A DNA stretch of 56,177 nucleotides from Eubacteriales bacterium (GCA_045614425.1 JAZLCX010000131.1:1-56177), one strand, 5' to 3'; positions 1 to 56,177 are shown, counted from the stretch's first letter. Numbers and translations are program-made. The notes: a model not told the origin generated them from the sequence alone.

Positions 1-734
1 TTGACGCTTGCGCCGACGGGGGGAGTTCTCTTTATCGCTTCCTCGTAGGTTTCGTGCTCGTAGCGAAGGCAGCACATAAGTCTGCCGCAAGCGCCCGATG
101 CCTTTGCGGAATTAAGCGAGAAATTCTGCTCCTTTGCCATCTTTATCGAAACCTGCACGAAATCGGTGAGGAATCCCGAGCAGCAGAATTTTCTTCCGCA
201 AATGCCGAGACCGCCCATCATCTTTGCCTCGTCGCGAATTCCTATCTGACGGAGCACGATTCTTGTTCTGAAGGTTGAGGCGAGGTCCTTTACAAGCTCG
301 CGGAAATCGACTCTGGTTTCGCAGGTGAAATAGAAGGTGAGCTTCGAGTTGTCAAAGGTATATTCAGCTGCAACAAGGCTCATATCGAGGCCGTGCTTCG
401 CTATTTTTTCCTTGCATAAGATTGCCGCGTCCATCTCAGCCTGGCGGTTCTTCCGATCTTTCTCAAGGTCGTCGGAGGTTGCCGGCCGTGTAATTTCTTT
501 AAGCGGAGTTACTATTTCCGACGAGGGAATGATTTTGTTCGGTAGCTTTACCGTTCCAATCTCAATACCGCGTGAGGTTTCAACTATAACGCGCTCGCCG
601 ACCGAAAGCTTATATTTACCGGGGGCAAAATAGTAAATCTTTCCTGCCTCGCGGAAATTAACACCTACGATTTCGGTGTTTTCCTCGGGCATCTCAGCCG
701 CGTTTGTTACGTTTATTTCTTTTTCTTCGGACAT
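1..734 (-). CDS. yaaT: PSP1/YaaT (RicT)-family protein; C-terminus lies beyond the window edge
   Basis: This ORF is not in the supplied track because it runs off the 5' edge. Hand translation of the minus strand from the ATG at 734-732 gives MSEEKEINVTNAAEMPEENTEIVGVNFREAGKIYYFAPGKYKLSVGERVIVETSRGIEIGTV...GICGRKFCCSGFL...CGRLMCCLRYEHETYEEA. That is the PSP1 domain with its Cys clusters. It lies directly downstream of holB, as in Bacillus. Confidence 0.85.
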   Translation of the reverse strand, partial: MSEEKEINVTNAAEMPEENTEIVGVNFREAGKIYYFAPGKYKLSVGERVIVETSRGIEIGTVKLPNKIIPSSEIVTPLKEITRPATSDDLEKDRKNRQAEMDAAILCKEKIAKHGLDMSLVAAEYTFDNSKLTFYFTCETRVDFRELVKDLASTFRTRIVLRQIGIRDEAKMMGGLGICGRKFCCSGFLTDFVQVSIKMAKEQNFSLNSAKASGACGRLMCCLRYEHETYEEAIKRTPPVGASV

Positions 735-749
735 TGTTTTTACCGTCCC

Positions 750-1793
750 TTACATTAATTTTATTCTTGCGCCCATATCCGCCACAATCGTAGAAATGCT
801 TACGTTGCCTTCGGCATCCTGAAGCGCTGATGTGAGCAGCTCGCAAATAGCGAGAATTCTTTTGGTATTCATATCCCTGCCTGCCTCGCGCACCTTGCTG
901 ACGGAGGGATAAAAGAGGAGCGTCACGTTACTGTCAAGCTTTGTCAAGATGATATCACGAAGCGCGCATATAACGTCCTCTATTGCCGTCTTGAATTCCG
1001 CTCGTCCCCCGGGAAGCTCGGAGAGCACCGAGTATAGCTCCGAATAGGGCACCGACGGGTGGAGGGCGTTTACGATTCGCTCGGTGAGAAGTCTGTCCTC
1101 CAGGTTTTCACGCCCCGCCTTGTCGCCGAGCAGCAAAAGAAGTCTTCCTATTCTTCCGTCGGAGGACATAATTATTTCGTCAAGCTCTCCCCCGCTCTTC
1201 GACCTCGCCTGCATCGGAGCTAAGCCGCTCGTCAGAAATTTTCTGAGGTCGCTTTGCGAGAAGCGCTCGGTTGCGATAAGCTGTGCGCGGCTCTTGACGG
1301 TCGTCAGTATCTTGTCGGTTGAGTCGGCAAGAAGCATTATATACACGTTTTTCGGCGGCTCTTCAAGTACGGTGAGAAGTGCGTTCTGTGCATTGGGCGT
1401 CAGCTTATCCGCCTCGTCAATTATATATATTTTGTTCGTCGATTCGTTCGGGGAAAGGAACATATCCTCTCTGAAAAGGCGTATTTCCTCTACGCCGAGA
1501 GTTGCCTTTCCGTCCTTTCGCGAGAGGTGCATAATATCGGTGAAGTTGCCGTCCTTGATTCTCCGACAGGTGTTGCACACACCGCAGGGAAGAGGCAGGT
1601 CGCCCTTTTCCCGATTTTCGCAGTTAAGCGCTGCCGAGATTTCAAGAGCGAGAGTTTTTTTGCCCGAGCCCAGAGGACCTGCGATAAGGAGTGCATGGGG
1701 AAGCGTTGCGCCCGTAATTGACGCAAAAAGACGTTTTTTCGTTCTTTCGTTTCCGTAAAGCGACGAGAAATGTTCTCTCATACGAGCCCCCAT
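750..1793 (-). CDS. holB: DNA polymerase III subunit delta-prime
   Basis: 347-aa ORF with P-loop-like GPLGSGKKT, zinc module CGVCNTCRRI, and clamp-loader motifs IIDEADKL and SRAQ. Confidence 0.9.
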   Translation of the reverse strand: MGARMREHFSSLYGNERTKKRLFASITGATLPHALLIAGPLGSGKKTLALEISAALNCENREKGDLPLPCGVCNTCRRIKDGNFTDIMHLSRKDGKATLGVEEIRLFREDMFLSPNESTNKIYIIDEADKLTPNAQNALLTVLEEPPKNVYIMLLADSTDKILTTVKSRAQLIATERFSQSDLRKFLTSGLAPMQARSKSGGELDEIIMSSDGRIGRLLLLLGDKAGRENLEDRLLTERIVNALHPSVPYSELYSVLSELPGGRAEFKTAIEDVICALRDIILTKLDSNVTLLFYPSVSKVREAGRDMNTKRILAICELLTSALQDAEGNVSISTIVADMGARIKLM

Positions 1794-1879
1794 TCTACCT
1801 AAAAATATACATATTTATTATATCAGTAAAACTCCGAAAAGTCAATGGTAGAATTTTTTAAATAAATATATAAAAAATA

Positions 1880-1908
1880 TTGTAAAACCGTAAAGATTAT
1901 GGTAAAAT
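1880..1908 (+). promoter_or_regulatory. Putative sigma-A promoter for metG (TTGTAA-17-TGgTAAAAT)
   Basis: -35 ttgtaa at 1880-1885, a 17-nt spacer ending in the extended TG, and -10 taaaat at 1903-1908. It sits about 90 nt upstream of the metG ATG. Confidence 0.45.
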
Positions 1909-1996
1909 AATTGTTAACAACGGTGATGCCGTCATTTGACGTATTTTGTTGAGCGGCGAACCAAAACGGCCTCATTTGGTCGGGATTGGAGATTTT

Positions 1997-3934
1997 ATGG
2001 AAAAGTTTTATCTTACTACGGCAATAGCCTATGCATCGAGGAAGCCTCATTTCGGCAATACCTACGAAATAATAATGGCGGATGCCTTCGCGCGTTTTCA
2101 GCGCAGAATGGGAAAGGATGTTTTTCTCTGTACGGGAACCGATGAGCACGGTCAGAAAATAGAAAATCTCGCCGCTGAAGCATCGCTCACGCCCAAGGCG
2201 TACGTTGACCGCGTCGCAGGTGAAATAAAGGGCATCTGGGACCTTATGAACACAAGCTACGATTACTTCATTCGCACGACCGATGATTATCACGAGAGTG
2301 CCGTTACGAAAATATTCAAGAAGTTTTACGACAAGGGCGATATATATAAGGGATATTACGAGGGCTGGTACTGCACCCCCTGCGAGTCCTTCTTTACCGA
2401 AACTCAGGTTGAGGGCGGAATGTGCCCCGACTGCGGCCGCCCCGTTTCGCAGGCGCGTGAGGAGGCTTACTTCTTCAAGATGTCGAAGTATGCCGACCGC
2501 CTTATAAAGCATATAGAGGACAACCCCGGCTTCATCGAGCCCGAAAGTCGCAAGAAGGAAATGATAAATAATTTCCTTAAGGCAGGTCTTCAGGACCTTT
2601 GCGTTTCGAGAACGTCGTTCAAGTGGGGAATTCCCGTTGACTTCGACCCGAAGCACGTTGTTTACGTATGGCTTGATGCTCTTACGAACTATATAACCGC
2701 CCTCGGCTACGACCCCGACAAGTCCTACGAGGAGCAGAACGAAAAATTCAAGAAATACTGGCCCTGCGACGTTCATATAATCGGCAAGGATATCTTAAGA
2801 TTCCATACTATATACTGGCCCATATTCCTTATGGCGCTTGAGCTTCCGCTTCCGAAAAAGGTGTTCGGACATCCCTGGTTTAACTTCGGAAACGACAAGA
2901 TGAGTAAATCCAAGGGCAACGTCGTGTTTGCCGACGAGCTTGCCGAAACCTTCGGTGTTGACGGCGTGCGCTACTACGCGCTTTCCGAAATGCCCTATGC
3001 TTCGGACGGCTCAATAACCTATGAGAGCGTTATTTCGAGATATAATAACGACCTCGCAAACAACCTCGGAAACCTCGTCAGCAGAACACACGCGATGACC
3101 AAAAAGTATTTCGACGGCATCGTTCCCGCACCCAATGCTGAGGAGGCGATTGACGGTGAGCTTAAGGCGGCTGTCGCTGAGGCGGTAAAGACTTCTCGCG
3201 AGCTTATGAATGCATTCCGCGTAGCAGATTCGCTCGAGGCTATATTTGCAATGTTAAGACGCGCAAACAAGTACATTGACGAAACTATGCCCTGGGCACT
3301 TGCAAAGAATGAAGCCGACCGCCCCCGTCTTGCAACGGTTATATATAACCTTCTCGAAGTAATAAGAGTCGGCGCGGCACTTCTCGTTCCTTATATTCCC
3401 TCGACCTCGGAGGCTATATTCAAGCAGCTCGCAACCGACGTTACCGATTACAGCACCCTTGAATCCTTTGGCGGCCTTGTCGCAGGTAAGCCTCTCGGTG
3501 AGTCATTCGTGCTTTTCCAGAGAATAGACGAGAAGAAATTCCTCGAAGAGATGGAGGCAAAGCGCATAGCTGCAGAGGCTAAGGCAGCCCCCGTTGAAGA
3601 GCCCGAGCACGAGGCGGAAATCGGTATAGAATCCTTTGGCGCGGTAGAGCTCAGAGTTGCGGAGATTCTCGCGTGCGAGCCTGTACCGAAGGCTAAAAAG
3701 CTTTTGAAATTGCAGGTTGACCTCGGCTATGAGAAGCGTCAGGTCGTTTCCGGAATAGCTAAATTCTATAAGCCGGATGAGCTCGTCGGCAAAAAGGTTA
3801 TTATAGTAGCAAACTTAAAGCCCGCAAAGCTTTGCGGTGTCGAGAGCTATGGAATGCTTCTCGCTTCGGGCGAAGAGGACGTTAAGGTGGTATTCCTCGA
3901 CAAGGATGCGAAAAACGGAGACAGAGTACACTGA
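1997..3934 (+). CDS. metG: Methionine--tRNA ligase with C-terminal tRNA-binding (EMAP/Trbp111-like) domain
   Basis: The track ORF is 1946..3934. I prefer the internal ATG at 1997 (MEKFYLTTAIAYASRKPHFGNTYE, preceded by ggattggag). Class I motifs are present: a HIGH-like PHFGNTYE, KMSKS, and the zinc knuckle CTPCESF...CPDCGRP. The C-terminus reads VELRVAEILACEPVPKAKKLLKLQVDLG. Confidence 0.95.
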   Translation: MEKFYLTTAIAYASRKPHFGNTYEIIMADAFARFQRRMGKDVFLCTGTDEHGQKIENLAAEASLTPKAYVDRVAGEIKGIWDLMNTSYDYFIRTTDDYHESAVTKIFKKFYDKGDIYKGYYEGWYCTPCESFFTETQVEGGMCPDCGRPVSQAREEAYFFKMSKYADRLIKHIEDNPGFIEPESRKKEMINNFLKAGLQDLCVSRTSFKWGIPVDFDPKHVVYVWLDALTNYITALGYDPDKSYEEQNEKFKKYWPCDVHIIGKDILRFHTIYWPIFLMALELPLPKKVFGHPWFNFGNDKMSKSKGNVVFADELAETFGVDGVRYYALSEMPYASDGSITYESVISRYNNDLANNLGNLVSRTHAMTKKYFDGIVPAPNAEEAIDGELKAAVAEAVKTSRELMNAFRVADSLEAIFAMLRRANKYIDETMPWALAKNEADRPRLATVIYNLLEVIRVGAALLVPYIPSTSEAIFKQLATDVTDYSTLESFGGLVAGKPLGESFVLFQRIDEKKFLEEMEAKRIAAEAKAAPVEEPEHEAEIGIESFGAVELRVAEILACEPVPKAKKLLKLQVDLGYEKRQVVSGIAKFYKPDELVGKKVIIVANLKPAKLCGVESYGMLLASGEEDVKVVFLDKDAKNGDRVH

Positions 3935-4722
3935 TGAAATATTTTGATTCACACGCCCATTACTATGACGAGCGCTTTGAATCCGAATGTAAAGAGGGCG
4001 TCGATAATCTTATCGACGCCCTCCTCGCAGGCAGCGTGTCATTTATTATAAATGTGGGCACATCACCCGAAACCTCACGCCTTGCTATAAACCAGGCTAA
4101 AAAACACGGGAATATGTACACTGCAGTTGGCATTCATCCCTCGGATTCGCAGTATCTCGGCGTGGGGCTTGACGAGGCTCTTTCGGACATTGAGGCGCTT
4201 ATAAAAAATCCCGAAAACAAGTGTGTCTGCCTTGGCGAAATAGGTCTTGATTATCACTATCCCGATACCGACAAGGATTGCCAGATGAAATATTTCAAGG
4301 CGCAGATGGCTCTTGCCGAAAGGCTCTCAATCCCCGTATCAATACACGACAGAGAGGCGCACGGAGACGTAATGGAGGTTATAAGAAGCTTCCCTCGGGT
4401 CCGCGGTGTTCTTCACAGCTTCTCGGGCTCGCCCGAAATGGCAAAGGAGCTTATCGGTCTCGGTTATATGATTTCTTTTTCCGGCACCGTTACGTTCACC
4501 AACGCAAAACGGCCGAGGGAGGTTGCCGCTTCCTTGCCGAAGGAGTCGGTGCTTATAGAAACCGACGCCCCTTACCTCGCTCCGCACCCGAACAGAGGAA
4601 AGCTTAATCATTCGGGTTATCTTGAATTCACAAACGGCATTCTTGCCGAGTGCCTCGGAATTTCCGCCGAGGAGTGCGCGGCTGTGACCGAGGAAAACGC
4701 AAGAAGATTCTTCGGAATTTAA
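3934..4722 (+). CDS. tatD: TatD-family metal-dependent hydrolase/DNase
   Basis: 262 aa with FDSHAHY, GEIGLDYHY, SIHDREAH, VLHSFSG and ETDAPYL motifs. The start overlaps the metG stop (TGATG). Confidence 0.9.
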   Translation: MKYFDSHAHYYDERFESECKEGVDNLIDALLAGSVSFIINVGTSPETSRLAINQAKKHGNMYTAVGIHPSDSQYLGVGLDEALSDIEALIKNPENKCVCLGEIGLDYHYPDTDKDCQMKYFKAQMALAERLSIPVSIHDREAHGDVMEVIRSFPRVRGVLHSFSGSPEMAKELIGLGYMISFSGTVTFTNAKRPREVAASLPKESVLIETDAPYLAPHPNRGKLNHSGYLEFTNGILAECLGISAEECAAVTEENARRFFGI

Positions 4723-5885
4723 TCTATATACGGACGGGGATGGCAGAACATCGTATGGAACATCATAAGATATTCTATCGGTATTTGCATAATATCAAAG
4801 CTTATTCCCATAAAGCCAAGCTCGGATAAAAGCTCGAGCTTGGCTTTTATATTTTCGGGGGACTCGTATGCGACTCTCACCGATTTTTTCTCTCCGCCCT
4901 CGTATCTGTTAAAGTTGAAGTGGTTTATCATGCTCCCCGTGTCGTATAAAATCTCCTGTCCCGAGGAATATGCGAGCCTTTTTGCATCCTTTTGGCTAAG
5001 CTCCTCATCGTCCATATATGCGAATGAAGGTATGTCTATATAAGCGCGTCTTGCTTCGCCTCGCTCTGCAAATGACGTCATGACCCGCCTCTCACCGTCT
5101 TCGAATGAGGGAATTATCGGAAGATGTGCCTTTTCGTACATTATTACGTATCCGTCACACGACTCGGGAATTTCCGTATCGGAATTGCCGTCAAGCTCGT
5201 AAAAGAGCAATAATCCGTTTTCTGAAAGCCTTGCCTTCATATTTTTTATAAATTCCGAAAGTGCCTCGGGCGACTCTTTTGCCGCTCTGTACGCCGCGAG
5301 CGTTATGCCCCTATATCCTCTTGATTTCGCCACGTCGATAAGCGTATTGAGGTATCCCTCGGAAAAATCCTCGCCCTCGTCGTAGACTCGGATAAGAGGG
5401 ATTTTTTTATTTTCCTTTGCGGCCTTTAGGACTTCATCGTCGGAAAAGAGCATTTTTATTTTATCGCCCTCGCGTTTGGCGGCGGAAACGGTGATATAGG
5501 TGAGATAGGGCAGGGCAAGCGCAAGGCGGTCGGGCGTTGTGCTTTTGTAATAATATCCGTTGGCGTATGCCGAACCGTACGGAGCCGTGTCGTATTTTAT
5601 CGCTATAAGCTGACCGGGATATATTTTGTCCGTACCCGAAAGGTAGGGGTTGTTAGCGAGGAGATTTTCGTACGTTACGTCAAATCTGTCGGCTATTTTA
5701 TCAAGGGTATCAGAGCCTCTTACGCTGTAGGTCCTCGTCGGATTAAGTATGAGAAGCTTTTCTCCGACGACGAGTCTGTCGGGGTTTTCAAGCTCGTTAT
5801 TTTCAATTATTTTCATCGGTGAGGTCGCGTGCTGTCTTGCAATTTTGAAAATAGTATCGCCGGCTTTAACTGTATGAATTTTCAT
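4719..5885 (-). CDS. Two-LysM, GH18-like (YaaH/SleL-like) protein, apparently without the GH18 catalytic motif
   Basis: The track ORF is 4719..5933. I prefer the ATG at 5885 (MKIHTVKAGDTIFKIA), which follows aggaaagga. Two LysM repeats (HTVKAGDTIFKIARQH..., YSVRGSDTLDKIADRF...) precede a TIM-barrel-like region. I could not find a DxxDxDxE motif by eye. Confidence 0.7.
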   Translation of the reverse strand: MKIHTVKAGDTIFKIARQHATSPMKIIENNELENPDRLVVGEKLLILNPTRTYSVRGSDTLDKIADRFDVTYENLLANNPYLSGTDKIYPGQLIAIKYDTAPYGSAYANGYYYKSTTPDRLALALPYLTYITVSAAKREGDKIKMLFSDDEVLKAAKENKKIPLIRVYDEGEDFSEGYLNTLIDVAKSRGYRGITLAAYRAAKESPEALSEFIKNMKARLSENGLLLFYELDGNSDTEIPESCDGYVIMYEKAHLPIIPSFEDGERRVMTSFAERGEARRAYIDIPSFAYMDDEELSQKDAKRLAYSSGQEILYDTGSMINHFNFNRYEGGEKKSVRVAYESPENIKAKLELLSELGFMGISFDIMQIPIEYLMMFHTMFCHPRPYID

Positions 5886-5989
5886 AGGTCGTATCCTTTC
5901 CTTTTTTATTTGTATTTTATTCCTTTTCTGCATTACTCGTTACGCCTTTGGGTATAATCATACCGAAAAAATAAAAAGGAGAGTGCGAA

Positions 5990-7246
5990 ATGAAACAAAT
6001 AAGCCGAATATATGCAAGAGAGATTCTTGATTCAAGGGGAAACCCTACGGTGGAGGCGGAGGTCACACTGACTGACGGAACTGTTGCCGCGGCTAGCGTC
6101 CCATCAGGCGCATCAACGGGAAAGCACGAGGCGGCAGAGCTTCGCGACACAGAGCTTGAGAGGTATCACAGACGCGGTGTTATGACGGCGGTAAGCAACG
6201 TAAACGAGAAAATAGACCCGGCGCTTGTCGGCATCGACGTTACCGATATTGATGAGGCGGATTCGGTCATGATAGCCCTTGACGGCACGTACAATAAATC
6301 CGTTCTCGGCGCTAATGCCACTCTCGCGGTGTCCATAGCAATTCTTAAGGCGGGAGCTACGTCGTTCGGCATGCCGCTTTACAAATATCTCGGCGGTGCG
6401 CTTGTCGGGAAAATGCCCGTGCCTATGATGAATATATTAAACGGCGGAGCGCACGCCGCGAACAATATTGATATTCAGGAGTTTATGATAATACCCACTG
6501 GCGCATCGGGATTTTCGCACGGAGTGCGTATGTGCTCCGAGGTATATCACACTCTTAAAAATATACTTTCGTCAAAGGGACTGTCGACGGCTGTCGGAGA
6601 CGAGGGCGGCTTTGCGCCGCTTCTTCCGTCGGATGAGGATGCAATAAAAATAGTAATTGAGGCAATAGAAAAAACCGGCTACAAGGCCGGTGAGGATTTT
6701 ATGCTTGGACTTGATGCCGCTTCGTCCGAATGGTACGTAGACGGCGGATACGTGCTGCCGAAAAGACAGATTCGTTATACTGCGGATGAGCTTGTTTCAT
6801 ACTTTGACGGGTTATGTGATAAGTATCCGATTCTGAGTATAGAGGATGCCGTCGGTGAGGACGACACGTACGGCTGGAAAAGACTCACCGAAAGACTTGG
6901 GGAGAGGTGTATTCTCGTAGGAGACGACCTTTTTGTTACGGATGAGGAGCGGATTGTACGGGCAATGTCGGAAAAGGTTGCCAATGCCGTACTCATAAAG
7001 CCGAATCAGGTGGGAACCGTAACCGAGTGCGCCGACGCTGTATTTTCCGCAAAGGCGGGCGGCTACAAAACAGTAATGTCGCACAGAAGCGGCGACACCG
7101 AGGACACCTTTATCGCCGACCTGGCCGTCGCCTTATCCTGTGATTTTATAAAATCGGGTGCGCCCGCAAGAGCCGAGCGCACCGCAAAGTATAACAGACT
7201 TATGAAAATTGAGGAGGAGCTATTCTCTTCAAATTACGGTATTTAA
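5990..7246 (+). CDS. eno: Enolase (phosphopyruvate hydratase)
   Basis: 418 aa with ILDSRGNPTVEAEV, GDEGGFAP, SIEDA, VGDDLFVT, IKPNQVGT and SHRSGDTED. RBS aaaggagag lies upstream. Confidence 0.95.
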   Translation: MKQISRIYAREILDSRGNPTVEAEVTLTDGTVAAASVPSGASTGKHEAAELRDTELERYHRRGVMTAVSNVNEKIDPALVGIDVTDIDEADSVMIALDGTYNKSVLGANATLAVSIAILKAGATSFGMPLYKYLGGALVGKMPVPMMNILNGGAHAANNIDIQEFMIIPTGASGFSHGVRMCSEVYHTLKNILSSKGLSTAVGDEGGFAPLLPSDEDAIKIVIEAIEKTGYKAGEDFMLGLDAASSEWYVDGGYVLPKRQIRYTADELVSYFDGLCDKYPILSIEDAVGEDDTYGWKRLTERLGERCILVGDDLFVTDEERIVRAMSEKVANAVLIKPNQVGTVTECADAVFSAKAGGYKTVMSHRSGDTEDTFIADLAVALSCDFIKSGAPARAERTAKYNRLMKIEEELFSSNYGI

Positions 7247-7251
7247 AATTC

Positions 7252-8631
7252 TTACTTCAGAAAGCGGCGGAGAAGCTTCTTTGAAAATTCGCTTTTATAG
7301 GGGCGGTATCTCATCGGAAGGTCGATAAAGGTCTTTTTGTCAACTATGCTTTTTGTGTGAGAGAAGCTGTCAAAGCCCACCTTTCCGTGATATGCGCCCA
7401 TACCGCTCTCACCTACACCGCCAAATCCGAGATTGCTTGTGGCAAGGTGAATGACGGTATCGTTTATGCAGCCGCCGCCAAAGGATATTTTTCTTACAGC
7501 CTCACGCGCTCTTTTTCTATCCTCTGTGAAAAGATAGAGTGCGAGGGGCTTTTCTCTTTCCGAAAGTATTTTGTAAACCTCATCAAAGGAGTCGAACGAG
7601 ACGATGGGAAGAATAGGGCCGAAAATTTCCTCGCCCATAACCGCATCGTCAAAGCTTACGTTGTCCATAACGGTAGGAGCTATTTTCAGCGAGCTTTCGT
7701 TATACTCGCCGCCATAGACCACCTTTTCGCTTGAAATTAAGGAAAGAATTCTCGAAAAATGCTTTTCATTTATGATTTTTCCGTATTCGCTGTTTTCAAG
7801 TGGGTTATCTCCGCACTGCGCTTTTATTTCACGGATAATTTCACGCACAAGCTCGTCCTTTACCGATTTCTGACATAGAATATAGTCGGGCGCAACGCAG
7901 GTCTGCCCCGCATTAAGAAGCTTGCCGAAAACGATTCTTTTTGCCGCAAGGGGAATTTTTGCCGTTTCGTCAACTATAGAGGGACTCTTTCCGCCAAGCT
8001 CAAGCACGGCGGGTGTGAGATTTTCGGCGGCACGCCTTAGCACCTCTTTTCCAACCGACTGACTTCCCGTAAAGAAGATAAAATCGAATTTTTCCGAGAG
8101 AAGAGCCGCGTTTTCACGTCGGCCGCCACTGACCGTGGCGACGTATTCATCGGGGAAAATTTTTCCGAGCATATCCGAAATAAGCGCGCTTACGTTAGGT
8201 GCGTAGGCGCTCGGCTTGACTATGGCAGTGTTGCCCGCCGCAATCGCAGTGGCAAGAGGTGTCACAGTCAGAAGAAAGGGGTAATTCCAGGGGCTCATTA
8301 TAAGGGTATTTCCGTACGGCGTGCGTATCTCATAGCTTTTTGCCGCAAACTGTGCAATTGGTGTTTTTACCCGCCTTGGCTTTGCGAATTTTTTCGTGTT
8401 CTTTATGAGATAGGATATTTCGGAGAGCGAGAGTCCCACCTCGCACATATAGCTTTCATACTCGCTTTTTCCAAGGTCAAGCCTCAGCGCCTCAAAAATT
8501 GCCTCTTCATTTTCTTTTACGGCAAGGTAGAGTTTTTTCAGCATATCAATCCTGAAGCTTACGGGAAGCGTTCTTCCGGAACTGAAAAAATCTCTTTGCC
8601 TTTTTAAGATTTCTTTTACGTTAATTTCCAT
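7252..8631 (-). CDS. NAD(P)+-dependent aldehyde dehydrogenase (class-3-like)
   Basis: 459 aa with the ALDH glutamate motif LELGGKSP, the catalytic Cys region NAGQTCVAPDY, and EEIFGPILP. Confidence 0.85.
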   Translation of the reverse strand: MEINVKEILKRQRDFFSSGRTLPVSFRIDMLKKLYLAVKENEEAIFEALRLDLGKSEYESYMCEVGLSLSEISYLIKNTKKFAKPRRVKTPIAQFAAKSYEIRTPYGNTLIMSPWNYPFLLTVTPLATAIAAGNTAIVKPSAYAPNVSALISDMLGKIFPDEYVATVSGGRRENAALLSEKFDFIFFTGSQSVGKEVLRRAAENLTPAVLELGGKSPSIVDETAKIPLAAKRIVFGKLLNAGQTCVAPDYILCQKSVKDELVREIIREIKAQCGDNPLENSEYGKIINEKHFSRILSLISSEKVVYGGEYNESSLKIAPTVMDNVSFDDAVMGEEIFGPILPIVSFDSFDEVYKILSEREKPLALYLFTEDRKRAREAVRKISFGGGCINDTVIHLATSNLGFGGVGESGMGAYHGKVGFDSFSHTKSIVDKKTFIDLPMRYRPYKSEFSKKLLRRFLK

Positions 8632-8699
8632 AATTCATACCCCCGATTTGAATATATCATAAATCCGCCTCCAAGTCAATAAATAAAGAGAAAATCCAC

Positions 8700-8728
8700 T
8701 TGCAAAAAAAATATATATATGATATACT
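8700..8728 (+). promoter_or_regulatory. Putative sigma-A promoter (TTGCAA-17-TGaTATACT) for the PqqD-like/peptidase pair
   Basis: -35 ttgcaa at 8700-8705, 17-nt spacer, extended TG at 8720-8721, and -10 tatact at 8723-8728. It is 30 nt upstream of the ATG at 8758. Confidence 0.5.
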
Positions 8729-8757
8729 AATCTCATCAAGGTGTTTGGAGATTTGCG

Positions 8758-9030
8758 ATGAAAATAAAAAGCGGATTTGTACTCGAAGAGGTCGCAGGCT
8801 CATATCTTGCCGTAGCTGTCGGCGAGAGTGCGGCTGATTTTAACGGAATGGTAAGACTTAACGCCACGGGCGCTTTCCTTTGGAAGATTCTTAAGGAAAA
8901 GGACGTCAGCCGTGACGAGCTTGTCAAAGAGGTTGTCGCAGCCTACGACGGTGTTACCGAAAATGACGTTCTTCCCGGAATTGTCGCATTTGAAGAGAAG
9001 CTTCGCGGCGCGGGAATAATAGAGGACTAG
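8758..9030 (+). CDS. PqqD-family protein (RiPP-recognition-element-like peptide chaperone)
   Basis: 90 aa. The pattern ...FVLEEVAGSYLAVAVGE...MVRLNATGAFLWKILKEKDVSRDELVKEVVAAYDGVTENDVLPGIVAFEEKLRGAGII matches the PqqD fold signature (LN.tg..iW..l....t..el...l...y.v......dv..f...L...g.i). Confidence 0.75.
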   Translation: MKIKSGFVLEEVAGSYLAVAVGESAADFNGMVRLNATGAFLWKILKEKDVSRDELVKEVVAAYDGVTENDVLPGIVAFEEKLRGAGIIED

Positions 9031-9033
9031 GCG

Positions 9034-9492
9034 ATGGGCTCGGACAAGCCGTGCGCAACGGTTGAGGAAGAAATCAAAGAGCACGGTACGTATGCAACGA
9101 ATACGGTCGGCACAAGTATGCGTCCCCTTTTCAAGACGCACAGAGACGTCGTGCTTCTTAAAGCTCCCGAACGCGAAATAAGGAAATACGACGTAGTATT
9201 TTATAGCGATGCAAAGGGCAGACATATTCTGCACCGTGTAATAGGATTTCGCGAAGACTGCCTTATAATCCGCGGCGACAACACGTTTGTCAAGGAATAC
9301 GTACCGCGCGAGCGAGTAGTCGCGTATATGGTCGCGTTTAACAGAAACGGCAAGCGTCACAGCACCGACGAATTCGGATATAAGCTCTATTCCCGACTTT
9401 GGCACTATATATATCCTCTTCGCGTCCTATGGCGCAAGATGAGAAGCCTTCTCGGAAAAATTAAAAGAAGCCTCTTTAAGAAAAAAACATAA
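9034..9492 (+). CDS. S24/S26-family (LexA/signal-peptidase-like) serine peptidase with no N-terminal TM segment
   Basis: 152 aa with the nucleophile motif GTSMRPLF and a later ILHRVIG...IIRGDN segment resembling SPase I boxes D/E. The C-terminus is a basic amphipathic tail. The gene starts 3 nt after the PqqD-like gene. Confidence 0.65.
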   Translation: MGSDKPCATVEEEIKEHGTYATNTVGTSMRPLFKTHRDVVLLKAPEREIRKYDVVFYSDAKGRHILHRVIGFREDCLIIRGDNTFVKEYVPRERVVAYMVAFNRNGKRHSTDEFGYKLYSRLWHYIYPLRVLWRKMRSLLGKIKRSLFKKKT

Positions 9493-9497
9493 CTTAC

Positions 9498-9546
9498 AAA
9501 AAAAGCACTGCACGTCACCGGGGGGTGAAATGCAGTGCTTTTTTAT
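9498..9546. terminator. Bidirectional rho-independent terminator
   Basis: aaaaaaagcactgca ... tgcagtgctttttt forms a 9-bp GC-containing stem flanked by A- and T-tracts. It lies between the convergent peptidase and malQ genes. Confidence 0.8.
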
Positions 9547-11000
9547 CTTCCGTAAACAGTGTTCAGGTCGGCATATTTTTTGCGGTCGAATTTTTCGAAT
9601 TCACCTCGCCGAAGCCTGAAGCTCCAGTTGCCGTCCTTAGTGCCCGGGGTGTTCATTCTCGCAAAACTTCCGAGGTGAAGAAGGTCTTGTATAGGGAAAA
9701 TTACAAGGCTTGACTTGCTTTTGAAGAGTGCCTCAATCATTGTGTCGCAGAGCTCCTTGTCGCTCGCACCGCGAGAGCCGAAATAATCAAATATACGTCC
9801 CCGTGTTACGGAATCAAGCTCGGAAACGTATCCGAAAAGGGTATTGTTATCGTGGGTGCCGCTGTAAGCCGCAGTGTCGGAGGTGAGATTCTTTGGCAGA
9901 TGAGGTGAGCTTTCGTCACCGAAAAATGCAAACTGTAAAACACGCGTGCCAAGAAAGGAGCTGTAAGAGCGGAGCTCGTTTACATCTTCGGTTATGTCGC
10001 CGAGGTCCTCGGCAATTACCGTTTTGTTTTCGGTGTACGGCTTGATAGCATCTATAAGAAGCCGCCCCGGGCCTTTTATCCATTTTCCGTTTCGTGCGTC
10101 GGTTGCATTTCCGTCGATTGCGTAAAAATGCTCAAATCCTCTGAAATGGTCGATTCTTACTCCGTCAAATAGCTTAGCCGCGTATTCCATCCGCCTTTTC
10201 CAAAATGAAAAGCCGTCAGCTTCCATATACCTGTAGTCGTAAATCGGGTTGCCCCAAAGCTGACCCGTGCTTGAAAAATAATCGGGCGGCACTCCTGCGA
10301 CAAGAGTCGGGAAACCGTTCCCGTCAAGAAGAAAATTCTTTCGGTTAAAGTAGACGTCGGCACTGTTCAGGTCAACGTATATGGGCACGTCGCCTATAAT
10401 TTCTATGCCTTTTGAATTAGCGTAATTTTTAACCGCTTTCCACTCTTCTAAAAATTCGTAATAAATAAATTTCCAACCGAAAAGTCTGTCGTTGTCGGGT
10501 TCGAATTTTGTCCATTTTTGCCACGCGCCGCCGTTTTCCTCCGCGAGTGTGAGAAACTCCGCAGAAGCGGATAGCTCGGGCCACTCCGAAAGAAGAGAAT
10601 CAATTTCGGAGCAGAGTGTGGGGTTTTTCGCCGCGCGCGATGCCGCAAGAAAGAGCAGCTCAAGCCGTGAGGACTTTATATGGGATAATCCGTCTGACAA
10701 GAGAGCCGCCGCCCTTTCGGACGACAGCTCTTCCTTGGTGATATAACCTTTGTCATAAAGTGACACGGGGTCTATTAAATATGGGTTTAATCCAAACAGT
10801 GAAGGAGATTTGTACGGCGAAGAGTACTTGTCGGGCGGTGAGAACGGCAGAGTTTGCCAAATACCAAAGCCCGAGTCGGCAAGAAGGTCGCAAAATTCAC
10901 ACGCCTCCTTGCCAAGTACACCTATTCCGAAATCTCCCCAAAGACTTGTGGGGTGCAGGAGCACTCCGCTTTTTTTCTTTTCCTTAAAGGACGTCTGCAA
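9543..11000 (-). CDS. malQ: 4-alpha-glucanotransferase (amylomaltase, GH77)
   Basis: Motifs GVLLHPTSLWGDFGIG, VRIDHFRGF, IAEDLG and GTHDN are present. The track start at 11114 would overlap aroF by 130 nt. Plausible real starts are TTG 11000 or GTG 10964, and neither is verified. Confidence 0.85.
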   Translation of the reverse strand: MQTSFKEKKKSGVLLHPTSLWGDFGIGVLGKEACEFCDLLADSGFGIWQTLPFSPPDKYSSPYKSPSLFGLNPYLIDPVSLYDKGYITKEELSSERAAALLSDGLSHIKSSRLELLFLAASRAAKNPTLCSEIDSLLSEWPELSASAEFLTLAEENGGAWQKWTKFEPDNDRLFGWKFIYYEFLEEWKAVKNYANSKGIEIIGDVPIYVDLNSADVYFNRKNFLLDGNGFPTLVAGVPPDYFSSTGQLWGNPIYDYRYMEADGFSFWKRRMEYAAKLFDGVRIDHFRGFEHFYAIDGNATDARNGKWIKGPGRLLIDAIKPYTENKTVIAEDLGDITEDVNELRSYSSFLGTRVLQFAFFGDESSPHLPKNLTSDTAAYSGTHDNNTLFGYVSELDSVTRGRIFDYFGSRGASDKELCDTMIEALFKSKSSLVIFPIQDLLHLGSFARMNTPGTKDGNWSFRLRRGEFEKFDRKKYADLNTVYGR

Positions 11001-12018
11001 TATCGTAAATAAGCCTTTCGGTTTTCTCCCAGCCGAGACAGGGGTCGGTGATAGATTTTCCGTAAATGTCGTTTTCGTGTATCGTCTGACAGCCCTCCTC
11101 GATGTAGCTTTCAATCATAAGTCCCTTGACAAGCCCCTTGATATCGTTCGAGTGACGGCGGCTGTGAAGGACCTCTTTTGCGATTCTTATCTGCTCGAGG
11201 TACTGCTTGTTTGAGTTTGCATGGTTGGTATCTACTATGACGGCAGGATTTGAAAGTCCGCTTTCGGAATACCTTTCGTAAAGAGCGTAAAGGTCCTCGT
11301 AATGATAGTTGGGGTGCATTTTTCCGTGTTTATCCATATAACCGCGTAAAATTGCGTGTGCGTACTCGTTTCCGAGCGTTTTTACCTCCCAGCCTCTGTA
11401 TGAGAACATATGCGAGGATTGAGCGGCCTTTATTGAGTTCATCATAATATTTATGTCGCCGCTCGTAGGATTTTTCATTCCGACGGGAACCGAAAGACCG
11501 CTCGCGGTAAGTCTGTGCTGCTGGTTTTCGACCGAACGCGCGCCGATGGCTACGTAGGTCAGAATGTCGGAAAGATATCTGTAATTTTCGGGATAGAGCA
11601 TCTCGTCCGCGCATCCGAGTCCCGTTTCGGAAATTGCGCGCATGTGTATCTTTCTTATGGCTATGATACCCTTAAGTATATCGGGCGATGCATTGGGGTC
11701 GGGCTGGTGAAGCATTCCCTTGTAGCCGTCTCCGGTTGTTCGGGGCTTGTTTGTGTATATTCTCGGAACGAGCATTATTTTATCGCTTACCTTTTCCTGA
11801 AGGCGCGCGAGTCTGTGAATATAATCAAGAACCGGCTCTTCGCTGTCGGCGGAGCAGGGGCCTATTATGAGAATGAACTTGTCGCTCCGTCCGGCGAAAA
11901 TATCGTTAAGCTCGCTTATTCTTTCCTTACGGTACTTGAGTACTGTGTCCGTAACGGGAAACTGTTCCTTAAGCTCCTTTGGAATCGGAAGCTTTCTGTA
12001 AAAAATCATATTTTCCAT
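10984..12018 (-). CDS. aroF: 3-deoxy-7-phosphoheptulonate (DAHP) synthase, class I AroF/G/H-like
   Basis: 344 aa with IIGPCSADS, PRIYTNKPRTT.GYKGM and VDTNHANS motifs. Confidence 0.9.
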   Translation of the reverse strand: MENMIFYRKLPIPKELKEQFPVTDTVLKYRKERISELNDIFAGRSDKFILIIGPCSADSEEPVLDYIHRLARLQEKVSDKIMLVPRIYTNKPRTTGDGYKGMLHQPDPNASPDILKGIIAIRKIHMRAISETGLGCADEMLYPENYRYLSDILTYVAIGARSVENQQHRLTASGLSVPVGMKNPTSGDINIMMNSIKAAQSSHMFSYRGWEVKTLGNEYAHAILRGYMDKHGKMHPNYHYEDLYALYERYSESGLSNPAVIVDTNHANSNKQYLEQIRIAKEVLHSRRHSNDIKGLVKGLMIESYIEEGCQTIHENDIYGKSITDPCLGWEKTERLIYDIADVL

Positions 12019-12028
12019 TTTCTATACC

Positions 12029-13252
12029 TCAAGTGTCAATTTTGACATCTTCAAAGATTTTTATTCCGAGTGCCTTTAAATTTTCAAAAAAATGGGAATA
12101 GCTCTTCTTTACCGCCTCAGCGCCGTCAATTTCACCGCCGACAAGCGTAAGCAGAACCGAGAGTGCCATAACTATTCTATGGTCGCCGTGTCCCGAGAGT
12201 ACCTCGGTCGGAGCATGAAAGTCTATCGGATATATAGCAACCGTATCCTCGTAAACACTGACCGCAGTACCGAACTTACGAAGCTCCCTAGCCATAGCTT
12301 CGGCTCGGTCGCTTTCCTTAATTCTGAGACGCGCTGTTCCGCTGAAGACGCCGCCGTATTTAGCCGCAGCAACCGCAAAAAGAACGGGAGCGAGGTCGGG
12401 GCAATCGCCTATGTGTATACCGGGAGAGCCTGAGGCAAGCATATCAAAATAACGCTTGTAAACTCTGTCGCCTTGAATGCTGTCGGGTGAAAGTCCCGAA
12501 ATTTTCACCTGTCCGTCGAAAAGATTGAGTGCATCGGGAAATGCCGCACCTGAATAATCGCCCTCAACGGTTACGTCGCGGGGGGTAAAGACCTGACCGC
12601 CGGGAATTTTCAGCGTGTATTCGTCTGCCCATTCAACCGAAATTCCGAATTCCCGTACGGCGTTTACCGTGAGATTAATATAAGAACGGCTTTCTATCGG
12701 GGGTATTATTTTTATAATGCTTTCCGACTCGAGATTCGGCAGAGCAAAAATAAGACCGCTTATGAACTGACTGCTTACGTTTCCCTGAATACAGTATTCG
12801 CCGCTTGTGAGAGGACCTCTTACTACTATGCTTTCCCCGTCGTTTATATACGTGAGTCCCTTTTCTTCGAAAAGCTTCTCATAAATTCCCATAGGACGAC
12901 GCATAAGACTCTTCGAACCGTAAAAAACAGCGGAATTGCCGGAGAGCATTGCTAAAGGTATCATAAAACGCAGAGTGCTTGCGCTTTCTCTTGCGTGGAG
13001 AGGGGCGGTAGGGGTGGCGTTTCTGAAATTCTTACCGAAAACGGTAACGTCGCTGCCGTGCTTTTCTGCTTTTATTCCGAGAGAGGTGAGGCAGTCAAGA
13101 GTTGCTTCTACGTCATCGCAGTCGGAAATACCGTGTACTGTACTTACTCCGTCGCACATAGCAGCGGATATCAATAGCCTGTGCGCCATGCTTTTGGAAG
13201 GAGGAGCGGAGATTTTGCCTCTCGCCGTGCCTTTTTCAATTCTTATTTTCAT
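12029..13252 (-). CDS. aroA: 3-phosphoshikimate 1-carboxyvinyltransferase (EPSP synthase)
   Basis: 407 aa with APPSKSMAHRLLI, a LMRRPM loop, and the RIKESDR and GDHRIVMA motifs. Confidence 0.95.
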   Translation of the reverse strand: MKIRIEKGTARGKISAPPSKSMAHRLLISAAMCDGVSTVHGISDCDDVEATLDCLTSLGIKAEKHGSDVTVFGKNFRNATPTAPLHARESASTLRFMIPLAMLSGNSAVFYGSKSLMRRPMGIYEKLFEEKGLTYINDGESIVVRGPLTSGEYCIQGNVSSQFISGLIFALPNLESESIIKIIPPIESRSYINLTVNAVREFGISVEWADEYTLKIPGGQVFTPRDVTVEGDYSGAAFPDALNLFDGQVKISGLSPDSIQGDRVYKRYFDMLASGSPGIHIGDCPDLAPVLFAVAAAKYGGVFSGTARLRIKESDRAEAMARELRKFGTAVSVYEDTVAIYPIDFHAPTEVLSGHGDHRIVMALSVLLTLVGGEIDGAEAVKKSYSHFFENLKALGIKIFEDVKIDT

Positions 13253-13692
13253 TCCTGAGAAGCACCCTCCAAAATAAAGTCGATAGCCATAAGGTAACCC
13301 CGGATTCCATGACCGCTCACGGTCTTTGCCGCTGCCCGTCTTATGTAGCTTACCTGTCTGAAATCCTCGCGCTCCTCAAGCTTTGAAATATGAACCTCAA
13401 CGGTTTTTATTCCGACAGCCTTTACGGCATCGAGAAGGGCAATGCTCGTGTGTGTATATGCGCCGGGATTTATAACAATGCCCGAAGCCCCCTCGAAGTA
13501 TGCCTCTTGAATTTTGTCAACGAGCGCGCCCTCGTGGTTTGACTGGTAGATAACGGCGTCAAAGCCCTTTTCCTTTGCGTATGATTCAATCATACCGGTG
13601 AGCGCCGCATAATCCTCGCGCCCGTAAATATCGGGCTCTCTTATGCCGAGCATATTAAGGTTCGGTCCGTTAATGATGTATATTTTATTCAT
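13249..13692 (-). CDS. aroQ: Type II 3-dehydroquinate dehydratase
   Basis: 147 aa with INGPNLNMLGIREPDIYG, QSNHEG and NPGAYTHTS. There are 4-nt overlaps with both neighbouring genes. Confidence 0.95.
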   Translation of the reverse strand: MNKIYIINGPNLNMLGIREPDIYGREDYAALTGMIESYAKEKGFDAVIYQSNHEGALVDKIQEAYFEGASGIVINPGAYTHTSIALLDAVKAVGIKTVEVHISKLEEREDFRQVSYIRRAAAKTVSGHGIRGYLMAIDFILEGASQE

Positions 13693-14927
13693 ATTCCGAA
13701 ATTCCTTTCAATTCTTTCCCTGACACCGTCAGCATCGCAATCGGCATCTATTTTGCAGTCTGCTGTGCCGATATAAATGCCGTAACGCTCTTTGTATCTC
13801 TTTTCAATAGCCTCTCGGCTTTTTGAAAGAGGTCTGTCATCCGTGGGAATAAGGGCTGAAAGCGGGCGGTCAATGAAATAAAGCCGACCGTTTTCCTTAA
13901 GCGCCGAAACATTTTTACCTCGTAAAACAGCTCCGCCGCCGACCGAGATGACAGCACCGCACATCCCTGACACCTCGGCGATGACAGAGCTTTCAAGGTC
14001 GCGGAAATATTCTTCACCGTGATTCTCGAAGATTTCGGTGATGCTTTTGCCCGCGTGCTCTTCAATGAGGGCATCCGTGTCGACAAATTTACGTCCGAGT
14101 CTTTCCGAAAGCAACCTGCCAACCGTGCTTTTTCCGGCGCCCGGCATTCCTGTCAGTACTATGCTTTCCTTTTCTTTAAGCATGCTCCGGTAAATTTCTT
14201 CGATTATACCGTCCGGGTACTTCGTATCGAGGAATATTTCGGATGCGCGAACTGCCTGCGCGACGACCATATAAAGTCCGCCGGAAGCCGAAATTCCAAG
14301 CCCCTTTGCCGACATAATGAGCGGCGTTCTCAAGGGATTGTATATCGCGTCGATTACTCCCGAAAGACAGTCAAATCCCGAGAGAGACACGGGCGTGTCA
14401 AATATATTTGGGGACATACCCACGGGGGTGGTGTTGATTATTACCTCGGTATCTCTGTGATTTTTGTAAAAATCCTCGTAGCTTACCGCTCCGTCCTTTG
14501 CTGTTCTGCTGACACGGATTATGCTTTTTGCACCCGAGTTACGAGCCGCACACAAAGCGGTTCTTGATGTTCCGCCCGTGCCTAAAATCGCAACACGCTT
14601 ATCGGCTAAAGACACACCGGCGTGCGAACAGAGGGCGAGCATACCGTAGTAGTCGGTATTGTAGCCGTAAAGCTTATCGCCTCTTTTGACTACCGTGTTC
14701 ACAGCTCCGATTTCCTTTGCGGAGCCGTCTATGTAATCGAGATAGGGAATTACCGCGGACTTATAGGGAATTGTAACGTTTATTCCGAGAAAGTCGCGTT
14801 TTTTCATAAAAGTGTCGAGCTCTTCCCTTTGTATCTCGCAAAGCTCATAGTTGTAATCGGCGAGCTTTCCGTGAATATCTTTTGAAAAGCTATGTGAAAG
14901 TCGCTCGCCTATTAAACCGTATTTCAT
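13689..14927 (-). CDS. aroE/aroK: Fused shikimate dehydrogenase (N-terminal) / shikimate kinase (C-terminal)
   Basis: 412 aa. The N-terminal part has LIGERLSHSFSKDIH, NVTIPYK and ILGTGGTSR. The C-terminal part has the P-loop LTGMPGAGKSTVGRLL and FVDTD. Confidence 0.9.
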   Translation of the reverse strand: MKYGLIGERLSHSFSKDIHGKLADYNYELCEIQREELDTFMKKRDFLGINVTIPYKSAVIPYLDYIDGSAKEIGAVNTVVKRGDKLYGYNTDYYGMLALCSHAGVSLADKRVAILGTGGTSRTALCAARNSGAKSIIRVSRTAKDGAVSYEDFYKNHRDTEVIINTTPVGMSPNIFDTPVSLSGFDCLSGVIDAIYNPLRTPLIMSAKGLGISASGGLYMVVAQAVRASEIFLDTKYPDGIIEEIYRSMLKEKESIVLTGMPGAGKSTVGRLLSERLGRKFVDTDALIEEHAGKSITEIFENHGEEYFRDLESSVIAEVSGMCGAVISVGGGAVLRGKNVSALKENGRLYFIDRPLSALIPTDDRPLSKSREAIEKRYKERYGIYIGTADCKIDADCDADGVRERIERNFGI

Positions 14928-14950
14928 CTCTATACTTCCTTTTTTGTAAA

Positions 14951-16054
14951 CTATTGTTCACTTTTTTCGCGAAGAAAGTCGGTTCCGTATCTTGTCGTAA
15001 GCATATCCGCAATTGCGATTGCTATTGCCGAGTCGACAACGGCACGGGCTCTGTGTATTATTGCGGGGTCGTGTCTGCCCGAGAGACTTAACTTTTCCTC
15101 GGTCATTGTTTTAAGGTTAACCGTATTTTGCTCCTTGAAAATCGACGGTGTCGGCTTCACTGCACAGCGCACTAAGATAGGCATTCCGTTCGTTATGCCG
15201 CCGTTTATACCGCCATTATGGTTTGAGGCGGTCTGGACTTTTCCGTCATCGAGGATAAATGGGTCGTTCGCCTCGCTTCCGAGCATATCCGCAAGTGTAA
15301 ATCCCTCACCGAATTCAACGCCCTTGATGCCGCCGATGGAGAAGAGTATGTGTGAAATCATACTTTCCGCACTGTCAAACCAAGGCTCACCGATGCCGGC
15401 GGGAACGCCTATGACAGCGCTTTCAAGAATTCCGCCTACGCTGTCTCCCTTTTCCTTTGCCGCTTTGATTTCGGATTTCATAAGAGCTTCGGCATCGTCG
15501 GAAAGTGTGGGAAAGACTTTTTCCGAAAGAAGCGCGATATCCTCGGAATAGTCTTCAAATTTTCTGTCAGCTATTCCGTGAAGGCGGGATATATGCGTTC
15601 CTATTTCTATTCCGATTCCGTGAAGTGCCGAGCGGATTACAGCACCCGCAAGGACGAGCGCCGCTGTGACTCTGCCCGAAAAATGTCCGCCGCCGCGATA
15701 GTCCTCATATCCGTGGTATTTAATGCTTGCCGTATAGTCGGCGTGGCTGGGACGGGGGAGATTTCTCGTTTTTTCGTAATCACAGCTTCTCGTGTTTTCG
15801 TTGGGTATTATAACAGTCAGCGGAGCGCCTGTCGTATAGCCGTTAAACACTCCGGAAACAAAGGAATAATTGTCCTTTTCAACTCTCGACGTTGAAAATT
15901 CACCCGCGGGACGTCTTTCAGAAAGTCTTTTTTCTATATACCCGTCATCAATCTTTATACCGGGCGCGATTCCGTCAATAACAGCGCCGACACAGCTTCC
16001 GTGGCTTTCGCCGAAGATGGTAACGGTAAGGCTGTTGCCAAAAGTGTTTTTCAT
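14951..16054 (-). CDS. aroC: Chorismate synthase
   Basis: 367 aa with FGESHG, RPSHADYT, GGGHFSGR and SGRHDP motifs. Confidence 0.95.
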   Translation of the reverse strand: MKNTFGNSLTVTIFGESHGSCVGAVIDGIAPGIKIDDGYIEKRLSERRPAGEFSTSRVEKDNYSFVSGVFNGYTTGAPLTVIIPNENTRSCDYEKTRNLPRPSHADYTASIKYHGYEDYRGGGHFSGRVTAALVLAGAVIRSALHGIGIEIGTHISRLHGIADRKFEDYSEDIALLSEKVFPTLSDDAEALMKSEIKAAKEKGDSVGGILESAVIGVPAGIGEPWFDSAESMISHILFSIGGIKGVEFGEGFTLADMLGSEANDPFILDDGKVQTASNHNGGINGGITNGMPILVRCAVKPTPSIFKEQNTVNLKTMTEEKLSLSGRHDPAIIHRARAVVDSAIAIAIADMLTTRYGTDFLREKSEQ

Positions 16055-17073
16055 TATTTTAACATCTCTTTTCTCACAAGATTTGAAAAGTCGTCGACCG
16101 TGATTTTTTCCATTCGGAAGCTTCCCGGCTCATCTACGAATACGGCGTCAATGACACCGTTAAGGCATTTTTTGTCGTGTATTACAAACTCAAGAGCCTG
16201 TTCGATATTTCCGTCGTAAGCGGTGGGGAGTCCGAGCTTCCGAAGAACCCTTATAAGACGTGCTCTTACCGCTTCCGAAGAGGTAGGTATCATACCGAGC
16301 GCGACGCATTCGCCGTGATAAAGACCGTCCTTAACCGATTCTATACCGTGTCCGAGGGTGTGACCGAAATTCAAAACTTTGCGAAGACCGCTTTCGCGCT
16401 CGTCCTTTTCAACCACACTGAGTTTGATTTTAAGTGAGCGAATAATAATATCCTCAATGTCGAGCGAGCTTTCATTTTCAAAAGTAGCGAAAAGCTCGCT
16501 GTCCGAGGTGAGAGCCATCTTTATGACCTCTGCAAAGCCTGCCGAAATCTGCCTTTCGGGAAGGGTTTTAAGCGTTTCGGGGTCAATTAATACAGCCTTC
16601 GGTTGATAGAATGCGCCGACAATGTTTTTTACTCCTCCGAAGTTGACGGCGGTTTTTCCGCCAATCGAGGAATCCACCTGAGAGAGAAGCGTCGTCGGAA
16701 GATTGTAAAAATCGATTCCTCTCATATAAACCGATGCCGCAAAGCCGCCGAGGTCGCCGACAACACCGCCGCCAACCGCAACCAGACAGTCGCCGCGCGA
16801 CATATCGAATTCGAGCATAACCGAGAGAATCTTTTCGAGCATCGCAAGGCTTTTTGTGCCTTCGCCCTCGGGAGCTGTGAAAATAACCGCTTCTTTAGAC
16901 TTTTTAAGTATTTTTTCCGAGTATTCCTTCGGAACACCGGTGTCCGTAAGTATAAATACCTTTCTCTCAAGGTTGAATATCTCCTCCGCGGAGTCGATAA
17001 GTCCTGCACCGACCGATATATCGTATCCGTCTTTTCCAAGATTAATTCTAAGCTTATTCATAATATTCTCCAT
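16054..17073 (-). CDS. aroB: 3-dehydroquinate synthase
   Basis: 339 aa with VAVGGGVVGDLGGF, PTTLLSQVDSSIGGKTAVN and NFGHTLGHGIE. Confidence 0.95.
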   Translation of the reverse strand: MENIMNKLRINLGKDGYDISVGAGLIDSAEEIFNLERKVFILTDTGVPKEYSEKILKKSKEAVIFTAPEGEGTKSLAMLEKILSVMLEFDMSRGDCLVAVGGGVVGDLGGFAASVYMRGIDFYNLPTTLLSQVDSSIGGKTAVNFGGVKNIVGAFYQPKAVLIDPETLKTLPERQISAGFAEVIKMALTSDSELFATFENESSLDIEDIIIRSLKIKLSVVEKDERESGLRKVLNFGHTLGHGIESVKDGLYHGECVALGMIPTSSEAVRARLIRVLRKLGLPTAYDGNIEQALEFVIHDKKCLNGVIDAVFVDEPGSFRMEKITVDDFSNLVRKEMLK

Positions 17074-17108
17074 TCCGCCGCCGGCAGATAATCCGTTATT
17101 TTACACTA

Positions 17109-18194
17109 TCATTCTTTAATATACGTTCCAAGAGATTTGAGCCTGTCACAGCACTTCCGAAGCTCGAGCATCATATCAGCGCCATCTTCGGTATTTACGT
17201 TTCCTTCAGCCTCAACGTAGAAATAATACTGCCAAAGCAGCTCCTTCATCGGACGGCTTCTGAGGCTTCGCATATTAAAGCCGTGCTTTCCTATAATTTC
17301 TATCGCCTTTGCAAGCGCTCCCGCCTCGTTGCGTACTGCAAACATAAGCGAGGTGTGAATATTAGGGCTGTTCGTCTCATATCTGTTTTCAGCGCGTGAA
17401 AGCACCGCGAATTTTGTCGTGTTGGTTCTTGCCACGTTTATATTTCTCTCAAGAACCTGAAGCCCGAAGATTTCCGCAGCCTCCTCGCTAGCTATCGCGG
17501 CGAGCGTTTTATCGTTTGAGCGGGATACCTCCTTCGCCGCAAGGGCTGTATTTGCATACTCAAGCTGCAAAAATCCCTTTTCTCTTATATACGAGGCGCA
17601 CTGTCCAAGTGCTTGAGGATGGCTGATTACCCGTTTTATATCCGAGAGCGAAGCACCGGGAAGAGCAAGAAGGTCGTGTGAAACCGGAAGTTCTATCGTA
17701 TCGGTTATATAAAGAGAACCCGAAAACATAAGGTCTGTTACCTGACCGACCTCGCCGTTATAGCTGTTTTCTATCGGAAGTACAACGGCATCGCAGCTGC
17801 CGTTTTCAACTGCGTGATATGCACATTCAAAGTTGTCATAGGCAATCTTTGCAGCAGAGGGGAAGAGCTTTTTGGCGGCAATGTGCGCAAATGCCCCCTC
17901 TGTTCCCGAATAGGCTATCTTCATTCCCTCGATAAGCCGTCTCTGGTAGTCCTTCGAGATTGAAATATTGTTTTTTATGAAATTTACGTAATACTCGCGA
18001 ATCACTTTGTCCGAAACCAATTCGGAATTTCTCGCGATAACCTCGGCTTCACGCGACGAATCGGTGATTTGCAGTCCGTGCTCTATTTTATGCTCGGCGA
18101 TCGCCTTTACTGCACTCATACGCATAGTGAAGAGCTCTGCCATCTTTTTATCAATTTCGTTGAGCTTGTTTCTTGCCTTTTCAAGTGAATTCAT
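17109..18194 (-). CDS. pheA: Bifunctional chorismate mutase / prephenate dehydratase with C-terminal ACT domain
   Basis: The track ORF is 17109..18206. I prefer the ATG at 18194 (MNSLEKARNKLNEIDKKMAELF), which lies 5 nt after GAGGG. The ORF has a CM helix region, the PDT motifs YSGTEGAFAH and ISHPQALGQC, and the ACT segment LMFAVRNEAGALAKAIEIIGKHGFNM. Confidence 0.9.
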   Translation of the reverse strand: MNSLEKARNKLNEIDKKMAELFTMRMSAVKAIAEHKIEHGLQITDSSREAEVIARNSELVSDKVIREYYVNFIKNNISISKDYQRRLIEGMKIAYSGTEGAFAHIAAKKLFPSAAKIAYDNFECAYHAVENGSCDAVVLPIENSYNGEVGQVTDLMFSGSLYITDTIELPVSHDLLALPGASLSDIKRVISHPQALGQCASYIREKGFLQLEYANTALAAKEVSRSNDKTLAAIASEEAAEIFGLQVLERNINVARTNTTKFAVLSRAENRYETNSPNIHTSLMFAVRNEAGALAKAIEIIGKHGFNMRSLRSRPMKELLWQYYFYVEAEGNVNTEDGADMMLELRKCCDRLKSLGTYIKE

Positions 18195-18214
18195 AATAAC
18201 CCTCATAGCATCAA

Positions 18215-18229
18215 GTTAACAGTGTTAAC
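18215..18229. promoter_or_regulatory. Palindromic operator GTTAACAGTGTTAAC in the aro-operon leader
   Basis: A 15-bp palindrome that is perfect except for the centre base. It lies 21 nt upstream of the pheA ATG and downstream of the -10 at 18246-18251. A near-identical copy lies at 18333-18347. Confidence 0.6.
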
Positions 18230-18245
18230 ATAGTTTGATATAACT

Positions 18246-18274
18246 ATTATATCCGCAAAAAATAACAAAGTCAA
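18246..18274 (-). promoter_or_regulatory. Sigma-A promoter of the aro operon (TTGACT-17-TATAAT)
   Basis: On the minus strand, ttgact is the complement of 18269-18274 and tataat the complement of 18246-18251, with a 17-nt spacer. Confidence 0.65.
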
Positions 18275-18303
18275 TAGTTTTAGAGGATTTTTTACTAAAA
18301 GTA

Positions 18304-18332
18304 TTGTTTTTTTAGGAAATGTTTGATATACT
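18304..18332 (+). promoter_or_regulatory. Putative promoter of the TetR gene (TTGTTT-17-TGaTATACT)
   Basis: -35 ttgttt at 18304-18309, extended TG at 18324-18325, and -10 tatact at 18327-18332. The second operator copy follows immediately. Confidence 0.5.
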
Positions 18333-18347
18333 GTTAACAGTATTAAC
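18333..18347. promoter_or_regulatory. Second operator copy GTTAACAGTATTAAC
   Basis: 14 of 15 positions match the palindrome at 18215-18229. It abuts the -10 of the TetR gene promoter. Confidence 0.6.
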
Positions 18348-18369
18348 TTGCGTGGAAGGAATCTCACTT

Positions 18370-18921
18370 ATGGAGGAATCGTATATCGAGAGCAGTGTGC
18401 GTACACGGCTTATAATAGCTGGTATCAGCGAGCTTGAAGAGCGCGGAATAAGAGATTTTTCTCTCAGAAGATGCGCAATAAGGGCACAGGTGTCATGTGC
18501 CGCGCCATACCGTCATTTTCGCGACAAAGAGGATTTTCTCTCCGAAATAATAAAATACATAGCTTCAAGGTGGGAGCTTCTTTACCGTGAGATTGAGAAG
18601 GCGTTTTCAAACGACCTACGCCGTAGGATAATCGAGCTTGCCGTCTTGAACCTCAGGTTCTGGATAGCGAATCCGAACTACCGCTCGATCTTTATGTCGC
18701 TCTCCCCGTCGGGAACTAATACGCTTTTGGACTTTGACGGCGCTCTTCTTTCCTTGATAGAGGAATATTGCGTCGGCACGGAGTATGACGCCGAGCTTAA
18801 AAAGTATGCGGTGCGCGCTTTGATTTACGGCTCGCTTACGCTTGCGGAGGGCGGAGACCGTGCAGCAGTAACAGAGCTTTTGCGGAAGAAAATGGAGGAA
18901 GAATTTCCTAAAAGAGATTAA
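18370..18921 (+). CDS. TetR/AcrR-family transcriptional regulator
   Basis: The track ORF is 18319..18921. I prefer the ATG at 18370 (MEESYIESSVRTRLIIAGISELEERGIRDFSLRRCAIRAQVSCAAPYRHFRDKEDFL), which carries the TetR HTH signature. RBS ggaagga lies upstream. Confidence 0.85.
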   Translation: MEESYIESSVRTRLIIAGISELEERGIRDFSLRRCAIRAQVSCAAPYRHFRDKEDFLSEIIKYIASRWELLYREIEKAFSNDLRRRIIELAVLNLRFWIANPNYRSIFMSLSPSGTNTLLDFDGALLSLIEEYCVGTEYDAELKKYAVRALIYGSLTLAEGGDRAAVTELLRKKMEEEFPKRD

Positions 18922-18922
18922 T

Positions 18923-18962
18923 AAAAAAAGGAAGCCGGCGTCAGCCGAGCTTCCTTTTTTTA
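18923..18962. terminator. Bidirectional rho-independent terminator
   Basis: aaaaaaaggaagccggc gtca gccg a gcttccttttttt. It sits between the convergent TetR and permease genes. Confidence 0.85.
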
Positions 18963-20063
18963 TATTACGGAGCAAACAAGAATGAGTATTCCGAGGAATG
19001 CGAAATTGAAAATGGAGAACTTCAGAATATACATTGCCGTGTGTCCCGGGGATTGCTTTGAATATTCTCTGAAGGTTATAAGACTTGCAAGAGATGATAT
19101 CATAGTGCCGACGCCCCCGATGTTTACACCGAGGAGCAGGTGACGGTAGTTGTCGGTAAACTGAGAAAGCAGAATTGCCGACGGAACGTTGCTTATAAAC
19201 TGACAGGAGAGCGCGCTGAAAACCAGCGTGTTTTTTTCGAGAAGCATCGAGAGAAAATCTCGCACCACCCCTATTCTTGCCATATTTCCCGAGAAAATAA
19301 AGAAAAAAACAAAGGTGAAAAGAAGTCCGTAATCGACCTGACATAGCGCAAGTCTGTCGAGAAATAAAAGGGATACGAGAATCACGATAAGACCGACGTA
19401 ATACGGAATTAATCTGAAAACGATAAGAATTGAAAGGGCAAACAGAAGCAGATAGACAAGAGTTCGCATAACAGGAAGGCTTGCCGCGCGCTCCTCTATT
19501 TCGAGCGGCTCGCTTTTTACGAAAACAAGGCAAAAGAAGGTTATAAGCGCCATTGAAACGATAAACGGTATGAGCATTATCGAGACAAATTCGAGGTCGG
19601 GAATGTTGAATTTCGTATATAGGTACAGATTTTGGGGATTGCCAAACGGTGTCAGCATACCGCCGAGATTTGCCGCAATATTCTGCATTATGAAGGTGAA
19701 CGCCATGTATTTCTCCTTACCCGTGGCATGTAAAATGAAATAACCGAGGGGCAGGAAGGTGAGAAGCGCCATATCGTTCGCAATGAGCATCGAGCCGATA
19801 AAGGTTATGTATACGAGCGCAAGAATGCAGATTTTCGCGTTTCTGAATCTGCGGATTATTGCCTTTGCGAGCGTGTAGAAAAAGCGTATATTGCGTAGGG
19901 CAGATACCACGGCAAGAACAGAAAAAAGGCAGGCAAGTGTTTTGAAATCAAAATATCCGATATATTCCTTATCGGGCGGTATTATCACAGAGGTTACTGT
20001 GGCCGCAAGCGCGGCTATAAGCATAACGACGTTCGTTTTGACGAAGCTTTTGAGGCGTTGCAT
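18960..20063 (-). CDS. ArsB/NhaD-superfamily (citrate-transporter-like, YbiR-like) anion permease
   Basis: The track ORF is 18960..20093. I prefer the ATG at 20063 (MQRLKSFV), preceded by ggag with a 6-nt spacer. The protein is polytopic and has the TPFGNPQNL motif. Confidence 0.7.
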   Translation of the reverse strand: MQRLKSFVKTNVVMLIAALAATVTSVIIPPDKEYIGYFDFKTLACLFSVLAVVSALRNIRFFYTLAKAIIRRFRNAKICILALVYITFIGSMLIANDMALLTFLPLGYFILHATGKEKYMAFTFIMQNIAANLGGMLTPFGNPQNLYLYTKFNIPDLEFVSIMLIPFIVSMALITFFCLVFVKSEPLEIEERAASLPVMRTLVYLLLFALSILIVFRLIPYYVGLIVILVSLLFLDRLALCQVDYGLLFTFVFFFIFSGNMARIGVVRDFLSMLLEKNTLVFSALSCQFISNVPSAILLSQFTDNYRHLLLGVNIGGVGTMISSLASLITFREYSKQSPGHTAMYILKFSIFNFAFLGILILVCSVI

Positions 20064-20129
20064 ATATTCTCCGAGTATTATAAGAGTTGTCATAAGAGAA
20101 GAGCCAACGGGAGTTGACTCTTCGATAAT

Positions 20130-21563
20130 TTATTTTTTCCAGGTCGCAGGCGTGAAAAGTATAAGCATTGGGAAAAGCTCAAGCCTTCCCGCAAGCATAT
20201 CAAATGTAAGGGTAAGCTTTGAGAGTATCGAAAGATGGGCGAAATTTGACATGGGGCCGACCGTAGAAAGACCCGGACCGATATTGTTTATAGCGGTTGT
20301 AACCGCTGTGAAATTCGTGACAAGGTCATACTCGTCAAATGAAAGTATAATGACCGATGTAGCGAAAACTATGAAAAAGCAAATGATATACGCATTTATC
20401 GAGCGAACGACCTCGTGCTCAACGGGACGCTTGTCAAGCGTGATTTTTTTGACCTGCCTCGGATGAACGAGCGCCTTAAGCTCCCTTGCCATACCCTTAA
20501 TCAGAATGAGTATTCTCGAAACCTTAATACCGCCGCCCGTGCTGCCCGCGCACGCTCCGATAAACATAAGAAGCACTAGTACAGTCTGCGAAAGATTGCG
20601 CCACTGTGCAAAATCGGCAGATGCAAAGCCTGTAGTTGAAATTATCGAGGAAACGTTGAACGCTGAGTGCTTTATAGCTTCGCCGAGAGTTTCAAAGCTT
20701 GAAAGGTTGTCAACCGTTATTATAGCTATCGCAACGGCTACGATTAGCACAAAAACCTTGATTTCGGAATTTAATGCTTCCCTGAATTTGCCACGCAGAG
20801 CAAGGAAATACGCTCCGAAATTTATCGAAAACAGCAGCATAAATACCGTAGTCACTATTTGAACGTAGGAAGAATAGGATACGAACCCGTCGTTTCTTAT
20901 GCCAAATCCGCCGGTTCCCGCAGTAGCGAAGGAAATGCATACCGAGTCAAAAACAGGTGTGCCGTCAATGAGGAGAAGAATAAACTGCAAAAGTGTCATC
21001 ACAAAGTAGATAACGTAGAGAATAAAAGCTGTAGTTCTTACACGGGGTACCAGCTTTGAAACCGAGGGGCCCGGGCTCTCCGCCTTCATTATGTTGATGT
21101 TGTGAGCACCGCCGAGGGGAAGAAACGCCATAACGAAGACGAGAACTCCCATGCCGCCGATCCAGTTTGTGAAGCAACGCCAGATGTTTACACAGCGCGG
21201 AAGGTCACCCGGCAAAAGAAAAATTGACGAGCCGGTTGTCGTAAAGCCGGAAACCGTTTCAAAAAGTGCGTCAACAAAGGATTCCGTAAGTCCCGAGAAC
21301 ATAAACGGGAGTGCTCCGAAAAGGCTTAAGAATATCCAAGAGAGAGCAACCAGAACGTATCCGTCACGTGAGTAAAGCTTTTGATTCTCGGGCTTTTTGA
21401 AAACGCAAAGCACACCTATCGCCGCCGCAATCAACAGCGACCAGAGGAAAGATAACGCCGCACCCTCCCGGAAGTAGATGCCGACGGCTATCGGCAAAAG
21501 AAAGAATGCCGCCTCAAAAATGAGAAGCCACCCGACAGTGTATTTTATCATTTTGTAATTCAT
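20130..21563 (-). CDS. trkH: TrkH/KtrB-family K+ uptake membrane subunit
   Basis: 477 aa, polytopic, with repeated pore-loop motifs TTTGSS, ATAGTGGFG, ISTTGFA and AGSTGGGIK. Confidence 0.9.
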   Translation of the reverse strand: MNYKMIKYTVGWLLIFEAAFFLLPIAVGIYFREGAALSFLWSLLIAAAIGVLCVFKKPENQKLYSRDGYVLVALSWIFLSLFGALPFMFSGLTESFVDALFETVSGFTTTGSSIFLLPGDLPRCVNIWRCFTNWIGGMGVLVFVMAFLPLGGAHNINIMKAESPGPSVSKLVPRVRTTAFILYVIYFVMTLLQFILLLIDGTPVFDSVCISFATAGTGGFGIRNDGFVSYSSYVQIVTTVFMLLFSINFGAYFLALRGKFREALNSEIKVFVLIVAVAIAIITVDNLSSFETLGEAIKHSAFNVSSIISTTGFASADFAQWRNLSQTVLVLLMFIGACAGSTGGGIKVSRILILIKGMARELKALVHPRQVKKITLDKRPVEHEVVRSINAYIICFFIVFATSVIILSFDEYDLVTNFTAVTTAINNIGPGLSTVGPMSNFAHLSILSKLTLTFDMLAGRLELFPMLILFTPATWKK

Positions 21564-21572
21564 AATCTAATA

Positions 21573-22934
21573 TCACCTTAAAATGTCCGAAATGTTATTA
21601 AGGCCGAGATGCTTTGTAACGACGACGACGCTGTCACCGGGCAAAATAACGTCCTGACCGTGCGGTATTATTACGGATTTTCCGCGCAAGATTGCAGAGA
21701 TAAGAACGTCATCCTTTAGCTTTTTCGCAAGCTCTGCGATGGGAGTATTTATGACAGGCGTCCGTTCGCCGACCAAAAATTCGGTAGCCTCAACCTCGCC
21801 CTTTATGAGCGTGTACATGTTTTCCATATTGCTGCCGACAGCCTTTTTCATCGACCTTACGAAGCGGACGATTATGTCGGAGGTGATGAGCTTTGGATGT
21901 ATTACACTGTCAAGCTCGAGCTTTTCAATTATCTCGTCGTACTCGGAGTTGTCGATTTTTGTTATAGTCTTCTTTACCGAGGATTTTTGCGCTGCGAGCG
22001 AGAGCATAATATTTTCTTCGTCGGTGTCGGTGATGGTAACCATTGCATCGGCATTTTCGATGCCTTCCTCAAGAAGCAGGGCTCTGTCGGTTTCGTCACC
22101 GTGAATAACCGTTATTTCATCGTGCCTCTTGGCAAAGCTTTCGCAGGCATCTGCGTCATTGTCGATAACCTTCACGGAAATCGGCTGCTTTTTCAAAATA
22201 TCACAGAGGTAATGGGTAATATCGTTTGCACCGAGAATAATAGCATTTTTGATGGAATGAAGCTCGCATCCGGTTTTTTTGAAGAAAGCCGAAGCGTTCT
22301 TCGGTGTGGCGATGATCGATATAACATCGCGCTCAAGGAATATGAAGTTTCCGTTTATGATATGAGCCTCGCCGTCTCTTTCCGCAGTGCAGAAGAGTAT
22401 ATCGCACTTGTGTGTTGCCGTAATGCTTTTAACCGACGAGCCGATGAGAGAAGAATTTTCGGAAATTCTGAACTTCAAAAGCTCGACTCTGCCGCTTGAA
22501 AAGCTTTCAATCTGAGTTGCGGCGGGGAAACGCAGAATTCTGGCAATTTCCTCGGCTGCGGCATAGTCGGGGTTTATGACCATGGCAAGCTCAAGCTCGT
22601 TTTTCAAATATTCGCTTTCGGCATTGTATACCGGATTTTGAACTCTTGCGATAACCTTGCAGCGTCTGTGGCGCTTAGCTATCATACAGCAGAGAATGTT
22701 CAATTCGTCCGAGCCCGTAACGGCAATCAGAAGGTCCGCCTTATCAATTCCCGCCTCCTTGAGCGTAGTAAAGGTCGCTCCGTTGCCGACGATACCAAGC
22801 ACGTCGAGCTTCGCAGTAAGGTCGTTAACCTTCTTTGCCGAGAGGTCAACGACGGATATATTGTTTGCATCCTGTACAAGCTCTGCCGCGAGGGCAGTGC
22901 CTATTTCACCGCATCCAACTATGATTATGTTCAT
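21573..22934 (-). CDS. trkA: TrkA K+ uptake regulatory subunit (tandem RCK domains)
   Basis: The track ORF extends to 23066. I prefer the ATG at 22934 (MNIIIVGCGEIGTALA), preceded by aggtgg. A second Rossmann motif, AIILGANDITHYL, is also present. Confidence 0.9.
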   Translation of the reverse strand: MNIIIVGCGEIGTALAAELVQDANNISVVDLSAKKVNDLTAKLDVLGIVGNGATFTTLKEAGIDKADLLIAVTGSDELNILCCMIAKRHRRCKVIARVQNPVYNAESEYLKNELELAMVINPDYAAAEEIARILRFPAATQIESFSSGRVELLKFRISENSSLIGSSVKSITATHKCDILFCTAERDGEAHIINGNFIFLERDVISIIATPKNASAFFKKTGCELHSIKNAIILGANDITHYLCDILKKQPISVKVIDNDADACESFAKRHDEITVIHGDETDRALLLEEGIENADAMVTITDTDEENIMLSLAAQKSSVKKTITKIDNSEYDEIIEKLELDSVIHPKLITSDIIVRFVRSMKKAVGSNMENMYTLIKGEVEATEFLVGERTPVINTPIAELAKKLKDDVLISAILRGKSVIIPHGQDVILPGDSVVVVTKHLGLNNISDILR

Positions 22935-23172
22935 ACAGTCCACCTGAATAAAAATATATATAATTATATACCCCTTTTTTAAAAAAGTCAATATCCCCCA
23001 AAAAAGCAAATTTAAGCGCCCCGCCGCTCTCGGTGTACAAAAATAACGGAAAATGTAAAAAAACAAACAATTTCAGCAGAAAATACCGTCACGGAATAGA
23101 AGAAAAAAGCGTTTTTTCGCGTATGCGCGTTTTGTTCACAAAAAATTAACACTTTTCTTTTTTGATACACTA

Positions 23173-23201
23173 TTGAAAAATTGACTAATTTGGTATAGAA
23201 T
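23173..23201 (+). promoter_or_regulatory. Putative promoter for nifS-nifU-mnmA (TTGAAA-17-TAGAAT)
   Basis: Hexamers at 23173-23178 and 23196-23201, about 60 nt upstream of the nifS ATG. Confidence 0.4.
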
Positions 23202-23263
23202 ATATGAGAAATAAAATTTGTCGAAATATTCGGCACTTTTTCAAATGAAGGATAATAGAAAAA

Positions 23264-24451
23264 ATGGCAAGATTTGTATATGCGGATAACGCGGCAACAA
23301 CATCGGTCAGCCAAGAGGTGCTCGAGGCCATGATGCCCTGCTTTACGGACGTGTACGGAAACCCGTCAAGCGTTCACGAGAAGGGTAGAGAGGCAAAGGA
23401 ACTTCTTGATGCCGCACGGGAGAAGATAGCTAAGGCGTTCAACTGTCTTTCCTCTGAAATATATTTTACCGCCTCGGGAAGCGAAGCTGACAACTGGGCG
23501 ATAAAGGGCGCAGCATATAAGATGCGCGAAAAGGGAAGAACGCATATCGTTACGAGTAAAATCGAGCATCATGCGGTTCTCAACACCTGCGAGGCTCTTG
23601 CGCGTGACGGATTTACCGTAACCTACGTAAACGTTGATGAAAACGGAGTTGTCGACCTTGATGAAATCAGGGCGGCGGTTACCGAAAAAACCGCACTTGT
23701 TGCAATAATGTTTGCCAACAACGAGGTCGGAACTATCGAGCCTATTGCCGAGATAACCGATATAGCTCACGCGGCAGGAGCATTGATGTTTACCGACGCG
23801 GTACAGGCTGTCGGAAACCTTGAAATCGACCTGTCTCTCTTAAAAGTGGATATGCTTTCGCTTTCGGGACATAAGCTGCATGCTCCCAAGGGAATCGGAG
23901 CTCTGTACGTACGCCGCGGTACCAATATAATAAACCTCATAGACGGCGGCGGACAGGAGAGAGGCAAAAGAGCGGGAACCGAAAACCTTCCCTATATCGT
24001 AGGACTTGCACGTGCTTTGGAAATTGCAAACGAAAAACTTAAGGATATGCCGCGCGTTGCGAAAATGCGTGACAGACTTATCGAAGCCCTCACAAAGATC
24101 CCTTATTCCAAGCTTAACGGACACAGAACCGAAAGACTTGCCGGCAACGTTAACGTAAGCTTTGAATTTATCGAGGGTGAGAGCTTGCTTTTGTGGCTTG
24201 ATATATCGGGAATCTGCGCGTCGACGGGCTCTGCCTGCTCCTCGGCTTCTCTCGAAGCCTCTCACGTGCTTCTCTCGATGGGAGTGCCGCACGAGAAGGC
24301 ACACGGCTCGCTCCGGCTTTCCATCTCTCACGAGACAACGGACGAGGATATCGATTATATAATTGCAACCGTTCCCGGTATAGTTGAAAAATTGCGTAAT
24401 ATGAGCCCTCTTTGGGAGGACGTAGTAAAAGAAAATAACGGAGTAAAGTAA
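23264..24451 (+). CDS. nifS: Cysteine desulfurase, NifS/IscS type (PLP-dependent)
   Basis: 395 aa with YADNAATT, the SGHKLHAPKG PLP-lysine motif, and the active-site loop STGSACSS. Confidence 0.95.
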   Translation: MARFVYADNAATTSVSQEVLEAMMPCFTDVYGNPSSVHEKGREAKELLDAAREKIAKAFNCLSSEIYFTASGSEADNWAIKGAAYKMREKGRTHIVTSKIEHHAVLNTCEALARDGFTVTYVNVDENGVVDLDEIRAAVTEKTALVAIMFANNEVGTIEPIAEITDIAHAAGALMFTDAVQAVGNLEIDLSLLKVDMLSLSGHKLHAPKGIGALYVRRGTNIINLIDGGGQERGKRAGTENLPYIVGLARALEIANEKLKDMPRVAKMRDRLIEALTKIPYSKLNGHRTERLAGNVNVSFEFIEGESLLLWLDISGICASTGSACSSASLEASHVLLSMGVPHEKAHGSLRLSISHETTDEDIDYIIATVPGIVEKLRNMSPLWEDVVKENNGVK

Positions 24452-24452
24452 A

Positions 24453-24863
24453 ATGAAATACAGCGAAAAGGTAATGGACCACTTCACAAATCCCAGAAAT
24501 GTGGGCGAAATAGAGAATGCCGACGGCGTGGGAACCGTTGGAAACGCAAAATGCGGAGATATAATGAAAATGTACCTCAAAATTGAGGATGACGTGATAA
24601 CCGACTGCAAATTCAAGACATTCGGATGCGGAGCGGCTATAGCAACCTCTTCAATGGCGACCGAGCTTATAAAGGGAAAGAGTGTCGAGGATGCGTTAAA
24701 GCTTACAAATAAGGCGGTTGTAGAGGCTCTCGAGGGACTTCCGCCCGTAAAGGTGCACTGTTCCGTGCTTGCGGAGGAGGCTGTCAAAACTGCCGTTGCA
24801 AATTACTATGAAAAAATCGGTAAGCCGGTGGATTTTGAGATAGAGAAGAGCCACGAGGAATAA
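24453..24863 (+). CDS. nifU: Fe-S cluster assembly scaffold, NifU/IscU type
   Basis: 136 aa with GNAKCGD, FKTFGCGAAIA and VHCSVLAEEA motifs (three conserved Cys). Confidence 0.95.
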   Translation: MKYSEKVMDHFTNPRNVGEIENADGVGTVGNAKCGDIMKMYLKIEDDVITDCKFKTFGCGAAIATSSMATELIKGKSVEDALKLTNKAVVEALEGLPPVKVHCSVLAEEAVKTAVANYYEKIGKPVDFEIEKSHEE

Positions 24864-24921
24864 TTCTCAACTAATTGCGGGGGCGATTTAGCTCCCGTAA
24901 TCTGAATTTTGGGGGATTTAT

Positions 24922-25953
24922 ATGAAGATACTACTTGGAATGAGCGGCGGAGTTGACAGCGCATACGCGGCATGCCGTCTCAGAGAAGACGGCCATGACG
25001 TTGAGGGCGCAGTTCTTGTCATGCATTCTCACACCGACATTCGTGCTGCCGAGGAGGCGGCTGACGGCATCGGAATTCCTTTGCACAAAATAGACTGCTC
25101 CGAGCTTTTTGAAAGCAAAGTAGTTGAGAATTTCATATCGGAATATCTTGCGGGACGTACTCCTAATCCTTGTATAGTCTGCAATGCCGAGGTTAAAATG
25201 CGAGTCCTTTACGACTACGCAATTTCACATGGGTTCGATGCTATCGCGACGGGGCACTATGCTCGCATAGCAGAAAGAGCCGGAGAATACGGCATAAAGC
25301 ATACCGTGTCAAGAGCGAAGGACCGAAGAAAAGACCAAAGCTATATGCTTTACAGACTTTCTGAAGATATACTTTCCCATCTCCTGTTGCCTCTTTCCGA
25401 TAAAGAGAAGATTGATATAAAGAATGAAGCGTCAAACCTCGGAATAACGGCTGCCGATAGGGGTGAAAGCCAGGAAATATGCTTTATTCCGGACAATGAC
25501 CACGCGGCGTTTATAGAAGCGCGTACAGCGCCGTCTCCCCACGGTCATTATATAAATATGGAAGGAAAAATACTCGGTGAGCACAGCGGTATCATAAGAT
25601 ATACGGTCGGTCAGCGCAAGGGACTGGGTATCGCTATGGGAAAGCGGGTTTTCGTTACTGAAATCAACGCCGAAAACAATACTGTGACTCTTTCCGAGGA
25701 GGATAAGGTCGGGGATAGATTCTCAATTCGTGACATGGTATTTCCCGGAATTTCCGAACCGAAAATAAACGAGAAGCTGTCGCTTCAAGTCAAGGTAAGA
25801 TACCTTGCACCGCCGGTTTCCTGTACTGTTGAATATCTCGGCGGGGGAAGAGCAGAGGTCAAACTGGACCTTCCGCAGCGAGCTATAACACCGGGGCAAT
25901 CGGCTGTTTTTTATGAGAATGATGACGTTCTGGCGGGCGGTTTTATTGTTTAA
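24922..25953 (+). CDS. mnmA: tRNA-specific 2-thiouridylase (tRNA 2-thiouridine(34) synthase)
   Basis: 343 aa with the PP-loop GMSGGVDS, NPCIVCN, ATGHYAR and KDQSYML. Confidence 0.95.
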   Translation: MKILLGMSGGVDSAYAACRLREDGHDVEGAVLVMHSHTDIRAAEEAADGIGIPLHKIDCSELFESKVVENFISEYLAGRTPNPCIVCNAEVKMRVLYDYAISHGFDAIATGHYARIAERAGEYGIKHTVSRAKDRRKDQSYMLYRLSEDILSHLLLPLSDKEKIDIKNEASNLGITAADRGESQEICFIPDNDHAAFIEARTAPSPHGHYINMEGKILGEHSGIIRYTVGQRKGLGIAMGKRVFVTEINAENNTVTLSEEDKVGDRFSIRDMVFPGISEPKINEKLSLQVKVRYLAPPVSCTVEYLGGGRAEVKLDLPQRAITPGQSAVFYENDDVLAGGFIV

Positions 25954-26234
25954 ATTACCTATATAATATATTAAAGGCGGATGATAAGAGCCGAATTTTG
26001 TCGGTTTTATTGTCCGCTTTTGCTTGTTATTGACGTAGAAAAAAGCTTGAAATATTTGTGCAATATTGACAAAACGGGCATTCGCTGGCAAATATCCCCA
26101 ATATACAAAAACAATGGCAAAATAGTAAATTTAACTTACAAAATACCGAAAACAGATAAAAATATGCCGAATTTCAAGGATAAAAAGCAAATATAATTTA
26201 CAATTGCCTTATTTTTCCGTTTTAACGTTTTTTT

Positions 26235-26256
26235 AATGTAAAGAAGTGTTTACATT
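26235..26256. promoter_or_regulatory. Inverted repeat AATGTAAA-N6-TTTACATT upstream of the large operon
   Basis: Perfect 8-bp arms at 26235-26242 and 26249-26256. The same TTTACA core recurs as the direct repeat ATTTACAC at 26317-26324 and 26336-26343, flanking the -35. Confidence 0.4.
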
Positions 26257-26326
26257 TTGCGACTTGCGGGTTTTTGCAGCAGTCTGAAATCAGCCTTTGC
26301 CTGCCGTTCGGCACACATTTACACTC

Positions 26327-26355
26327 TTGACAATTATTTACACGTATGTTATAAT
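26327..26355 (+). promoter_or_regulatory. Full-consensus sigma-A promoter TTGACA-17-TGtTATAAT
   Basis: ttgaca at 26327-26332, a 17-nt spacer ending in TGt, and tataat at 26350-26355. It is 80 nt upstream of the ATG at 26436. Confidence 0.75.
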
Positions 26356-26435
26356 TTATTCCGTACTAATGCCCGAGCTATGTCGTTTTTGCGGTGTGGC
26401 GGAGGTTAAAATGAATTTTTGGAGGAAACCAATTC

Positions 26436-29400
26436 ATGAAGAAGTCTTTGTTTCAGAAAGTGATCTGCTTTGTTCTTTCTGCAACAATCCTGCTCGGTGT
26501 CTTCGCGATTACCGCGAGCGCCGATTCCTCGTACGACAGAGGATATTCTTCAAACCGCGACACTGCGTCGTCGCTTGAAGATATGAAGGCTCTGGTAGGC
26601 ATTTCGTCATATCAGCAGTACCTCGCTGAGTACGGAGAGCCTTCCGTCGAGGAAGGAATGGAAACGGTTAAGGTCGATGTTACCAACCCGATTTCAAAGG
26701 AATATGCAGAGATTGTGGCGGATAGTTTGCTTTGCCAGAACGCGATGAAGGAAAATCCGGAGGACTGGTTCAGCTTCGGCAACAACCAGGAGGGCTCTCT
26801 CTACATTTCGGATAAGGGAGAGGTAACCTGGAATTTCCGTATTGATGTAGCAGGCTACTATTACATCAAGCTCGATTATTTCTCCTGCATAACCGCGGAG
26901 AGCAGTATCAGTACGATTGAGCGTAAGCTCTACATCGACGGTATGGTACCTTTTGATGAGGCGAGCTACATATCACTCAGTAAAACGTGGGGATACACCA
27001 ATATAATCACGGCTGATCCCGTTCCCACCGATGAGCCCGACGGAGCTACAACGGTGTACGAGCAGAAGAGTGACGGATACTACAAGATATCTACGGTAAT
27101 TAAAGACGGCATGAAGACCGTTACCACTTATGTTCTTTCGCAGGACATAAACGGAAACTCTATGGCACCGTCTATTACTCCATCTCCCTCGTGGAGCACC
27201 TATTACTGCCAGGACAAATCGGGTTATTATCAGGGGTACTTCCGTTTCTATCTTGCTTCCGGAAATCACCAGATAACTCTTGCCGCTGTGCGTGAGCCGG
27301 TAATCATCAAGGGAATAGAGCTCGTGCCTTATGACCCTGCACTTAATGCGATACCTTCTTACGAAAGCGTTAAGCAGATGTACGCCGATAAGGGATATCA
27401 GTCTGCGGACGGCGAGATTACGAACATTCAGGCGGAATTCCCGGATTTCGTTTCCGACTCTTCGGTTTATCCTTCTAACGATAAAACCTCTTCGGCAACC
27501 TATCCTTCCGTTTCGAAGGCGCAGCTTCATAACGTAATCGGAAAGAACAGCTACGACGCTCTCGGTCAGTGGGCAGCCTACAAGTTCTCGGTTGATAAGA
27601 CCGGACTTTACAAACTCAATATGCGTTATCAGCAAAGCACCTTGCAGGGTATGTATCTCTGCCGTACATTGAAGCTTCAGGGCGGAATGTACAGCGACGC
27701 TGACGGTATGCCTACGGTTCCGTTTATGGAAGCGTATGACACCCAGTTCCCCTATAGCAAGGACTGGCAGTCATCGTTCGCAGGCGACAGCAACGGAAAC
27801 ATTTTTGAGTTCTACTTCGAGGCGGGTGTCGAGTATACGCTCTACATTGAGTGCTCGCTCGGCTCGCTTAACAACCTTGTACAGTCGGTTGAGAACACTC
27901 TTAACGTGCTCAACGATTGCTACCTCAGAATATTGCAGCTTACGGGTTCAGCACCCGACGAATACCGTGATTATGGTTTCCTTGAAATAATGCCCGACGT
28001 TCTTATCAGCTTTGGTGAGCAGGCGATGGAGCTTGAGAGAATAAGACTTGAGCTCAAGAACCTTTGCGGAACGAACGGCTCACATATATCGACACTCGGT
28101 ACGGTTGCGCTTCTTCTTGACGACATGAGCAGAAACGATGGTTATAACATAGCATCGAACCTCTCTACTCTCAAGGCTTATCTCGGTACTCTCGGTACTT
28201 GGGTAAACGACTCTAAGAAGGGCAAGCTCATTCTCGATTCTATCAGCGTATGTCCTTCGGATACGTCGAGAAGCGATCTTCCCAGCGCAAAGGCGGGCTT
28301 CTTTAAGTCCATTTGGTTTGAAATTACATCCTTCTTCTACTCGTTCATAACCGATTACGACAAAATGGGTGTAACAGAAATCAACTCCGACAACGACGTT
28401 TCCATTGACGTTTGGCTTGCGATGGGACGTGACCAGTCGAATATTTGGCGTAGAATGGTGGACGCGCAAGACGGCTTTACCGACAGAACCGGTTACGCTG
28501 TAAACCTTAAGCTCGTTACAGCTTCGACGCTTCTGCCTTCGGTACTTGCAGGAAAGGGACCAGACGTTTACATGGGACTTCCGGCAGCGACGGTAATTAA
28601 CTACGCTATTCGTGATGCGATTCTTGGCGTCAGCGGAAACTACGGCGGCGAGAATTTCGATAACACAGCATTCAATACTACTATTTATACTTATAAGAGC
28701 GAAAACGGTATAGAAAAGACCACTGAGTATAAGGGCAAAGACGGACTCTCGTTCGTTTCTCTTCCTTATAAGCAGTATGCGGAGGAGAATTTCGTTCCCG
28801 CAGCGATTGATACGCTTACTCTTCTTGACGTGTCGTACGGATTGCCGCAGACGATGACCTTCTCTATGATGTTCTACCGTATGGACATTCTCGCCCAGCT
28901 CGGTCAGGAAGTGCCTGAGACCTGGGACGACCTTCTTTCGATGCTTCCCGTACTTCAGTCAAACAACATGCAGTTTGGTATAGATTACATCGGTATGCTT
29001 GACTACATGCTTTATCAGAAGGGCGGCGGAATGTGGAAGTATGACGAGGATCCCGCGCTTGTCGAGTATGCAGGTTCAAAGGTTGACCTTGACAGCGACG
29101 TAGCTCTTGAAGCCTTTGACTTTGTATGCCGACTTTACAGTGACTATTCCTTCCCGGTATCTTACGATGCGGCTAACCGCTTCAGAACCGGTGAAATGCC
29201 CGTACTCGTAGGTGGCTATACGGCGCTTTACAACCAGCTCGTCGTTTATGCTACCGAAATTGAGGGTAAGTGGGAATTCTGCCCGCTTCCCGGCTGTGCA
29301 ACTTACGACGATAAGGGCAACAGAACCTACATCAATTACGACTCCATTGCGAGCGTTGGTGCGAGTGTAATACTCTACGGTTGTGAAGGCGAACAGAGAA

Positions 29401-29765
29401 ATGCTGCTTGGGAATTTATGCAGTGGCACACCTCGGCTGACATTCAGTCCAGCTACGGCAACCAGATGGTTTCGATTCTCGGACCTTCCGCAAAGTATGA
29501 GACAGGTAACATCAATGCAATACAGGACCTTTCCTGGACTGCAAGTGAAAAGGATGCTATCCTCGACCAGATTGAGCACATGTCATCTATAGTTAACTAC
29601 CCTGGTTCTTACTATATCGCAAGATATATCAAGTTTGCATTCCTTGATGCCGTTAACGAAGGCGCAGACCCCGTTGACGCACTCAATGGATACATTGATG
29701 CAATTAACGCCGAGATAACCCGTAAACGCGAGGAATTCGGCCTTAAAACCGGCGACCCAAGTTAA
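26436..29765 (+). CDS. Giant secreted ABC solute-binding protein: signal peptide, two jelly-roll/CBM-like modules, a helical linker, and a C-terminal family-1 SBP domain
   Basis: 1109 aa. The N-terminus MKKSLFQKVICFVLSATILLGVFAITASA/DSS looks like an SPase I site, and I see no lipobox. Two similar modules are present (VTWNFRIDVAGYYYIKLDYFS...FYLASGNHQITLAAV..IKGIELVP and AAYKFSVDKTGLYKLNMRYQQ...FYFEAGVEYTLYIECS). From about residue 650 (nt ~28380) the sequence is SBP-like: IDVWLAMGRDQSNIWRRMV...LLPSVLAGKGPDVYMGL. Confidence 0.75.
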   Translation: MKKSLFQKVICFVLSATILLGVFAITASADSSYDRGYSSNRDTASSLEDMKALVGISSYQQYLAEYGEPSVEEGMETVKVDVTNPISKEYAEIVADSLLCQNAMKENPEDWFSFGNNQEGSLYISDKGEVTWNFRIDVAGYYYIKLDYFSCITAESSISTIERKLYIDGMVPFDEASYISLSKTWGYTNIITADPVPTDEPDGATTVYEQKSDGYYKISTVIKDGMKTVTTYVLSQDINGNSMAPSITPSPSWSTYYCQDKSGYYQGYFRFYLASGNHQITLAAVREPVIIKGIELVPYDPALNAIPSYESVKQMYADKGYQSADGEITNIQAEFPDFVSDSSVYPSNDKTSSATYPSVSKAQLHNVIGKNSYDALGQWAAYKFSVDKTGLYKLNMRYQQSTLQGMYLCRTLKLQGGMYSDADGMPTVPFMEAYDTQFPYSKDWQSSFAGDSNGNIFEFYFEAGVEYTLYIECSLGSLNNLVQSVENTLNVLNDCYLRILQLTGSAPDEYRDYGFLEIMPDVLISFGEQAMELERIRLELKNLCGTNGSHISTLGTVALLLDDMSRNDGYNIASNLSTLKAYLGTLGTWVNDSKKGKLILDSISVCPSDTSRSDLPSAKAGFFKSIWFEITSFFYSFITDYDKMGVTEINSDNDVSIDVWLAMGRDQSNIWRRMVDAQDGFTDRTGYAVNLKLVTASTLLPSVLAGKGPDVYMGLPAATVINYAIRDAILGVSGNYGGENFDNTAFNTTIYTYKSENGIEKTTEYKGKDGLSFVSLPYKQYAEENFVPAAIDTLTLLDVSYGLPQTMTFSMMFYRMDILAQLGQEVPETWDDLLSMLPVLQSNNMQFGIDYIGMLDYMLYQKGGGMWKYDEDPALVEYAGSKVDLDSDVALEAFDFVCRLYSDYSFPVSYDAANRFRTGEMPVLVGGYTALYNQLVVYATEIEGKWEFCPLPGCATYDDKGNRTYINYDSIASVGASVILYGCEGEQRNAAWEFMQWHTSADIQSSYGNQMVSILGPSAKYETGNINAIQDLSWTASEKDAILDQIEHMSSIVNYPGSYYIARYIKFAFLDAVNEGADPVDALNGYIDAINAEITRKREEFGLKTGDPS

Positions 29766-29790
29766 TAGCTACAATCAAGGAGATAAATAA

Positions 29791-30738
29791 ATGTCACAGA
29801 CAAATGCAAAAAAACGTCCGACACAACGCTCTGAAATGTCAAAGCTGCAGTGGACGTGGAAGGAGATGAAGAAGAATAAAACGGCGTACTTCATGGTCGC
29901 ACCGTTCTTTATCCTCTTCATCATCTTCACGGTCCTGCCGGTATTTCTTTCGATAATTTTGAGCCTTACGGACTTCAATATGCTGCAGATGCCTCATTGG
30001 AAGGGACTTTCCAACTATACAAGACTCTTCCTCGAGGACGATATATTTATTCTCGCGTGTCAGAATACTCTGATTTTCGCGGCAGTAACAGGTCCTGTAT
30101 CGTATCTGCTTTCGCTCTTGGTAGCATGGTTTATCAATGAGCTTCCTCCCAAAATCCGCGCGGTAGTAACGCTTGTCTTCTACTCGCCCTCGATTTCGGG
30201 TCAGGTTTACCTTATATGGAAGACACTCTTTTCTTCCGACTCACACGGTTGGGCAAACGCCACGCTAATGGATTTAGGTATAATAAATTCACCTATCCTG
30301 TGGTTTGAAAACGCCGACTACGTAATGCCGCTTTGTATTATAGTTGCACTGTGGACCTCGCTCGGTACGGCGTTCCTGTCCTTCATTGCCGGCTTCCAGA
30401 CCATTGACCGTTCAATGTATGAGGCGGCGGCGGTTGACGGAATTAAGAACCGCTGGCAGGAGCTCTGGTTTATCACGCTCCCGACCATGCGTCCTCAGAT
30501 GATGTTCGGTGCGGTGCTTGCAATCACGGGTTCGTTCGGATTCGGTGCGGTAGTTGACGCACTTTGCGGATTCCCGTCGGTTGACTACGCTGCGCATACG
30601 ATAATGCACCACCTAAGTGACTACGGCGGTGAGCGATATGAAATCGGTTATGCTTCGGCAATAGCCGTGGTGCTCTTCGTAATAATGTTCGTAAGTAACA
30701 TTGCGGTTAAGAAGGCACTTTCGAAGGTAGGTGAGTAG
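29791..30738 (+). CDS. ABC transporter permease, MalF/LplB-like (CUT1 type)
   Basis: 315 aa, polytopic, with the EAA loop YEAAAVDGIKNRWQELWFITLPTMRP. Confidence 0.9.
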   Translation: MSQTNAKKRPTQRSEMSKLQWTWKEMKKNKTAYFMVAPFFILFIIFTVLPVFLSIILSLTDFNMLQMPHWKGLSNYTRLFLEDDIFILACQNTLIFAAVTGPVSYLLSLLVAWFINELPPKIRAVVTLVFYSPSISGQVYLIWKTLFSSDSHGWANATLMDLGIINSPILWFENADYVMPLCIIVALWTSLGTAFLSFIAGFQTIDRSMYEAAAVDGIKNRWQELWFITLPTMRPQMMFGAVLAITGSFGFGAVVDALCGFPSVDYAAHTIMHHLSDYGGERYEIGYASAIAVVLFVIMFVSNIAVKKALSKVGE

Positions 30739-30740
30739 TA

Positions 30741-31622
30741 ATGGCGAAGTTTAAAAAATTAAGAACCAGGGGTCACCGAGTCGTACTTAACCGTTCGGCC
30801 GGAGGCGACACGGGTATAACCATCGTACTTACCATACTCGGAATATTTATGTTCCTTCCCATGTACTACGTTGTCATCCAGGCGTTCAAGCCCCTCGACG
30901 AACTTTTCATGTTCCCCCCTCGCTTCTACGTAATCAATCCTACGTTTGACAACTTTACCGATTTGTTTACCCTTCTCAGTGACTCGTGGGTACCTTTCTC
31001 AAGATACATATTCAACACGGTATTTATCACTCTTTGCGGTACTGTCGGTAACCTTATCTTCTCGTCTATGGCGGCATACGCTCTTGCGAAGCTTCGCTTC
31101 CCCGGAAGAAATGCTATCTTCCAGATCATAGTTATGTCGCTTATGTTCCACTCCACCGTTAACACCGTTACTCACTTTATCATTCTTTCGGCATTCGGTT
31201 GGGTTGATACATACCTTTCTATAATCGTTCCTTCTATGGCGTCCACTATGGGACTTTACCTCATGAAGCAGTTTATGGAATCCTCGGTTCCCGATACGGT
31301 ACTTGAATCCGCCCGTCTTGACGGCGCAAGCGAGTTCAGAACCTTCCTTATAATTGCTATGCCGATGGTTAAGCCTGCGTGGCTCACGCTTATAATCGAG
31401 TGCTTTAAGGGACTCTGGAACGCCGGAGCATCCATTTACATTCACTCGGAGGAGCTTAAGAGCTTTAACTACGCAATCAACCAGATCGTCACGGGTGGTA
31501 TTGCACGTTCCGGTGCCGGCGCGGCAGCAACAGTCGTAATGATGCTCGTTCCTATTCTGGTATTCGTATTTAACCAGAGCAAGATCATCGAGACGATGGG
31601 CTCGTCCGGTATGAAGGATTAA
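30741..31622 (+). CDS. ABC transporter permease, MalG/LplC-like (CUT1 type)
   Basis: 293 aa with the EAA loop LESARLDGASEFRTFLIIAMPMVKP. It starts 2 nt after the previous gene. Confidence 0.9.
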   Translation: MAKFKKLRTRGHRVVLNRSAGGDTGITIVLTILGIFMFLPMYYVVIQAFKPLDELFMFPPRFYVINPTFDNFTDLFTLLSDSWVPFSRYIFNTVFITLCGTVGNLIFSSMAAYALAKLRFPGRNAIFQIIVMSLMFHSTVNTVTHFIILSAFGWVDTYLSIIVPSMASTMGLYLMKQFMESSVPDTVLESARLDGASEFRTFLIIAMPMVKPAWLTLIIECFKGLWNAGASIYIHSEELKSFNYAINQIVTGGIARSGAGAAATVVMMLVPILVFVFNQSKIIETMGSSGMKD

Positions 31623-31632
31623 GGAGGCGCAA

Positions 31633-33831
31633 ATGAAAAAGATTACATCTATAATAATATTTGCGCTTGTCGCAGTGATGCTTGTCGGATTAGTTCCGGT
31701 TTCGGCATCTGATCCTTATGACACCTATACCTACTCGATTGACGGAACACCGCTTAAGTCGCCCACGGCGTACAGAGCGGAGAGCGTAGTTGATGCGCTT
31801 GATATGAAGCTTGACAGAGTTTCTTCCGTCACATCGCTTAAGAACCCCAACGATGTAGTTACCGATGATGACTCAAATGTTTATATCGCAGACACCGGTA
31901 ATAACAGAATTATCGTTCTTGATAAGTACTATACGGCAAAGGCTGAAATAAGCAGCTTTGTCGACGAGTTCGGCGTAACACAGACCTTTAATCAGCCGAG
32001 AGGACTTTTTGTAACTACAAATATAGATGCGAATACCGGAGTAAAGACCAGACTTATTTATATCTGCGATACTCAGAACTTCCGTCTCGTAGTTATGAAG
32101 GAGGCTGAAAATGGAGAGTTCGTCTACGAAAGAATCATCGAGAAGCCGGATACTCCGCTTCTTGCGACCGATGCATTTAAGCCTTCTGCAGTTGCAGTTG
32201 ACCTTTACGGCAGAATTTTCGTAGTTTCGGAATCCTGTTTCGAGGGCGTAGTCGTTATGTCGAGCGAGGGTCTGTTCACCGGATTTATCGGTGTTCAGAA
32301 GGTTACTTACTCGCTTATCGATATGATTTGGCGTAAGTTCCAGACAGCAGAGCAGAGAGCGTCTGCTGCGAAGAACCTTGCAAATCCTTATAACAATATC
32401 ACGGTTGATGAGAACGGATTCGTTTACGTTACCACCTCACCTTCCGACATTGAGGGAAAAACGCAGCAGTATTCTTCGATACGCTCTAAGAGTGCAGCGA
32501 CATCCCCTGTTAAAAAGCTTAATTCCGCAGGTAATGAAATCATGAAGCGTAACGGCTTCTTCGATCCCGGCGGAGAGGTAGATATCAAAGGCGGTGAATG
32601 GGTTTCCGTTATCACCGACGTAGCAGTTGGTCAGGAGGGATCATGGTCCATTCTTGATAAGTCCCGTTCGAGAGTTTTCACCTATGACCAGAACGGAAAC
32701 CTGCTTTTCGCATTTGGCGGTGTCGGCGAACAGAACGGTAACATTGAAAACGAAAAAGCGGTTTCGATTGCTTATCACAAAGTAAACGGTGTTTATTCCT
32801 TCCTTCTTCTCGATAACGATACGAGTGGAGCGAGAATTACCGTTTATACTCCGTCTCCGTACTACGATACTATCATAGCAGCACTTAAGAATCACAACGA
32901 GCACAACTACTCCGAGTCAATATCCTATTGGCAGGACGTTCTTACCCAGAACAATAACTTTGACCTTGCGTATATAGGTATAGGTAAGGCGCTGTTTAAT
33001 CAGGGTAAGTACGAGGAAGCACAGGCGATGCTCGAAAGTGCTTATGAAACCGACTATCACGATAAGGCGTTTGTCGAAATAAGAAAGGAAATCATCCAGA
33101 AATGGCTTCCTCTTATTCTGGTAGCGGCAATAGTTGTTCTCTGGCTCTTCTTTAAGTTCCTCGGATACGCTAAGAAGACCAACAAGGCGGTATCTCTTAA
33201 GGTTGGCCGTAAGACCTACTGGGAGGAGCTTATTTACGCATTCCACCTTGTATTCCACCCGTTTGACGGCTTCTGGGATTTGAAGCACGAGAAACGCGGT
33301 TCCGTAAGAGCTTCTCTTACGATAATGCTGATTACAGTAGCAGCATTCTTCTATCAGGCAATAGGTCAGGGATATTCATTCAACCCGAGAGGTGACTACT
33401 CAACGGTTATATTCCAGGTTCTTGCCGTAGCAGTTCCCGTAATACTCTGGTGCGTAGGCAACTGGTGTCTTACAACACTCTTCGACGGAGAAGGAAGCTT
33501 TAAGGATATCTTCATCGCAACGGGATATTCTCTTGCACCTCTTCCTCTCTTCGTGGTTATTTCTACTTTGCTTACAAACGTGATGACCGCTCAAGAGGGT
33601 ACAATGACCGGCTTTATCGTAACTATCGGTTACGTATGGGTTGGATTCCTTCTCTTCTTCGGTATGTCGGTTGTTCACGATTACACAATGGGCAAAAACT
33701 TCATAACCGTTATTGGAACAATAGTAGCAATGGCAGTAATTATGTTCGTTATAATTCTGTTCTCGTCGCTCGTTGTTAAGATGGTATCATTCATTATTGC
33801 GGTAAGCTCCGAGCTTGCCGGGCGAATTTAG
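31633..33831 (+). CDS. Membrane protein fusing an extracytoplasmic NHL-repeat beta-propeller, a TPR-like segment, and a C-terminal Yip1-like multi-TM domain
   Basis: 732 aa. It has an N-terminal signal/anchor (IIIFALVAVMLVGLVPVSA) and NHL-type repeats (DDSNVYIADTGNNRIIVLDK, LIYICDTQNFRLVVMK, GRIFVVSES, GSWSILDKSRSRVFTYDQNGNLLFAFGG). A TPR-like segment follows (IGIGKALFNQGKYEEAQAMLESAYE). About six hydrophobic helices run from nt ~33085 onward. Confidence 0.7.
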   Translation: MKKITSIIIFALVAVMLVGLVPVSASDPYDTYTYSIDGTPLKSPTAYRAESVVDALDMKLDRVSSVTSLKNPNDVVTDDDSNVYIADTGNNRIIVLDKYYTAKAEISSFVDEFGVTQTFNQPRGLFVTTNIDANTGVKTRLIYICDTQNFRLVVMKEAENGEFVYERIIEKPDTPLLATDAFKPSAVAVDLYGRIFVVSESCFEGVVVMSSEGLFTGFIGVQKVTYSLIDMIWRKFQTAEQRASAAKNLANPYNNITVDENGFVYVTTSPSDIEGKTQQYSSIRSKSAATSPVKKLNSAGNEIMKRNGFFDPGGEVDIKGGEWVSVITDVAVGQEGSWSILDKSRSRVFTYDQNGNLLFAFGGVGEQNGNIENEKAVSIAYHKVNGVYSFLLLDNDTSGARITVYTPSPYYDTIIAALKNHNEHNYSESISYWQDVLTQNNNFDLAYIGIGKALFNQGKYEEAQAMLESAYETDYHDKAFVEIRKEIIQKWLPLILVAAIVVLWLFFKFLGYAKKTNKAVSLKVGRKTYWEELIYAFHLVFHPFDGFWDLKHEKRGSVRASLTIMLITVAAFFYQAIGQGYSFNPRGDYSTVIFQVLAVAVPVILWCVGNWCLTTLFDGEGSFKDIFIATGYSLAPLPLFVVISTLLTNVMTAQEGTMTGFIVTIGYVWVGFLLFFGMSVVHDYTMGKNFITVIGTIVAMAVIMFVIILFSSLVVKMVSFIIAVSSELAGRI

Positions 33832-33850
33832 AAGCAGGAGGTAATGTAAA

Positions 33851-36800
33851 ATGAATATAAAGAGAATATTATCAACTGCTTTGGTTGTTGTCATGCTGTT
33901 TACGACGCTTATTGCTGCGGTTCCGTTTGCTGCGTCTGCGGCATACTCACCGTCAAGCGCGACGGCAAACGCTAACATTCCTGAAGGATATGAAGAAGCA
34001 AATCTTAACCAGGCAGATCTTGAAGCTTATCTTGCGGAATACGTTGAGTATGATTTTGCGAGTGCCGGCGAGATGCTTAATTATGAGCTCGAGCGCGGAT
34101 ACCTCTACTATACCAACTCTTCGGGTATGCAGTACACGATGTTTGTCAATAAGTATACGGGCTTTATTTATTACGTAAATAACGTTACCGGTCAGATACT
34201 TACTTCTAACCCGATAAATCCTAAACAGGCTCCCGGTGTAGATGACAAACAGACTCTTATGAGCCAGATAGTTATAAATTTTGCCGAGGCTGAAAACTCT
34301 GCTAAGGCTAAAACTTATACCAGCTTCAGATGGGCTGCTATGCGTTCGCAGATTTCGGTAAGTCCCATATCCGGCGGATTCAGAGTTAACTATACTCTTG
34401 GTGATACCGCTGCGAGATTCCTTCTTCCCGGATGGGTTAAGGCTGACGACTTCGAGGAATCTATACTCAAACCCATGTTTGAGCAGTTCGCTCTCAAAAT
34501 GGAGGAGTATTGCTCCGGAAAATATCCGAACGTTAACTTCAGCTTCTTTGATAACCCGAGATACGCTGCGTACGAATACGAATGTATTTCCTATACTGCA
34601 GCGAGAAAATACTTCTCGGAGATGCAGACTATATATCAGGATGTACTTAAGAGAACTTCTCCTGAATATAAGCAGCTCAACGCTTTCAGAACCGATATAA
34701 ACAAGATAATGCAGGCGTATTCTGCTAAGATTCCTGCAAAGTATATAGACAAGAGCAGTTACAAGGATACTCTTGAAACTATGTACAAGGATTATCCCGT
34801 AACCAAGGATGGCGAGGCTATCTACGTTTATTCAGGCTCTAAGCTTCCCGAGGCAAAGCGTCCGCTTGCAAACATAATCAAGGAATATTGCCCTGATTAC
34901 ACCTTCTCTCTTATGTATAAGCAGGAGAAGGAGTGCGGATACGAGGATGATTCGGCACAGCAGCCCGTATTCAGATGTGCTCTTGAATACACATTCAACA
35001 GCGACAATACGCTCTCGGTACGTCTTCCCGCGAGCTCAATCACTTTCGATGAAACCGTATATATCCTTAACGATATAATTCCTCTTCAGTATTTCGGCGG
35101 TGCCGACATGACAAATGACGGATACGTATTCTATCCCGACGGAAGCGGAACTGTTATCAACTTCTCGGATTTCTACGGCGATGCGAAGACTGTAGGTATA
35201 GTTCTTGAAGCGCCTATGTACGGTCTTGATTACTGTTATTCTAAGATTAACAGTATAGCCGGTATATCGCACAGAGAGCAGGTAACAATGCCGGTTTACG
35301 GCGTTGTTAACGAGGTTAAGGCAAACCCTGCAACAACTCTTGTAAACCCCGAAATAAAAACCGTGACAAACGGATATTTCGCAATAATTGAAGAGGGCTC
35401 GGCTCTTGCAAACCTCATGGTTATGTCCGGCGGTAGCTCCCACAGATTTATAGGAGCATACGCATATTACACGCCTTACCCCTCAGATACGTATGACCTT
35501 TCCGAAACTCTTTCGGTTGGTTCGCTCGGTATATACAAAATCGTTTCCGATTCAAAATATACGGGTTCTTACGTAACCAGATACGTAATGCTTGCCGACG
35601 ATGAGCTTGGTGTGAAGTATTACGGTGAGAATGGATACTATTCTTCGGATTACGTCGGCATGGCAACTTGCTACCGTGATTATCTGAAGGAAAACGGTAC
35701 GCTCAAGGCAATTGAGAACTTTAATGAGGATCTTCCTCTTTATATTGAGGTTCTCGGTGCAATGGATATAACTGCTAAATTCCTTTCTTTCCCGATTACA
35801 AAGAATGTCGCTCTTACTACCTTTAATGACGTTGCTACAATTTACGACGAGCTTTCAAAGTGCGAGGAATTAGTAGTACAGAAGGTTGAAGAGTATAAGC
35901 AACTCGCTGAAGCGGAAGAGGATGCGGTTCAGAAATATCAGTATGAAAAGCAGGCTGAAAGATACGCCGAGCTTATTGGAAGCATACAGAATATTAAAAA
36001 CATAAACTTCAAGCTTACAGGCTTTGCTAACGGCGGATTGAAGTCCACGTATCCCGTTAAGCTTAAATGGGTTAAGGCGTGCGGCGGAAAATCCGGTTTT
36101 AAGAATCTCTTAGCGAAAGCTGATGCTGTAAACGCAAGCGGCGAAGGCGCGTTTAACATCTATCCCGACTTTGATTTTATGTACATAAACAAGACGGGAA
36201 CATTTGACGGAATATCCGTAAAGGATACAGCCTCAATGCTCGTTGACAACCGTTATGCGTCCATGCAGACCTACAATTCCGTAATTCAGGAGTTTGAAAC
36301 TGTTAGCTCTCTTGTTGTAAATCCCGGCGTTTTAGAGTCGCTTTACAATAAATTTAACAGCAAGTATTCCTCATACGGAAACAAGAATATCTCTGTATCC
36401 TCGATGGGTGTTACACTTAACTCAAACTTCGACAAGAGCGATGCTATAAACCGTGAAGATGCTCTCGGAATGGTTGAAAGCGTTCTTGATACGATGGTTA
36501 ACACTAACGGATACAACGTGATGACCGATACAGGAAACGTATATGCTCTCAAATATGCGTCTCATATTCTTAACGCTCCCGTTGATTCGAGCCATCACAG
36601 ATACACGTCATATACCGTACCCTTTATGGGAATGGTTCTTCACAGCTACGTAAATTACACCGGTGAGCCTATCAACTATTCAGGTTCTCCCGCGTACGAC
36701 AGACTTCGTGCAATAGAGAGCGGTGCTGCACTTTATTACATCGTCTGCTTCAGAAACACCTCGTATATGAAGAACGATGCGGATCTCAACAAGTACTACG

Positions 36801-37768
36801 GTGTTGACTATCACAACTGGTTTGACCTTATCGCAGAGAACTATAAGATTCTTAACGATTATATTGGCGACCTTCAGAAATACGAGATCGTTGACCATGA
36901 CATTCTCAAGGCTGAGCGCGAGGTTGCTGAAGATGAGCTTGCAACTAAGTTCATCGCAATCGAAGAGGAACTTCTTGTTCTTCTCGAAAAACAGATTATT
37001 AATACTGTAGACGAAGCTCTTGCAGGTCTTAAGGGCAACAGTCAGAACTATGACAAGAGAATAAAGATTGTAATATCGAGAGATAGCATAATCGATGCAT
37101 TTGCCGGTATTCTTAATATCTCTAAGGATAGATTTGATGTTCGTCCTTCTGCAAATGCACTTTCATTCAGTGAGAGAATCGATGCTCTTGCCGATGAATT
37201 TGAGGCTGAATACAAAGGCGCTTCGGATGCAGCAAATACCGTTACGGTAAACTTTGAATTTTCTCTTGCAAAGATGCTGACAATGTCGCTTGACGATCAG
37301 CTCTCAGACTTGGCTGGCAAGTACAGCGCTTATGACCCCGATATTGTAAGACTTAACGTTAACAGAGCGGCAATCGTTTCGAGATTTGCAAAAATACTCG
37401 ATAAGGACGTTTCTGAAATCGAAACTTTGATCGGTGCGGAAATCGACGCAGTTATTGCTAAGTACACAAGTGTTTATGACGGTTACCATGAAGACGGTGA
37501 ATACGACCCCGCACTCTCTCTTGTGATTGAGTACAGCGCGTTCGTATACATTGCAGACTCTTACGTTACTTATTCCTTGGCTCTTGACGGCAAGGATTAT
37601 ATCGCAACCGACTTTACGGTTGATAACGGAAACGTAACCATGGTTACTTATAAGTGCGGTGATAGCGTAGTAAGATTTATTCTCAACTACAACAACTACA
37701 AAGTAACCGTAAGACTCGGCGAAACAGAATCCTATACGCTTGACGCGTACGGATTTGTAAGAATCTAA
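33851..37768 (+). CDS. 1305-aa secreted/anchored protein of unknown function (possibly DUF5696-like)
   Basis: The N-terminal signal/anchor is ILSTALVVVMLFTTLIAAVPFAASAA. The rest has mixed predicted beta/alpha content (YVFYPDGSGTVINF, MPVYGVV, LYIEVLGAMD, FKLTGFANGG, IYPDFDFMY) and a coiled-coil insert (EEYKQLAEAEEDAVQKYQYEKQAERYAEL). I recognise no catalytic motif by eye. The DUF5696 label comes from memory of similar gene neighbourhoods and is unverified. Confidence 0.55.
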   Translation: MNIKRILSTALVVVMLFTTLIAAVPFAASAAYSPSSATANANIPEGYEEANLNQADLEAYLAEYVEYDFASAGEMLNYELERGYLYYTNSSGMQYTMFVNKYTGFIYYVNNVTGQILTSNPINPKQAPGVDDKQTLMSQIVINFAEAENSAKAKTYTSFRWAAMRSQISVSPISGGFRVNYTLGDTAARFLLPGWVKADDFEESILKPMFEQFALKMEEYCSGKYPNVNFSFFDNPRYAAYEYECISYTAARKYFSEMQTIYQDVLKRTSPEYKQLNAFRTDINKIMQAYSAKIPAKYIDKSSYKDTLETMYKDYPVTKDGEAIYVYSGSKLPEAKRPLANIIKEYCPDYTFSLMYKQEKECGYEDDSAQQPVFRCALEYTFNSDNTLSVRLPASSITFDETVYILNDIIPLQYFGGADMTNDGYVFYPDGSGTVINFSDFYGDAKTVGIVLEAPMYGLDYCYSKINSIAGISHREQVTMPVYGVVNEVKANPATTLVNPEIKTVTNGYFAIIEEGSALANLMVMSGGSSHRFIGAYAYYTPYPSDTYDLSETLSVGSLGIYKIVSDSKYTGSYVTRYVMLADDELGVKYYGENGYYSSDYVGMATCYRDYLKENGTLKAIENFNEDLPLYIEVLGAMDITAKFLSFPITKNVALTTFNDVATIYDELSKCEELVVQKVEEYKQLAEAEEDAVQKYQYEKQAERYAELIGSIQNIKNINFKLTGFANGGLKSTYPVKLKWVKACGGKSGFKNLLAKADAVNASGEGAFNIYPDFDFMYINKTGTFDGISVKDTASMLVDNRYASMQTYNSVIQEFETVSSLVVNPGVLESLYNKFNSKYSSYGNKNISVSSMGVTLNSNFDKSDAINREDALGMVESVLDTMVNTNGYNVMTDTGNVYALKYASHILNAPVDSSHHRYTSYTVPFMGMVLHSYVNYTGEPINYSGSPAYDRLRAIESGAALYYIVCFRNTSYMKNDADLNKYYGVDYHNWFDLIAENYKILNDYIGDLQKYEIVDHDILKAEREVAEDELATKFIAIEEELLVLLEKQIINTVDEALAGLKGNSQNYDKRIKIVISRDSIIDAFAGILNISKDRFDVRPSANALSFSERIDALADEFEAEYKGASDAANTVTVNFEFSLAKMLTMSLDDQLSDLAGKYSAYDPDIVRLNVNRAAIVSRFAKILDKDVSEIETLIGAEIDAVIAKYTSVYDGYHEDGEYDPALSLVIEYSAFVYIADSYVTYSLALDGKDYIATDFTVDNGNVTMVTYKCGDSVVRFILNYNNYKVTVRLGETESYTLDAYGFVRI

Positions 37769-37782
37769 GATAGGAGGAAAAT

Positions 37783-38736
37783 ATGATGGAAAAATCGCTT
37801 AAAATTCCAAAAAGACGCAAAGCGTCGCTTTCTGCGCGCAAAGCTCGAAAAGGATATTTCTTTGTCGCTCCGTTTATCATTGGTATAGTTCTCATTTATA
37901 TACCTATCCTCCTTGACTCGATTTGGTTCAGCTTTTACGATACCGCCTTTTATACCGATGAGGTAGCAGGCGAGCTCGTTAAGTATTACAAGTCAGCCGG
38001 ACTTCACTACTACAGAACCGCTATCGGTGATACTAATTTCATAACGGCGCTTCTTGCAGGTTTGCAGCAGCTTATATTTGAAATTCCCGCAGTTGTTATT
38101 TTCTCACTCTTCATTGCGGTTGTTTTGAACCAAAAGATGCTTGGTAGAGCAGTGTTCCGTGCGATATTCTTCGTTCCGGTTATTATTTCTACCGGATTTA
38201 TGGAGCAGCTTCTTGCAAACAACAGCGCAGCGGACTATATGGAAGGCGGTGTAAACACCGGTGAACAGCAGGACGCTCAATCTTCGAACGATATTATTTC
38301 GGTTCTCGACGTAGAAAAGCTCTTCGGTTCGATGAAGGTTGGTACGGAGCTTGTCGGTTACGTTGTTGCTATCGTTAACAACGTGTACGATTACATAAAC
38401 TACTCCGGTGTACAGATGCTTATATTCCTTGCAGGTCTTCAGTCGATATCTCCTTCAATTTATGAAGCGAGCCAGATAGAAGGCGCAACGGGATGGGAAA
38501 CATTCTGGAAAATAACCTTCCCGATGATTTCTCCGATGATACTCGTAAACGCAGTATATTCGGCAATTAATGCGTTCACACGCAGTACGAACCCGACTAT
38601 GGTCCATATAACCAATACTGTTGACGACTCTCTCAGAGCTGCAACGTCTTGGATTTATTTCGGCATAGTTATGCTGATAGTAGCAGTTGTTGCGTTGATT
38701 ATGTCAACCTTCATCTTCTATCAGCGAAGGGATTAA
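37783..38736 (+). CDS. ABC transporter permease, MalF-like (second pair)
   Basis: 317 aa with the EAA loop YEASQIEGATGWETFWKITFPMISP and a hydrophilic periplasmic insert (NSAADYMEGGVNTGEQQDAQSSND). Confidence 0.88.
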   Translation: MMEKSLKIPKRRKASLSARKARKGYFFVAPFIIGIVLIYIPILLDSIWFSFYDTAFYTDEVAGELVKYYKSAGLHYYRTAIGDTNFITALLAGLQQLIFEIPAVVIFSLFIAVVLNQKMLGRAVFRAIFFVPVIISTGFMEQLLANNSAADYMEGGVNTGEQQDAQSSNDIISVLDVEKLFGSMKVGTELVGYVVAIVNNVYDYINYSGVQMLIFLAGLQSISPSIYEASQIEGATGWETFWKITFPMISPMILVNAVYSAINAFTRSTNPTMVHITNTVDDSLRAATSWIYFGIVMLIVAVVALIMSTFIFYQRRD

Positions 38737-38748
38737 GGAGGTAGCAAT

Positions 38749-39810
38749 ATGGATTCTAAAACAGTTGTAAGAAAAGAGACAAAGAATAGAATTCGCGTTG
38801 ACTACGAGGGTAAGTTGTCCTTTAAAGAAAGGATTGCGAAAAAGCTCAAAGCGTCTAACACATGGATAAAGGCTGTTGTAAACGTATGCCGATTTATCCT
38901 TATGCTTGGTGTTTCCTACGTTATTCTTTATCCCTTCATTGCTAACATTGCCGGTTCGTTTATGACTATAGACGATATCGTATCTCCTACCGTTGCCCTT
39001 ATCCCTACGAAGCCTACCTTGGAATCGTATAAGATAATCGCGGTAGAGAACCACTACCTTGAAGCCTTGACAAACACGCTTTTCCTCTCGCTTGCATGTG
39101 CTATTATTCAGACGTTTATAGCATGTCTTGTAGGCTACGGACTTGCAAAGTTCAAGTTCAAGGGTAACGGCGCGGTAATGGTAGTTGTTGTTATTACAAT
39201 GATTATCCCGCACGTAGCGCTCAGTTCCGCTATGAAGTCTCAGTTTATAAACTTTGACCTTTTCCACGTATTTGCCTGGAACTATGACGGACCGATAAAG
39301 ATGATTTTCGGTGATACACTTCACCTTAACAGCACGTTCTGGCCGCTCATACTTCTCTCAGCTACAGGTCTTGCCTTTAAGAACGGACTCTATATTTACC
39401 TTATGCGTCAGTTCTTCAAGGGCGTTCCCGATGAGCTTGAAGAGTCTGCGTACGTTGACGGTGCAAACACCTTCCGTACCTTCTTCCAGATTATAATTCC
39501 GCTGTCTGTTCCGATGATGATTACAATATTCCTGTTCTCGTTCTCGTGGCAGTGGTCTGACGTATTCTATACGAGAATATGCTTCCCGGCAGCCGATGCA
39601 ACAACGAATGCAACCTACCTTATGCCCGACGTTGTAAAGGTTCCCGTAGCAGTGGAAAAGATTTATTCAACTCACCCGGGTTGGGGACTTTACAGCCCTA
39701 TGCTCAAGAATACAGCCGCAATGATGGCAATTGCGCCTCTGATTGTTCTTTACCTCTTCTGCCAGAAGTTCTTGGTACAGGGTATTGAGCGTTCCGGTCT
39801 TGTCGGCTAA
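38749..39810 (+). CDS. ABC transporter permease, MalG-like (second pair)
   Basis: 353 aa with the EAA loop EESAYVDGANTFRTFFQIIIPLSVP. Confidence 0.88.
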   Translation: MDSKTVVRKETKNRIRVDYEGKLSFKERIAKKLKASNTWIKAVVNVCRFILMLGVSYVILYPFIANIAGSFMTIDDIVSPTVALIPTKPTLESYKIIAVENHYLEALTNTLFLSLACAIIQTFIACLVGYGLAKFKFKGNGAVMVVVVITMIIPHVALSSAMKSQFINFDLFHVFAWNYDGPIKMIFGDTLHLNSTFWPLILLSATGLAFKNGLYIYLMRQFFKGVPDELEESAYVDGANTFRTFFQIIIPLSVPMMITIFLFSFSWQWSDVFYTRICFPAADATTNATYLMPDVVKVPVAVEKIYSTHPGWGLYSPMLKNTAAMMAIAPLIVLYLFCQKFLVQGIERSGLVG

Positions 39811-39851
39811 TCCCCGGGCTTCCGGATTTGAGCATAACCTAATAAAAAAAC

Positions 39852-39888
39852 AAAGAGGTATTGTGTTGTTTAACACAATACCTCTTTT
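39852..39888 (+). terminator. Rho-independent terminator closing the large operon
   Basis: A perfect 16-bp stem, aaagaggtattgtgtt / aacacaatacctcttt, with a 4-nt loop (gttt). The 3' arm ends in a T-run. Confidence 0.8.
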
Positions 39889-40062
39889 AAAGCTAATGTA
39901 GGGGAGCGGCCCTGCCGCCCCGTTTTAAAAAATTAAAATGCCGTGTCCGTGTGTATTGCCGACTCTTTTGAAATGTGGCTGCCGCAAAAGGCAGAGAACA
40001 TGCTTTCTAATGTACGAAAGAGGCTGAGGCTTTATTTTAAAATTACGTTTTAGGTGAAATCT

Positions 40063-40953
40063 GTGAAAAAGAGAAAAATAATTACAGGGTATATATTCGT
40101 TATGCTGAGCGCTGTGATTTTCGGACTTATGCCCCTTATGGCAAAATTTATATATAAAGAGGGAGTAAATTCCGAGAGTCTTGTTTTTTTGAGAAGCGCT
40201 CTTGCAATACCCGCGCTTTTTGTTCTGGCGCTCGTCACGAAAAGCCCGGTTAAAATCAAGCCGTCAAAGCTTCCGATGATTTCCTTTATGGCGATGATGG
40301 GCTGTTGTGTGACGCCGCTTTTACTCTTTATATCCTATAATTACATACCGTCGGGAACGGCTACGGTTTTTCATTTTGTTTATCCCGCTGTTGTGGCAAT
40401 CGGTGAGTACGTTTTCCTTAAAACAAAATTAAAGGGTGCTCACGTTTTAAGCGTTCTTTTCTGTGTCGTCGGTATATTCCTATTCTATAACGGCGGCGGC
40501 ATAAACGCAGGCGGAAGCATTCTCGCGTTACTATCGGGATTGGCATACGCGGTATACGTAGTTTCGCTTTCGGGCTACAAGAACAAAGATATCCCGACCT
40601 TCACCTTTGCTCTTTATGTAGCATTGGTTTGCTCGGTGGCTATGTTTATCGTATGTCTTGTCAGCGGCACTCTTGCTTTTCCGAGCTCGCTCAAGGGTTG
40701 GCTCTTGGTCGTTTTATTCGCGTTCTTAATCAACGCCGTGGCAGTAGTTCTTTTTCAGAAGGGAACCTTTCTCATCGGCGGCGGCAGAGCATCGATTCTC
40801 AGTACTCTTGAGCCTGTCACGGGAGTCATTGCGGGTGCAATAGTATTTAGTGAAAAGGTGAATATCGCAACGGTTTTCGGTACGGCTTTGGTAGTTACGG
40901 CAAGCGTGCTCATAGCTGTCTTGGATATGAAGTCTGAAAATAAGGATAATTAA
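40063..40953 (+). CDS. DMT-superfamily (EamA-like) transporter
   Basis: The track ORF starts at GTG 40054. An in-frame GTG at 40063 lies 5 nt after aggtga. There are about 10 hydrophobic helices arranged as two EamA-like halves. Confidence 0.8.
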   Translation: MKKRKIITGYIFVMLSAVIFGLMPLMAKFIYKEGVNSESLVFLRSALAIPALFVLALVTKSPVKIKPSKLPMISFMAMMGCCVTPLLLFISYNYIPSGTATVFHFVYPAVVAIGEYVFLKTKLKGAHVLSVLFCVVGIFLFYNGGGINAGGSILALLSGLAYAVYVVSLSGYKNKDIPTFTFALYVALVCSVAMFIVCLVSGTLAFPSSLKGWLLVVLFAFLINAVAVVLFQKGTFLIGGGRASILSTLEPVTGVIAGAIVFSEKVNIATVFGTALVVTASVLIAVLDMKSENKDN

Positions 40954-40964
40954 ATATAAAAAAG

Positions 40965-41010
40965 AAAAACGGATGCTCTCTGCCAAAAGGCAGTGACCAC
41001 CCGTTTTTTT
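40965..41010. terminator. Possible bidirectional terminator
   Basis: aaaaacgg...ctgcc aaaa ggcag...ccgttttttt, between the convergent DMT and mglC genes. The structure is loose. Confidence 0.4.
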
Positions 41011-41039
41011 AATTACAGCGTCTTTCTGAGTGTAGGACG

Positions 41040-42173
41040 TCAGCGCTTCGCTAAATATTTTCTCATATCCACAGCGCAGGCGAGAAGAATTATAAGTCCC
41101 TTTATTATATAAAGCATATTCTGGTCGACCGAAAGGAAATTGAGTCCTACAAAAATTATCTGCAAAAGCAAAACGCCTATCACGATGCCGCCGATTTTTC
41201 CCGTGCCGCCGACGAATGAAACTCCTCCTATAACGCAGGCGGCAATTGCGTCGCTCTCATAGTTTAGTCCGGTGTAGGAGGCTATTGAGCCTATTCGCGC
41301 ACCCTCTATAAATCCGGTTATACCGTACATAATTCCGGCAAGCATAAATACAAGAAGTATGGTTCTGAATACGTTTACACCCGAAACGAGAGCCGCATCC
41401 TCGTTTGAACCAACAGCAAACATATTTTTGCCAAACACGGTTTTGTTCCATATAAACCACATAATGACCGTGATTATGACGGCGTAAAGCACGTATTTCG
41501 GCACCGCTATTCCGTTAATCGAAAACAAAGGACCGCTTATGAAGCTCAGATATGATGCGTCAAGTCCCGAAAGCGTTTGACCGCCGTTATCGCCAATCTG
41601 TAAATAGAGAAGAACAAGACCGAAGAGTATCAGCTGGGTGGAAAGGGTCACTATAAACGGATGAAGCTTAAATTTGGCTACGAAAAATCCGTTTACAAGG
41701 CCTATAAGCGCGCCCGCTGCCATAACTGCAAGGAGAACCAGCGGAATCGGAACAGTTCCGATTCCCGGAAACATCTTGTTGGCGTAAGAGGCGGATTGCA
41801 AAAGAGATGCGGCAATGCAGGCTGTAAGACCTACTGCTCGTCCTGCCGAAATATCCGTGCCCGAAAGAACTATCGCGCCGCCAATACCAAGGGCGATAGG
41901 CAGTCTTGCGGCTGTTAAAGAAATAATATTTATTATTGAAGCGGTTGAAACGAATCTCGGCTCCATAATCGCAATCACAATAATCGCCGTTATGATTATT
42001 ATATACATTGCGTTTTTTAGGATAAAATCCGACACCGTGTTGAGTTTTTCTCTCGGTGACAGCTGCTTGAATTCGGAAATCCGCCGTCCTACACCTTGGG
42101 GCAGGGATTTGATTTTCATCGTAGTTCTTGTAAATATGGAATCGTTTCTGTTATTAGAGTTGTTTTCGGGCAT
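41040..42173 (-). CDS. mglC: Sugar ABC transporter permease, MglC-like (CUT2 type)
   Basis: The track ORF extends to 42269 and overlaps mglA. I prefer the ATG at 42173 (MPENNSNNRND...). The protein is polytopic and has GGTGKIGG and GTDISAGR-type motifs. Confidence 0.85.
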   Translation of the reverse strand: MPENNSNNRNDSIFTRTTMKIKSLPQGVGRRISEFKQLSPREKLNTVSDFILKNAMYIIIITAIIVIAIMEPRFVSTASIINIISLTAARLPIALGIGGAIVLSGTDISAGRAVGLTACIAASLLQSASYANKMFPGIGTVPIPLVLLAVMAAGALIGLVNGFFVAKFKLHPFIVTLSTQLILFGLVLLYLQIGDNGGQTLSGLDASYLSFISGPLFSINGIAVPKYVLYAVIITVIMWFIWNKTVFGKNMFAVGSNEDAALVSGVNVFRTILLVFMLAGIMYGITGFIEGARIGSIASYTGLNYESDAIAACVIGGVSFVGGTGKIGGIVIGVLLLQIIFVGLNFLSVDQNMLYIIKGLIILLACAVDMRKYLAKR

Positions 42174-42195
42174 AATCCCTTTGTGTTCCTTTCTT

Positions 42196-43713
42196 TTAGG
42201 CAAATCTTGTGGCAAGGTCCATAATTTTTTCTTGCGACAGCTCCTTGCCGCTGACCTCGCCCGAAACACGTCCGCCCGACATAACTATGATTCGGTCGCA
42301 GACTCCTATAAGCTCCGGCATTTCGGAGGAAACCAAAATTATCCCTTTACCTTTTTCTGCAAGCTCGATTATAAGCCTGTAAATCTCGTATTTTGCGCCA
42401 ACGTCAATTCCTCGCGTGGGCTCGTCGAGAAGCAGAACCTTCGGCTCGGTAAGAAGCCATCTTCCAAGTATAACCTTCTGCTGATTTCCACCCGAAAGAG
42501 ATGCGATTCTCGTGCTTTTTGACGGTGTTTTTATCTTCATTGCCTCAATGCACCACTCGGTAGCAAGGTTCATCTTTTCGGTTGATAGAATGGGCCCCGT
42601 GCGGTATTTTTTCAGACTTGACACGGTTGCGTTCTCGGTTATCGAGAGGATTCCGAAAATTCCGCTCTCGCGCCTCTCCTCAGTGAGAAGGGCAAAGCCC
42701 TCTTTTATCGCCTCGCGGGGATTATTGTTTTCTATCCTCTTGCCCTCGAGAAAAATCTCTCCGCCCTCGCGCTCTCTTCTGCCAAAAAGAGTTTCAATAA
42801 GCTCTGTACGTCCCGAGCCGTCAAGCCCCGCCACACCGAGTATCTCACCGCGCCTCAATTCAAGGTCGGCAGATCTCAGTCGGGAATATTTGCCGGAGAT
42901 TCCTTCCACTTTAAGCATAACATCCCCGGGGGTGTTGTGTTTTTTCGGATAACGCTCTTCAAGCTCACGACCGACCATAAGCTTTATTATTTCATCGGTA
43001 GTGATGTCGGATGCCGCCTTGGTAGCAACGTGCTTGCCGTCGCGCATAACCGTTACCTCGTCGGATATGCGAAGTATTTCTTCCATCTTGTGAGAGATGT
43101 ATATAATTGCGCAGCCACGCGCCTTTAAGGTCTCGATTATTTTAAAAAGTCTTTCTGCCTCAGCCTCGTTCAATGATGAGGTGGGCTCGTCAAATACTAT
43201 GACCTTTGCGTTATACGAGACAGCTTTTGCAATCTCTACCATCTGTCTTTTTGAGACCGATAGGGTATTCATCTTTGCCCTCGGGCTTGTGTCTATTCCG
43301 AGACCGTCGAATATTTCCTTTGTCATGGAGTACATTTTTTTCTCGCTGGTAAGAGGAATAAATTTCGCGACACGGGGGAATCTGCCAAGCCACATATTAT
43401 CCATTACGGTGAGCTTCAGTGCTTGGTTAAGCTCTTGATGCACCATAGCAACTCCGTTTGCAAGAGCATCGCGCGCACCCGAAAATTCAACCTCTTTACC
43501 TTCAAGAAATATCCTGCCGCTATCGGCGCGGTATACACCGAAAAGGCACTTCATAAGCGTTGATTTCCCCGCGCCGTTTTCTCCCATCAAGGCGTGTACT
43601 TTGCCGCCGTATACCGTGAGAGAAACCCCGTCAAGAGCTTTCACCCCCGGAAAGCTCTTGCTTATATTTTCCATTTTTATAAGGGGAATGTTATTATTTG
43701 TTGTCATTTTCAC
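42196..43713 (-). CDS. mglA: Sugar ABC transporter ATP-binding protein with duplicated ABC domains (MglA-like)
   Basis: 505 aa with Walker A GENGAGKST, signatures LSVSKRQ and LSGGNQQK, and Walker B motifs VIVFDEPTS and LLLDEPTRG. Confidence 0.92.
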   Translation of the reverse strand: MKMTTNNNIPLIKMENISKSFPGVKALDGVSLTVYGGKVHALMGENGAGKSTLMKCLFGVYRADSGRIFLEGKEVEFSGARDALANGVAMVHQELNQALKLTVMDNMWLGRFPRVAKFIPLTSEKKMYSMTKEIFDGLGIDTSPRAKMNTLSVSKRQMVEIAKAVSYNAKVIVFDEPTSSLNEAEAERLFKIIETLKARGCAIIYISHKMEEILRISDEVTVMRDGKHVATKAASDITTDEIIKLMVGRELEERYPKKHNTPGDVMLKVEGISGKYSRLRSADLELRRGEILGVAGLDGSGRTELIETLFGRREREGGEIFLEGKRIENNNPREAIKEGFALLTEERRESGIFGILSITENATVSSLKKYRTGPILSTEKMNLATEWCIEAMKIKTPSKSTRIASLSGGNQQKVILGRWLLTEPKVLLLDEPTRGIDVGAKYEIYRLIIELAEKGKGIILVSSEMPELIGVCDRIIVMSGGRVSGEVSGKELSQEKIMDLATRFA

Positions 43714-44761
43714 CGGTATATGCGGAGTAGGGGATATTTACGCGCCATGAGCCTATAATATTATCGGTTTCGATTCCGTCAAACATTTCTTTATCGAGCA
43801 AAAGATTCTCTGCAATTTTTACTATGGTTTCAGCCATTCCCTCGGCATCCTGACGGATGGTTCCCGTCATAGCGCCACTGTTTATTTTTGCACGAGCGGC
43901 GTCGGTTGCATCGACTCCGAAGACGGGGATTGTCTTTCCGCCGCTCTTATTGTATCCCGCCTCGTTGAGCGCGGCTATTGCGCCAAGCGCCATCTCGTCA
44001 TTGTTGGCAATTATAAGTTCCACCATATTGTTGCCGGCTTCGCTGTATGCCGAAAGAATGGTCTTCATATAATTGTTTGCCGCGGCATTTGACCAAGTGC
44101 CGTCCTGGTCGACAAGATATCCGTTGGTATTCTTTTTGTCATAAAAGACAAGGCTTGGCTTACCCTTGGATTTTAAAATCTTATTAGCATCCTCGACCGC
44201 GTATTTCGTTCTCGCCTCAGCTTCAAGATTACCTTGCTGACCCTTGAATAAGCAGTAGGATATTTTTCCGTCGCCGTTGAGGTCAACAGCTGCGAAATTG
44301 TCGGCAATATAGTTTCCTATAAGCTCGCCTTGCATATGGCCTGCCATCTCGTAGTCGGTGCCGACAAAGGCGCATTTATCGTAAGAGGAGACAACCGACT
44401 CGCTTACCGAACGGTTGAAAAATATAAGCGGAATATTCGCCGCCTTTGCCTTTGCAACAATGGTTTTTGCCGCATCGTCCGAGCCCGTGTCAACTATATT
44501 GACTACGAGCAGGCGCGTACCCTTGGCAATTGCCGTGTCCACCTGCTCGGTTTGAGTGGTCTGGTTTCCGTTCGCATCATAGTTGTGGTAGTCAAGCTTT
44601 GCGGATTTAAGAAGCTTGTTCATTGAACCGCGGACACCCGAAATATAAGTGTCGCTGTACGTGTAGTAAAATACAGATACGTCCTCCGTACCTCTGCCGC
44701 AGGAAACGAGCGAGGTGAGAAGACACGCTGCGACGAGCAGCATTAAAATAACTTTTTTCAT
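43694..44761 (-). CDS. mglB: Galactose/glucose-type periplasmic-binding lipoprotein (MglB-like)
   Basis: The track ORF extends to 44938. I prefer the ATG at 44761, which gives MKKVILMLLVAACLLTSLVSCGRG (lipobox LVSC). The fold is type I PBP-like. RBS ggtga lies upstream. Confidence 0.88.
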   Translation of the reverse strand: MKKVILMLLVAACLLTSLVSCGRGTEDVSVFYYTYSDTYISGVRGSMNKLLKSAKLDYHNYDANGNQTTQTEQVDTAIAKGTRLLVVNIVDTGSDDAAKTIVAKAKAANIPLIFFNRSVSESVVSSYDKCAFVGTDYEMAGHMQGELIGNYIADNFAAVDLNGDGKISYCLFKGQQGNLEAEARTKYAVEDANKILKSKGKPSLVFYDKKNTNGYLVDQDGTWSNAAANNYMKTILSAYSEAGNNMVELIIANNDEMALGAIAALNEAGYNKSGGKTIPVFGVDATDAARAKINSGAMTGTIRQDAEGMAETIVKIAENLLLDKEMFDGIETDNIIGSWRVNIPYSAYTGENDNK

Positions 44762-44839
44762 AAAATCACCGCCTTTTATACGTTTAGCGCTATTTTTTGC
44801 AAAAATCAGCAATATATTCATGAAAAAGCAAAATGCCAC

Positions 44840-44868
44840 TTGAAAAAAAGACTCGGGGGTGATAAAAT
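44840..44868 (+). promoter_or_regulatory. Putative promoter TTGAAA-17-TGaTAAAAT
   Basis: Hexamers at 44840-44845 and 44863-44868 with an extended TG, 37 nt upstream of the ATG at 44905. Confidence 0.5.
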
Positions 44869-44904
44869 ATATAATAAATAAAAACAAAGCGAAAGGAGAT
44901 AAAT

Positions 44905-46487
44905 ATGATAAAGATTGACGTAAATGTTCCGATATCATATACCGAGAGCGATGTTGAAGACGCTATTATCTCCTCTATACCGCTTAAAAAGAGTGAAATC
45001 AAAAGTTCTCAAATAATAAAAAGAACCCTTTCCGTAAAGGATAAGGAAAAGCTGCATTATAAAATGACGGTTGCAATAGACCTTGAAGAAGAACGCGAGG
45101 CGGGGCTTCTCAAAATGAGAAAGAAGGTCTCCCCGTATTTTGAGGAGATATTCACAGCGCCTAAATCAAACCTGACCTCACGCCCCGTCGTAGTGGGAAG
45201 CGGACCTGCGGGACTTTTTGCAGCCCTCGTGCTTTCTGAGGCGGGTGCGCACCCGATAGTTCTTGAGAGAGGATTGTCAGTCGAAAAAAGACGGGAAAAG
45301 GTGGATTTATTTCACACCCTGTCCGTCATAGACCCCGAGTGCAACGTTCAGTTCGGCGAGGGCGGCGCGGGAACCTATTCTGACGGAAAGCTGAAAAGCG
45401 GCGCTCCCGACAAATATAACAGAAAGGTTCTTTCGGAGTTCGTTTCTGCAGGCGCAGAGGAGGAAATAATGTATTCCTCATCGGCCCATCTCGGAACGGA
45501 TAAGCTCTCCGATATCGTAAAGAATATAAGAGAGAGGATTATATCTCTCGGCGGTGAATTTATCTTTTCCGCCCGTCTTACCGACATAAAAATAAGGGAT
45601 GGCAGGGTGAAGTCGGCGATTTTTGAAAAGGACGGACACGAGGAAGAAATTCCTACCGAAAGCATAATTCTTGCCGCAGGCCACAGCGCAAAAGACACCT
45701 TTGAGATGCTACTCCGCATCGGCGTACCAATTCAGCCGCGCGGCTTCGGTATAGGTGTCAGAATCGAGCATCCGCGCGAATATATAAATTCACTCGTATA
45801 CGGAAATAACGCTCCCGACGGAATTGAAACTGCGAGCTACCGCCTTGTAACCCACCTGAAAAACGGAAGAAGCGTTTACAGCTTCTGTATGTGCCCCGGC
45901 GGAACGGTTGTTGCCGCATCCTCTGAAAAAGAGGGTATAGTTACTAACGGTATGAGCGAATATATGCGCGACGGAGAGAATTCGAACGCCGCCTTTCTCG
46001 TTTCGGTAACACCCGATGATTTCGGCTCGGAATCCGCTCTTTCGGGACTTGAGTTCCAAAGGAAAATAGAGAGGGGTGCGTATAAGCTCACAAACAGCTA
46101 TAAAGCGCCCGCGATAACTATGTCGGATTTTGAAAATAAATCAAGCCGACTTCTCTTTCATCGGTTAATCCCACCTACCCGATAGGTGTTGAGCCGATTT
46201 CTCCCGACGAATATTTGCCCGACTTTATATGTGAGTCCTTAAGGGCGTCAATCTCTGACTTTGATGAGTGGATGCCCGGATTCCGTTACGGCGATGCCGT
46301 ATTGACGGGCCCTGAAACCCGTTCAACCTCACCCGTGCGAATTCTCAGAACGGAAAAATATCAAACGCTCACAATTTCGGGACTTTATCCGGCCGGAGAG
46401 GGCGCGGGATATGCCGGCGGTATAGTTTCCTCTGCTGTTGACGGAATTAAGTGCGCCGAGGCGCTGTTAAAAAGAAAAGGAGAATAA
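44905..46487 (+). pseudogene. FAD-dependent protein (COG2509-like) split by a 1-nt frameshift near 46132-46141
   Basis: ORF 44905..46185 carries the dinucleotide-binding motif VVVGSGPAGLFAAL. The conserved C-terminus (GPETRSTSPVRI...GLYPAGEGAGYAGGIVSSAVDG) is in ORF 46215..46487, in the -1 frame. That frame is open from 46140 (IKPTSLSSVNPTYPIGVEPISPDEYLPDF...). The switch falls at the A-rich run gaaaataaatc. Confidence 0.75.
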
Positions 46488-46489
46488 TT

Positions 46490-47473
46490 ATGAAAACACC
46501 TATAAGCCTTATAATAGATGACCCCGCCCCTATAATATCGGTACAATACGAGGGCACGTCACACAAATTTACAAAATACGGAAAGCCGCTCATGCCCACC
46601 TTTCCAAACAGCTATTTAGATACTTTTTGCGATATTGCTGAGCGCTGGGGAATGCGCGGAAAATTTTCGGTAGTTCCCATGCCGGGAAATAAGGGGGACG
46701 TAGTAAACGGACTTCACGGAGTTCCCGATGAAGAGCTTCAGCAGTGGCTCGGCACAGTACGTAAAAGACTTGTGCCGTCATTCAGCATATGTCCCGAGAT
46801 GCTTACGCATTGCAACGCCATCGACCTCGAAAGCGGCGAGGAACTTAATATGGACGAGTGTCAGTGGTCGAAAACGCAGGACAGGACTACTTTGACTCCT
46901 TACATAGCAAAGGCTCTTTCGCTTCTCAAGGATGTTGGCCTTGATTCAATAGGCGTAACGTCGCCATGGTCGTTTGGAAAGCTCGTTGAAGAGGAGTACG
47001 TGTATTCCATTTCAAAGGCAGTGTATGAGGTCACAGGCTCGGAAAAATCCTGGCTCTTCGGACGCTCGCTTCGCGAAAGACCTAATGCAAGGCCTTGGGT
47101 AGATTATGACCGAGAGGGCAGAATACTCGTGGCAATCCCCTCCACGACGAGGGATAAAATTCTAAAGACTCTTGAGTGCGATGATGTTAGCGAGGAGTTC
47201 GTTTCATCGGTAGCCGACGAGCTTATCACCGCCGACGGCAAATCCGGTGCGATAATAGACGTTCTTAATACCGGCGGATTTCCTATTCTTATAACTCATT
47301 GGCAATGCTTGATTTCCAATGGACTCGGTACGGGAATGCGGGTGCTTGACGAAATAGGCCGCCGTATAAATGACAATCTTTCCGACAAGGTTCGCTGGAT
47401 GAGCTTTGAGGAAATTATGGATTTGGTTATAGAAAACAAGGAAGATTATCCGAGGCCAATCTTTGACAACTGA
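46490..47473 (+). CDS. Hypothetical protein (327 aa)
   Basis: The track ORF is 46451..47473. I prefer the ATG at 46490, which follows aaaaggaga. It starts 2 nt after the stop of the preceding gene. There is no signal peptide and I recognise no family. Confidence 0.6.
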   Translation: MKTPISLIIDDPAPIISVQYEGTSHKFTKYGKPLMPTFPNSYLDTFCDIAERWGMRGKFSVVPMPGNKGDVVNGLHGVPDEELQQWLGTVRKRLVPSFSICPEMLTHCNAIDLESGEELNMDECQWSKTQDRTTLTPYIAKALSLLKDVGLDSIGVTSPWSFGKLVEEEYVYSISKAVYEVTGSEKSWLFGRSLRERPNARPWVDYDREGRILVAIPSTTRDKILKTLECDDVSEEFVSSVADELITADGKSGAIIDVLNTGGFPILITHWQCLISNGLGTGMRVLDEIGRRINDNLSDKVRWMSFEEIMDLVIENKEDYPRPIFDN

Positions 47474-47542
47474 AAAATTAAAAGAGCAAGCACTGTGGAA
47501 AAAAATTCTCGCAGGCCTGCTCTTTTTCATTTTTCGATTTGA

Positions 47543-47686
47543 TTATTTGCAGTCGTTGTTCTTTGCCTTCTGACTGTTCTGATTCTGATTTTTGTTTTGA
47601 TTCTGATTCTGGTTCTGATTCTGGTTCTGATTCTGATTTTTGTTCTGGTTCTGATTCTGGTTCTGATTTTTGTTCTGGTTGTTCAT
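47543..47686 (-). CDS. 47-aa Asn/Gln-repeat micro-protein
   Basis: The sequence is MNNQNKNQNQNQNQNKNQNQNQNQNQNQNQNKNQNQNSQKAKNNDCK. The ATG (complement of 47684-47686) lies 4 nt after the strong RBS aagaggtgg. The upstream track start at 47746 has no RBS. Confidence 0.5.
   Translation of the reverse strand: MNNQNKNQNQNQNQNKNQNQNQNQNQNQNQNKNQNQNSQKAKNNDCK
47575..47683. repeat. Tandem hexanucleotide repeat (ctgatt/ctggtt units, interrupted by tttttg)
   Basis: About 18 head-to-tail 6-nt units are visible in the plus-strand text. They encode the (NQ)n tract of the micro-ORF. Confidence 0.9.
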
Positions 47687-47776
47687 TTTTCCACCTCTTT
47701 TTCTTGATTTGAAAATAGTTTGCCTGATTTTCAGCCGACTATGCATTAAATATAACGTATATTTTTTTGATAGGTA

Positions 47777-47805
47777 TTGACTGCGTGTATAAAGTATGTT
47801 AGAAT
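47777..47805 (+). promoter_or_regulatory. Putative sigma-A promoter of the V-ATPase operon (TTGACT-17-TAGAAT)
   Basis: Hexamers at 47777-47782 and 47800-47805. Confidence 0.55.
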
Positions 47806-47838
47806 TATAATAATTATATAATACATAGGGAAGAATAC

Positions 47839-47875
47839 TAAGGAACCAGCTGTCTGCAGGGATGTTGGTTCCTTA
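47839..47875 (+). promoter_or_regulatory. 10-bp stem hairpin in the V-ATPase 5' leader
   Basis: taaggaacca - 17-nt loop - tggttcctta, followed by tgtcttttt. It lies between the putative -10 and the RBS aaaggaga. Confidence 0.45.
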
Positions 47876-47916
47876 TGTCTTTTTACGGTTAAATTTTATA
47901 AAAAGGAGACAGATTT

Positions 47917-48522
47917 ATGGAAGTACAGCTCCAAGAGCTCATTGAAGAGATCAAAAAAGAAGGCGTCATGGCTGCCGAGGCTGAGGCAAAAAGCATCATC
48001 GACGCGGCAAAGAAAGAAGCTGAAAAAATAGTTCAGGATGCGCGCCGTGAGGCAGACAGACTTATGGCAAACGCCAAAAGCGAAAACGAGCGCACGGTAA
48101 AGTCGGGCGAGGAAGCCTTGCGCCAGGCGGGCCGAAATCTTCTTATTTCCTTTAGGGAGAGCGTGACAAGAGAGATTAAGGCTATCGTAAGCGAAAGCGT
48201 TGCCGGTGCATATTCATCGGAGGCTCTTGCTGCCATTATAATCAAATGCGTTGAAAATTGGGCAAAGATGCCCGACGCCGAAAATATCGCCGTAATACTT
48301 AACGAAAAGGAGCTTTCGGAAATCGAAAGTCTCGTTTTAGCCGGCTTGAACGGAAAAATAAATAAGGGAATAACCCTTAAGGCAAACGATAATTTTGACG
48401 GCGGATTCCGTATTGCCGTAAATTCTGACGGCGCATATTACGATTATTCTGCGGAGGCTGTAGTTGATATGCTTTCCTCATATCTCAGCCCCAAGGTCGT
48501 TAAGCTTCTGAAAGAGGCGTAA
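47917..48522 (+). CDS. ntpE: V-type ATP synthase subunit E
   Basis: 201 aa. The N-terminal half is charged and Ala/Glu/Lys-rich (AEAEAKSIIDAAKKEAEKIVQDARREADRL) and the C-terminus is globular. It is first in the V-ATPase gene order. Confidence 0.8.
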   Translation: MEVQLQELIEEIKKEGVMAAEAEAKSIIDAAKKEAEKIVQDARREADRLMANAKSENERTVKSGEEALRQAGRNLLISFRESVTREIKAIVSESVAGAYSSEALAAIIIKCVENWAKMPDAENIAVILNEKELSEIESLVLAGLNGKINKGITLKANDNFDGGFRIAVNSDGAYYDYSAEAVVDMLSSYLSPKVVKLLKEA

Positions 48523-48607
48523 GGCTTGAAAAGGTAGTTTTCAAACAACGACGTTTAGAAGCAGCACAAAGTCGAAATAGTCGCACTTGAAAGGAATGGT
48601 CATATAT

Positions 48608-49162
48608 ATGGCTGAATATTATCTGATTTCACAGCTGCCGTCCCTTGACGGCATAAGTGACGGTATGCCGATTCCCATCACGGAGGATGGATTTCTTGAG
48701 CTGTGCCGCCGTAACTTAGGAAAAAAGACGCTCGGTGAAATTGAAAAACTGACGCTGACACCGTCGCCCGAAGAGGAAAAATCAGCTTCGTCTTTGGTCG
48801 ATTCTTGGTGCAGGGATGAGCGGAATTTGCGCATAGCATTAGCCAAGGCGCGAGCGGACAGAATGGGGCGCGAATTTGTTTTCGAAAAAAGAAATATACC
48901 GTCCGAAATTTTAAAAACAGCAAAATCAGCGGTGGAAATAGAAAATCCGCTTGAAGCGGAAAAATTTCTCCTCTGTCACCGCCTTTTGAAATTGGAAGAG
49001 GCAAGACCAATGAACAGCTTCTCCGACGAGTACCTTTTTTATTACGCGCTGAAGCTTAAGCTTTTAATGAGGATAAGAGCGTTTGATAGGGAAACAGGCG
49101 AAGCCACGTACAAAAATATTTACGACTCCGTTTTAAGCGGAGATAAGCTGGAGGCTGAATGA
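48608..49162 (+). CDS. V-ATPase-associated protein (DUF2764-like, in the place of subunit C/d)
   Basis: About 184 aa between the E and A genes. The start is uncertain: the track gives 48587, and ATGs occur at 48596 and 48608. The assignment rests on operon position and on memory of Bacteroidetes/spirochaete-type V-ATPase operons. Confidence 0.5.
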   Translation: MAEYYLISQLPSLDGISDGMPIPITEDGFLELCRRNLGKKTLGEIEKLTLTPSPEEEKSASSLVDSWCRDERNLRIALAKARADRMGREFVFEKRNIPSEILKTAKSAVEIENPLEAEKFLLCHRLLKLEEARPMNSFSDEYLFYYALKLKLLMRIRAFDRETGEATYKNIYDSVLSGDKLEAE

Positions 49163-50931
49163 TGAGCGAAAATATTGGAAAGGTTATCAGCATTAACGGA
49201 AACCTGATATCCGTAAGATTTTACGGAAACGTTTCCATGAACGAAATATGCTACGTTAAGGTTGACGGCACTTCGCTTAAAAGCGAGGTTATCCGTATAA
49301 GAGGAGACGTTGCCGAGATACAAGTCTATGAAATGACGGGCGGTATCAAATGCGGCGATGACGTTGAATTTACAGGAGAAATGCTCTCCGCGGAGCTTGG
49401 CCCCGGACTGCTCGGACAAATCTACGACGGTCTTCAAAATCCGCTTCCCGCATTAGCCGAGAGGGCGGGTTGGTTCCTTGAGCGCGGAAACTACGCGGAC
49501 GGATTAAGCTATGAGAAGAAGTGGGAATTTACCCCCATAGCTAAGGTCGGCGATACTCTCCGTGCAGGTGAGTATATCGGAAGCGTTCCCGAGGGAGCAT
49601 TTACACATAAGATATTCATACCGTTTTATTTAAACGGAAGCTACAAGGTGAAATCCATTGCGGATAAGGGCGAATATACGGTGAAGGAAACTGTCGCTGT
49701 GGTTACCGATGAGCGCGGCCGTGAAATACCCGTCACAATGTCGTTCAAGTGGCCGGTAAAACGCGCTATAACCTGCTACAGCGAAAGACTTAAGCCTGTC
49801 GAAACAATGGAGACAAAGGTTCGCCTTGTCGACTCCTTTTTCCCTGTGGCAAAGGGCGGTACTTACTGTACTCCCGGCCCGTTCGGTGCAGGTAAGACGG
49901 TTTTGCAGCATACCACCTCGAAATATGCAGACGTTGATATAGTAATAATAGCTGCTTGCGGTGAGCGTGCGGGTGAGGTTGTTGAAACTCTGACGGAATT
50001 CCCCGAGCTTATCGACCCCAAGACCGGCCGTTCGCTTATGGAAAGAACTATTATTATATGCAATACCTCGTCTATGCCGGTTGCCTCGCGTGAGGCTTCG
50101 GTTTATACCTCTGTGACACTCGCAGAGTATTATCGTCAGATGGGACTTAACGTTCTCCTTCTTGCCGATTCGACGTCACGTTGGGCGCAGGCGCTTCGTG
50201 AAATGTCGGGCAGACTTGAGGAAATTCCCGGTGAGGAGGCATTCCCCGCATACCTCGAATCCTATATTGCGGCCTTTTACGAGAGAGCGGGATACGTCCT
50301 TCTTCCCGACGGCACCAAGGGCTCGGTTACAATAGGCGGAACGGTTTCACCCGCAGGCGGTAACTTTGAAGAGCCGGTTACCCAGGCAACTCTTAAGGTT
50401 GTCGGCGCATTCCACGGACTTTCGCGCGAACGCTCGGATGCCAGAAAGTATCCGGCTATCGACCCGCTCATTTCCTGGTCGAAGTATCAGGGTGTCATAG
50501 ACCAAAAGAAAACCGACTACTGCAAAAATATCATTCATCACGGCGGAGAAGTAGATGCTATGATGAAGGTTATCGGCGAAGAGGGAACAACACTTGCCGA
50601 TTATATAATTTACGTTAAATCCGAAATGCTCGATTCGGTATATCTTCAGCAGAACTCGTTTGACTTGGTAGATGCAAACTGCACAAGAGACCGTCAAAGA
50701 TACGTTATTGATAAGCTTATTACGGTTCTCGGCAGTGACTACGAGCTTAACAGTAAGGACGAGGCGCGTGCATTCTTCAACCGTATGCGTCAGAAATTCA
50801 TCAACTGGAATTATACGGAATTCAAGAGCGACGAGTTTGAGAAGGCAGAGGGCGAAATCGACGCGCTTTACAGCGAAAAGTCCGGTACACTGACAGGTGT
50901 TGCCGAGAGCTTGTTAAAGGACGGTGAGTGA
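49159..50931 (+). CDS. ntpA: V-type ATP synthase catalytic subunit A
   Basis: 590 aa with Walker [17 protein letters not shown], and the non-homologous insert typical of A subunits. Confidence 0.95.
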
Positions 50932-50933
50932 AA

Positions 50934-52229
50934 ATGAATAAGGTATATAACAAAATCGAATCCATCGTCGGCAACGTTATTACGGTTAAGGCAACCGGTG
51001 TAAGATATAACGAGCTTGCAGAGATTACCACGCGCTTCGGAAAATCCTTGGCAGAGGTTATTAAGATTGACGGCGATACCGTATCCTTGCAGGTCTTTTC
51101 AGGCGGTAAGGGTGTTTCCACGGGAGACGAAATCCGCTTCTTCGGTCACGAAATGCGAATTTCCTTCAGCGAGGATTTGCTCGGACGTATTTTCAACGGC
51201 TCGGGTGAGCCGAGGGATAAGGGACCGGCGCTTACCGACAATATGAAGCCTATCGGCGGACCGTCGGTTAACCCCACAAAGCGTATTCTTGCAAACAGAA
51301 TGCTACGAACGAACATTCCGATGATTGATATGTTCAATACCCTTGTCGTGTCGCAAAAACTGCCGATTTTCTCTATTTCCGGTGAGCCCTATAACCAGCT
51401 CCTTGCACGTATTGCGATGCAGGCAGAGGCTGACGTCATAGTGCTTGGCGGTATGGGACTTAAATACGACGATTTTCTCTACTTTAAGGAAGAGCTTTCA
51501 CGCGGCGGCGCGCTCAGCAAAACCGTTATGTTTATTCATACGGCATCCGACCCCACCGTTGAATGTATGATGATTCCGGATATGGCGCTTGCCGTTGCGG
51601 AGCAGTTCGCTCTTCAGGATAAGGACGTTCTCGTTCTTCTTACCGACATGACGAACTTCGCTGATGCTATGAAGGAAATCGCTATTACTCAGGAGCAGGT
51701 TCCCTCAAACCGCGGCTATCCCGGAGACCTCTATTCTCAGCTTGCGGCACGCTATGAAAAGGCGGTCGACTTTGCTGATTCCGGCTCTGTAACGGTGCTT
51801 GCGGTTACCACTATGCCGGGTGATGACGTAACGCACCCCGTTCCCGACAACACCGGATATATTACCGAGGGACAGTATTACCTTAAGGGAGGACGAATTG
51901 AGCCGTTTGGTTCGCTTTCCCGTCTTAAGCAGAACGTCAACAGCAAAACCAGAAAAGACCACAGAGCGCTTATGGACGGAATGATTCGTCTTTATTCCGA
52001 ATATAAGGAAACGCTTGAAAAGAAAAACATGGGATTTTCCATGAGCCGTTGGGATGAAAAGCTCCTTAAATACGGCGAGCTCTTTGAAAAGGAGCTTATG
52101 GATTTGTCCGTTAACCTTTCGCTCGAAGAATCCTTGGACCTCGGCTGGAAAATTCTCGCAGCTTGCTTTGCCAAGGATGAGACCGGAATTAAGTCGGCAT
52201 TGACCGATGAATTTTGGCCCGAAGGGTAA
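50934..52229 (+). CDS. ntpB: V-type ATP synthase subunit B
   Basis: The track start is GTG 50928. I prefer the ATG at 50934 ([18 protein letters not shown]). Motifs include [18 protein letters not shown] and a degenerate P-loop. Confidence 0.95.
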
Positions 52230-52243
52230 GGAGGTCTTGAATC

Positions 52244-52876
52244 TTGGCAAAAATCAAATTAACCAAAAACGAGTTAAAGGTACAGAAGGACGCTCTCAAA
52301 ATGTACCGAAGATATTTGCCTACACTGACACTCAAAAAACAACAGCTTCAGTCGGAAATACGCGCCATCGAAGCCAAAGCGAAAGAAGTAAGAAAACAGA
52401 AGACCGAGCTCGAAGAGGGCTTTAGGGATTGGATTTGTGTTTTCAGCGAAAAAGAGGCTTTCCCCGAGGGAATAGTTAAGGTAAGCAATATAAGACGCGG
52501 TGAAGGTAATATCGCCGGCGTTGATATTCCTACCTTTGAGGGAGCGGATTTTTCGCGCGGTGAATACGATTTGTATTTCACACCGCTTTGGGTAGATATG
52601 GCGGCAGACCATATGGAAAAGGCTATTATGCTCGACCTTGAGGCAGAAGTGTTAGATGAACAGGTGCGGCTTTTGGAGTCGGAGCTACGCTCGACCTCTC
52701 AAAGAGTAAATCTGTTTGAAAAGGTAAAAATCCCCGAAGCCGAGGAAAATATCAAGAAAATATCAATTTATATGGCAGACCAACAGGTCAGTGCCGTGGT
52801 ACGCTCTAAAATATCTAAGAGCAAGATTGCCGTTCGCGGCAGCGAATCACCCACAGAGGAGGTGTATTCGTTATGA
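52244..52876 (+). CDS. ntpD: V-type ATP synthase subunit D (central stalk)
   Basis: 210 aa, TTG start 9 nt after aggagg. The N-terminus KLTKNELKVQKDALKMYRRYLPTLTLKKQQL and the C-terminal helix are typical of subunit D. Confidence 0.9.
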   Translation: MAKIKLTKNELKVQKDALKMYRRYLPTLTLKKQQLQSEIRAIEAKAKEVRKQKTELEEGFRDWICVFSEKEAFPEGIVKVSNIRRGEGNIAGVDIPTFEGADFSRGEYDLYFTPLWVDMAADHMEKAIMLDLEAEVLDEQVRLLESELRSTSQRVNLFEKVKIPEAEENIKKISIYMADQQVSAVVRSKISKSKIAVRGSESPTEEVYSL

Positions 52877-54786
52877 TAGTACCAATGAAAAAAATCTCTC
52901 TCATAACAAGAACAGAGAAAAAGGAACAAACCCTGAAGACTCTCCGTAAGCTCGGAATAATTCACATTGAGGTGAAAGAGGCGTCGTCAGATCAAATCAC
53001 TCTTGTTAGCGAGAGGATCGCATATCTCGAAAACGTGCTTTTCCTGATAGGAAAGGGAAAGCCCGTGCCTCAAATTGACCTTGCCGCGTCGGACGTCATG
53101 TCGATAGCCCGTGAGGTCACAGAGCTCAGTGAGCAACGTAAAGAGTGTATAGCGGAATTTATTTCGCTTAGCGCAGAGCTTGACAGACTCAAGAGCTGGG
53201 GAGATATAGATCCCGAAAGCATAAGCGAGCTTCGGGAGCGCGGAGTCGAGCTTCAAATTTATGAAATGTCGAAATCCGAATATAAGTCGCTTCCCGACAG
53301 CATAAAAACCGTGAGAATAGGCGCGGCAAAGTCTACGGTGAAGTTTTTGCTTATGAAAAACGGCTCTGACGGTGAGGAAGAGACGCTTGAGGCTATTAAG
53401 AATTTCAGACTCGCTTTGCCGAATGAATCAACGGGCGCGATGAATGAAAAAATCTCGAGCCTTGCCACCCGTGTCGAAGAAATCGACAAAAAAATAGAAT
53501 CTCATCTTTGTTGTACAGACGCAATAAAGAAGGAGCTCTACCGTCTTAAAAAAGAGCTTGAATTTGAGACCTATTCGGAGGGGATGGAAGCTGAAAAGCT
53601 ATCAGATGATGCCACCCGTGCGGTTTCTATTGCCTATTTTAAGGGATATATAGAGGCTGAAAAGGCTGATATACTGAAAAAAACCGCCTCGGACAATTCA
53701 TGGGGACTTCTTATCGAGGACCCGACACCCGAGGATAACGTTCCGACGAAGCTTAAAAACAACAGATTCGTAAGCCTTATCTATCCGATAATGGACTTTT
53801 TGGGCACAGTTCCCGGGTATTTTGAGTATGACATCTCGGGTTGGTTTTTATCCTTTATACTGATATTCTTCGGCATTATTTTCGGCGACGGCGGTTATGG
53901 TCTCTTGATTTGTGCTGTCGCTCTCGTGCCTATCGTAAGGTCGCTTGTCTTGAAGAAAAAGCCGTCCCCCGCATTCTTGCTTGTGGGACTGTTCGGATTA
54001 TCAACTGTTTTGTGGGGCACACTCACGTGTACCTGGTTCGGTCTTTCACCCGATATGCTTCCGTCTTGGTTGAAATCTCTCTCCGTTCCCGTAATTTCAA
54101 ACGTGTACGGCGATAAGATATGGTATCCGTTCTGGACGGGCGGCACAGTCGGACTTACTACCGCACAAAACGTGCAGATCCTTTGCTTTACGCTGGCGCT
54201 TGTGCAGCTCTCGGTAGCTCATATAAAAGGAGCGCGGAGAAACAGTCGTTCGATTAAAATGCTCGGTGATTTCGGCTCGGTAATGCAGCTTTTAGGTATG
54301 TATTACCTTGTACTGAGCCTTGTTGTAAATTCCGACGTGTTCAGTTTCGGACTTGTTATAAAAGGTATCCCTGTCGGCACGGTAGCCATCCTCTTGATAG
54401 GTGTCGGATTCCTTTTGAAATTTGTTTTCGCAAACTATGAGGGAAGTATAGTAAAGTCAATTCTTGCAAGCCTTAAAGATATCGTATCGGTCCTTCTCGG
54501 TGTAGTAAACGTATTTTCGGATATAGTCTCCTACATTCGACTTTGGGCAGTCGGTCTTGCGGGTGCAGCAATATCCGCAACGGTAAACGACCTTGTCGGA
54601 CCGCTGCTCGGCGGATTTATGTTTATTATACTTGCAATAGTTCTTCTCGTGTTCGGACACGGACTCAATATGATTTTGAACGTCCTGTCTGTTATAGTTC
54701 ACGGTATAAGACTTAATACCCTCGAGTTTTCTTCTCACTTAGATATGTCCTGGAGCGGACATAAATTCAAACCGTTTGAAAATTAA
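52873..54786 (+). CDS. ntpI: V-type ATP synthase subunit I (a-subunit, stator/proton channel)
   Basis: 637 aa. The N-terminal half is soluble and coiled-coil-like. The C-terminal half is polytopic and carries the conserved Arg context YIRLWAVGLAG. Confidence 0.9.
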   Translation: MIVPMKKISLITRTEKKEQTLKTLRKLGIIHIEVKEASSDQITLVSERIAYLENVLFLIGKGKPVPQIDLAASDVMSIAREVTELSEQRKECIAEFISLSAELDRLKSWGDIDPESISELRERGVELQIYEMSKSEYKSLPDSIKTVRIGAAKSTVKFLLMKNGSDGEEETLEAIKNFRLALPNESTGAMNEKISSLATRVEEIDKKIESHLCCTDAIKKELYRLKKELEFETYSEGMEAEKLSDDATRAVSIAYFKGYIEAEKADILKKTASDNSWGLLIEDPTPEDNVPTKLKNNRFVSLIYPIMDFLGTVPGYFEYDISGWFLSFILIFFGIIFGDGGYGLLICAVALVPIVRSLVLKKKPSPAFLLVGLFGLSTVLWGTLTCTWFGLSPDMLPSWLKSLSVPVISNVYGDKIWYPFWTGGTVGLTTAQNVQILCFTLALVQLSVAHIKGARRNSRSIKMLGDFGSVMQLLGMYYLVLSLVVNSDVFSFGLVIKGIPVGTVAILLIGVGFLLKFVFANYEGSIVKSILASLKDIVSVLLGVVNVFSDIVSYIRLWAVGLAGAAISATVNDLVGPLLGGFMFIILAIVLLVFGHGLNMILNVLSVIVHGIRLNTLEFSSHLDMSWSGHKFKPFEN

Positions 54787-54807
54787 TAAAATATAAGGAG
54801 TACAGTT

Positions 54808-55233
54808 ATGAATTTAGGAATTTTGGCTACGGCACTCAGTATGGGAATCGCCGCAATAGGCTCTGTAATCGGAATAGGAATCGCAGGTCAGGCATCGATC
54901 GGCTCCTGGAAGAAGTGTTATATGAACAACAAAGCAGCACCGTTTATACTTACAGTATTTGCGGGTGCACCTCTTACGCAGACAATTTACGGCTTCCTTC
55001 TGATGCAGCAGATGAGGGGCTCATCTGCCGATTCCACCTTCCTCTTCGGCATAGGAATAGCTTCCGCTCTTGCAATGGCGCTCTCCGCATTTTATCAGGG
55101 AAAAGCCGGCGCTGCAGGCGCAGATGCCTTGGCTGAAACCGGCAAGGGATTTTCGCAGTACATCACGGTCGTAGGTCTTTGCGAAACCGTTGCGCTCTTT
55201 GCACTCGTATTCAGTATGGTGGCATTAGGTTAA
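54808..55233 (+). CDS. ntpK: V-type ATP synthase subunit K (c-ring proteolipid, 4-TM type)
   Basis: 141 aa forming two hairpins, with PLTQTIYGF, FYQGKAGAAG and GLCETVALFA motifs. Confidence 0.92.
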   Translation: MNLGILATALSMGIAAIGSVIGIGIAGQASIGSWKKCYMNNKAAPFILTVFAGAPLTQTIYGFLLMQQMRGSSADSTFLFGIGIASALAMALSAFYQGKAGAAGADALAETGKGFSQYITVVGLCETVALFALVFSMVALG

Positions 55234-55249
55234 ATTATTACTGCAAATT

Positions 55250-55286
55250 AAAAGAGGAACTGCATTTTGCACAGTTCCTCTTTTTT
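55250..55286. terminator. Bidirectional rho-independent terminator
   Basis: aaaagaggaactg - loop - cagttcctctttttt, between ntpK and the convergent GNAT gene. Confidence 0.85.
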
Positions 55287-55300
55287 ATTATAATTTCGGC

Positions 55301-55738
55301 TTATTTTTTCATTTCCATATAGGGCAGGGTATCGAATCCGCATTTTTTATACACCTTAATAGCGTTTTCGTTGTAGTCCTCAACCTCTAAGCGAAATATC
55401 GAGTCGGGGAAGCTCTCGGTTATAAAATTAAGAAGCGTGCTTCCGAGTCCAAGACCGCGGTATTCCTTCTTTATATATAAGTCCTCAATCCATATGCAAG
55501 GCTTGCCGAATTCGGTCGAAAAGCTTTTTGCAATCATAGAGTATCCCTTTATTACCCCCGATTCTTCGATAACGAATCCGTCAATATAAGGGCTTTCGCT
55601 TATACAAGCGTCCACGTCATTTGAGAAAATCTCCTCCGAGCCGTTTGTGGAAACTGCATCGGATGCGTAAAATACCCGCATCATTTCGATAATTTCGGGC
55701 TTATCTGCCATGGTCATAGGTCGTATTTTGTCAGCCAT
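55301..55738 (-). CDS. GNAT-family N-acetyltransferase
   Basis: 145 aa with the acetyl-CoA-binding motif A region IKKEYRGLGLGSTLL and AIKVYKKCGF. Confidence 0.85.
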   Translation of the reverse strand: MADKIRPMTMADKPEIIEMMRVFYASDAVSTNGSEEIFSNDVDACISESPYIDGFVIEESGVIKGYSMIAKSFSTEFGKPCIWIEDLYIKKEYRGLGLGSTLLNFITESFPDSIFRLEVEDYNENAIKVYKKCGFDTLPYMEMKK

Positions 55739-55895
55739 TTTACTACTCTCCTGCCGGATTTGTCAGCTAAATTATATCACAGAACAAAGGAGAAGTAAAT
55801 AGGCGGCAAAGAAATTTGAAATATTCGGCTTACATCCTAGTTCATCGAAGAAGATAACAAAAAGCACTCCGCGTGATGCGAAGCGCTTTTTAAAG

Positions 55896-55914
55896 TTTCG
55901 ACCATTGGTCGAAA
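55896..55914. repeat. Perfect palindrome TTTCGACCA-T-TGGTCGAAA
   Basis: 9-bp arms at 55896-55904 and 55906-55914 with a single centre base. Confidence 0.8.
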
Positions 55915-55946
55915 TTATCTCTTGGAGTTTTGAGAGTACCGTTTGA

Positions 55947-56002
55947 TATCGTGCATTTATCGTGTGATTTCGTGCAATATCGTGAATATCGTGAGTATCG
56001 CC
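55947..56002. repeat. Six phased direct repeats of TATCGTG (9-11 bp period)
   Basis: Copies start at 55947, 55958, 55968 (tttcgtg), 55978, 55987 and 55996 (tatcgcc). Confidence 0.8.
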
Positions 56003-56012
56003 CTATAAAGTG

Positions 56013-56044
56013 TTGCACCAAATTTGCACCAAAATTACACCACA
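56013..56044. repeat. Three 11-bp-phased direct repeats TTGCACCAAA / TTGCACCAAA / TTACACCACA
   Basis: Copies at 56013-56022, 56024-56033 and 56035-56044. Confidence 0.8.
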
Positions 56045-56076
56045 TTAAACGCCCATTCATCTCGATAAATTGAATT

Positions 56077-56177
56077 TTATCTTCCAAAATCTATCCGCAC
56101 TAACTTTTTTCCATTGGGCAACTTATATTCCAAAGACTTTAATCTGTGATAGTCAATTTCAAGCATTACACGCTCTA
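56077..56177 (-). CDS. Possible C-terminal end of a gene entering from beyond the window
   Basis: Hand translation of the minus strand gives ...ERVMLEIDYHRLKSLEYKLPNGKKLVRIDFGR*, with the stop as the complement of 56077-56079. It is too short to assign or to be sure it is coding. Confidence 0.25.
   Translation of the reverse strand, partial: ERVMLEIDYHRLKSLEYKLPNGKKLVRIDFGR

Follow-up and report, generated by a model that had tools for sequence, protein, structure and literature searches.

Firmicutes are major degraders of fibre in animal and human guts. The operon described here raises the question of what is achieved by a single transcription unit that combines a giant solute-binding protein (SBP), two pairs of ABC-importer permeases and two other large extracytoplasmic proteins, one of which carries a Yip1 domain. 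It lies in a stretch of Eubacteriales DNA of 56,177 nt (GCA_045614425.1 JAZLCX010000131.1:1-56177), the whole of which is called the window.

Anatomy of the operon

The positions of the operon features are shown in Table 1. Seven co-directional ORFs on the + strand lie between a promoter and a hairpin, separated by gaps of 25, 2, 10, 19, 14, and 12 nt. This agrees with an earlier note on this DNA, which had described seven ORFs with gaps of 2-25 nt, a full-consensus promoter and a terminator with a 16-bp stem; the "YIP1 family" and "DUF5696" annotations that it named beside sugar ABC permeases match those of RefSeq. The flanks are housekeeping genes, with iscS, nifU, and mnmA upstream and an EamA transporter downstream.

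Table 1. Features of the operon, with positions counted from the first nucleotide of the window
Feature	Position	Strand	Details
Promoter, sigma-70-type, extended -10	26327..26355	+	TTGACA-17 nt-TATAAT, TG upstream
Gene 1, giant secreted SBP, 1109 aa	26436..29765	+	Pfam SBP_bac_8
Gene 2, permease P1, MalF/UgpA-like, 315 aa	29791..30738	+	BPD_transp_1
Gene 3, permease P2, MalG/UgpE-like, 293 aa	30741..31622	+	BPD_transp_1
Gene 4, NHL/TPR/Yip1 protein, 732 aa	31633..33831	+	Pfam NHL, TPR, Yip1
Gene 5, DUF5696 protein, 1305 aa	33851..37768	+	Pfam PF18952, E = 2.6e-115
Gene 6, permease P3, MalF-like, 317 aa	37783..38736	+	BPD_transp_1
Gene 7, permease P4, MalG-like, 353 aa	38749..39810	+	BPD_transp_1
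Intrinsic-terminator hairpin, 16-bp perfect stem, 4-nt loop	39852..39887		A-run upstream, short T-run downstream

The promoter was the sole 12/12 match in 16 kb; the remaining 29 promoter-like sites scored 9-10/12, and their count equalled the shuffle expectation. The motif TTGAC[AT]-N14-TGnTATAAT preceded gene 1 in 57 of 61 orthologous loci amid surrounding sequence that is not conserved, so the promoter is more than a chance match. The hairpin (-21.5 kcal/mol, z = -6.35) was equalled by none of 200 shuffles. On the + strand only about four U follow the stem, which is preceded by an A-run, and the terminator scan called it on the - strand; the hairpin would seem to act in both directions. No terminator-like site stood out inside the operon (15 found, 15.2 expected).

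The Pfam search of the operon revealed no ATPase, regulator, or recognised CAZyme, and neither Pfam nor NCBIfam assigned a CAZyme family to it; DUF5696 is glycoside hydrolase (GH)-like by fold alone. The MalK/MsmX-type nucleotide-binding subunit of CUT1 importers was absent from the operon and, like a regulator, from the scanned window ORFs, both flanking and farther away.

Conservation and genomic context of the cassette

The earlier note had treated the seven genes as one system, and we found them together well beyond the source genome. The order giant SBP, P1, P2, NHL-Yip1, DUF5696, P3, P4 was present in all 80 loci of the window's lineage, which come from distinct species-level genomes with a DUF5696 identity of 34-65%. 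Of these loci, 62 yielded the complete set of seven genes, and each incomplete cassette stops at a contig or locus edge. From Lachnospiraceae and Paenibacillaceae, 13 loci were examined (Butyrivibrio, Roseburia, an Acetatifactor-labelled cluster, other Lachnospiraceae, Paenibacillus, and Cohnella), and every one had this order. One-to-one orthology was shown for two of them, in Butyrivibrio and Paenibacillus cellulosilyticus, where the best match of every cassette protein was its positional counterpart. Gene junctions range from -22 to +58 nt. The seven-gene cassette is ancient and widespread in Firmicutes, and keeps a strict order over three lineages, one of them in Bacilli.

In Lachnospiraceae and Paenibacillaceae the cassette lies inside polysaccharide-utilisation loci. 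The enzymes beside it are, by locus, GH43, GH53 (x2), GH113, GH26, GH26+GH113, GH43+GH35+GH42, or GH16+GH3, that is, mannan-, galactan-, arabinan/xylan-, and β-glucan-type. Because they vary between loci, the cassette would be a generic module rather than a single-polymer machine. The surface machine feeding two translocators that the earlier note had suggested is thus strengthened by this setting, but not as a device for one polymer. The small adjoining GH53, GH26, GH113, GH35, GH42, and GH3 enzymes have no signal peptides, which suggests that import of the oligosaccharides precedes their cleavage in the cytoplasm. A LacI, AraC, or two-component HK/RR regulator was present in 10 of the 13 loci; none was found within 10 kb in L082, L087 (apart from a truncated TetR gene at the edge of the locus), and L089. 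An ordinary lipoprotein SBP adjoins the cassette, next to P4 or upstream, in 12 of the 13.

In the window's lineage the cassette stands alone amid housekeeping genes, with no catabolic enzyme or regulator near it, and the 80 loci had neither a second SBP nor LacI within 10 kb. The claim that the uncharacterised proteins take the place of a second binding protein is weakened by the lipoprotein SBPs outside the lineage, although it may still hold in the window's own lineage.

The cassettes outside the lineage, sitting with GHs, regulators, and SBPs, resemble the transporters of the gpPULs of Roseburia and Eubacterium rectale (PMC5320581). With neither a regulator nor a recognised CAZyme, the window's operon falls outside the gpPUL definition. 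As a conserved unit, the cassette is not known to have been described before.

The seven products

We showed that P1P2 and P3P4 are two distinct MalFG-type pairs, each with intact EAA loops for ATPase coupling. All four permeases match BPD_transp_1 (PF00528) above cutoff, and the EAA loops are at about residue 211 (P1), 189 (P2), 228 (P3), and 232 (P4). P1 shares 56% identity with its Butyrivibrio and 42% with its Paenibacillus counterpart, versus only about 22-26% with the P3 of each; the orthologues of P3 are the Butyrivibrio P3 (39%) and the Paenibacillus P3 (31%). P2 is the best-conserved gene of the cassette (mean pairwise identity 0.86), P3 has a hydrophilic extracytoplasmic loop at about 146-230, and P4 is longer than usual for a MalG-like permease. 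Because CUT1 importers of Firmicutes are commonly served by a shared MsmX-type ATPase whose gene lies elsewhere (PMC7658222) and all four EAA loops are intact, the absence of an ATPase from the operon, correctly recorded in the earlier note, is ordinary. In P. cellulosilyticus, ugpC lies directly upstream of the orthologous cassette.

The AlphaFold model of the gene 1 product (pLDDT 76.9, pTM 0.70) showed a CUT1 oligosaccharide-binding fold in the C-terminal half. Pfam placed SBP_bac_8 at residues 741-1007 (45 bits), and Foldseek matched the model, with a target TM of up to 0.80, to oligosaccharide SBPs, among them those for sophoro-oligosaccharides, MalE3, and GacH. A signal peptide of the non-lipoprotein type is followed by β-sandwiches (about 120-300 and 330-475), a helical bundle (476-593), a conserved Phe-rich helix (about 620-641), and the CUT1-type domain (about 655-1100). 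This architecture is kept in 10 divergent orthologues, and sub-threshold CBM_35 and Golvesin_C matches were found in seven of eight orthologues. The cognate binding protein of the SBP_bac_1/8 class expected of a CUT1 importer is present, but there is a single such protein for two permease pairs.

The gene 4 product consists of a signal peptide, an extracellular NHL β-propeller, a TPR-like motif, a TM helix (492-510), and a Yip1 domain (538-706; PF04893, 58.7 bits, cutoff 28.6). The TM scan gave five hydrophobic segments C-terminal of the anchor helix, which fits the five-TM Yip1 topology, and the PDB sequences matched by the protein included NHL propellers (Pizza, PknD). Outside the lineage the gene is split in 11 of 13 loci, into an NHL-TPR-TM gene and a Yip1 gene that overlap by 10-22 nt, except in L088, with a 4-nt gap. 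Our results showed that the propeller is tethered to the membrane via the Yip1 domain. YknWXYZ of Bacillus likewise combines an ABC transporter with a membrane protein of the Yip1 family, YknW, which in B. subtilis modulates transporter assembly (PMC4887032). YknYZ, however, is a MacB-type exporter with a membrane-fusion protein, whereas the partners in the cassette are type I importers, and the cassette Yip1, unlike YknW, carries or pairs with an extracellular propeller. By analogy, and from the fixed gene linkage, we infer that the cassette Yip1 may have a YknW-like accessory role.

DUF5696 (PF18952; 386.7 bits, cutoff 25.6) was the sole domain returned by Pfam for gene 5 at E up to 10. The protein has a signal peptide, an N-terminal domain, a β-sandwich and a partly modelled (β/α)8-like barrel (about 340-1030), a helical insertion particular to the window's lineage, and a C-terminal β domain; the single AlphaFold model had a pLDDT of 74.8, dropping below 50 in parts of the barrel. 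Foldseek matched this model to the GH129 α-N-acetylgalactosaminidase NagBb (5WZP; E = 5e-13), GH31 (5AEE; E = 6e-7), and a GH36-type enzyme (E = 6e-3), with a probability of 1.00 against 5wzp, 5wzq, 5wzr, and 5wzn and low TM scores (0.27 query, 0.46-0.50 target). The DUF5696 core is thus predicted, by fold alone, to be a GH129/GH31-like β-sandwich plus barrel. Among PDB sequences, neither phmmer nor a profile search found a GH, and hhalign of DUF5696 with E. coli YihQ gave a probability of 0.1. Unlike the GH129, GH31, and GH36-type enzymes, DUF5696 has no detectable sequence or profile similarity to these families, is secreted and much larger, and is locked to permease genes; CAZy families are based on significant sequence similarity, which it does not have to GH129 or GH31. 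The earlier statement that the operon encodes no recognisable glycoside hydrolase is therefore correct for sequence methods and has to be amended for fold.

Of the acids in DUF5696, only D430, D460, E514, and E956 are invariant across the family, and no family-wide carboxylate pair that might be catalytic was identified in the barrel. About 15 polar residues are kept over 180 sequences from three lineages; with the GH-like fold of the model, they point to a conserved functional site. As the neighbour enzymes vary, such a putative site does not easily fit an enzyme specific for one linkage. Position 859 is Asp in 97/97 Lachnospiraceae-type and 22/23 Paenibacillaceae-type sequences and Asn in 59/60 of the window's lineage (D859N), where DUF5696 may therefore be non-catalytic. 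A literature search found no paper mentioning DUF5696 and no functional study of the gene cluster, in line with the earlier note.

Possible functions of the cassette

On balance we favour, by a little, reading the operon as the stand-alone form of an ancient seven-component Firmicute cassette, a generic oligosaccharide-import core with a surface assembly. The CBM-like β-sandwiches of the giant SBP would catch glycan chains or long oligosaccharides, to be handed to P1P2, and DUF5696 would bind or trim the incoming glycan near P3P4. The NHL-TPR-Yip1 protein would be the membrane scaffold that holds the two anchor-less large proteins beside the permeases, and both permease pairs would be powered by a shared MsmX/UgpC-type ATPase encoded elsewhere. 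Specificity would come from the fast-evolving surface domains and, where present, the neighbour enzymes, the cassette itself being substrate-agnostic. In the window's lineage, the strong and probably constitutive promoter would suit core nutrient uptake. Some results speak against this reading: a distance-correlation test linked DUF5696 to the giant SBP and not to P3P4, Asn859 may mean that DUF5696 is non-catalytic in the window's lineage, and the cassette there has no enzyme, regulator, or second SBP close by.

Its permeases with EAA loops, its SBP_bac_1/8 protein, and an ATPase often encoded elsewhere liken the cassette to the MsmX-sharing CUT1 importers, such as AraNPQ and GanSPQ of B. subtilis (PMC7658222, PMC5730181). 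It differs from them in having two permease pairs in one fixed unit and an SBP of about 1000-1100 aa that lacks a lipid anchor and is extended at the N-terminus by some 650 residues, and from every characterised CUT1 system known to us in its obligatory NHL-Yip1 and DUF5696 proteins. As an uptake module that recurs beside changing glycan-specific enzymes and regulators it recalls the SusC/SusD core of Bacteroidota, by analogy only, since the two are not homologous and differ in energisation, membrane architecture, and components.

The operon could also hold two ordinary, independent CUT1 importers merely co-transcribed with unrelated surface proteins, DUF5696 being a free extracellular glycosidase and NHL-Yip1 having a separate role, with no dedicated complex. 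Every part (SBP, permeases, GH-like fold) has an ordinary counterpart, the lipoprotein SBPs beside the cassettes outside the lineage could serve P3P4, and "2 x ABC" loci are already listed, without comment, in the gpPUL tables of Sheridan et al. (2016; PMC5320581). However, independent units would be expected to separate, and the gene set and order are invariant in 93 loci from Clostridia to Bacilli, with overlapping junctions. P3P4 is moreover an orthologous lineage of its own, always tied to DUF5696, and the giant SBP, NHL, and DUF5696 proteins all have non-lipobox signal peptides, whereas the ordinary neighbour SBPs are lipoproteins. We consider this explanation unlikely.

Still less probable is that DUF5696 is a pseudo-glycosidase, a non-catalytic receptor that replaces the binding protein, docks on P3P4 and feeds glycans to it directly. 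DUF5696 is always directly upstream of P3P4, often with overlaps of 1-8 nt, and P3 has its long extracytoplasmic loop; the lack of a family-wide carboxylate pair, D859N, and the missing second SBP in the 80 lineage loci would also agree with a receptor. To our knowledge, however, type I importers are gated only by proteins of the SBP fold. Against a receptor are also the lipoprotein SBPs at 12/13 outside cassettes and the weak distance correlation of DUF5696 with P3P4 (partial r = 0.14, versus 0.52 with the giant SBP). That the cassette serves to remodel or recycle envelope glycopolymers of the cell itself (wall polysaccharide, EPS) instead of taking up nutrients would explain its constitutive core-genome placement in the window's lineage, among housekeeping genes and under a strong conserved promoter with nothing catabolic or regulatory nearby, and a common self-derived ligand would suit conserved DUF5696 residues beside varying enzymes, but this is highly improbable in view of the catabolic loci outside the lineage, whose cytoplasmic GH26, GH53, GH113, GH35, GH42, and GH3 enzymes and LacI/AraC regulators are typical of dietary glycan use, and of an SBP domain resembling those of oligosaccharide importers.

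Beyond a generic import core, the seven proteins might form one surface-to-membrane supercomplex, in which the Yip1-anchored propeller joins the two ABC translocators and the GH-like DUF5696 is docked on the second as a product-handing enzyme or a non-SBP receptor. We regard this as rather unlikely; if true, Firmicutes would have an equivalent of the SusCD "utilisome" of Bacteroidota, and for the first time a type I ABC importer would be supplied by anything but a classical binding protein.

We know of no recognised conserved uptake core in the polysaccharide-utilisation loci of Firmicutes, unlike those of Bacteroidota. The cassette is a candidate for this role, with one fixed architecture in Oscillospiraceae-like gut Clostridia, Lachnospiraceae, and Paenibacillaceae beside enzymes that change with the substrate. 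Solving the roles of NHL-Yip1 and DUF5696 would test whether ABC importers can form larger surface machines, would provide a marker to predict glycan use in uncultured gut Firmicutes, and would give function to thousands of "hypothetical" genes; DUF5696 comprises at least 4384 clusters at 50% identity.

Operon structure and expression signals

The operon runs from the giant binding protein (SBP) gene to permease P4 (see table), with successive gaps of 25, 2, 10, 19, 14, and 12 nt from gene 1 to gene 7. All seven open reading frames match exactly the coordinates of an earlier note on this DNA, and the consensus promoter and the terminator that it had placed at the two ends were found as well. 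The promoter was the sole 12/12 match in the 16 kb scanned, where weaker matches occurred at the shuffle rate. An extended −10 promoter was present 5′ of gene 1 in 57 of 61 orthologous loci, while the DNA around it was without conservation, which argues for selection on strong expression. The terminator hairpin is real; read on the + strand, it has only about four U 3′ of the stem and an A-run 5′ of it, and so looks bidirectional.

Features in the window, with the annotation or evidence for each
Feature	Position	Strand	Annotation or evidence
Aromatic amino-acid biosynthesis operon	12029-18206	-	
Promoter	26327-26355	+	Motif scan; TTGACA-17-TATAAT with upstream TG
Gene 1, giant SBP	26436-29765	+	Pfam SBP_bac_8
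Phe-rich helix of gene 1	28296-28358		
Gene 2, permease P1	29791-30738	+	Pfam BPD_transp_1
Gene 3, permease P2	30741-31622	+	Pfam BPD_transp_1
Gene 4	31633-33831	+	Pfam NHL, TPR, Yip1
Gene 5, DUF5696	33851-37768	+	Pfam DUF5696, E = 2.6e-115
First insertion in gene 5	35858-35965		
Codon of position 859 in gene 5	36425-36427		Asn
Second insertion in gene 5	~36940-37600		
Gene 6, permease P3	37783-38736	+	Pfam BPD_transp_1
Gene 7, permease P4	38749-39810	+	Pfam BPD_transp_1
Terminator hairpin	39852-39887		-21.5 kcal/mol, z = -6.35
BMP/ribose-type ABC importer	41040-44938	-	Peripla_BP_4 SBP, double ABC_tran ATPase, BPD_transp_2 permease
340-aa ORF	46451-47473	+	No Pfam family (E up to 1e-3)

A riboswitch or leader RNA acting as a hidden regulator was ruled out, as the Rfam scan of the window gave no matches and its 5′ leader folded no better than shuffles (z = −0.53). 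Of 54 orthologous operons, 11 (L037, L045, L047, L048, L050, L058, L064, L067, L070, L072, and L074) have a terminator-like GC hairpin with a T-run after it in the 5′ leader, against 0.6 expected from shuffles. The hairpin lies ~10–45 nt 3′ of the conserved promoter and could be an attenuator of one sub-lineage.

Pfam analysis of the window ORFs showed housekeeping genes on both sides of the operon. Upstream lie holB, metG, the shikimate/aromatic operon, trkA, and iscS-nifU-mnmA; downstream lie EamA and the BMP-type importer. The aromatic operon is compact and encodes EPSP synthase, a fused shikimate dehydrogenase and kinase, chorismate synthase, dehydroquinate synthase, and chorismate mutase-prephenate dehydratase. 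The BMP/ribose-type importer is also found downstream of the cassette in 21–34 lineage loci; a 74-nt overlap between the listed ORFs 41040-42269 and 42196-43713 makes it probable that one start was mis-called.

Conservation of the seven-gene cassette

When one genome per GTDB species was scanned with a degenerate pattern, more than 564 genomes were found to encode DUF5696 relatives. The best 80 of these, each a different assembly, were surveyed; all are MAGs from the gut, with the labels Eubacteriales, Clostridia, Oscillospiraceae, or "Ruminococcus sp." The order from gene 1 to gene 7 on a single strand was kept in all 80 loci, with DUF5696 identity as low as 34% among them. The full set of seven genes was recovered in 62, and each incomplete cassette stops where the contig or locus ends. 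Within this lineage, conservation extends to the neighbourhood, with mnmA upstream in 40 of the 80 loci; neither a LacI-type regulator nor a second CUT1 binding protein was found within 10 kb of the cassette in any of them. One locus (L026, CAVEOF010000005.1) is labelled Coriobacteriaceae (Actinomycetota), yet in cassette and promoter region it hardly differs from two Eubacteriales/Clostridia MAGs (L068, L025); mis-binning or contamination is a more likely explanation than lateral transfer.

A tblastn search against plasmids located the cassette on Butyrivibrio fibrisolvens pNP243 and on a megaplasmid of Paenibacillus cellulosilyticus. For both, RefSeq annotates, in this order, an extracellular SBP (977 and 986 aa), two permeases, NHL/YIP1, DUF5696, and a further two permeases. 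At both loci, the best match of each of the window's seven proteins was its positional counterpart, with identities (pNP243/P. cellulosilyticus) of 56%/42% for P1, 57%/37% for P2, 39%/31% for P3, 38%/29% for P4, and 31%/26% for the SBP; over both loci, Yip1 gave 27–38% and DUF5696 23–27%. Since P1 and P3 share only ~22–26% identity, the two permease pairs are old, distinct lineages. The seven-gene unit either predates the split of these groups or travelled between them en bloc.

Eleven more loci, reached through homologues of the Butyrivibrio protein, all had the same cassette; their sources include a Roseburia sp. MAG, an Acetatifactor-labelled cluster, Lachnospiraceae MAGs, metagenome contigs, and, among the Paenibacillaceae, Paenibacillus alkalitolerans, P. 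catalpae, and Cohnella nanjingensis. Co-occurrence beyond the present genome, on which the earlier note had hung its idea of one system, was seen in all 80 lineage loci and all 13 others examined. Adjacent cassette genes lie close together or overlap (−22 to +58 nt). NHL-TPR-TM and Yip1 are fused in the window and in P. cellulosilyticus, and are separate genes in 11 of the 13 loci, overlapping by 10–22 nt except in L088 (4-nt gap); the split falls immediately past the anchoring TM helix.

The neighbours of the cassette differ between these 13 loci. A GH43 enzyme was found as a lipoprotein with a histidine kinase (L083, L093), with LacI (L094), with GH35, GH42, and LacI (L087), and as a 369-aa cytoplasmic protein with a histidine kinase and a response regulator (L081). 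Others had two GH53 and LacI (L084), GH113 and LacI (L085), GH26 (L086, L089), GH26 and GH113 (L092), or GH16, GH3, and AraC (L090), and two had no GH (L082, L088). This variation points to a substrate-agnostic module that is put to use on different glycans. The small adjoining GH53, GH26, GH113, GH35, GH42, and GH3 proteins lack a signal peptide, and the large GH53, large GH43, and GH16 enzymes are lipoproteins, which is the classic Gram-positive arrangement. In this arrangement, a surface endo-enzyme acts first, oligosaccharides are imported by an ABC transporter, and cleavage is completed in the cytoplasm. Twelve of the 13 loci also have ordinary lipoprotein SBPs of 455–631 aa beside the cassette. 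The window's lineage has a stand-alone version of the cassette with an enlarged DUF5696 protein (1200–1400 aa vs. ~850 aa elsewhere).

Transporter class and proposed import core

The permeases and the SBP place the operon in the CUT1 (carbohydrate uptake transporter-1) class. A Gram-positive polysaccharide utilization locus (gpPUL) was ruled out because the operon has no regulator and no recognized enzyme. Some loci tabulated in a study of Roseburia/E. rectale gpPULs contain "2 x ABC" and hypothetical genes, but the seven-gene cassette is not described there as a unit (PMC5320581). The earlier note knew of no functional characterization; our literature search agreed, finding no paper with "DUF5696" or "PF18952" and none that connects sugar ABC importers with Yip1 and NHL proteins. 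The chemistry of transport is of a familiar kind; the fixed seven-part architecture, with two components of no known function, is widespread and uncharacterized.

We lean towards an oligosaccharide-import core with two translocators. Its folds, motifs, gene order, and neighbourhoods are observed; its interactions, hand-over direction, catalysis, and substrate are inferred. A shared ATPase would energize both translocators in trans, and the giant SBP would capture glycans and serve P1P2. The NHL-TPR-Yip1 protein would scaffold the large proteins, which have no lipid anchors, at the membrane, and DUF5696 would bind or trim glycan near P3P4.

EAA loops are intact in all four permeases; P3 carries an ~85-residue hydrophilic loop on its outer side, and P4 is unusually long. 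MsmX-type ATPases supply several importers in trans (PMC7658222), and on the P. cellulosilyticus plasmid (L082) the MsmX/UgpC-type gene ugpC (3336-4445) lies directly 5′ of the giant SBP gene, so the absence of an ATPase from the operon is ordinary. This is the only cassette examined with such an adjoining gene, and its ugpC is a natural candidate for the energizing subunit.

The earlier note had divided the operon into two modules, with DUF5696 beside P3P4. The mirror-tree distance correlations paired P1 with P2 (0.44) and P3 with P4 (0.375), as proposed, whereas DUF5696 correlated with the giant SBP (0.52) rather than with P3P4 (0.14). The exact two-module split of the note is therefore not supported, though the test is weak because shared phylogeny and rate confound it. 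We regard two independent importers that are merely co-transcribed as an unlikely reading.

The AlphaFold model of gene 1 (pLDDT 76.9, pTM 0.70) comprises two β-sandwiches, a helical bundle, a conserved Phe-rich helix, and an SBP fold, and this full architecture is alignable over ten divergent orthologues. The SBP fold resembles sophoro-oligosaccharide, maltodextrin, cycloisomalto-oligosaccharide, and acarbose (GacH) binding proteins (Foldseek, target TM up to 0.80). The N-terminal β-sandwiches had no structural match in this whole-model query because the SBP domain dominated it; they may be CBM-like, as suggested by CBM_35 and Golvesin_C matches, sub-threshold only, in seven of eight orthologues. 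The Phe-rich amphipathic helix GFFKSIWFEITSFFYSFITDY (residues ~621–641) sits between the bundle and the SBP domain, where model confidence is low; its F..SF..DY pattern is kept in divergent orthologues, and it may serve in docking or membrane contact. The signal peptides of the giant SBP, the NHL protein, and DUF5696 are all non-lipobox.

Gene 4 encodes a signal peptide, an NHL propeller whose PDB sequence matches are the Pizza and PknD propellers, a TPR-like motif, a TM helix, and a five-TM Yip1 domain. To our knowledge, no bacterial Yip1 protein other than YknW has a described role. YknW modulates the assembly of the YknXYZ ABC transporter (PMC4887032), and the parallel is no more than a lead for gene 4.

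The DUF5696 protein

A profile search found at least 4384 DUF5696 clusters at 50% identity (E up to 1e-3), and 1648 at E up to 1e-30. Foldseek with the model of residues 30–1150 (pLDDT 74.8, parts of the barrel <50) matched GH129 NagBb (E = 5e-13, probability 1.00), the GH31 structure 5aee (6e-7), a GH36-type enzyme (6e-3), and a GH66 dextranase (0.06), with low TM scores (query 0.27, target 0.46–0.50). Searches of all PDB sequences with phmmer and a 46-sequence profile gave only spurious PPR/nanobody matches, Pfam at E up to 10 gave nothing but DUF5696 for five divergent members, and NCBIfam gave nothing. When a 24-sequence cross-lineage profile was aligned by hhalign with E. coli YihQ, a GH31 enzyme and Foldseek match, the probability was 0.1. 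Judged by sequence, the protein would not be placed in any GH family, and it was not assigned to GH129 or GH31.

About 15 polar residues are nearly invariant in 180 sequences from three lineages (D430, D460, E514, R577, Y601, Y608, R868, N896, Y898, N942, E956, K974, W990, and H1016 among them), which implies a conserved functional site. No nucleophile and acid/base pair was obvious as conserved in the barrel in these sequences. Position 859 is Asp in 97/97 Lachnospiraceae-type and 22/23 Paenibacillaceae-type proteins and Asn in 59/60 proteins of the window's lineage, the window included; together with the lack of an obvious pair, this suggests that catalysis may have been lost or altered in that lineage. 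A non-catalytic receptor standing in place of an SBP is rather improbable, and a role of the operon in recycling envelope glycans is very improbable. If the DUF5696 protein of the import core is catalytic, we speculate that it would trim side chains rather than cut the β-linked backbones targeted by the neighbouring enzymes, since its nearest folds act on α-linked sugars.

Relative to the ~850-aa Lachnospiraceae/Paenibacillus proteins, the window protein has a coiled-coil-like insertion of ~35 residues past the first barrel strand and a helical insertion of ~230 residues before the shared C-terminal β domain.

Follow-up and report, generated by a model that had tools for sequence, protein, structure and literature searches.

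The window, that is, the whole 56,177-nucleotide stretch of Eubacteriales bacterium DNA that was analysed (GCA_045614425.1 JAZLCX010000131.1:1-56177), carries seven genes in a row on one strand, encoding a giant binding protein, two permeases, a beta-propeller/TPR/Yip1 membrane protein, a DUF5696 protein and two further permeases. A consensus scan placed a sigma-70-type promoter upstream of this operon (TTGACA-17-TATAAT with TG, 12/12 match; 26327..26355, + strand). The giant solute-binding protein (1109 aa; 26436..29765, +) has its SBP domain at residues 741-1007 (Pfam SBP_bac_8), a signal peptide without lipobox and an N-terminal 700 aa with no Pfam assignment, and its orthologues occur at every locus whose contig reaches far enough. 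It is followed by the first permease pair, of UgpA/MalF and UgpE/MalG type (29791..31622, +; Pfam BPD_transp_1, NCBIfam, EAA motifs), and by a 732-aa membrane protein (31633..33831, +) with a signal peptide, an NHL/SBBP beta-propeller, TPR and a C-terminal multi-pass Yip1 region (Pfam, TM prediction). The DUF5696 gene comes next, and directly downstream of it lies the second permease pair, with a MalF-type protein of 317 aa and a MalG-type protein of 353 aa (37783..39810, +; Pfam, NCBIfam). EAA coupling motifs are present in 4/4 permeases, and a 16-bp perfect hairpin with T/A runs (39852..39887) is the likely operon terminator. The gene order is as an earlier note on this DNA had described it, with the DUF5696 gene in the 'binding-protein slot' before the second permease pair. 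The operon encodes no second binding protein and, the DUF5696 gene aside, no hydrolase.

This order is preserved far beyond the window, starting with uncultured Clostridia. It is identical in 81/81 related loci from species genomes, contig permitting, and recurs at more distant loci (L082-L084) as well as in Butyrivibrio fibrisolvens and Paenibacillus cellulosilyticus, where the DUF5696 protein shares 23-26% identity with ours. In the loci compared, the Yip1/beta-propeller gene always sits directly upstream of DUF5696, and the second permease pair keeps its synteny with it. The surroundings vary. In the window lineage no regulator gene is nearby and the cassette lies amid housekeeping genes, which are a class-V aminotransferase gene and mnmA here and iscS-iscU-mnmA in relatives. 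In Butyrivibrio, NHL and Yip1 form two genes, a GH43 gene overlaps the cassette, and genes for a histidine kinase and a response regulator come before it. The Paenibacillus cassette has the ATPase gene ugpC just upstream. Judged by gene order, the DUF5696 protein is a fixed part of a putative sugar-uptake gene set conserved across Firmicutes.

The DUF5696 gene is a single ATG-initiated ORF of 1305 codons (33851..37768, +; translation, Pfam, homologues) with a GGAGG ribosome-binding site upstream. Its product begins with a Sec-type signal peptide (residues 1-31, cleavage ASA|A; 33851..33943, +), recognised by sequence and hydropathy and conserved in homologues, with a positive n-region and ~21 hydrophobic residues; the AAVPFAASAA cited previously as an N-terminal signal falls within it, at residues 22-31. 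No lipobox Cys, further TM segment or LPXTG motif was found in the sequence, and TM prediction found no membrane anchor beyond the signal peptide. Membership in DUF5696 (PF18952), raised earlier as a check, is clear (386.7 bits, E 2.6e-115, against a gathering cut-off of 25.6 bits), the match being split in two by a helical hairpin. The family goes unmentioned in the literature searched. Homologues are plentiful (424 close; 4483 clusters at 50% identity) and strongly conserved from 98% down to 23% identity, and the gene is therefore functional, as had been proposed. Hosts of window-type homologues are gut Clostridia, and the family is also found in soil Paenibacillus and anaerobic-digester MAGs. 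Long members are extended by as many as 1500 residues, in which no domain could be recognised, and no member, including those of 2000-2500 aa, has an accessory CBM or cell-wall-anchoring domain.

The AlphaFold model (pLDDT 84.2) consists of an N-terminal beta-sandwich, a (beta/alpha)8 barrel and a C-terminal beta domain. The sandwich (~residues 40-590; 33968..35620, +; DSSP), which aligns to the N-domain of the glycosidase NagBb, has a helical insertion at ~200-360, and its region holds the family-invariant motifs FYPD430GSG, YGxD460 and MPVYG, with D430 and D460 kept in ~385/387 sequences. The barrel (~residues 625-1010; 35723..36880, +) was delimited by AlphaFold, Foldseek and HHalign to NagBb; its strands are, in order, LYIE633VL, FKLTGFAN727GG, IYPDFD775, NIS848V, VMTD893TGN896, HILN, YVN and ALYYIV. 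A beta/alpha barrel core had been guessed from short peptides, all of which are present where they had been placed or 1-2 nt away. The guess was right for the last four, LYIEVLGAMD (630-639), FKLTGFANGG (720-729), IYPDFDFMY (770-778) and ISVSSMG (847-853), which form barrel strands 1-4, whereas YVFYPDGSG (425-433) and MPVYGVV (480-486) lie in the preceding sandwich.

Several elements decorate this core. The charged insert pointed out earlier (nt 35860-35990, residues 670-714) is modelled with confidence as a hairpin of two helices that separates barrel helix 1 from strand 2 (residues 671-706; 35861..35968, +; pLDDT ~90; DSSP helices at 641-658 and 662-676 in trimmed-model numbering). It is lineage-specific, being present in 38/149 diverse relatives and absent in Butyrivibrio and Paenibacillus. 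The C-terminal duplication also holds: by self-BLAST, residues 1045-1123 (36980..37219, +; pLDDT 92.6) and 1139-1211 (37265..37483, +) share 29% identity over 80 columns (E 7e-6), and AlphaFold models the two as repeats of one unit, each built from a long helix, a strand and further helices. Copy 1 occurs in 121/149 relatives and copy 2, a recent duplication, in only 12/149. The terminal beta-sandwich (~residues 1224-1305; 37520..37765, +; DSSP), present in 143/149 relatives, resembles the C-domain of GH13/GH42 enzymes in local Foldseek alignments (57-70 columns, prob 0.8-1.0, E 0.06-0.8), and Pfam Glyco_hydro_42C matches the protein weakly.

Fold comparison led to the glycosidases. The best Foldseek matches are GH129 enzymes, namely DagB/ZgGH129, a GH129-like 3,6-anhydro-D-galactosidase of Zobellia galactanivorans (PDB 5OPQ, 8RZK; E 7.7e-18), and NagBb, an alpha-N-acetylgalactosaminidase of Bifidobacterium bifidum (PDB 5WZN/5WZP; E 7e-17), with target-normalised TM-scores of ~0.58. 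GH101 (5A59, E 2e-7) and GH31 (5OHY, E 5e-7) follow at greater distance; GH101 (SpGH101, EngBF) and GH31 have the same barrel topology and a preceding beta-sandwich. Neither the Pfam GH129, GH101 and GH31 models nor a phmmer search of PDB sequences gave a match for the 1305-aa protein, and sequence searches detected no similarity to ZgGH129. Other members and profiles of the family come closer. The Paenibacillus DUF5696 protein finds NagBb by phmmer (E 8e-4), remote DUF5696 members align to GH129 over nearly their full length (HHalign Prob 93.8% and 90.6%), and the profile of the window clade matches GH129 with Prob 62% and E 7e-5. The founder of GH129, NagBb, itself passes the gathering cut-off of Pfam DUF5696 (52 bits, E 5e-14) and fits the Pfam GH129 model worse (25.0 bits, below cut-off). 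NagBb has the same three-domain architecture and the motifs RYxLL...Y(R)xYL, hLxGW/F-x-x-x-G-Y, GGxxGhKxL, TFD and VPh...H in common with DUF5696. At ~10-20% identity to NagBb, the window protein is twice as long, and it has the helical insertion in the sandwich, the barrel hairpin and, ahead of the C-domain, the two helical repeats. The NagBb sequence recovered lacks an N-terminal signal peptide, and NagBb does not belong to such a cassette. We firmly place the 1305-aa protein in the GH129/GH101 superfamily as a very divergent relative. The view that it bears no recognisable signature thus held for simple searches and gave way to structure and profile comparison.

The earlier note would have given up its 'unknown function' on a strong match to a characterised glycoside hydrolase family together with conserved catalytic residues. 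Only half of this was found: the match is strong, but the catalytic nucleophile is not conserved. In GH129 this residue ends barrel strand 4 (NagBb D435), and alignments place it in the segment K845-NISVSSMGVTLNSNF-D861 of the window protein (36383..36433, +), which has no Asp or Glu within 845-860. NagBb D435 falls on S848 or S850 (motif register) or on T855; none of these three plausible registers is acidic, the residue-level HHalign posterior around strand 4 being low (0.1-0.6). Among clade members S848 is Ser in 376/385 and Ala in 9/385, position 855 flips between T, N, S and D in relatives of 60-98% identity, and 146/387 sequences have no acid at all in 847-856. Asp is found in the S848 column of two distant cultured homologues, those of Butyrivibrio and Paenibacillus. 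As read from these alignments, the strand-4 Asp is replaced in the window clade, by Ser848, Ser850 or Thr855. The nucleophile Asp of GH101 and GH31 is likewise unmatched, and ZgGH129 keeps its own (D486), which the window protein lacks.

This loss contradicts a canonical retaining enzyme with an Asp/Glu mechanism, acting on mucin O-glycans as a GH129-type alpha-N-acetylgalactosaminidase or a GH101-type endo-alpha-GalNAc-ase. Such an assignment might be suggested by the rank of NagBb and GH101 among the structural matches and by the gut Clostridia that host the gene, but we consider it very improbable: besides the nucleophile, NagBb D322, D330 (the 'fixer') and D521 are not conserved, the Pfam GH129 and GH101 models miss the protein, and the family extends to soil and digester bacteria.

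The pocket itself is well preserved. Some ~60 residues stay invariant down to 23% identity; many are polar and lie where the barrel strands end on the C-terminal side. The C-terminal face of the barrel presents a highly conserved polar and aromatic pocket (E633, N727, D786, Y808, N896, Y898, H931, N942), which also takes D430 and D460 from the sandwich loops, and the acids D430, D460, E633, D786 and E956 are essentially invariant (~100%). NagBb residues pair with it as follows: the stacking Trp398 with invariant Y808, D380 with D786, H520 with invariant H931, and the general acid/base E478, which follows strand 5, with G895/N896 or, in the Butyrivibrio register, with D893. N896 is 100% invariant, and at position 893 an acid is present in 71% of the clade.

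These residues make an active enzyme a serious candidate. The protein could be an extracellular glycoside hydrolase of a new family beside GH129/GH101, with its catalytic carboxylates relocated from strand 4, for example to D430/D460 of the sandwich loops, to strand-1 E633, to D786 or to D893. Such an enzyme, perhaps inverting where its ancestors were retaining, would trim a polymer to oligosaccharides that both ABC translocons import. GH97 includes both retaining members, with a strand-4 Asp, and inverting members, in which this Asp is replaced and other Glu residues act as base. The strength of the GH129-type fold and homology speaks for a hydrolase, as do the invariant acids together with N896 and H931, the 71% acidic D893 that pairs with E478 in one register, the lack of another hydrolase in the operon and the carbohydrate-utilisation context of the Butyrivibrio cassette (GH43, histidine kinase, response regulator). 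ZgGH129 has the same three-domain layout, and its active site includes the N-domain residues D202, C198, K208 and N218 (PMC5698469); it therefore provides a precedent for a role of D430 and D460. It shares only the nucleophile with NagBb and requires D202 (PMC5698469), a documented catalytic plasticity. Against a hydrolase stand the missing acid at every strand-4 candidate position of the window protein and the invariant Ser in place of the ancestral Asp. Engineered glycosynthase mutants made hydrolysis-dead carry a comparable Asp replacement. In addition, a free-standing enzyme would not usually keep so strict a place amid transporter genes in such very distant lineages, and no family member has a CBM or cell-wall-anchoring domain. 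We regard an active hydrolase as quite possible and rank it close behind the reading that follows.

Of the two roles that had been put forward, enzyme or unconventional binding or scaffold partner of an ABC importer, we slightly favour the latter. Our leading, if tentative, proposal is that the DUF5696 protein is a glycosidase-derived, glycan-capturing subunit of a two-translocon ABC importer. Its signal peptide marks it for export by the Sec pathway, and its core derives from retaining alpha-glycosidases of GH129/GH101 type; the pocket would bind glycan without canonical double-displacement hydrolysis. Lacking an anchor, the protein would be retained at the membrane by protein-protein contacts. 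Candidate docking elements are the lineage-specific hairpin and helical repeats, and the contacts might be made with the Yip1/beta-propeller protein of the preceding gene and with the large loops of permeases 3 and 4. There the protein would present substrate to the second permease pair, or gate its entry, as this pair lacks a dedicated binding protein.

Several observations weigh against glycan capture. The invariant acids D430, D460, E633, D786 and E956 are as expected for an enzyme, D893 may be the equivalent of the NagBb acid/base in one register, and both permease pairs could be supplied by the giant binding protein. The binding proteins known from type I ABC importers are of the Venus-flytrap kind, and we know of no TIM-barrel receptor for one. 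Extracellular GH-fold proteins of Gram-positive sugar operons are usually active enzymes. Catalytic residues do move within the superfamily, as between ZgGH129 and NagBb (PMC5698469).

The protein might instead be a structural ectoprotein around which the four permeases, the Yip1/beta-propeller protein and the giant SBP assemble into one complex; its degenerate glycosidase fold would then serve purely as a framework, with no role in sugar binding. Strict synteny and the lack of an anchor would suit a scaffold, and so would hairpin and helical repeat insertions that differ between lineages and the long members whose extra residues form no recognisable domain, but ~60 invariant residues, many of them polar ones at the C-terminal ends of barrel strands, typify a ligand pocket rather than a pure scaffold, and we think this role improbable.

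Among known systems, canonical CUT1 carbohydrate importers of the MalEFGK2 type, which in Gram-positive glycan-utilisation loci come with an extracellular glycosidase, share with the cassette MalF/MalG-type permeases with EAA motifs and an SBP-family binding protein. The ATPase gene lies outside the cassette, in Paenibacillus right before it (ugpC). Unlike those importers, it has two permease pairs, a single binding protein of 1000-1180 aa without lipobox, and two obligatory additions, the Yip1/beta-propeller membrane protein and the DUF5696 protein. For the latter, Pfam, AlphaFold and Foldseek gave no SBP family match or Venus-flytrap fold, and only its signal peptide aligns to the operon's giant SBP in HHalign. 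The closest enzyme by fold, ZgGH129, is a periplasmic dimeric exo-enzyme of a Bacteroidota carrageenan locus.

Glycosidase folds that have lost catalysis exist in 4F2hc/rBAT (GH13-like, SLC7 heavy chains) and in chitinase-like lectins (GH18-like), and 4F2hc/rBAT are obligatory extracellular subunits of membrane permeases. We know of no ABC importer with a 4F2hc-like subunit. By analogy, the DUF5696 protein would resemble these proteins in its conserved TIM-barrel glycosidase ectodomain without key catalytic residues; they come from eukaryotes, have no sequence relationship to it and possess a TM helix as their own anchor, which it lacks. A more specific form of our proposal, which we put forward as a rather unlikely one, is that a catalytically disabled GH129-like ectodomain was recruited to serve the second translocon as its dedicated substrate receptor or gate, not of Venus-flytrap type, within a composite importer made of the giant SBP, the Yip1/beta-propeller membrane protein, four permeases and the DUF5696 receptor. 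If true, 'cleave-and-feed' would be the ancestral state, represented by the Asp-type members of Butyrivibrio and Paenibacillus, and 'bind-and-feed' that of the Ser-type clade; bacteria would then have in the DUF5696 protein an equivalent of the 4F2hc/rBAT heavy chains, and ABC importers a new mode of substrate supply.

The gene at 33851-37768 (+), to which the earlier note on this DNA gave a 1305-aa product, is a single, uninterrupted reading frame of 1305 codons with an ATG start and a GGAGG ribosome-binding site, and the peptides quoted there all lie where they were placed. The N-terminal signal it described is a Sec signal peptide (MNIKR, about 21 hydrophobic residues, then ASA/A), and inspection of sequence and hydropathy revealed no lipobox cysteine, second hydrophobic segment or sortase motif in the protein. 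A profile check against PF18952, the family proposed in that note, identified the protein as DUF5696 (E 2.6e-115). This is the sole Pfam family assigned, and an NCBIfam scan matched no model. None of its 424 close homologues is named, and all come from uncultured Clostridia. An exhaustive profile search recovered 4483 clusters (50% identity) at E <= 1e-3 and 1775 at E <= 1e-30, with lengths of 950 to 2545 aa. The family was found in 384 species-level genomes from Clostridia of guts and digesters, as well as in Butyrivibrio and Paenibacillus. Pfam scans of five members, three of them among the longest (2038-2545 aa), found no extra domain, the longest ones scanned having no CBM, SLH, dockerin or like domain that would hint at a substrate. 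DUF5696 is already catalogued as a Pfam entry, and a full-text search of some 8.3 million open papers and preprints returned no mention of DUF5696, PF18952 or IPR043751.

We modeled residues 31-1100 with AlphaFold using 58 sequences (pLDDT 84.2, pTM 0.73). In it, a beta-sandwich region that contains a helical insertion precedes an eight-stranded (beta/alpha) barrel at about 625-1010, the same layout as in GH129 structures. When compared with the PDB by Foldseek, it matched the GH129-like 3,6-anhydro-D-galactosidase ZgGH129/DagB (E 7.7e-18) and NagBb, an alpha-N-acetylgalactosaminidase of GH129 (E 7e-17), both at a target-normalized TM-score of about 0.58, then 5A59 of GH101 (E 2e-7) and 5OHY of GH31 (E 5e-7), with weaker matches to GH13 and GH66 entries. 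The charged coiled-coil insert noticed from the sequence corresponds to residues 671-706, a confident two-helix hairpin in the model, and the C-terminal duplication proved genuine (1045-1123 against 1139-1211, 29% identity, E 7e-6). In a second model covering residues 1001-1305 (pLDDT 92.6), this region forms two units, each of a long helix, a strand and helices, and then a beta-sandwich. The last 60-70 residues locally resemble the all-beta C-domain of GH13 and GH42 (Foldseek prob 0.8-1.0, E 0.06-0.8). A RecA-like identity for the helical repeats was discarded, as the Foldseek matches were noise and no significant structural relative emerged. Among 149 diverse relatives, the hairpin in the barrel is present in 38, the first helical repeat in 121, the second in 12 and the C-terminal beta domain in 143. 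The minimal core is that of the 839-aa Butyrivibrio and 757-aa Paenibacillus proteins: sandwich and barrel, joined in Butyrivibrio by a short C-terminal beta segment.

Against PDB sequences, the sole match of the window protein was PPR-like, weak and non-significant, and the profile of its clade of close relatives gave nothing relevant. A tblastn search of plasmids recovered two cultured distant members at 23-26% identity to the window protein, from Butyrivibrio fibrisolvens D1 (plasmid pNP243) and Paenibacillus cellulosilyticus KACC 14175. Their accessions are WP_073386913.1 and WP_110042929.1, respectively. The Paenibacillus protein matches NagBb directly (5WZQ, E 8e-4; 5WZN, E 0.012) across a strand with hLxGWxQxGY and the next helix, GGxxGMKS. 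We drew the full nagBb gene from gut metagenome contigs, using the PDB-printed NagBb fragment as query, and its numbering agrees with the published D330, W398, D435 and E478. The nagBb-like frame ends at codon 420 in one such contig (VOFH01003156.1) and stays open for 634 codons in others; the early stop reflects a frameshift or nonsense variant, or else a fault of assembly. By HHalign, the Paenibacillus and Butyrivibrio pair aligned with 54 Bifidobacterium GH129 sequences over almost its full length (Prob 93.8%/90.6%, E 1.7e-7/1.3e-6), and the profile of the window clade aligned with GH129 over 503 columns (Prob 62%, E 7e-5). NagBb scores 52.2 bits on the Pfam DUF5696 model (E 5e-14), exceeding the gathering cut-off, against 32.6 bits on Glyco_hydro_101, 25.0 on Glyco_hydro_129 (just below cut-off) and 24.7 on DUF6259. 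Judged by these sequence comparisons, DUF5696 is a true homologue and a sister family of GH129/GH101. DUF5696, Glyco_hydro_129, Glyco_hydro_101 and DUF6259 apparently form one superfamily.

Residue conservation was computed first for 149 diverse representatives, then for a set of 387 sequences. Essentially invariant positions include D430 (FYPDGSG) and D460 (YGxD) in the sandwich and E633, N727, G729, D786, Y808, Y898, P924, F925, N942, E956, W990 and H1016 in the barrel, while N896 and H931 are each found in 387/387 sequences. HHalign pairs the NagBb stacking residue W398 with Y808, D380 with D786, D263 with E633 and H520 with H931; the roles of the NagBb residues are taken in part from PMC5698469 and PMC8106489. 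At strand 4, where NagBb reads HGIVLD430CAYLD435VF and the window protein KNIS848VS850SMGVT855LNSNFD861, residue-level HHalign posteriors are low (0.1-0.6) and D435 can be placed in three registers: on S848 (clade HHalign), on T855 (HHalign of the remote pair, with the anchor NF...GI) or on S850 (the D-G-h-x-h-D motif logic of GH13, GH31 and GH129, via HMM alignment). The window protein has no Asp or Glu at 845-860, so all three candidates are non-acidic. At the S848 column, 376 clade members have Ser and nine have Ala; at that of S850, 378 have Ser, Ala or Gly. Asp occupies position 855 in 57% of sequences, yet this position switches between T, N, S and D among relatives of 60-98% identity; 146 of the 387 sequences have no acid within 847-856. 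In both cultured distant homologues the S848 column is Asp (GVDFT, GIDFE). The ancestral nucleophile thus probably stood at the S848 column and was replaced throughout the Ser-type clade, as far as the alignments indicate. We regard as robust the limited claim that the end of strand 4 lacks a conserved carboxylate. D775, D799, D861 and D912 were considered as nucleophiles and rejected, as they are not conserved in the remote homologues.

A canonical alpha-GalNAc-ase, which would share the NagBb fold, is most improbable with such a strand 4. An active glycosidase with relocated catalytic carboxylates is a serious possibility, a close second in our estimation to a binding role. Five acidic residues are essentially invariant, and the NagBb acid/base E478 falls on G895/N896 or on D893 depending on the HHalign register, making D893 a possible acid/base. 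As a general rule, proteins of this kind are enzymes. GH97, in which loss of the strand-4 Asp came with a mechanistic switch, offers a precedent for this reading. Plasticity between ZgGH129 and NagBb is documented (PMC5698469).

Seven tightly spaced genes run co-directionally on the (+) strand, and DUF5696 is the fifth of them. A perfect TTGACA-17-TATAAT consensus promoter lies at 26327-26355 and a 16-bp hairpin at 39852-39887. The cassette opens with a 1109-aa solute-binding protein (26436-29765) whose SBP domain occupies only residues 741-1007, followed by permeases of UgpA/MalF type (29791-30738) and UgpE/MalG type (30741-31622). The product of the fourth gene (31633-33831) has 732 aa and combines a signal peptide, an NHL/SBBP beta-propeller, TPR and a C-terminal multi-pass Yip1 region. 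After DUF5696 come a second MalF-type (37783-38736) and MalG-type (38749-39810) permease. All four permeases carry EAA coupling motifs, and a motif scan together with Pfam searches of the larger ORFs found no CUT1-type (MsmX/UgpC) ATPase in the operon or elsewhere in the 56-kb window. None of the three large exported proteins of the operon has a lipobox; for a Gram-positive solute-binding protein, having a signal peptide yet lacking a lipobox is unusual. Orthologues of the giant solute-binding protein (977-1182 aa) occur in every cassette examined. Its roughly 700 N-terminal residues could be assigned to no family, save for a weak resemblance to CBM35 at 344-399 (E 0.08). A domain shared between this protein or the Yip1 protein and DUF5696/GH129 was rejected, since HHalign aligned only the signal peptides. 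The Yip1/beta-propeller gene always lies directly upstream of DUF5696, and its propeller could be a lyase-like or glycan-binding domain; a literature search on the combination of Yip1 and ABC transporters found nothing relevant. In the second permease pair, the MalF-type protein matches the Pfam transporter family only at 209-314, with a long run of polar and acidic residues at about 145-200, and the MalG-type protein has a basic 40-residue N-terminal extension and extra loops. These atypical stretches could serve as docking sites for extracellular partners.

The seven-gene order is the same in 81/81 loci of species-representative genomes where the contig is long enough, and in three more distant members. 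Butyrivibrio, at the pNP243 locus WAA20_RS20520-20545, keeps the order with the NHL and Yip1 parts as two genes ("NHL repeat", "YIP1 family"); there the first part of the solute-binding protein gene overlaps a GH43 gene, upstream stand genes for a histidine kinase and a response regulator, and two more solute-binding proteins follow downstream. Paenibacillus also keeps the order and carries a ugpC-type ATPase gene immediately before the cassette (3474-4583 of locus L086). The neighbors upstream of the window cassette (20130-25953) are housekeeping genes: TrkH and TrkA (-), the class-V aminotransferase (IscS/NifS-like, 23264-24451) and MnmA (24922-25953) that precede it, where related loci have iscS-iscU-mnmA. 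In many related genomes, genes for aminotransferase, NifU and mnmA lie ahead of the cassette, with mnmA present at 40/81 loci. No regulator gene lies between these genes and the cassette, or between the cassette and the downstream EamA gene. Further on, a CUT2-type sugar ABC system (41040-44938, (-)) comprises a binding protein of the Peripla_BP_4 family, a fused double ABC ATPase and a permease of the BPD_transp_2 family, a trio likewise found downstream of the cassette at L001, a related locus. An ORF run at 47917-54786 (+) gave V/A-type ATPase families in the two ORFs scanned (A/B subunit, 49159-50931; subunit I, 52873-54786).

Altogether, the window protein is a secreted, unanchored member of the GH129/GH101 superfamily that has co-evolved as a fixed part of a composite ABC uptake module. 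We tentatively favor, as the likeliest single reading, a non-hydrolytic glycan-binding subunit of a two-translocon ABC importer, which would capture or gate substrate for the second permease pair. We lean this way because the nucleophile appears lost with Ser invariant, because the stacking aromatic residue and a polar pocket are retained, because DUF5696 sits where the second permease pair, which lacks a binding protein, would have one encoded, and because there is no anchor and the helical add-ons are variable. A pure scaffold, next to such a retained pocket, seems unlikely. The binding and glycosidase readings are not fully exclusive, and under either one the protein most likely partners the transporter physically.

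The GH129/GH101 placement, the clade-wide nucleophile replacement and the invariant seven-gene two-translocon cassette, which extends from Paenibacillus to uncultured gut Clostridia, appear undescribed in the literature searched, and possibly, though not probably, a receptor mechanism of a categorically new kind is hidden here. An anonymous DUF thereby becomes the subject of two testable hypotheses: if catalytic, it would form a new family of glycoside hydrolases whose mechanism is non-canonical; if a binding subunit, it would be the first receptor subunit of an ABC importer to derive from a glycosidase. Either outcome would bear on glycan acquisition by abundant uncultured gut Firmicutes, and experiments are practicable in two cultured carriers, B. 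fibrisolvens D1 and P. cellulosilyticus KACC 14175. For the binding reading, analogies are provided by 4F2hc and rBAT, the GH13-like subunits of SLC7 transporters, and by the chitinase-like lectins.
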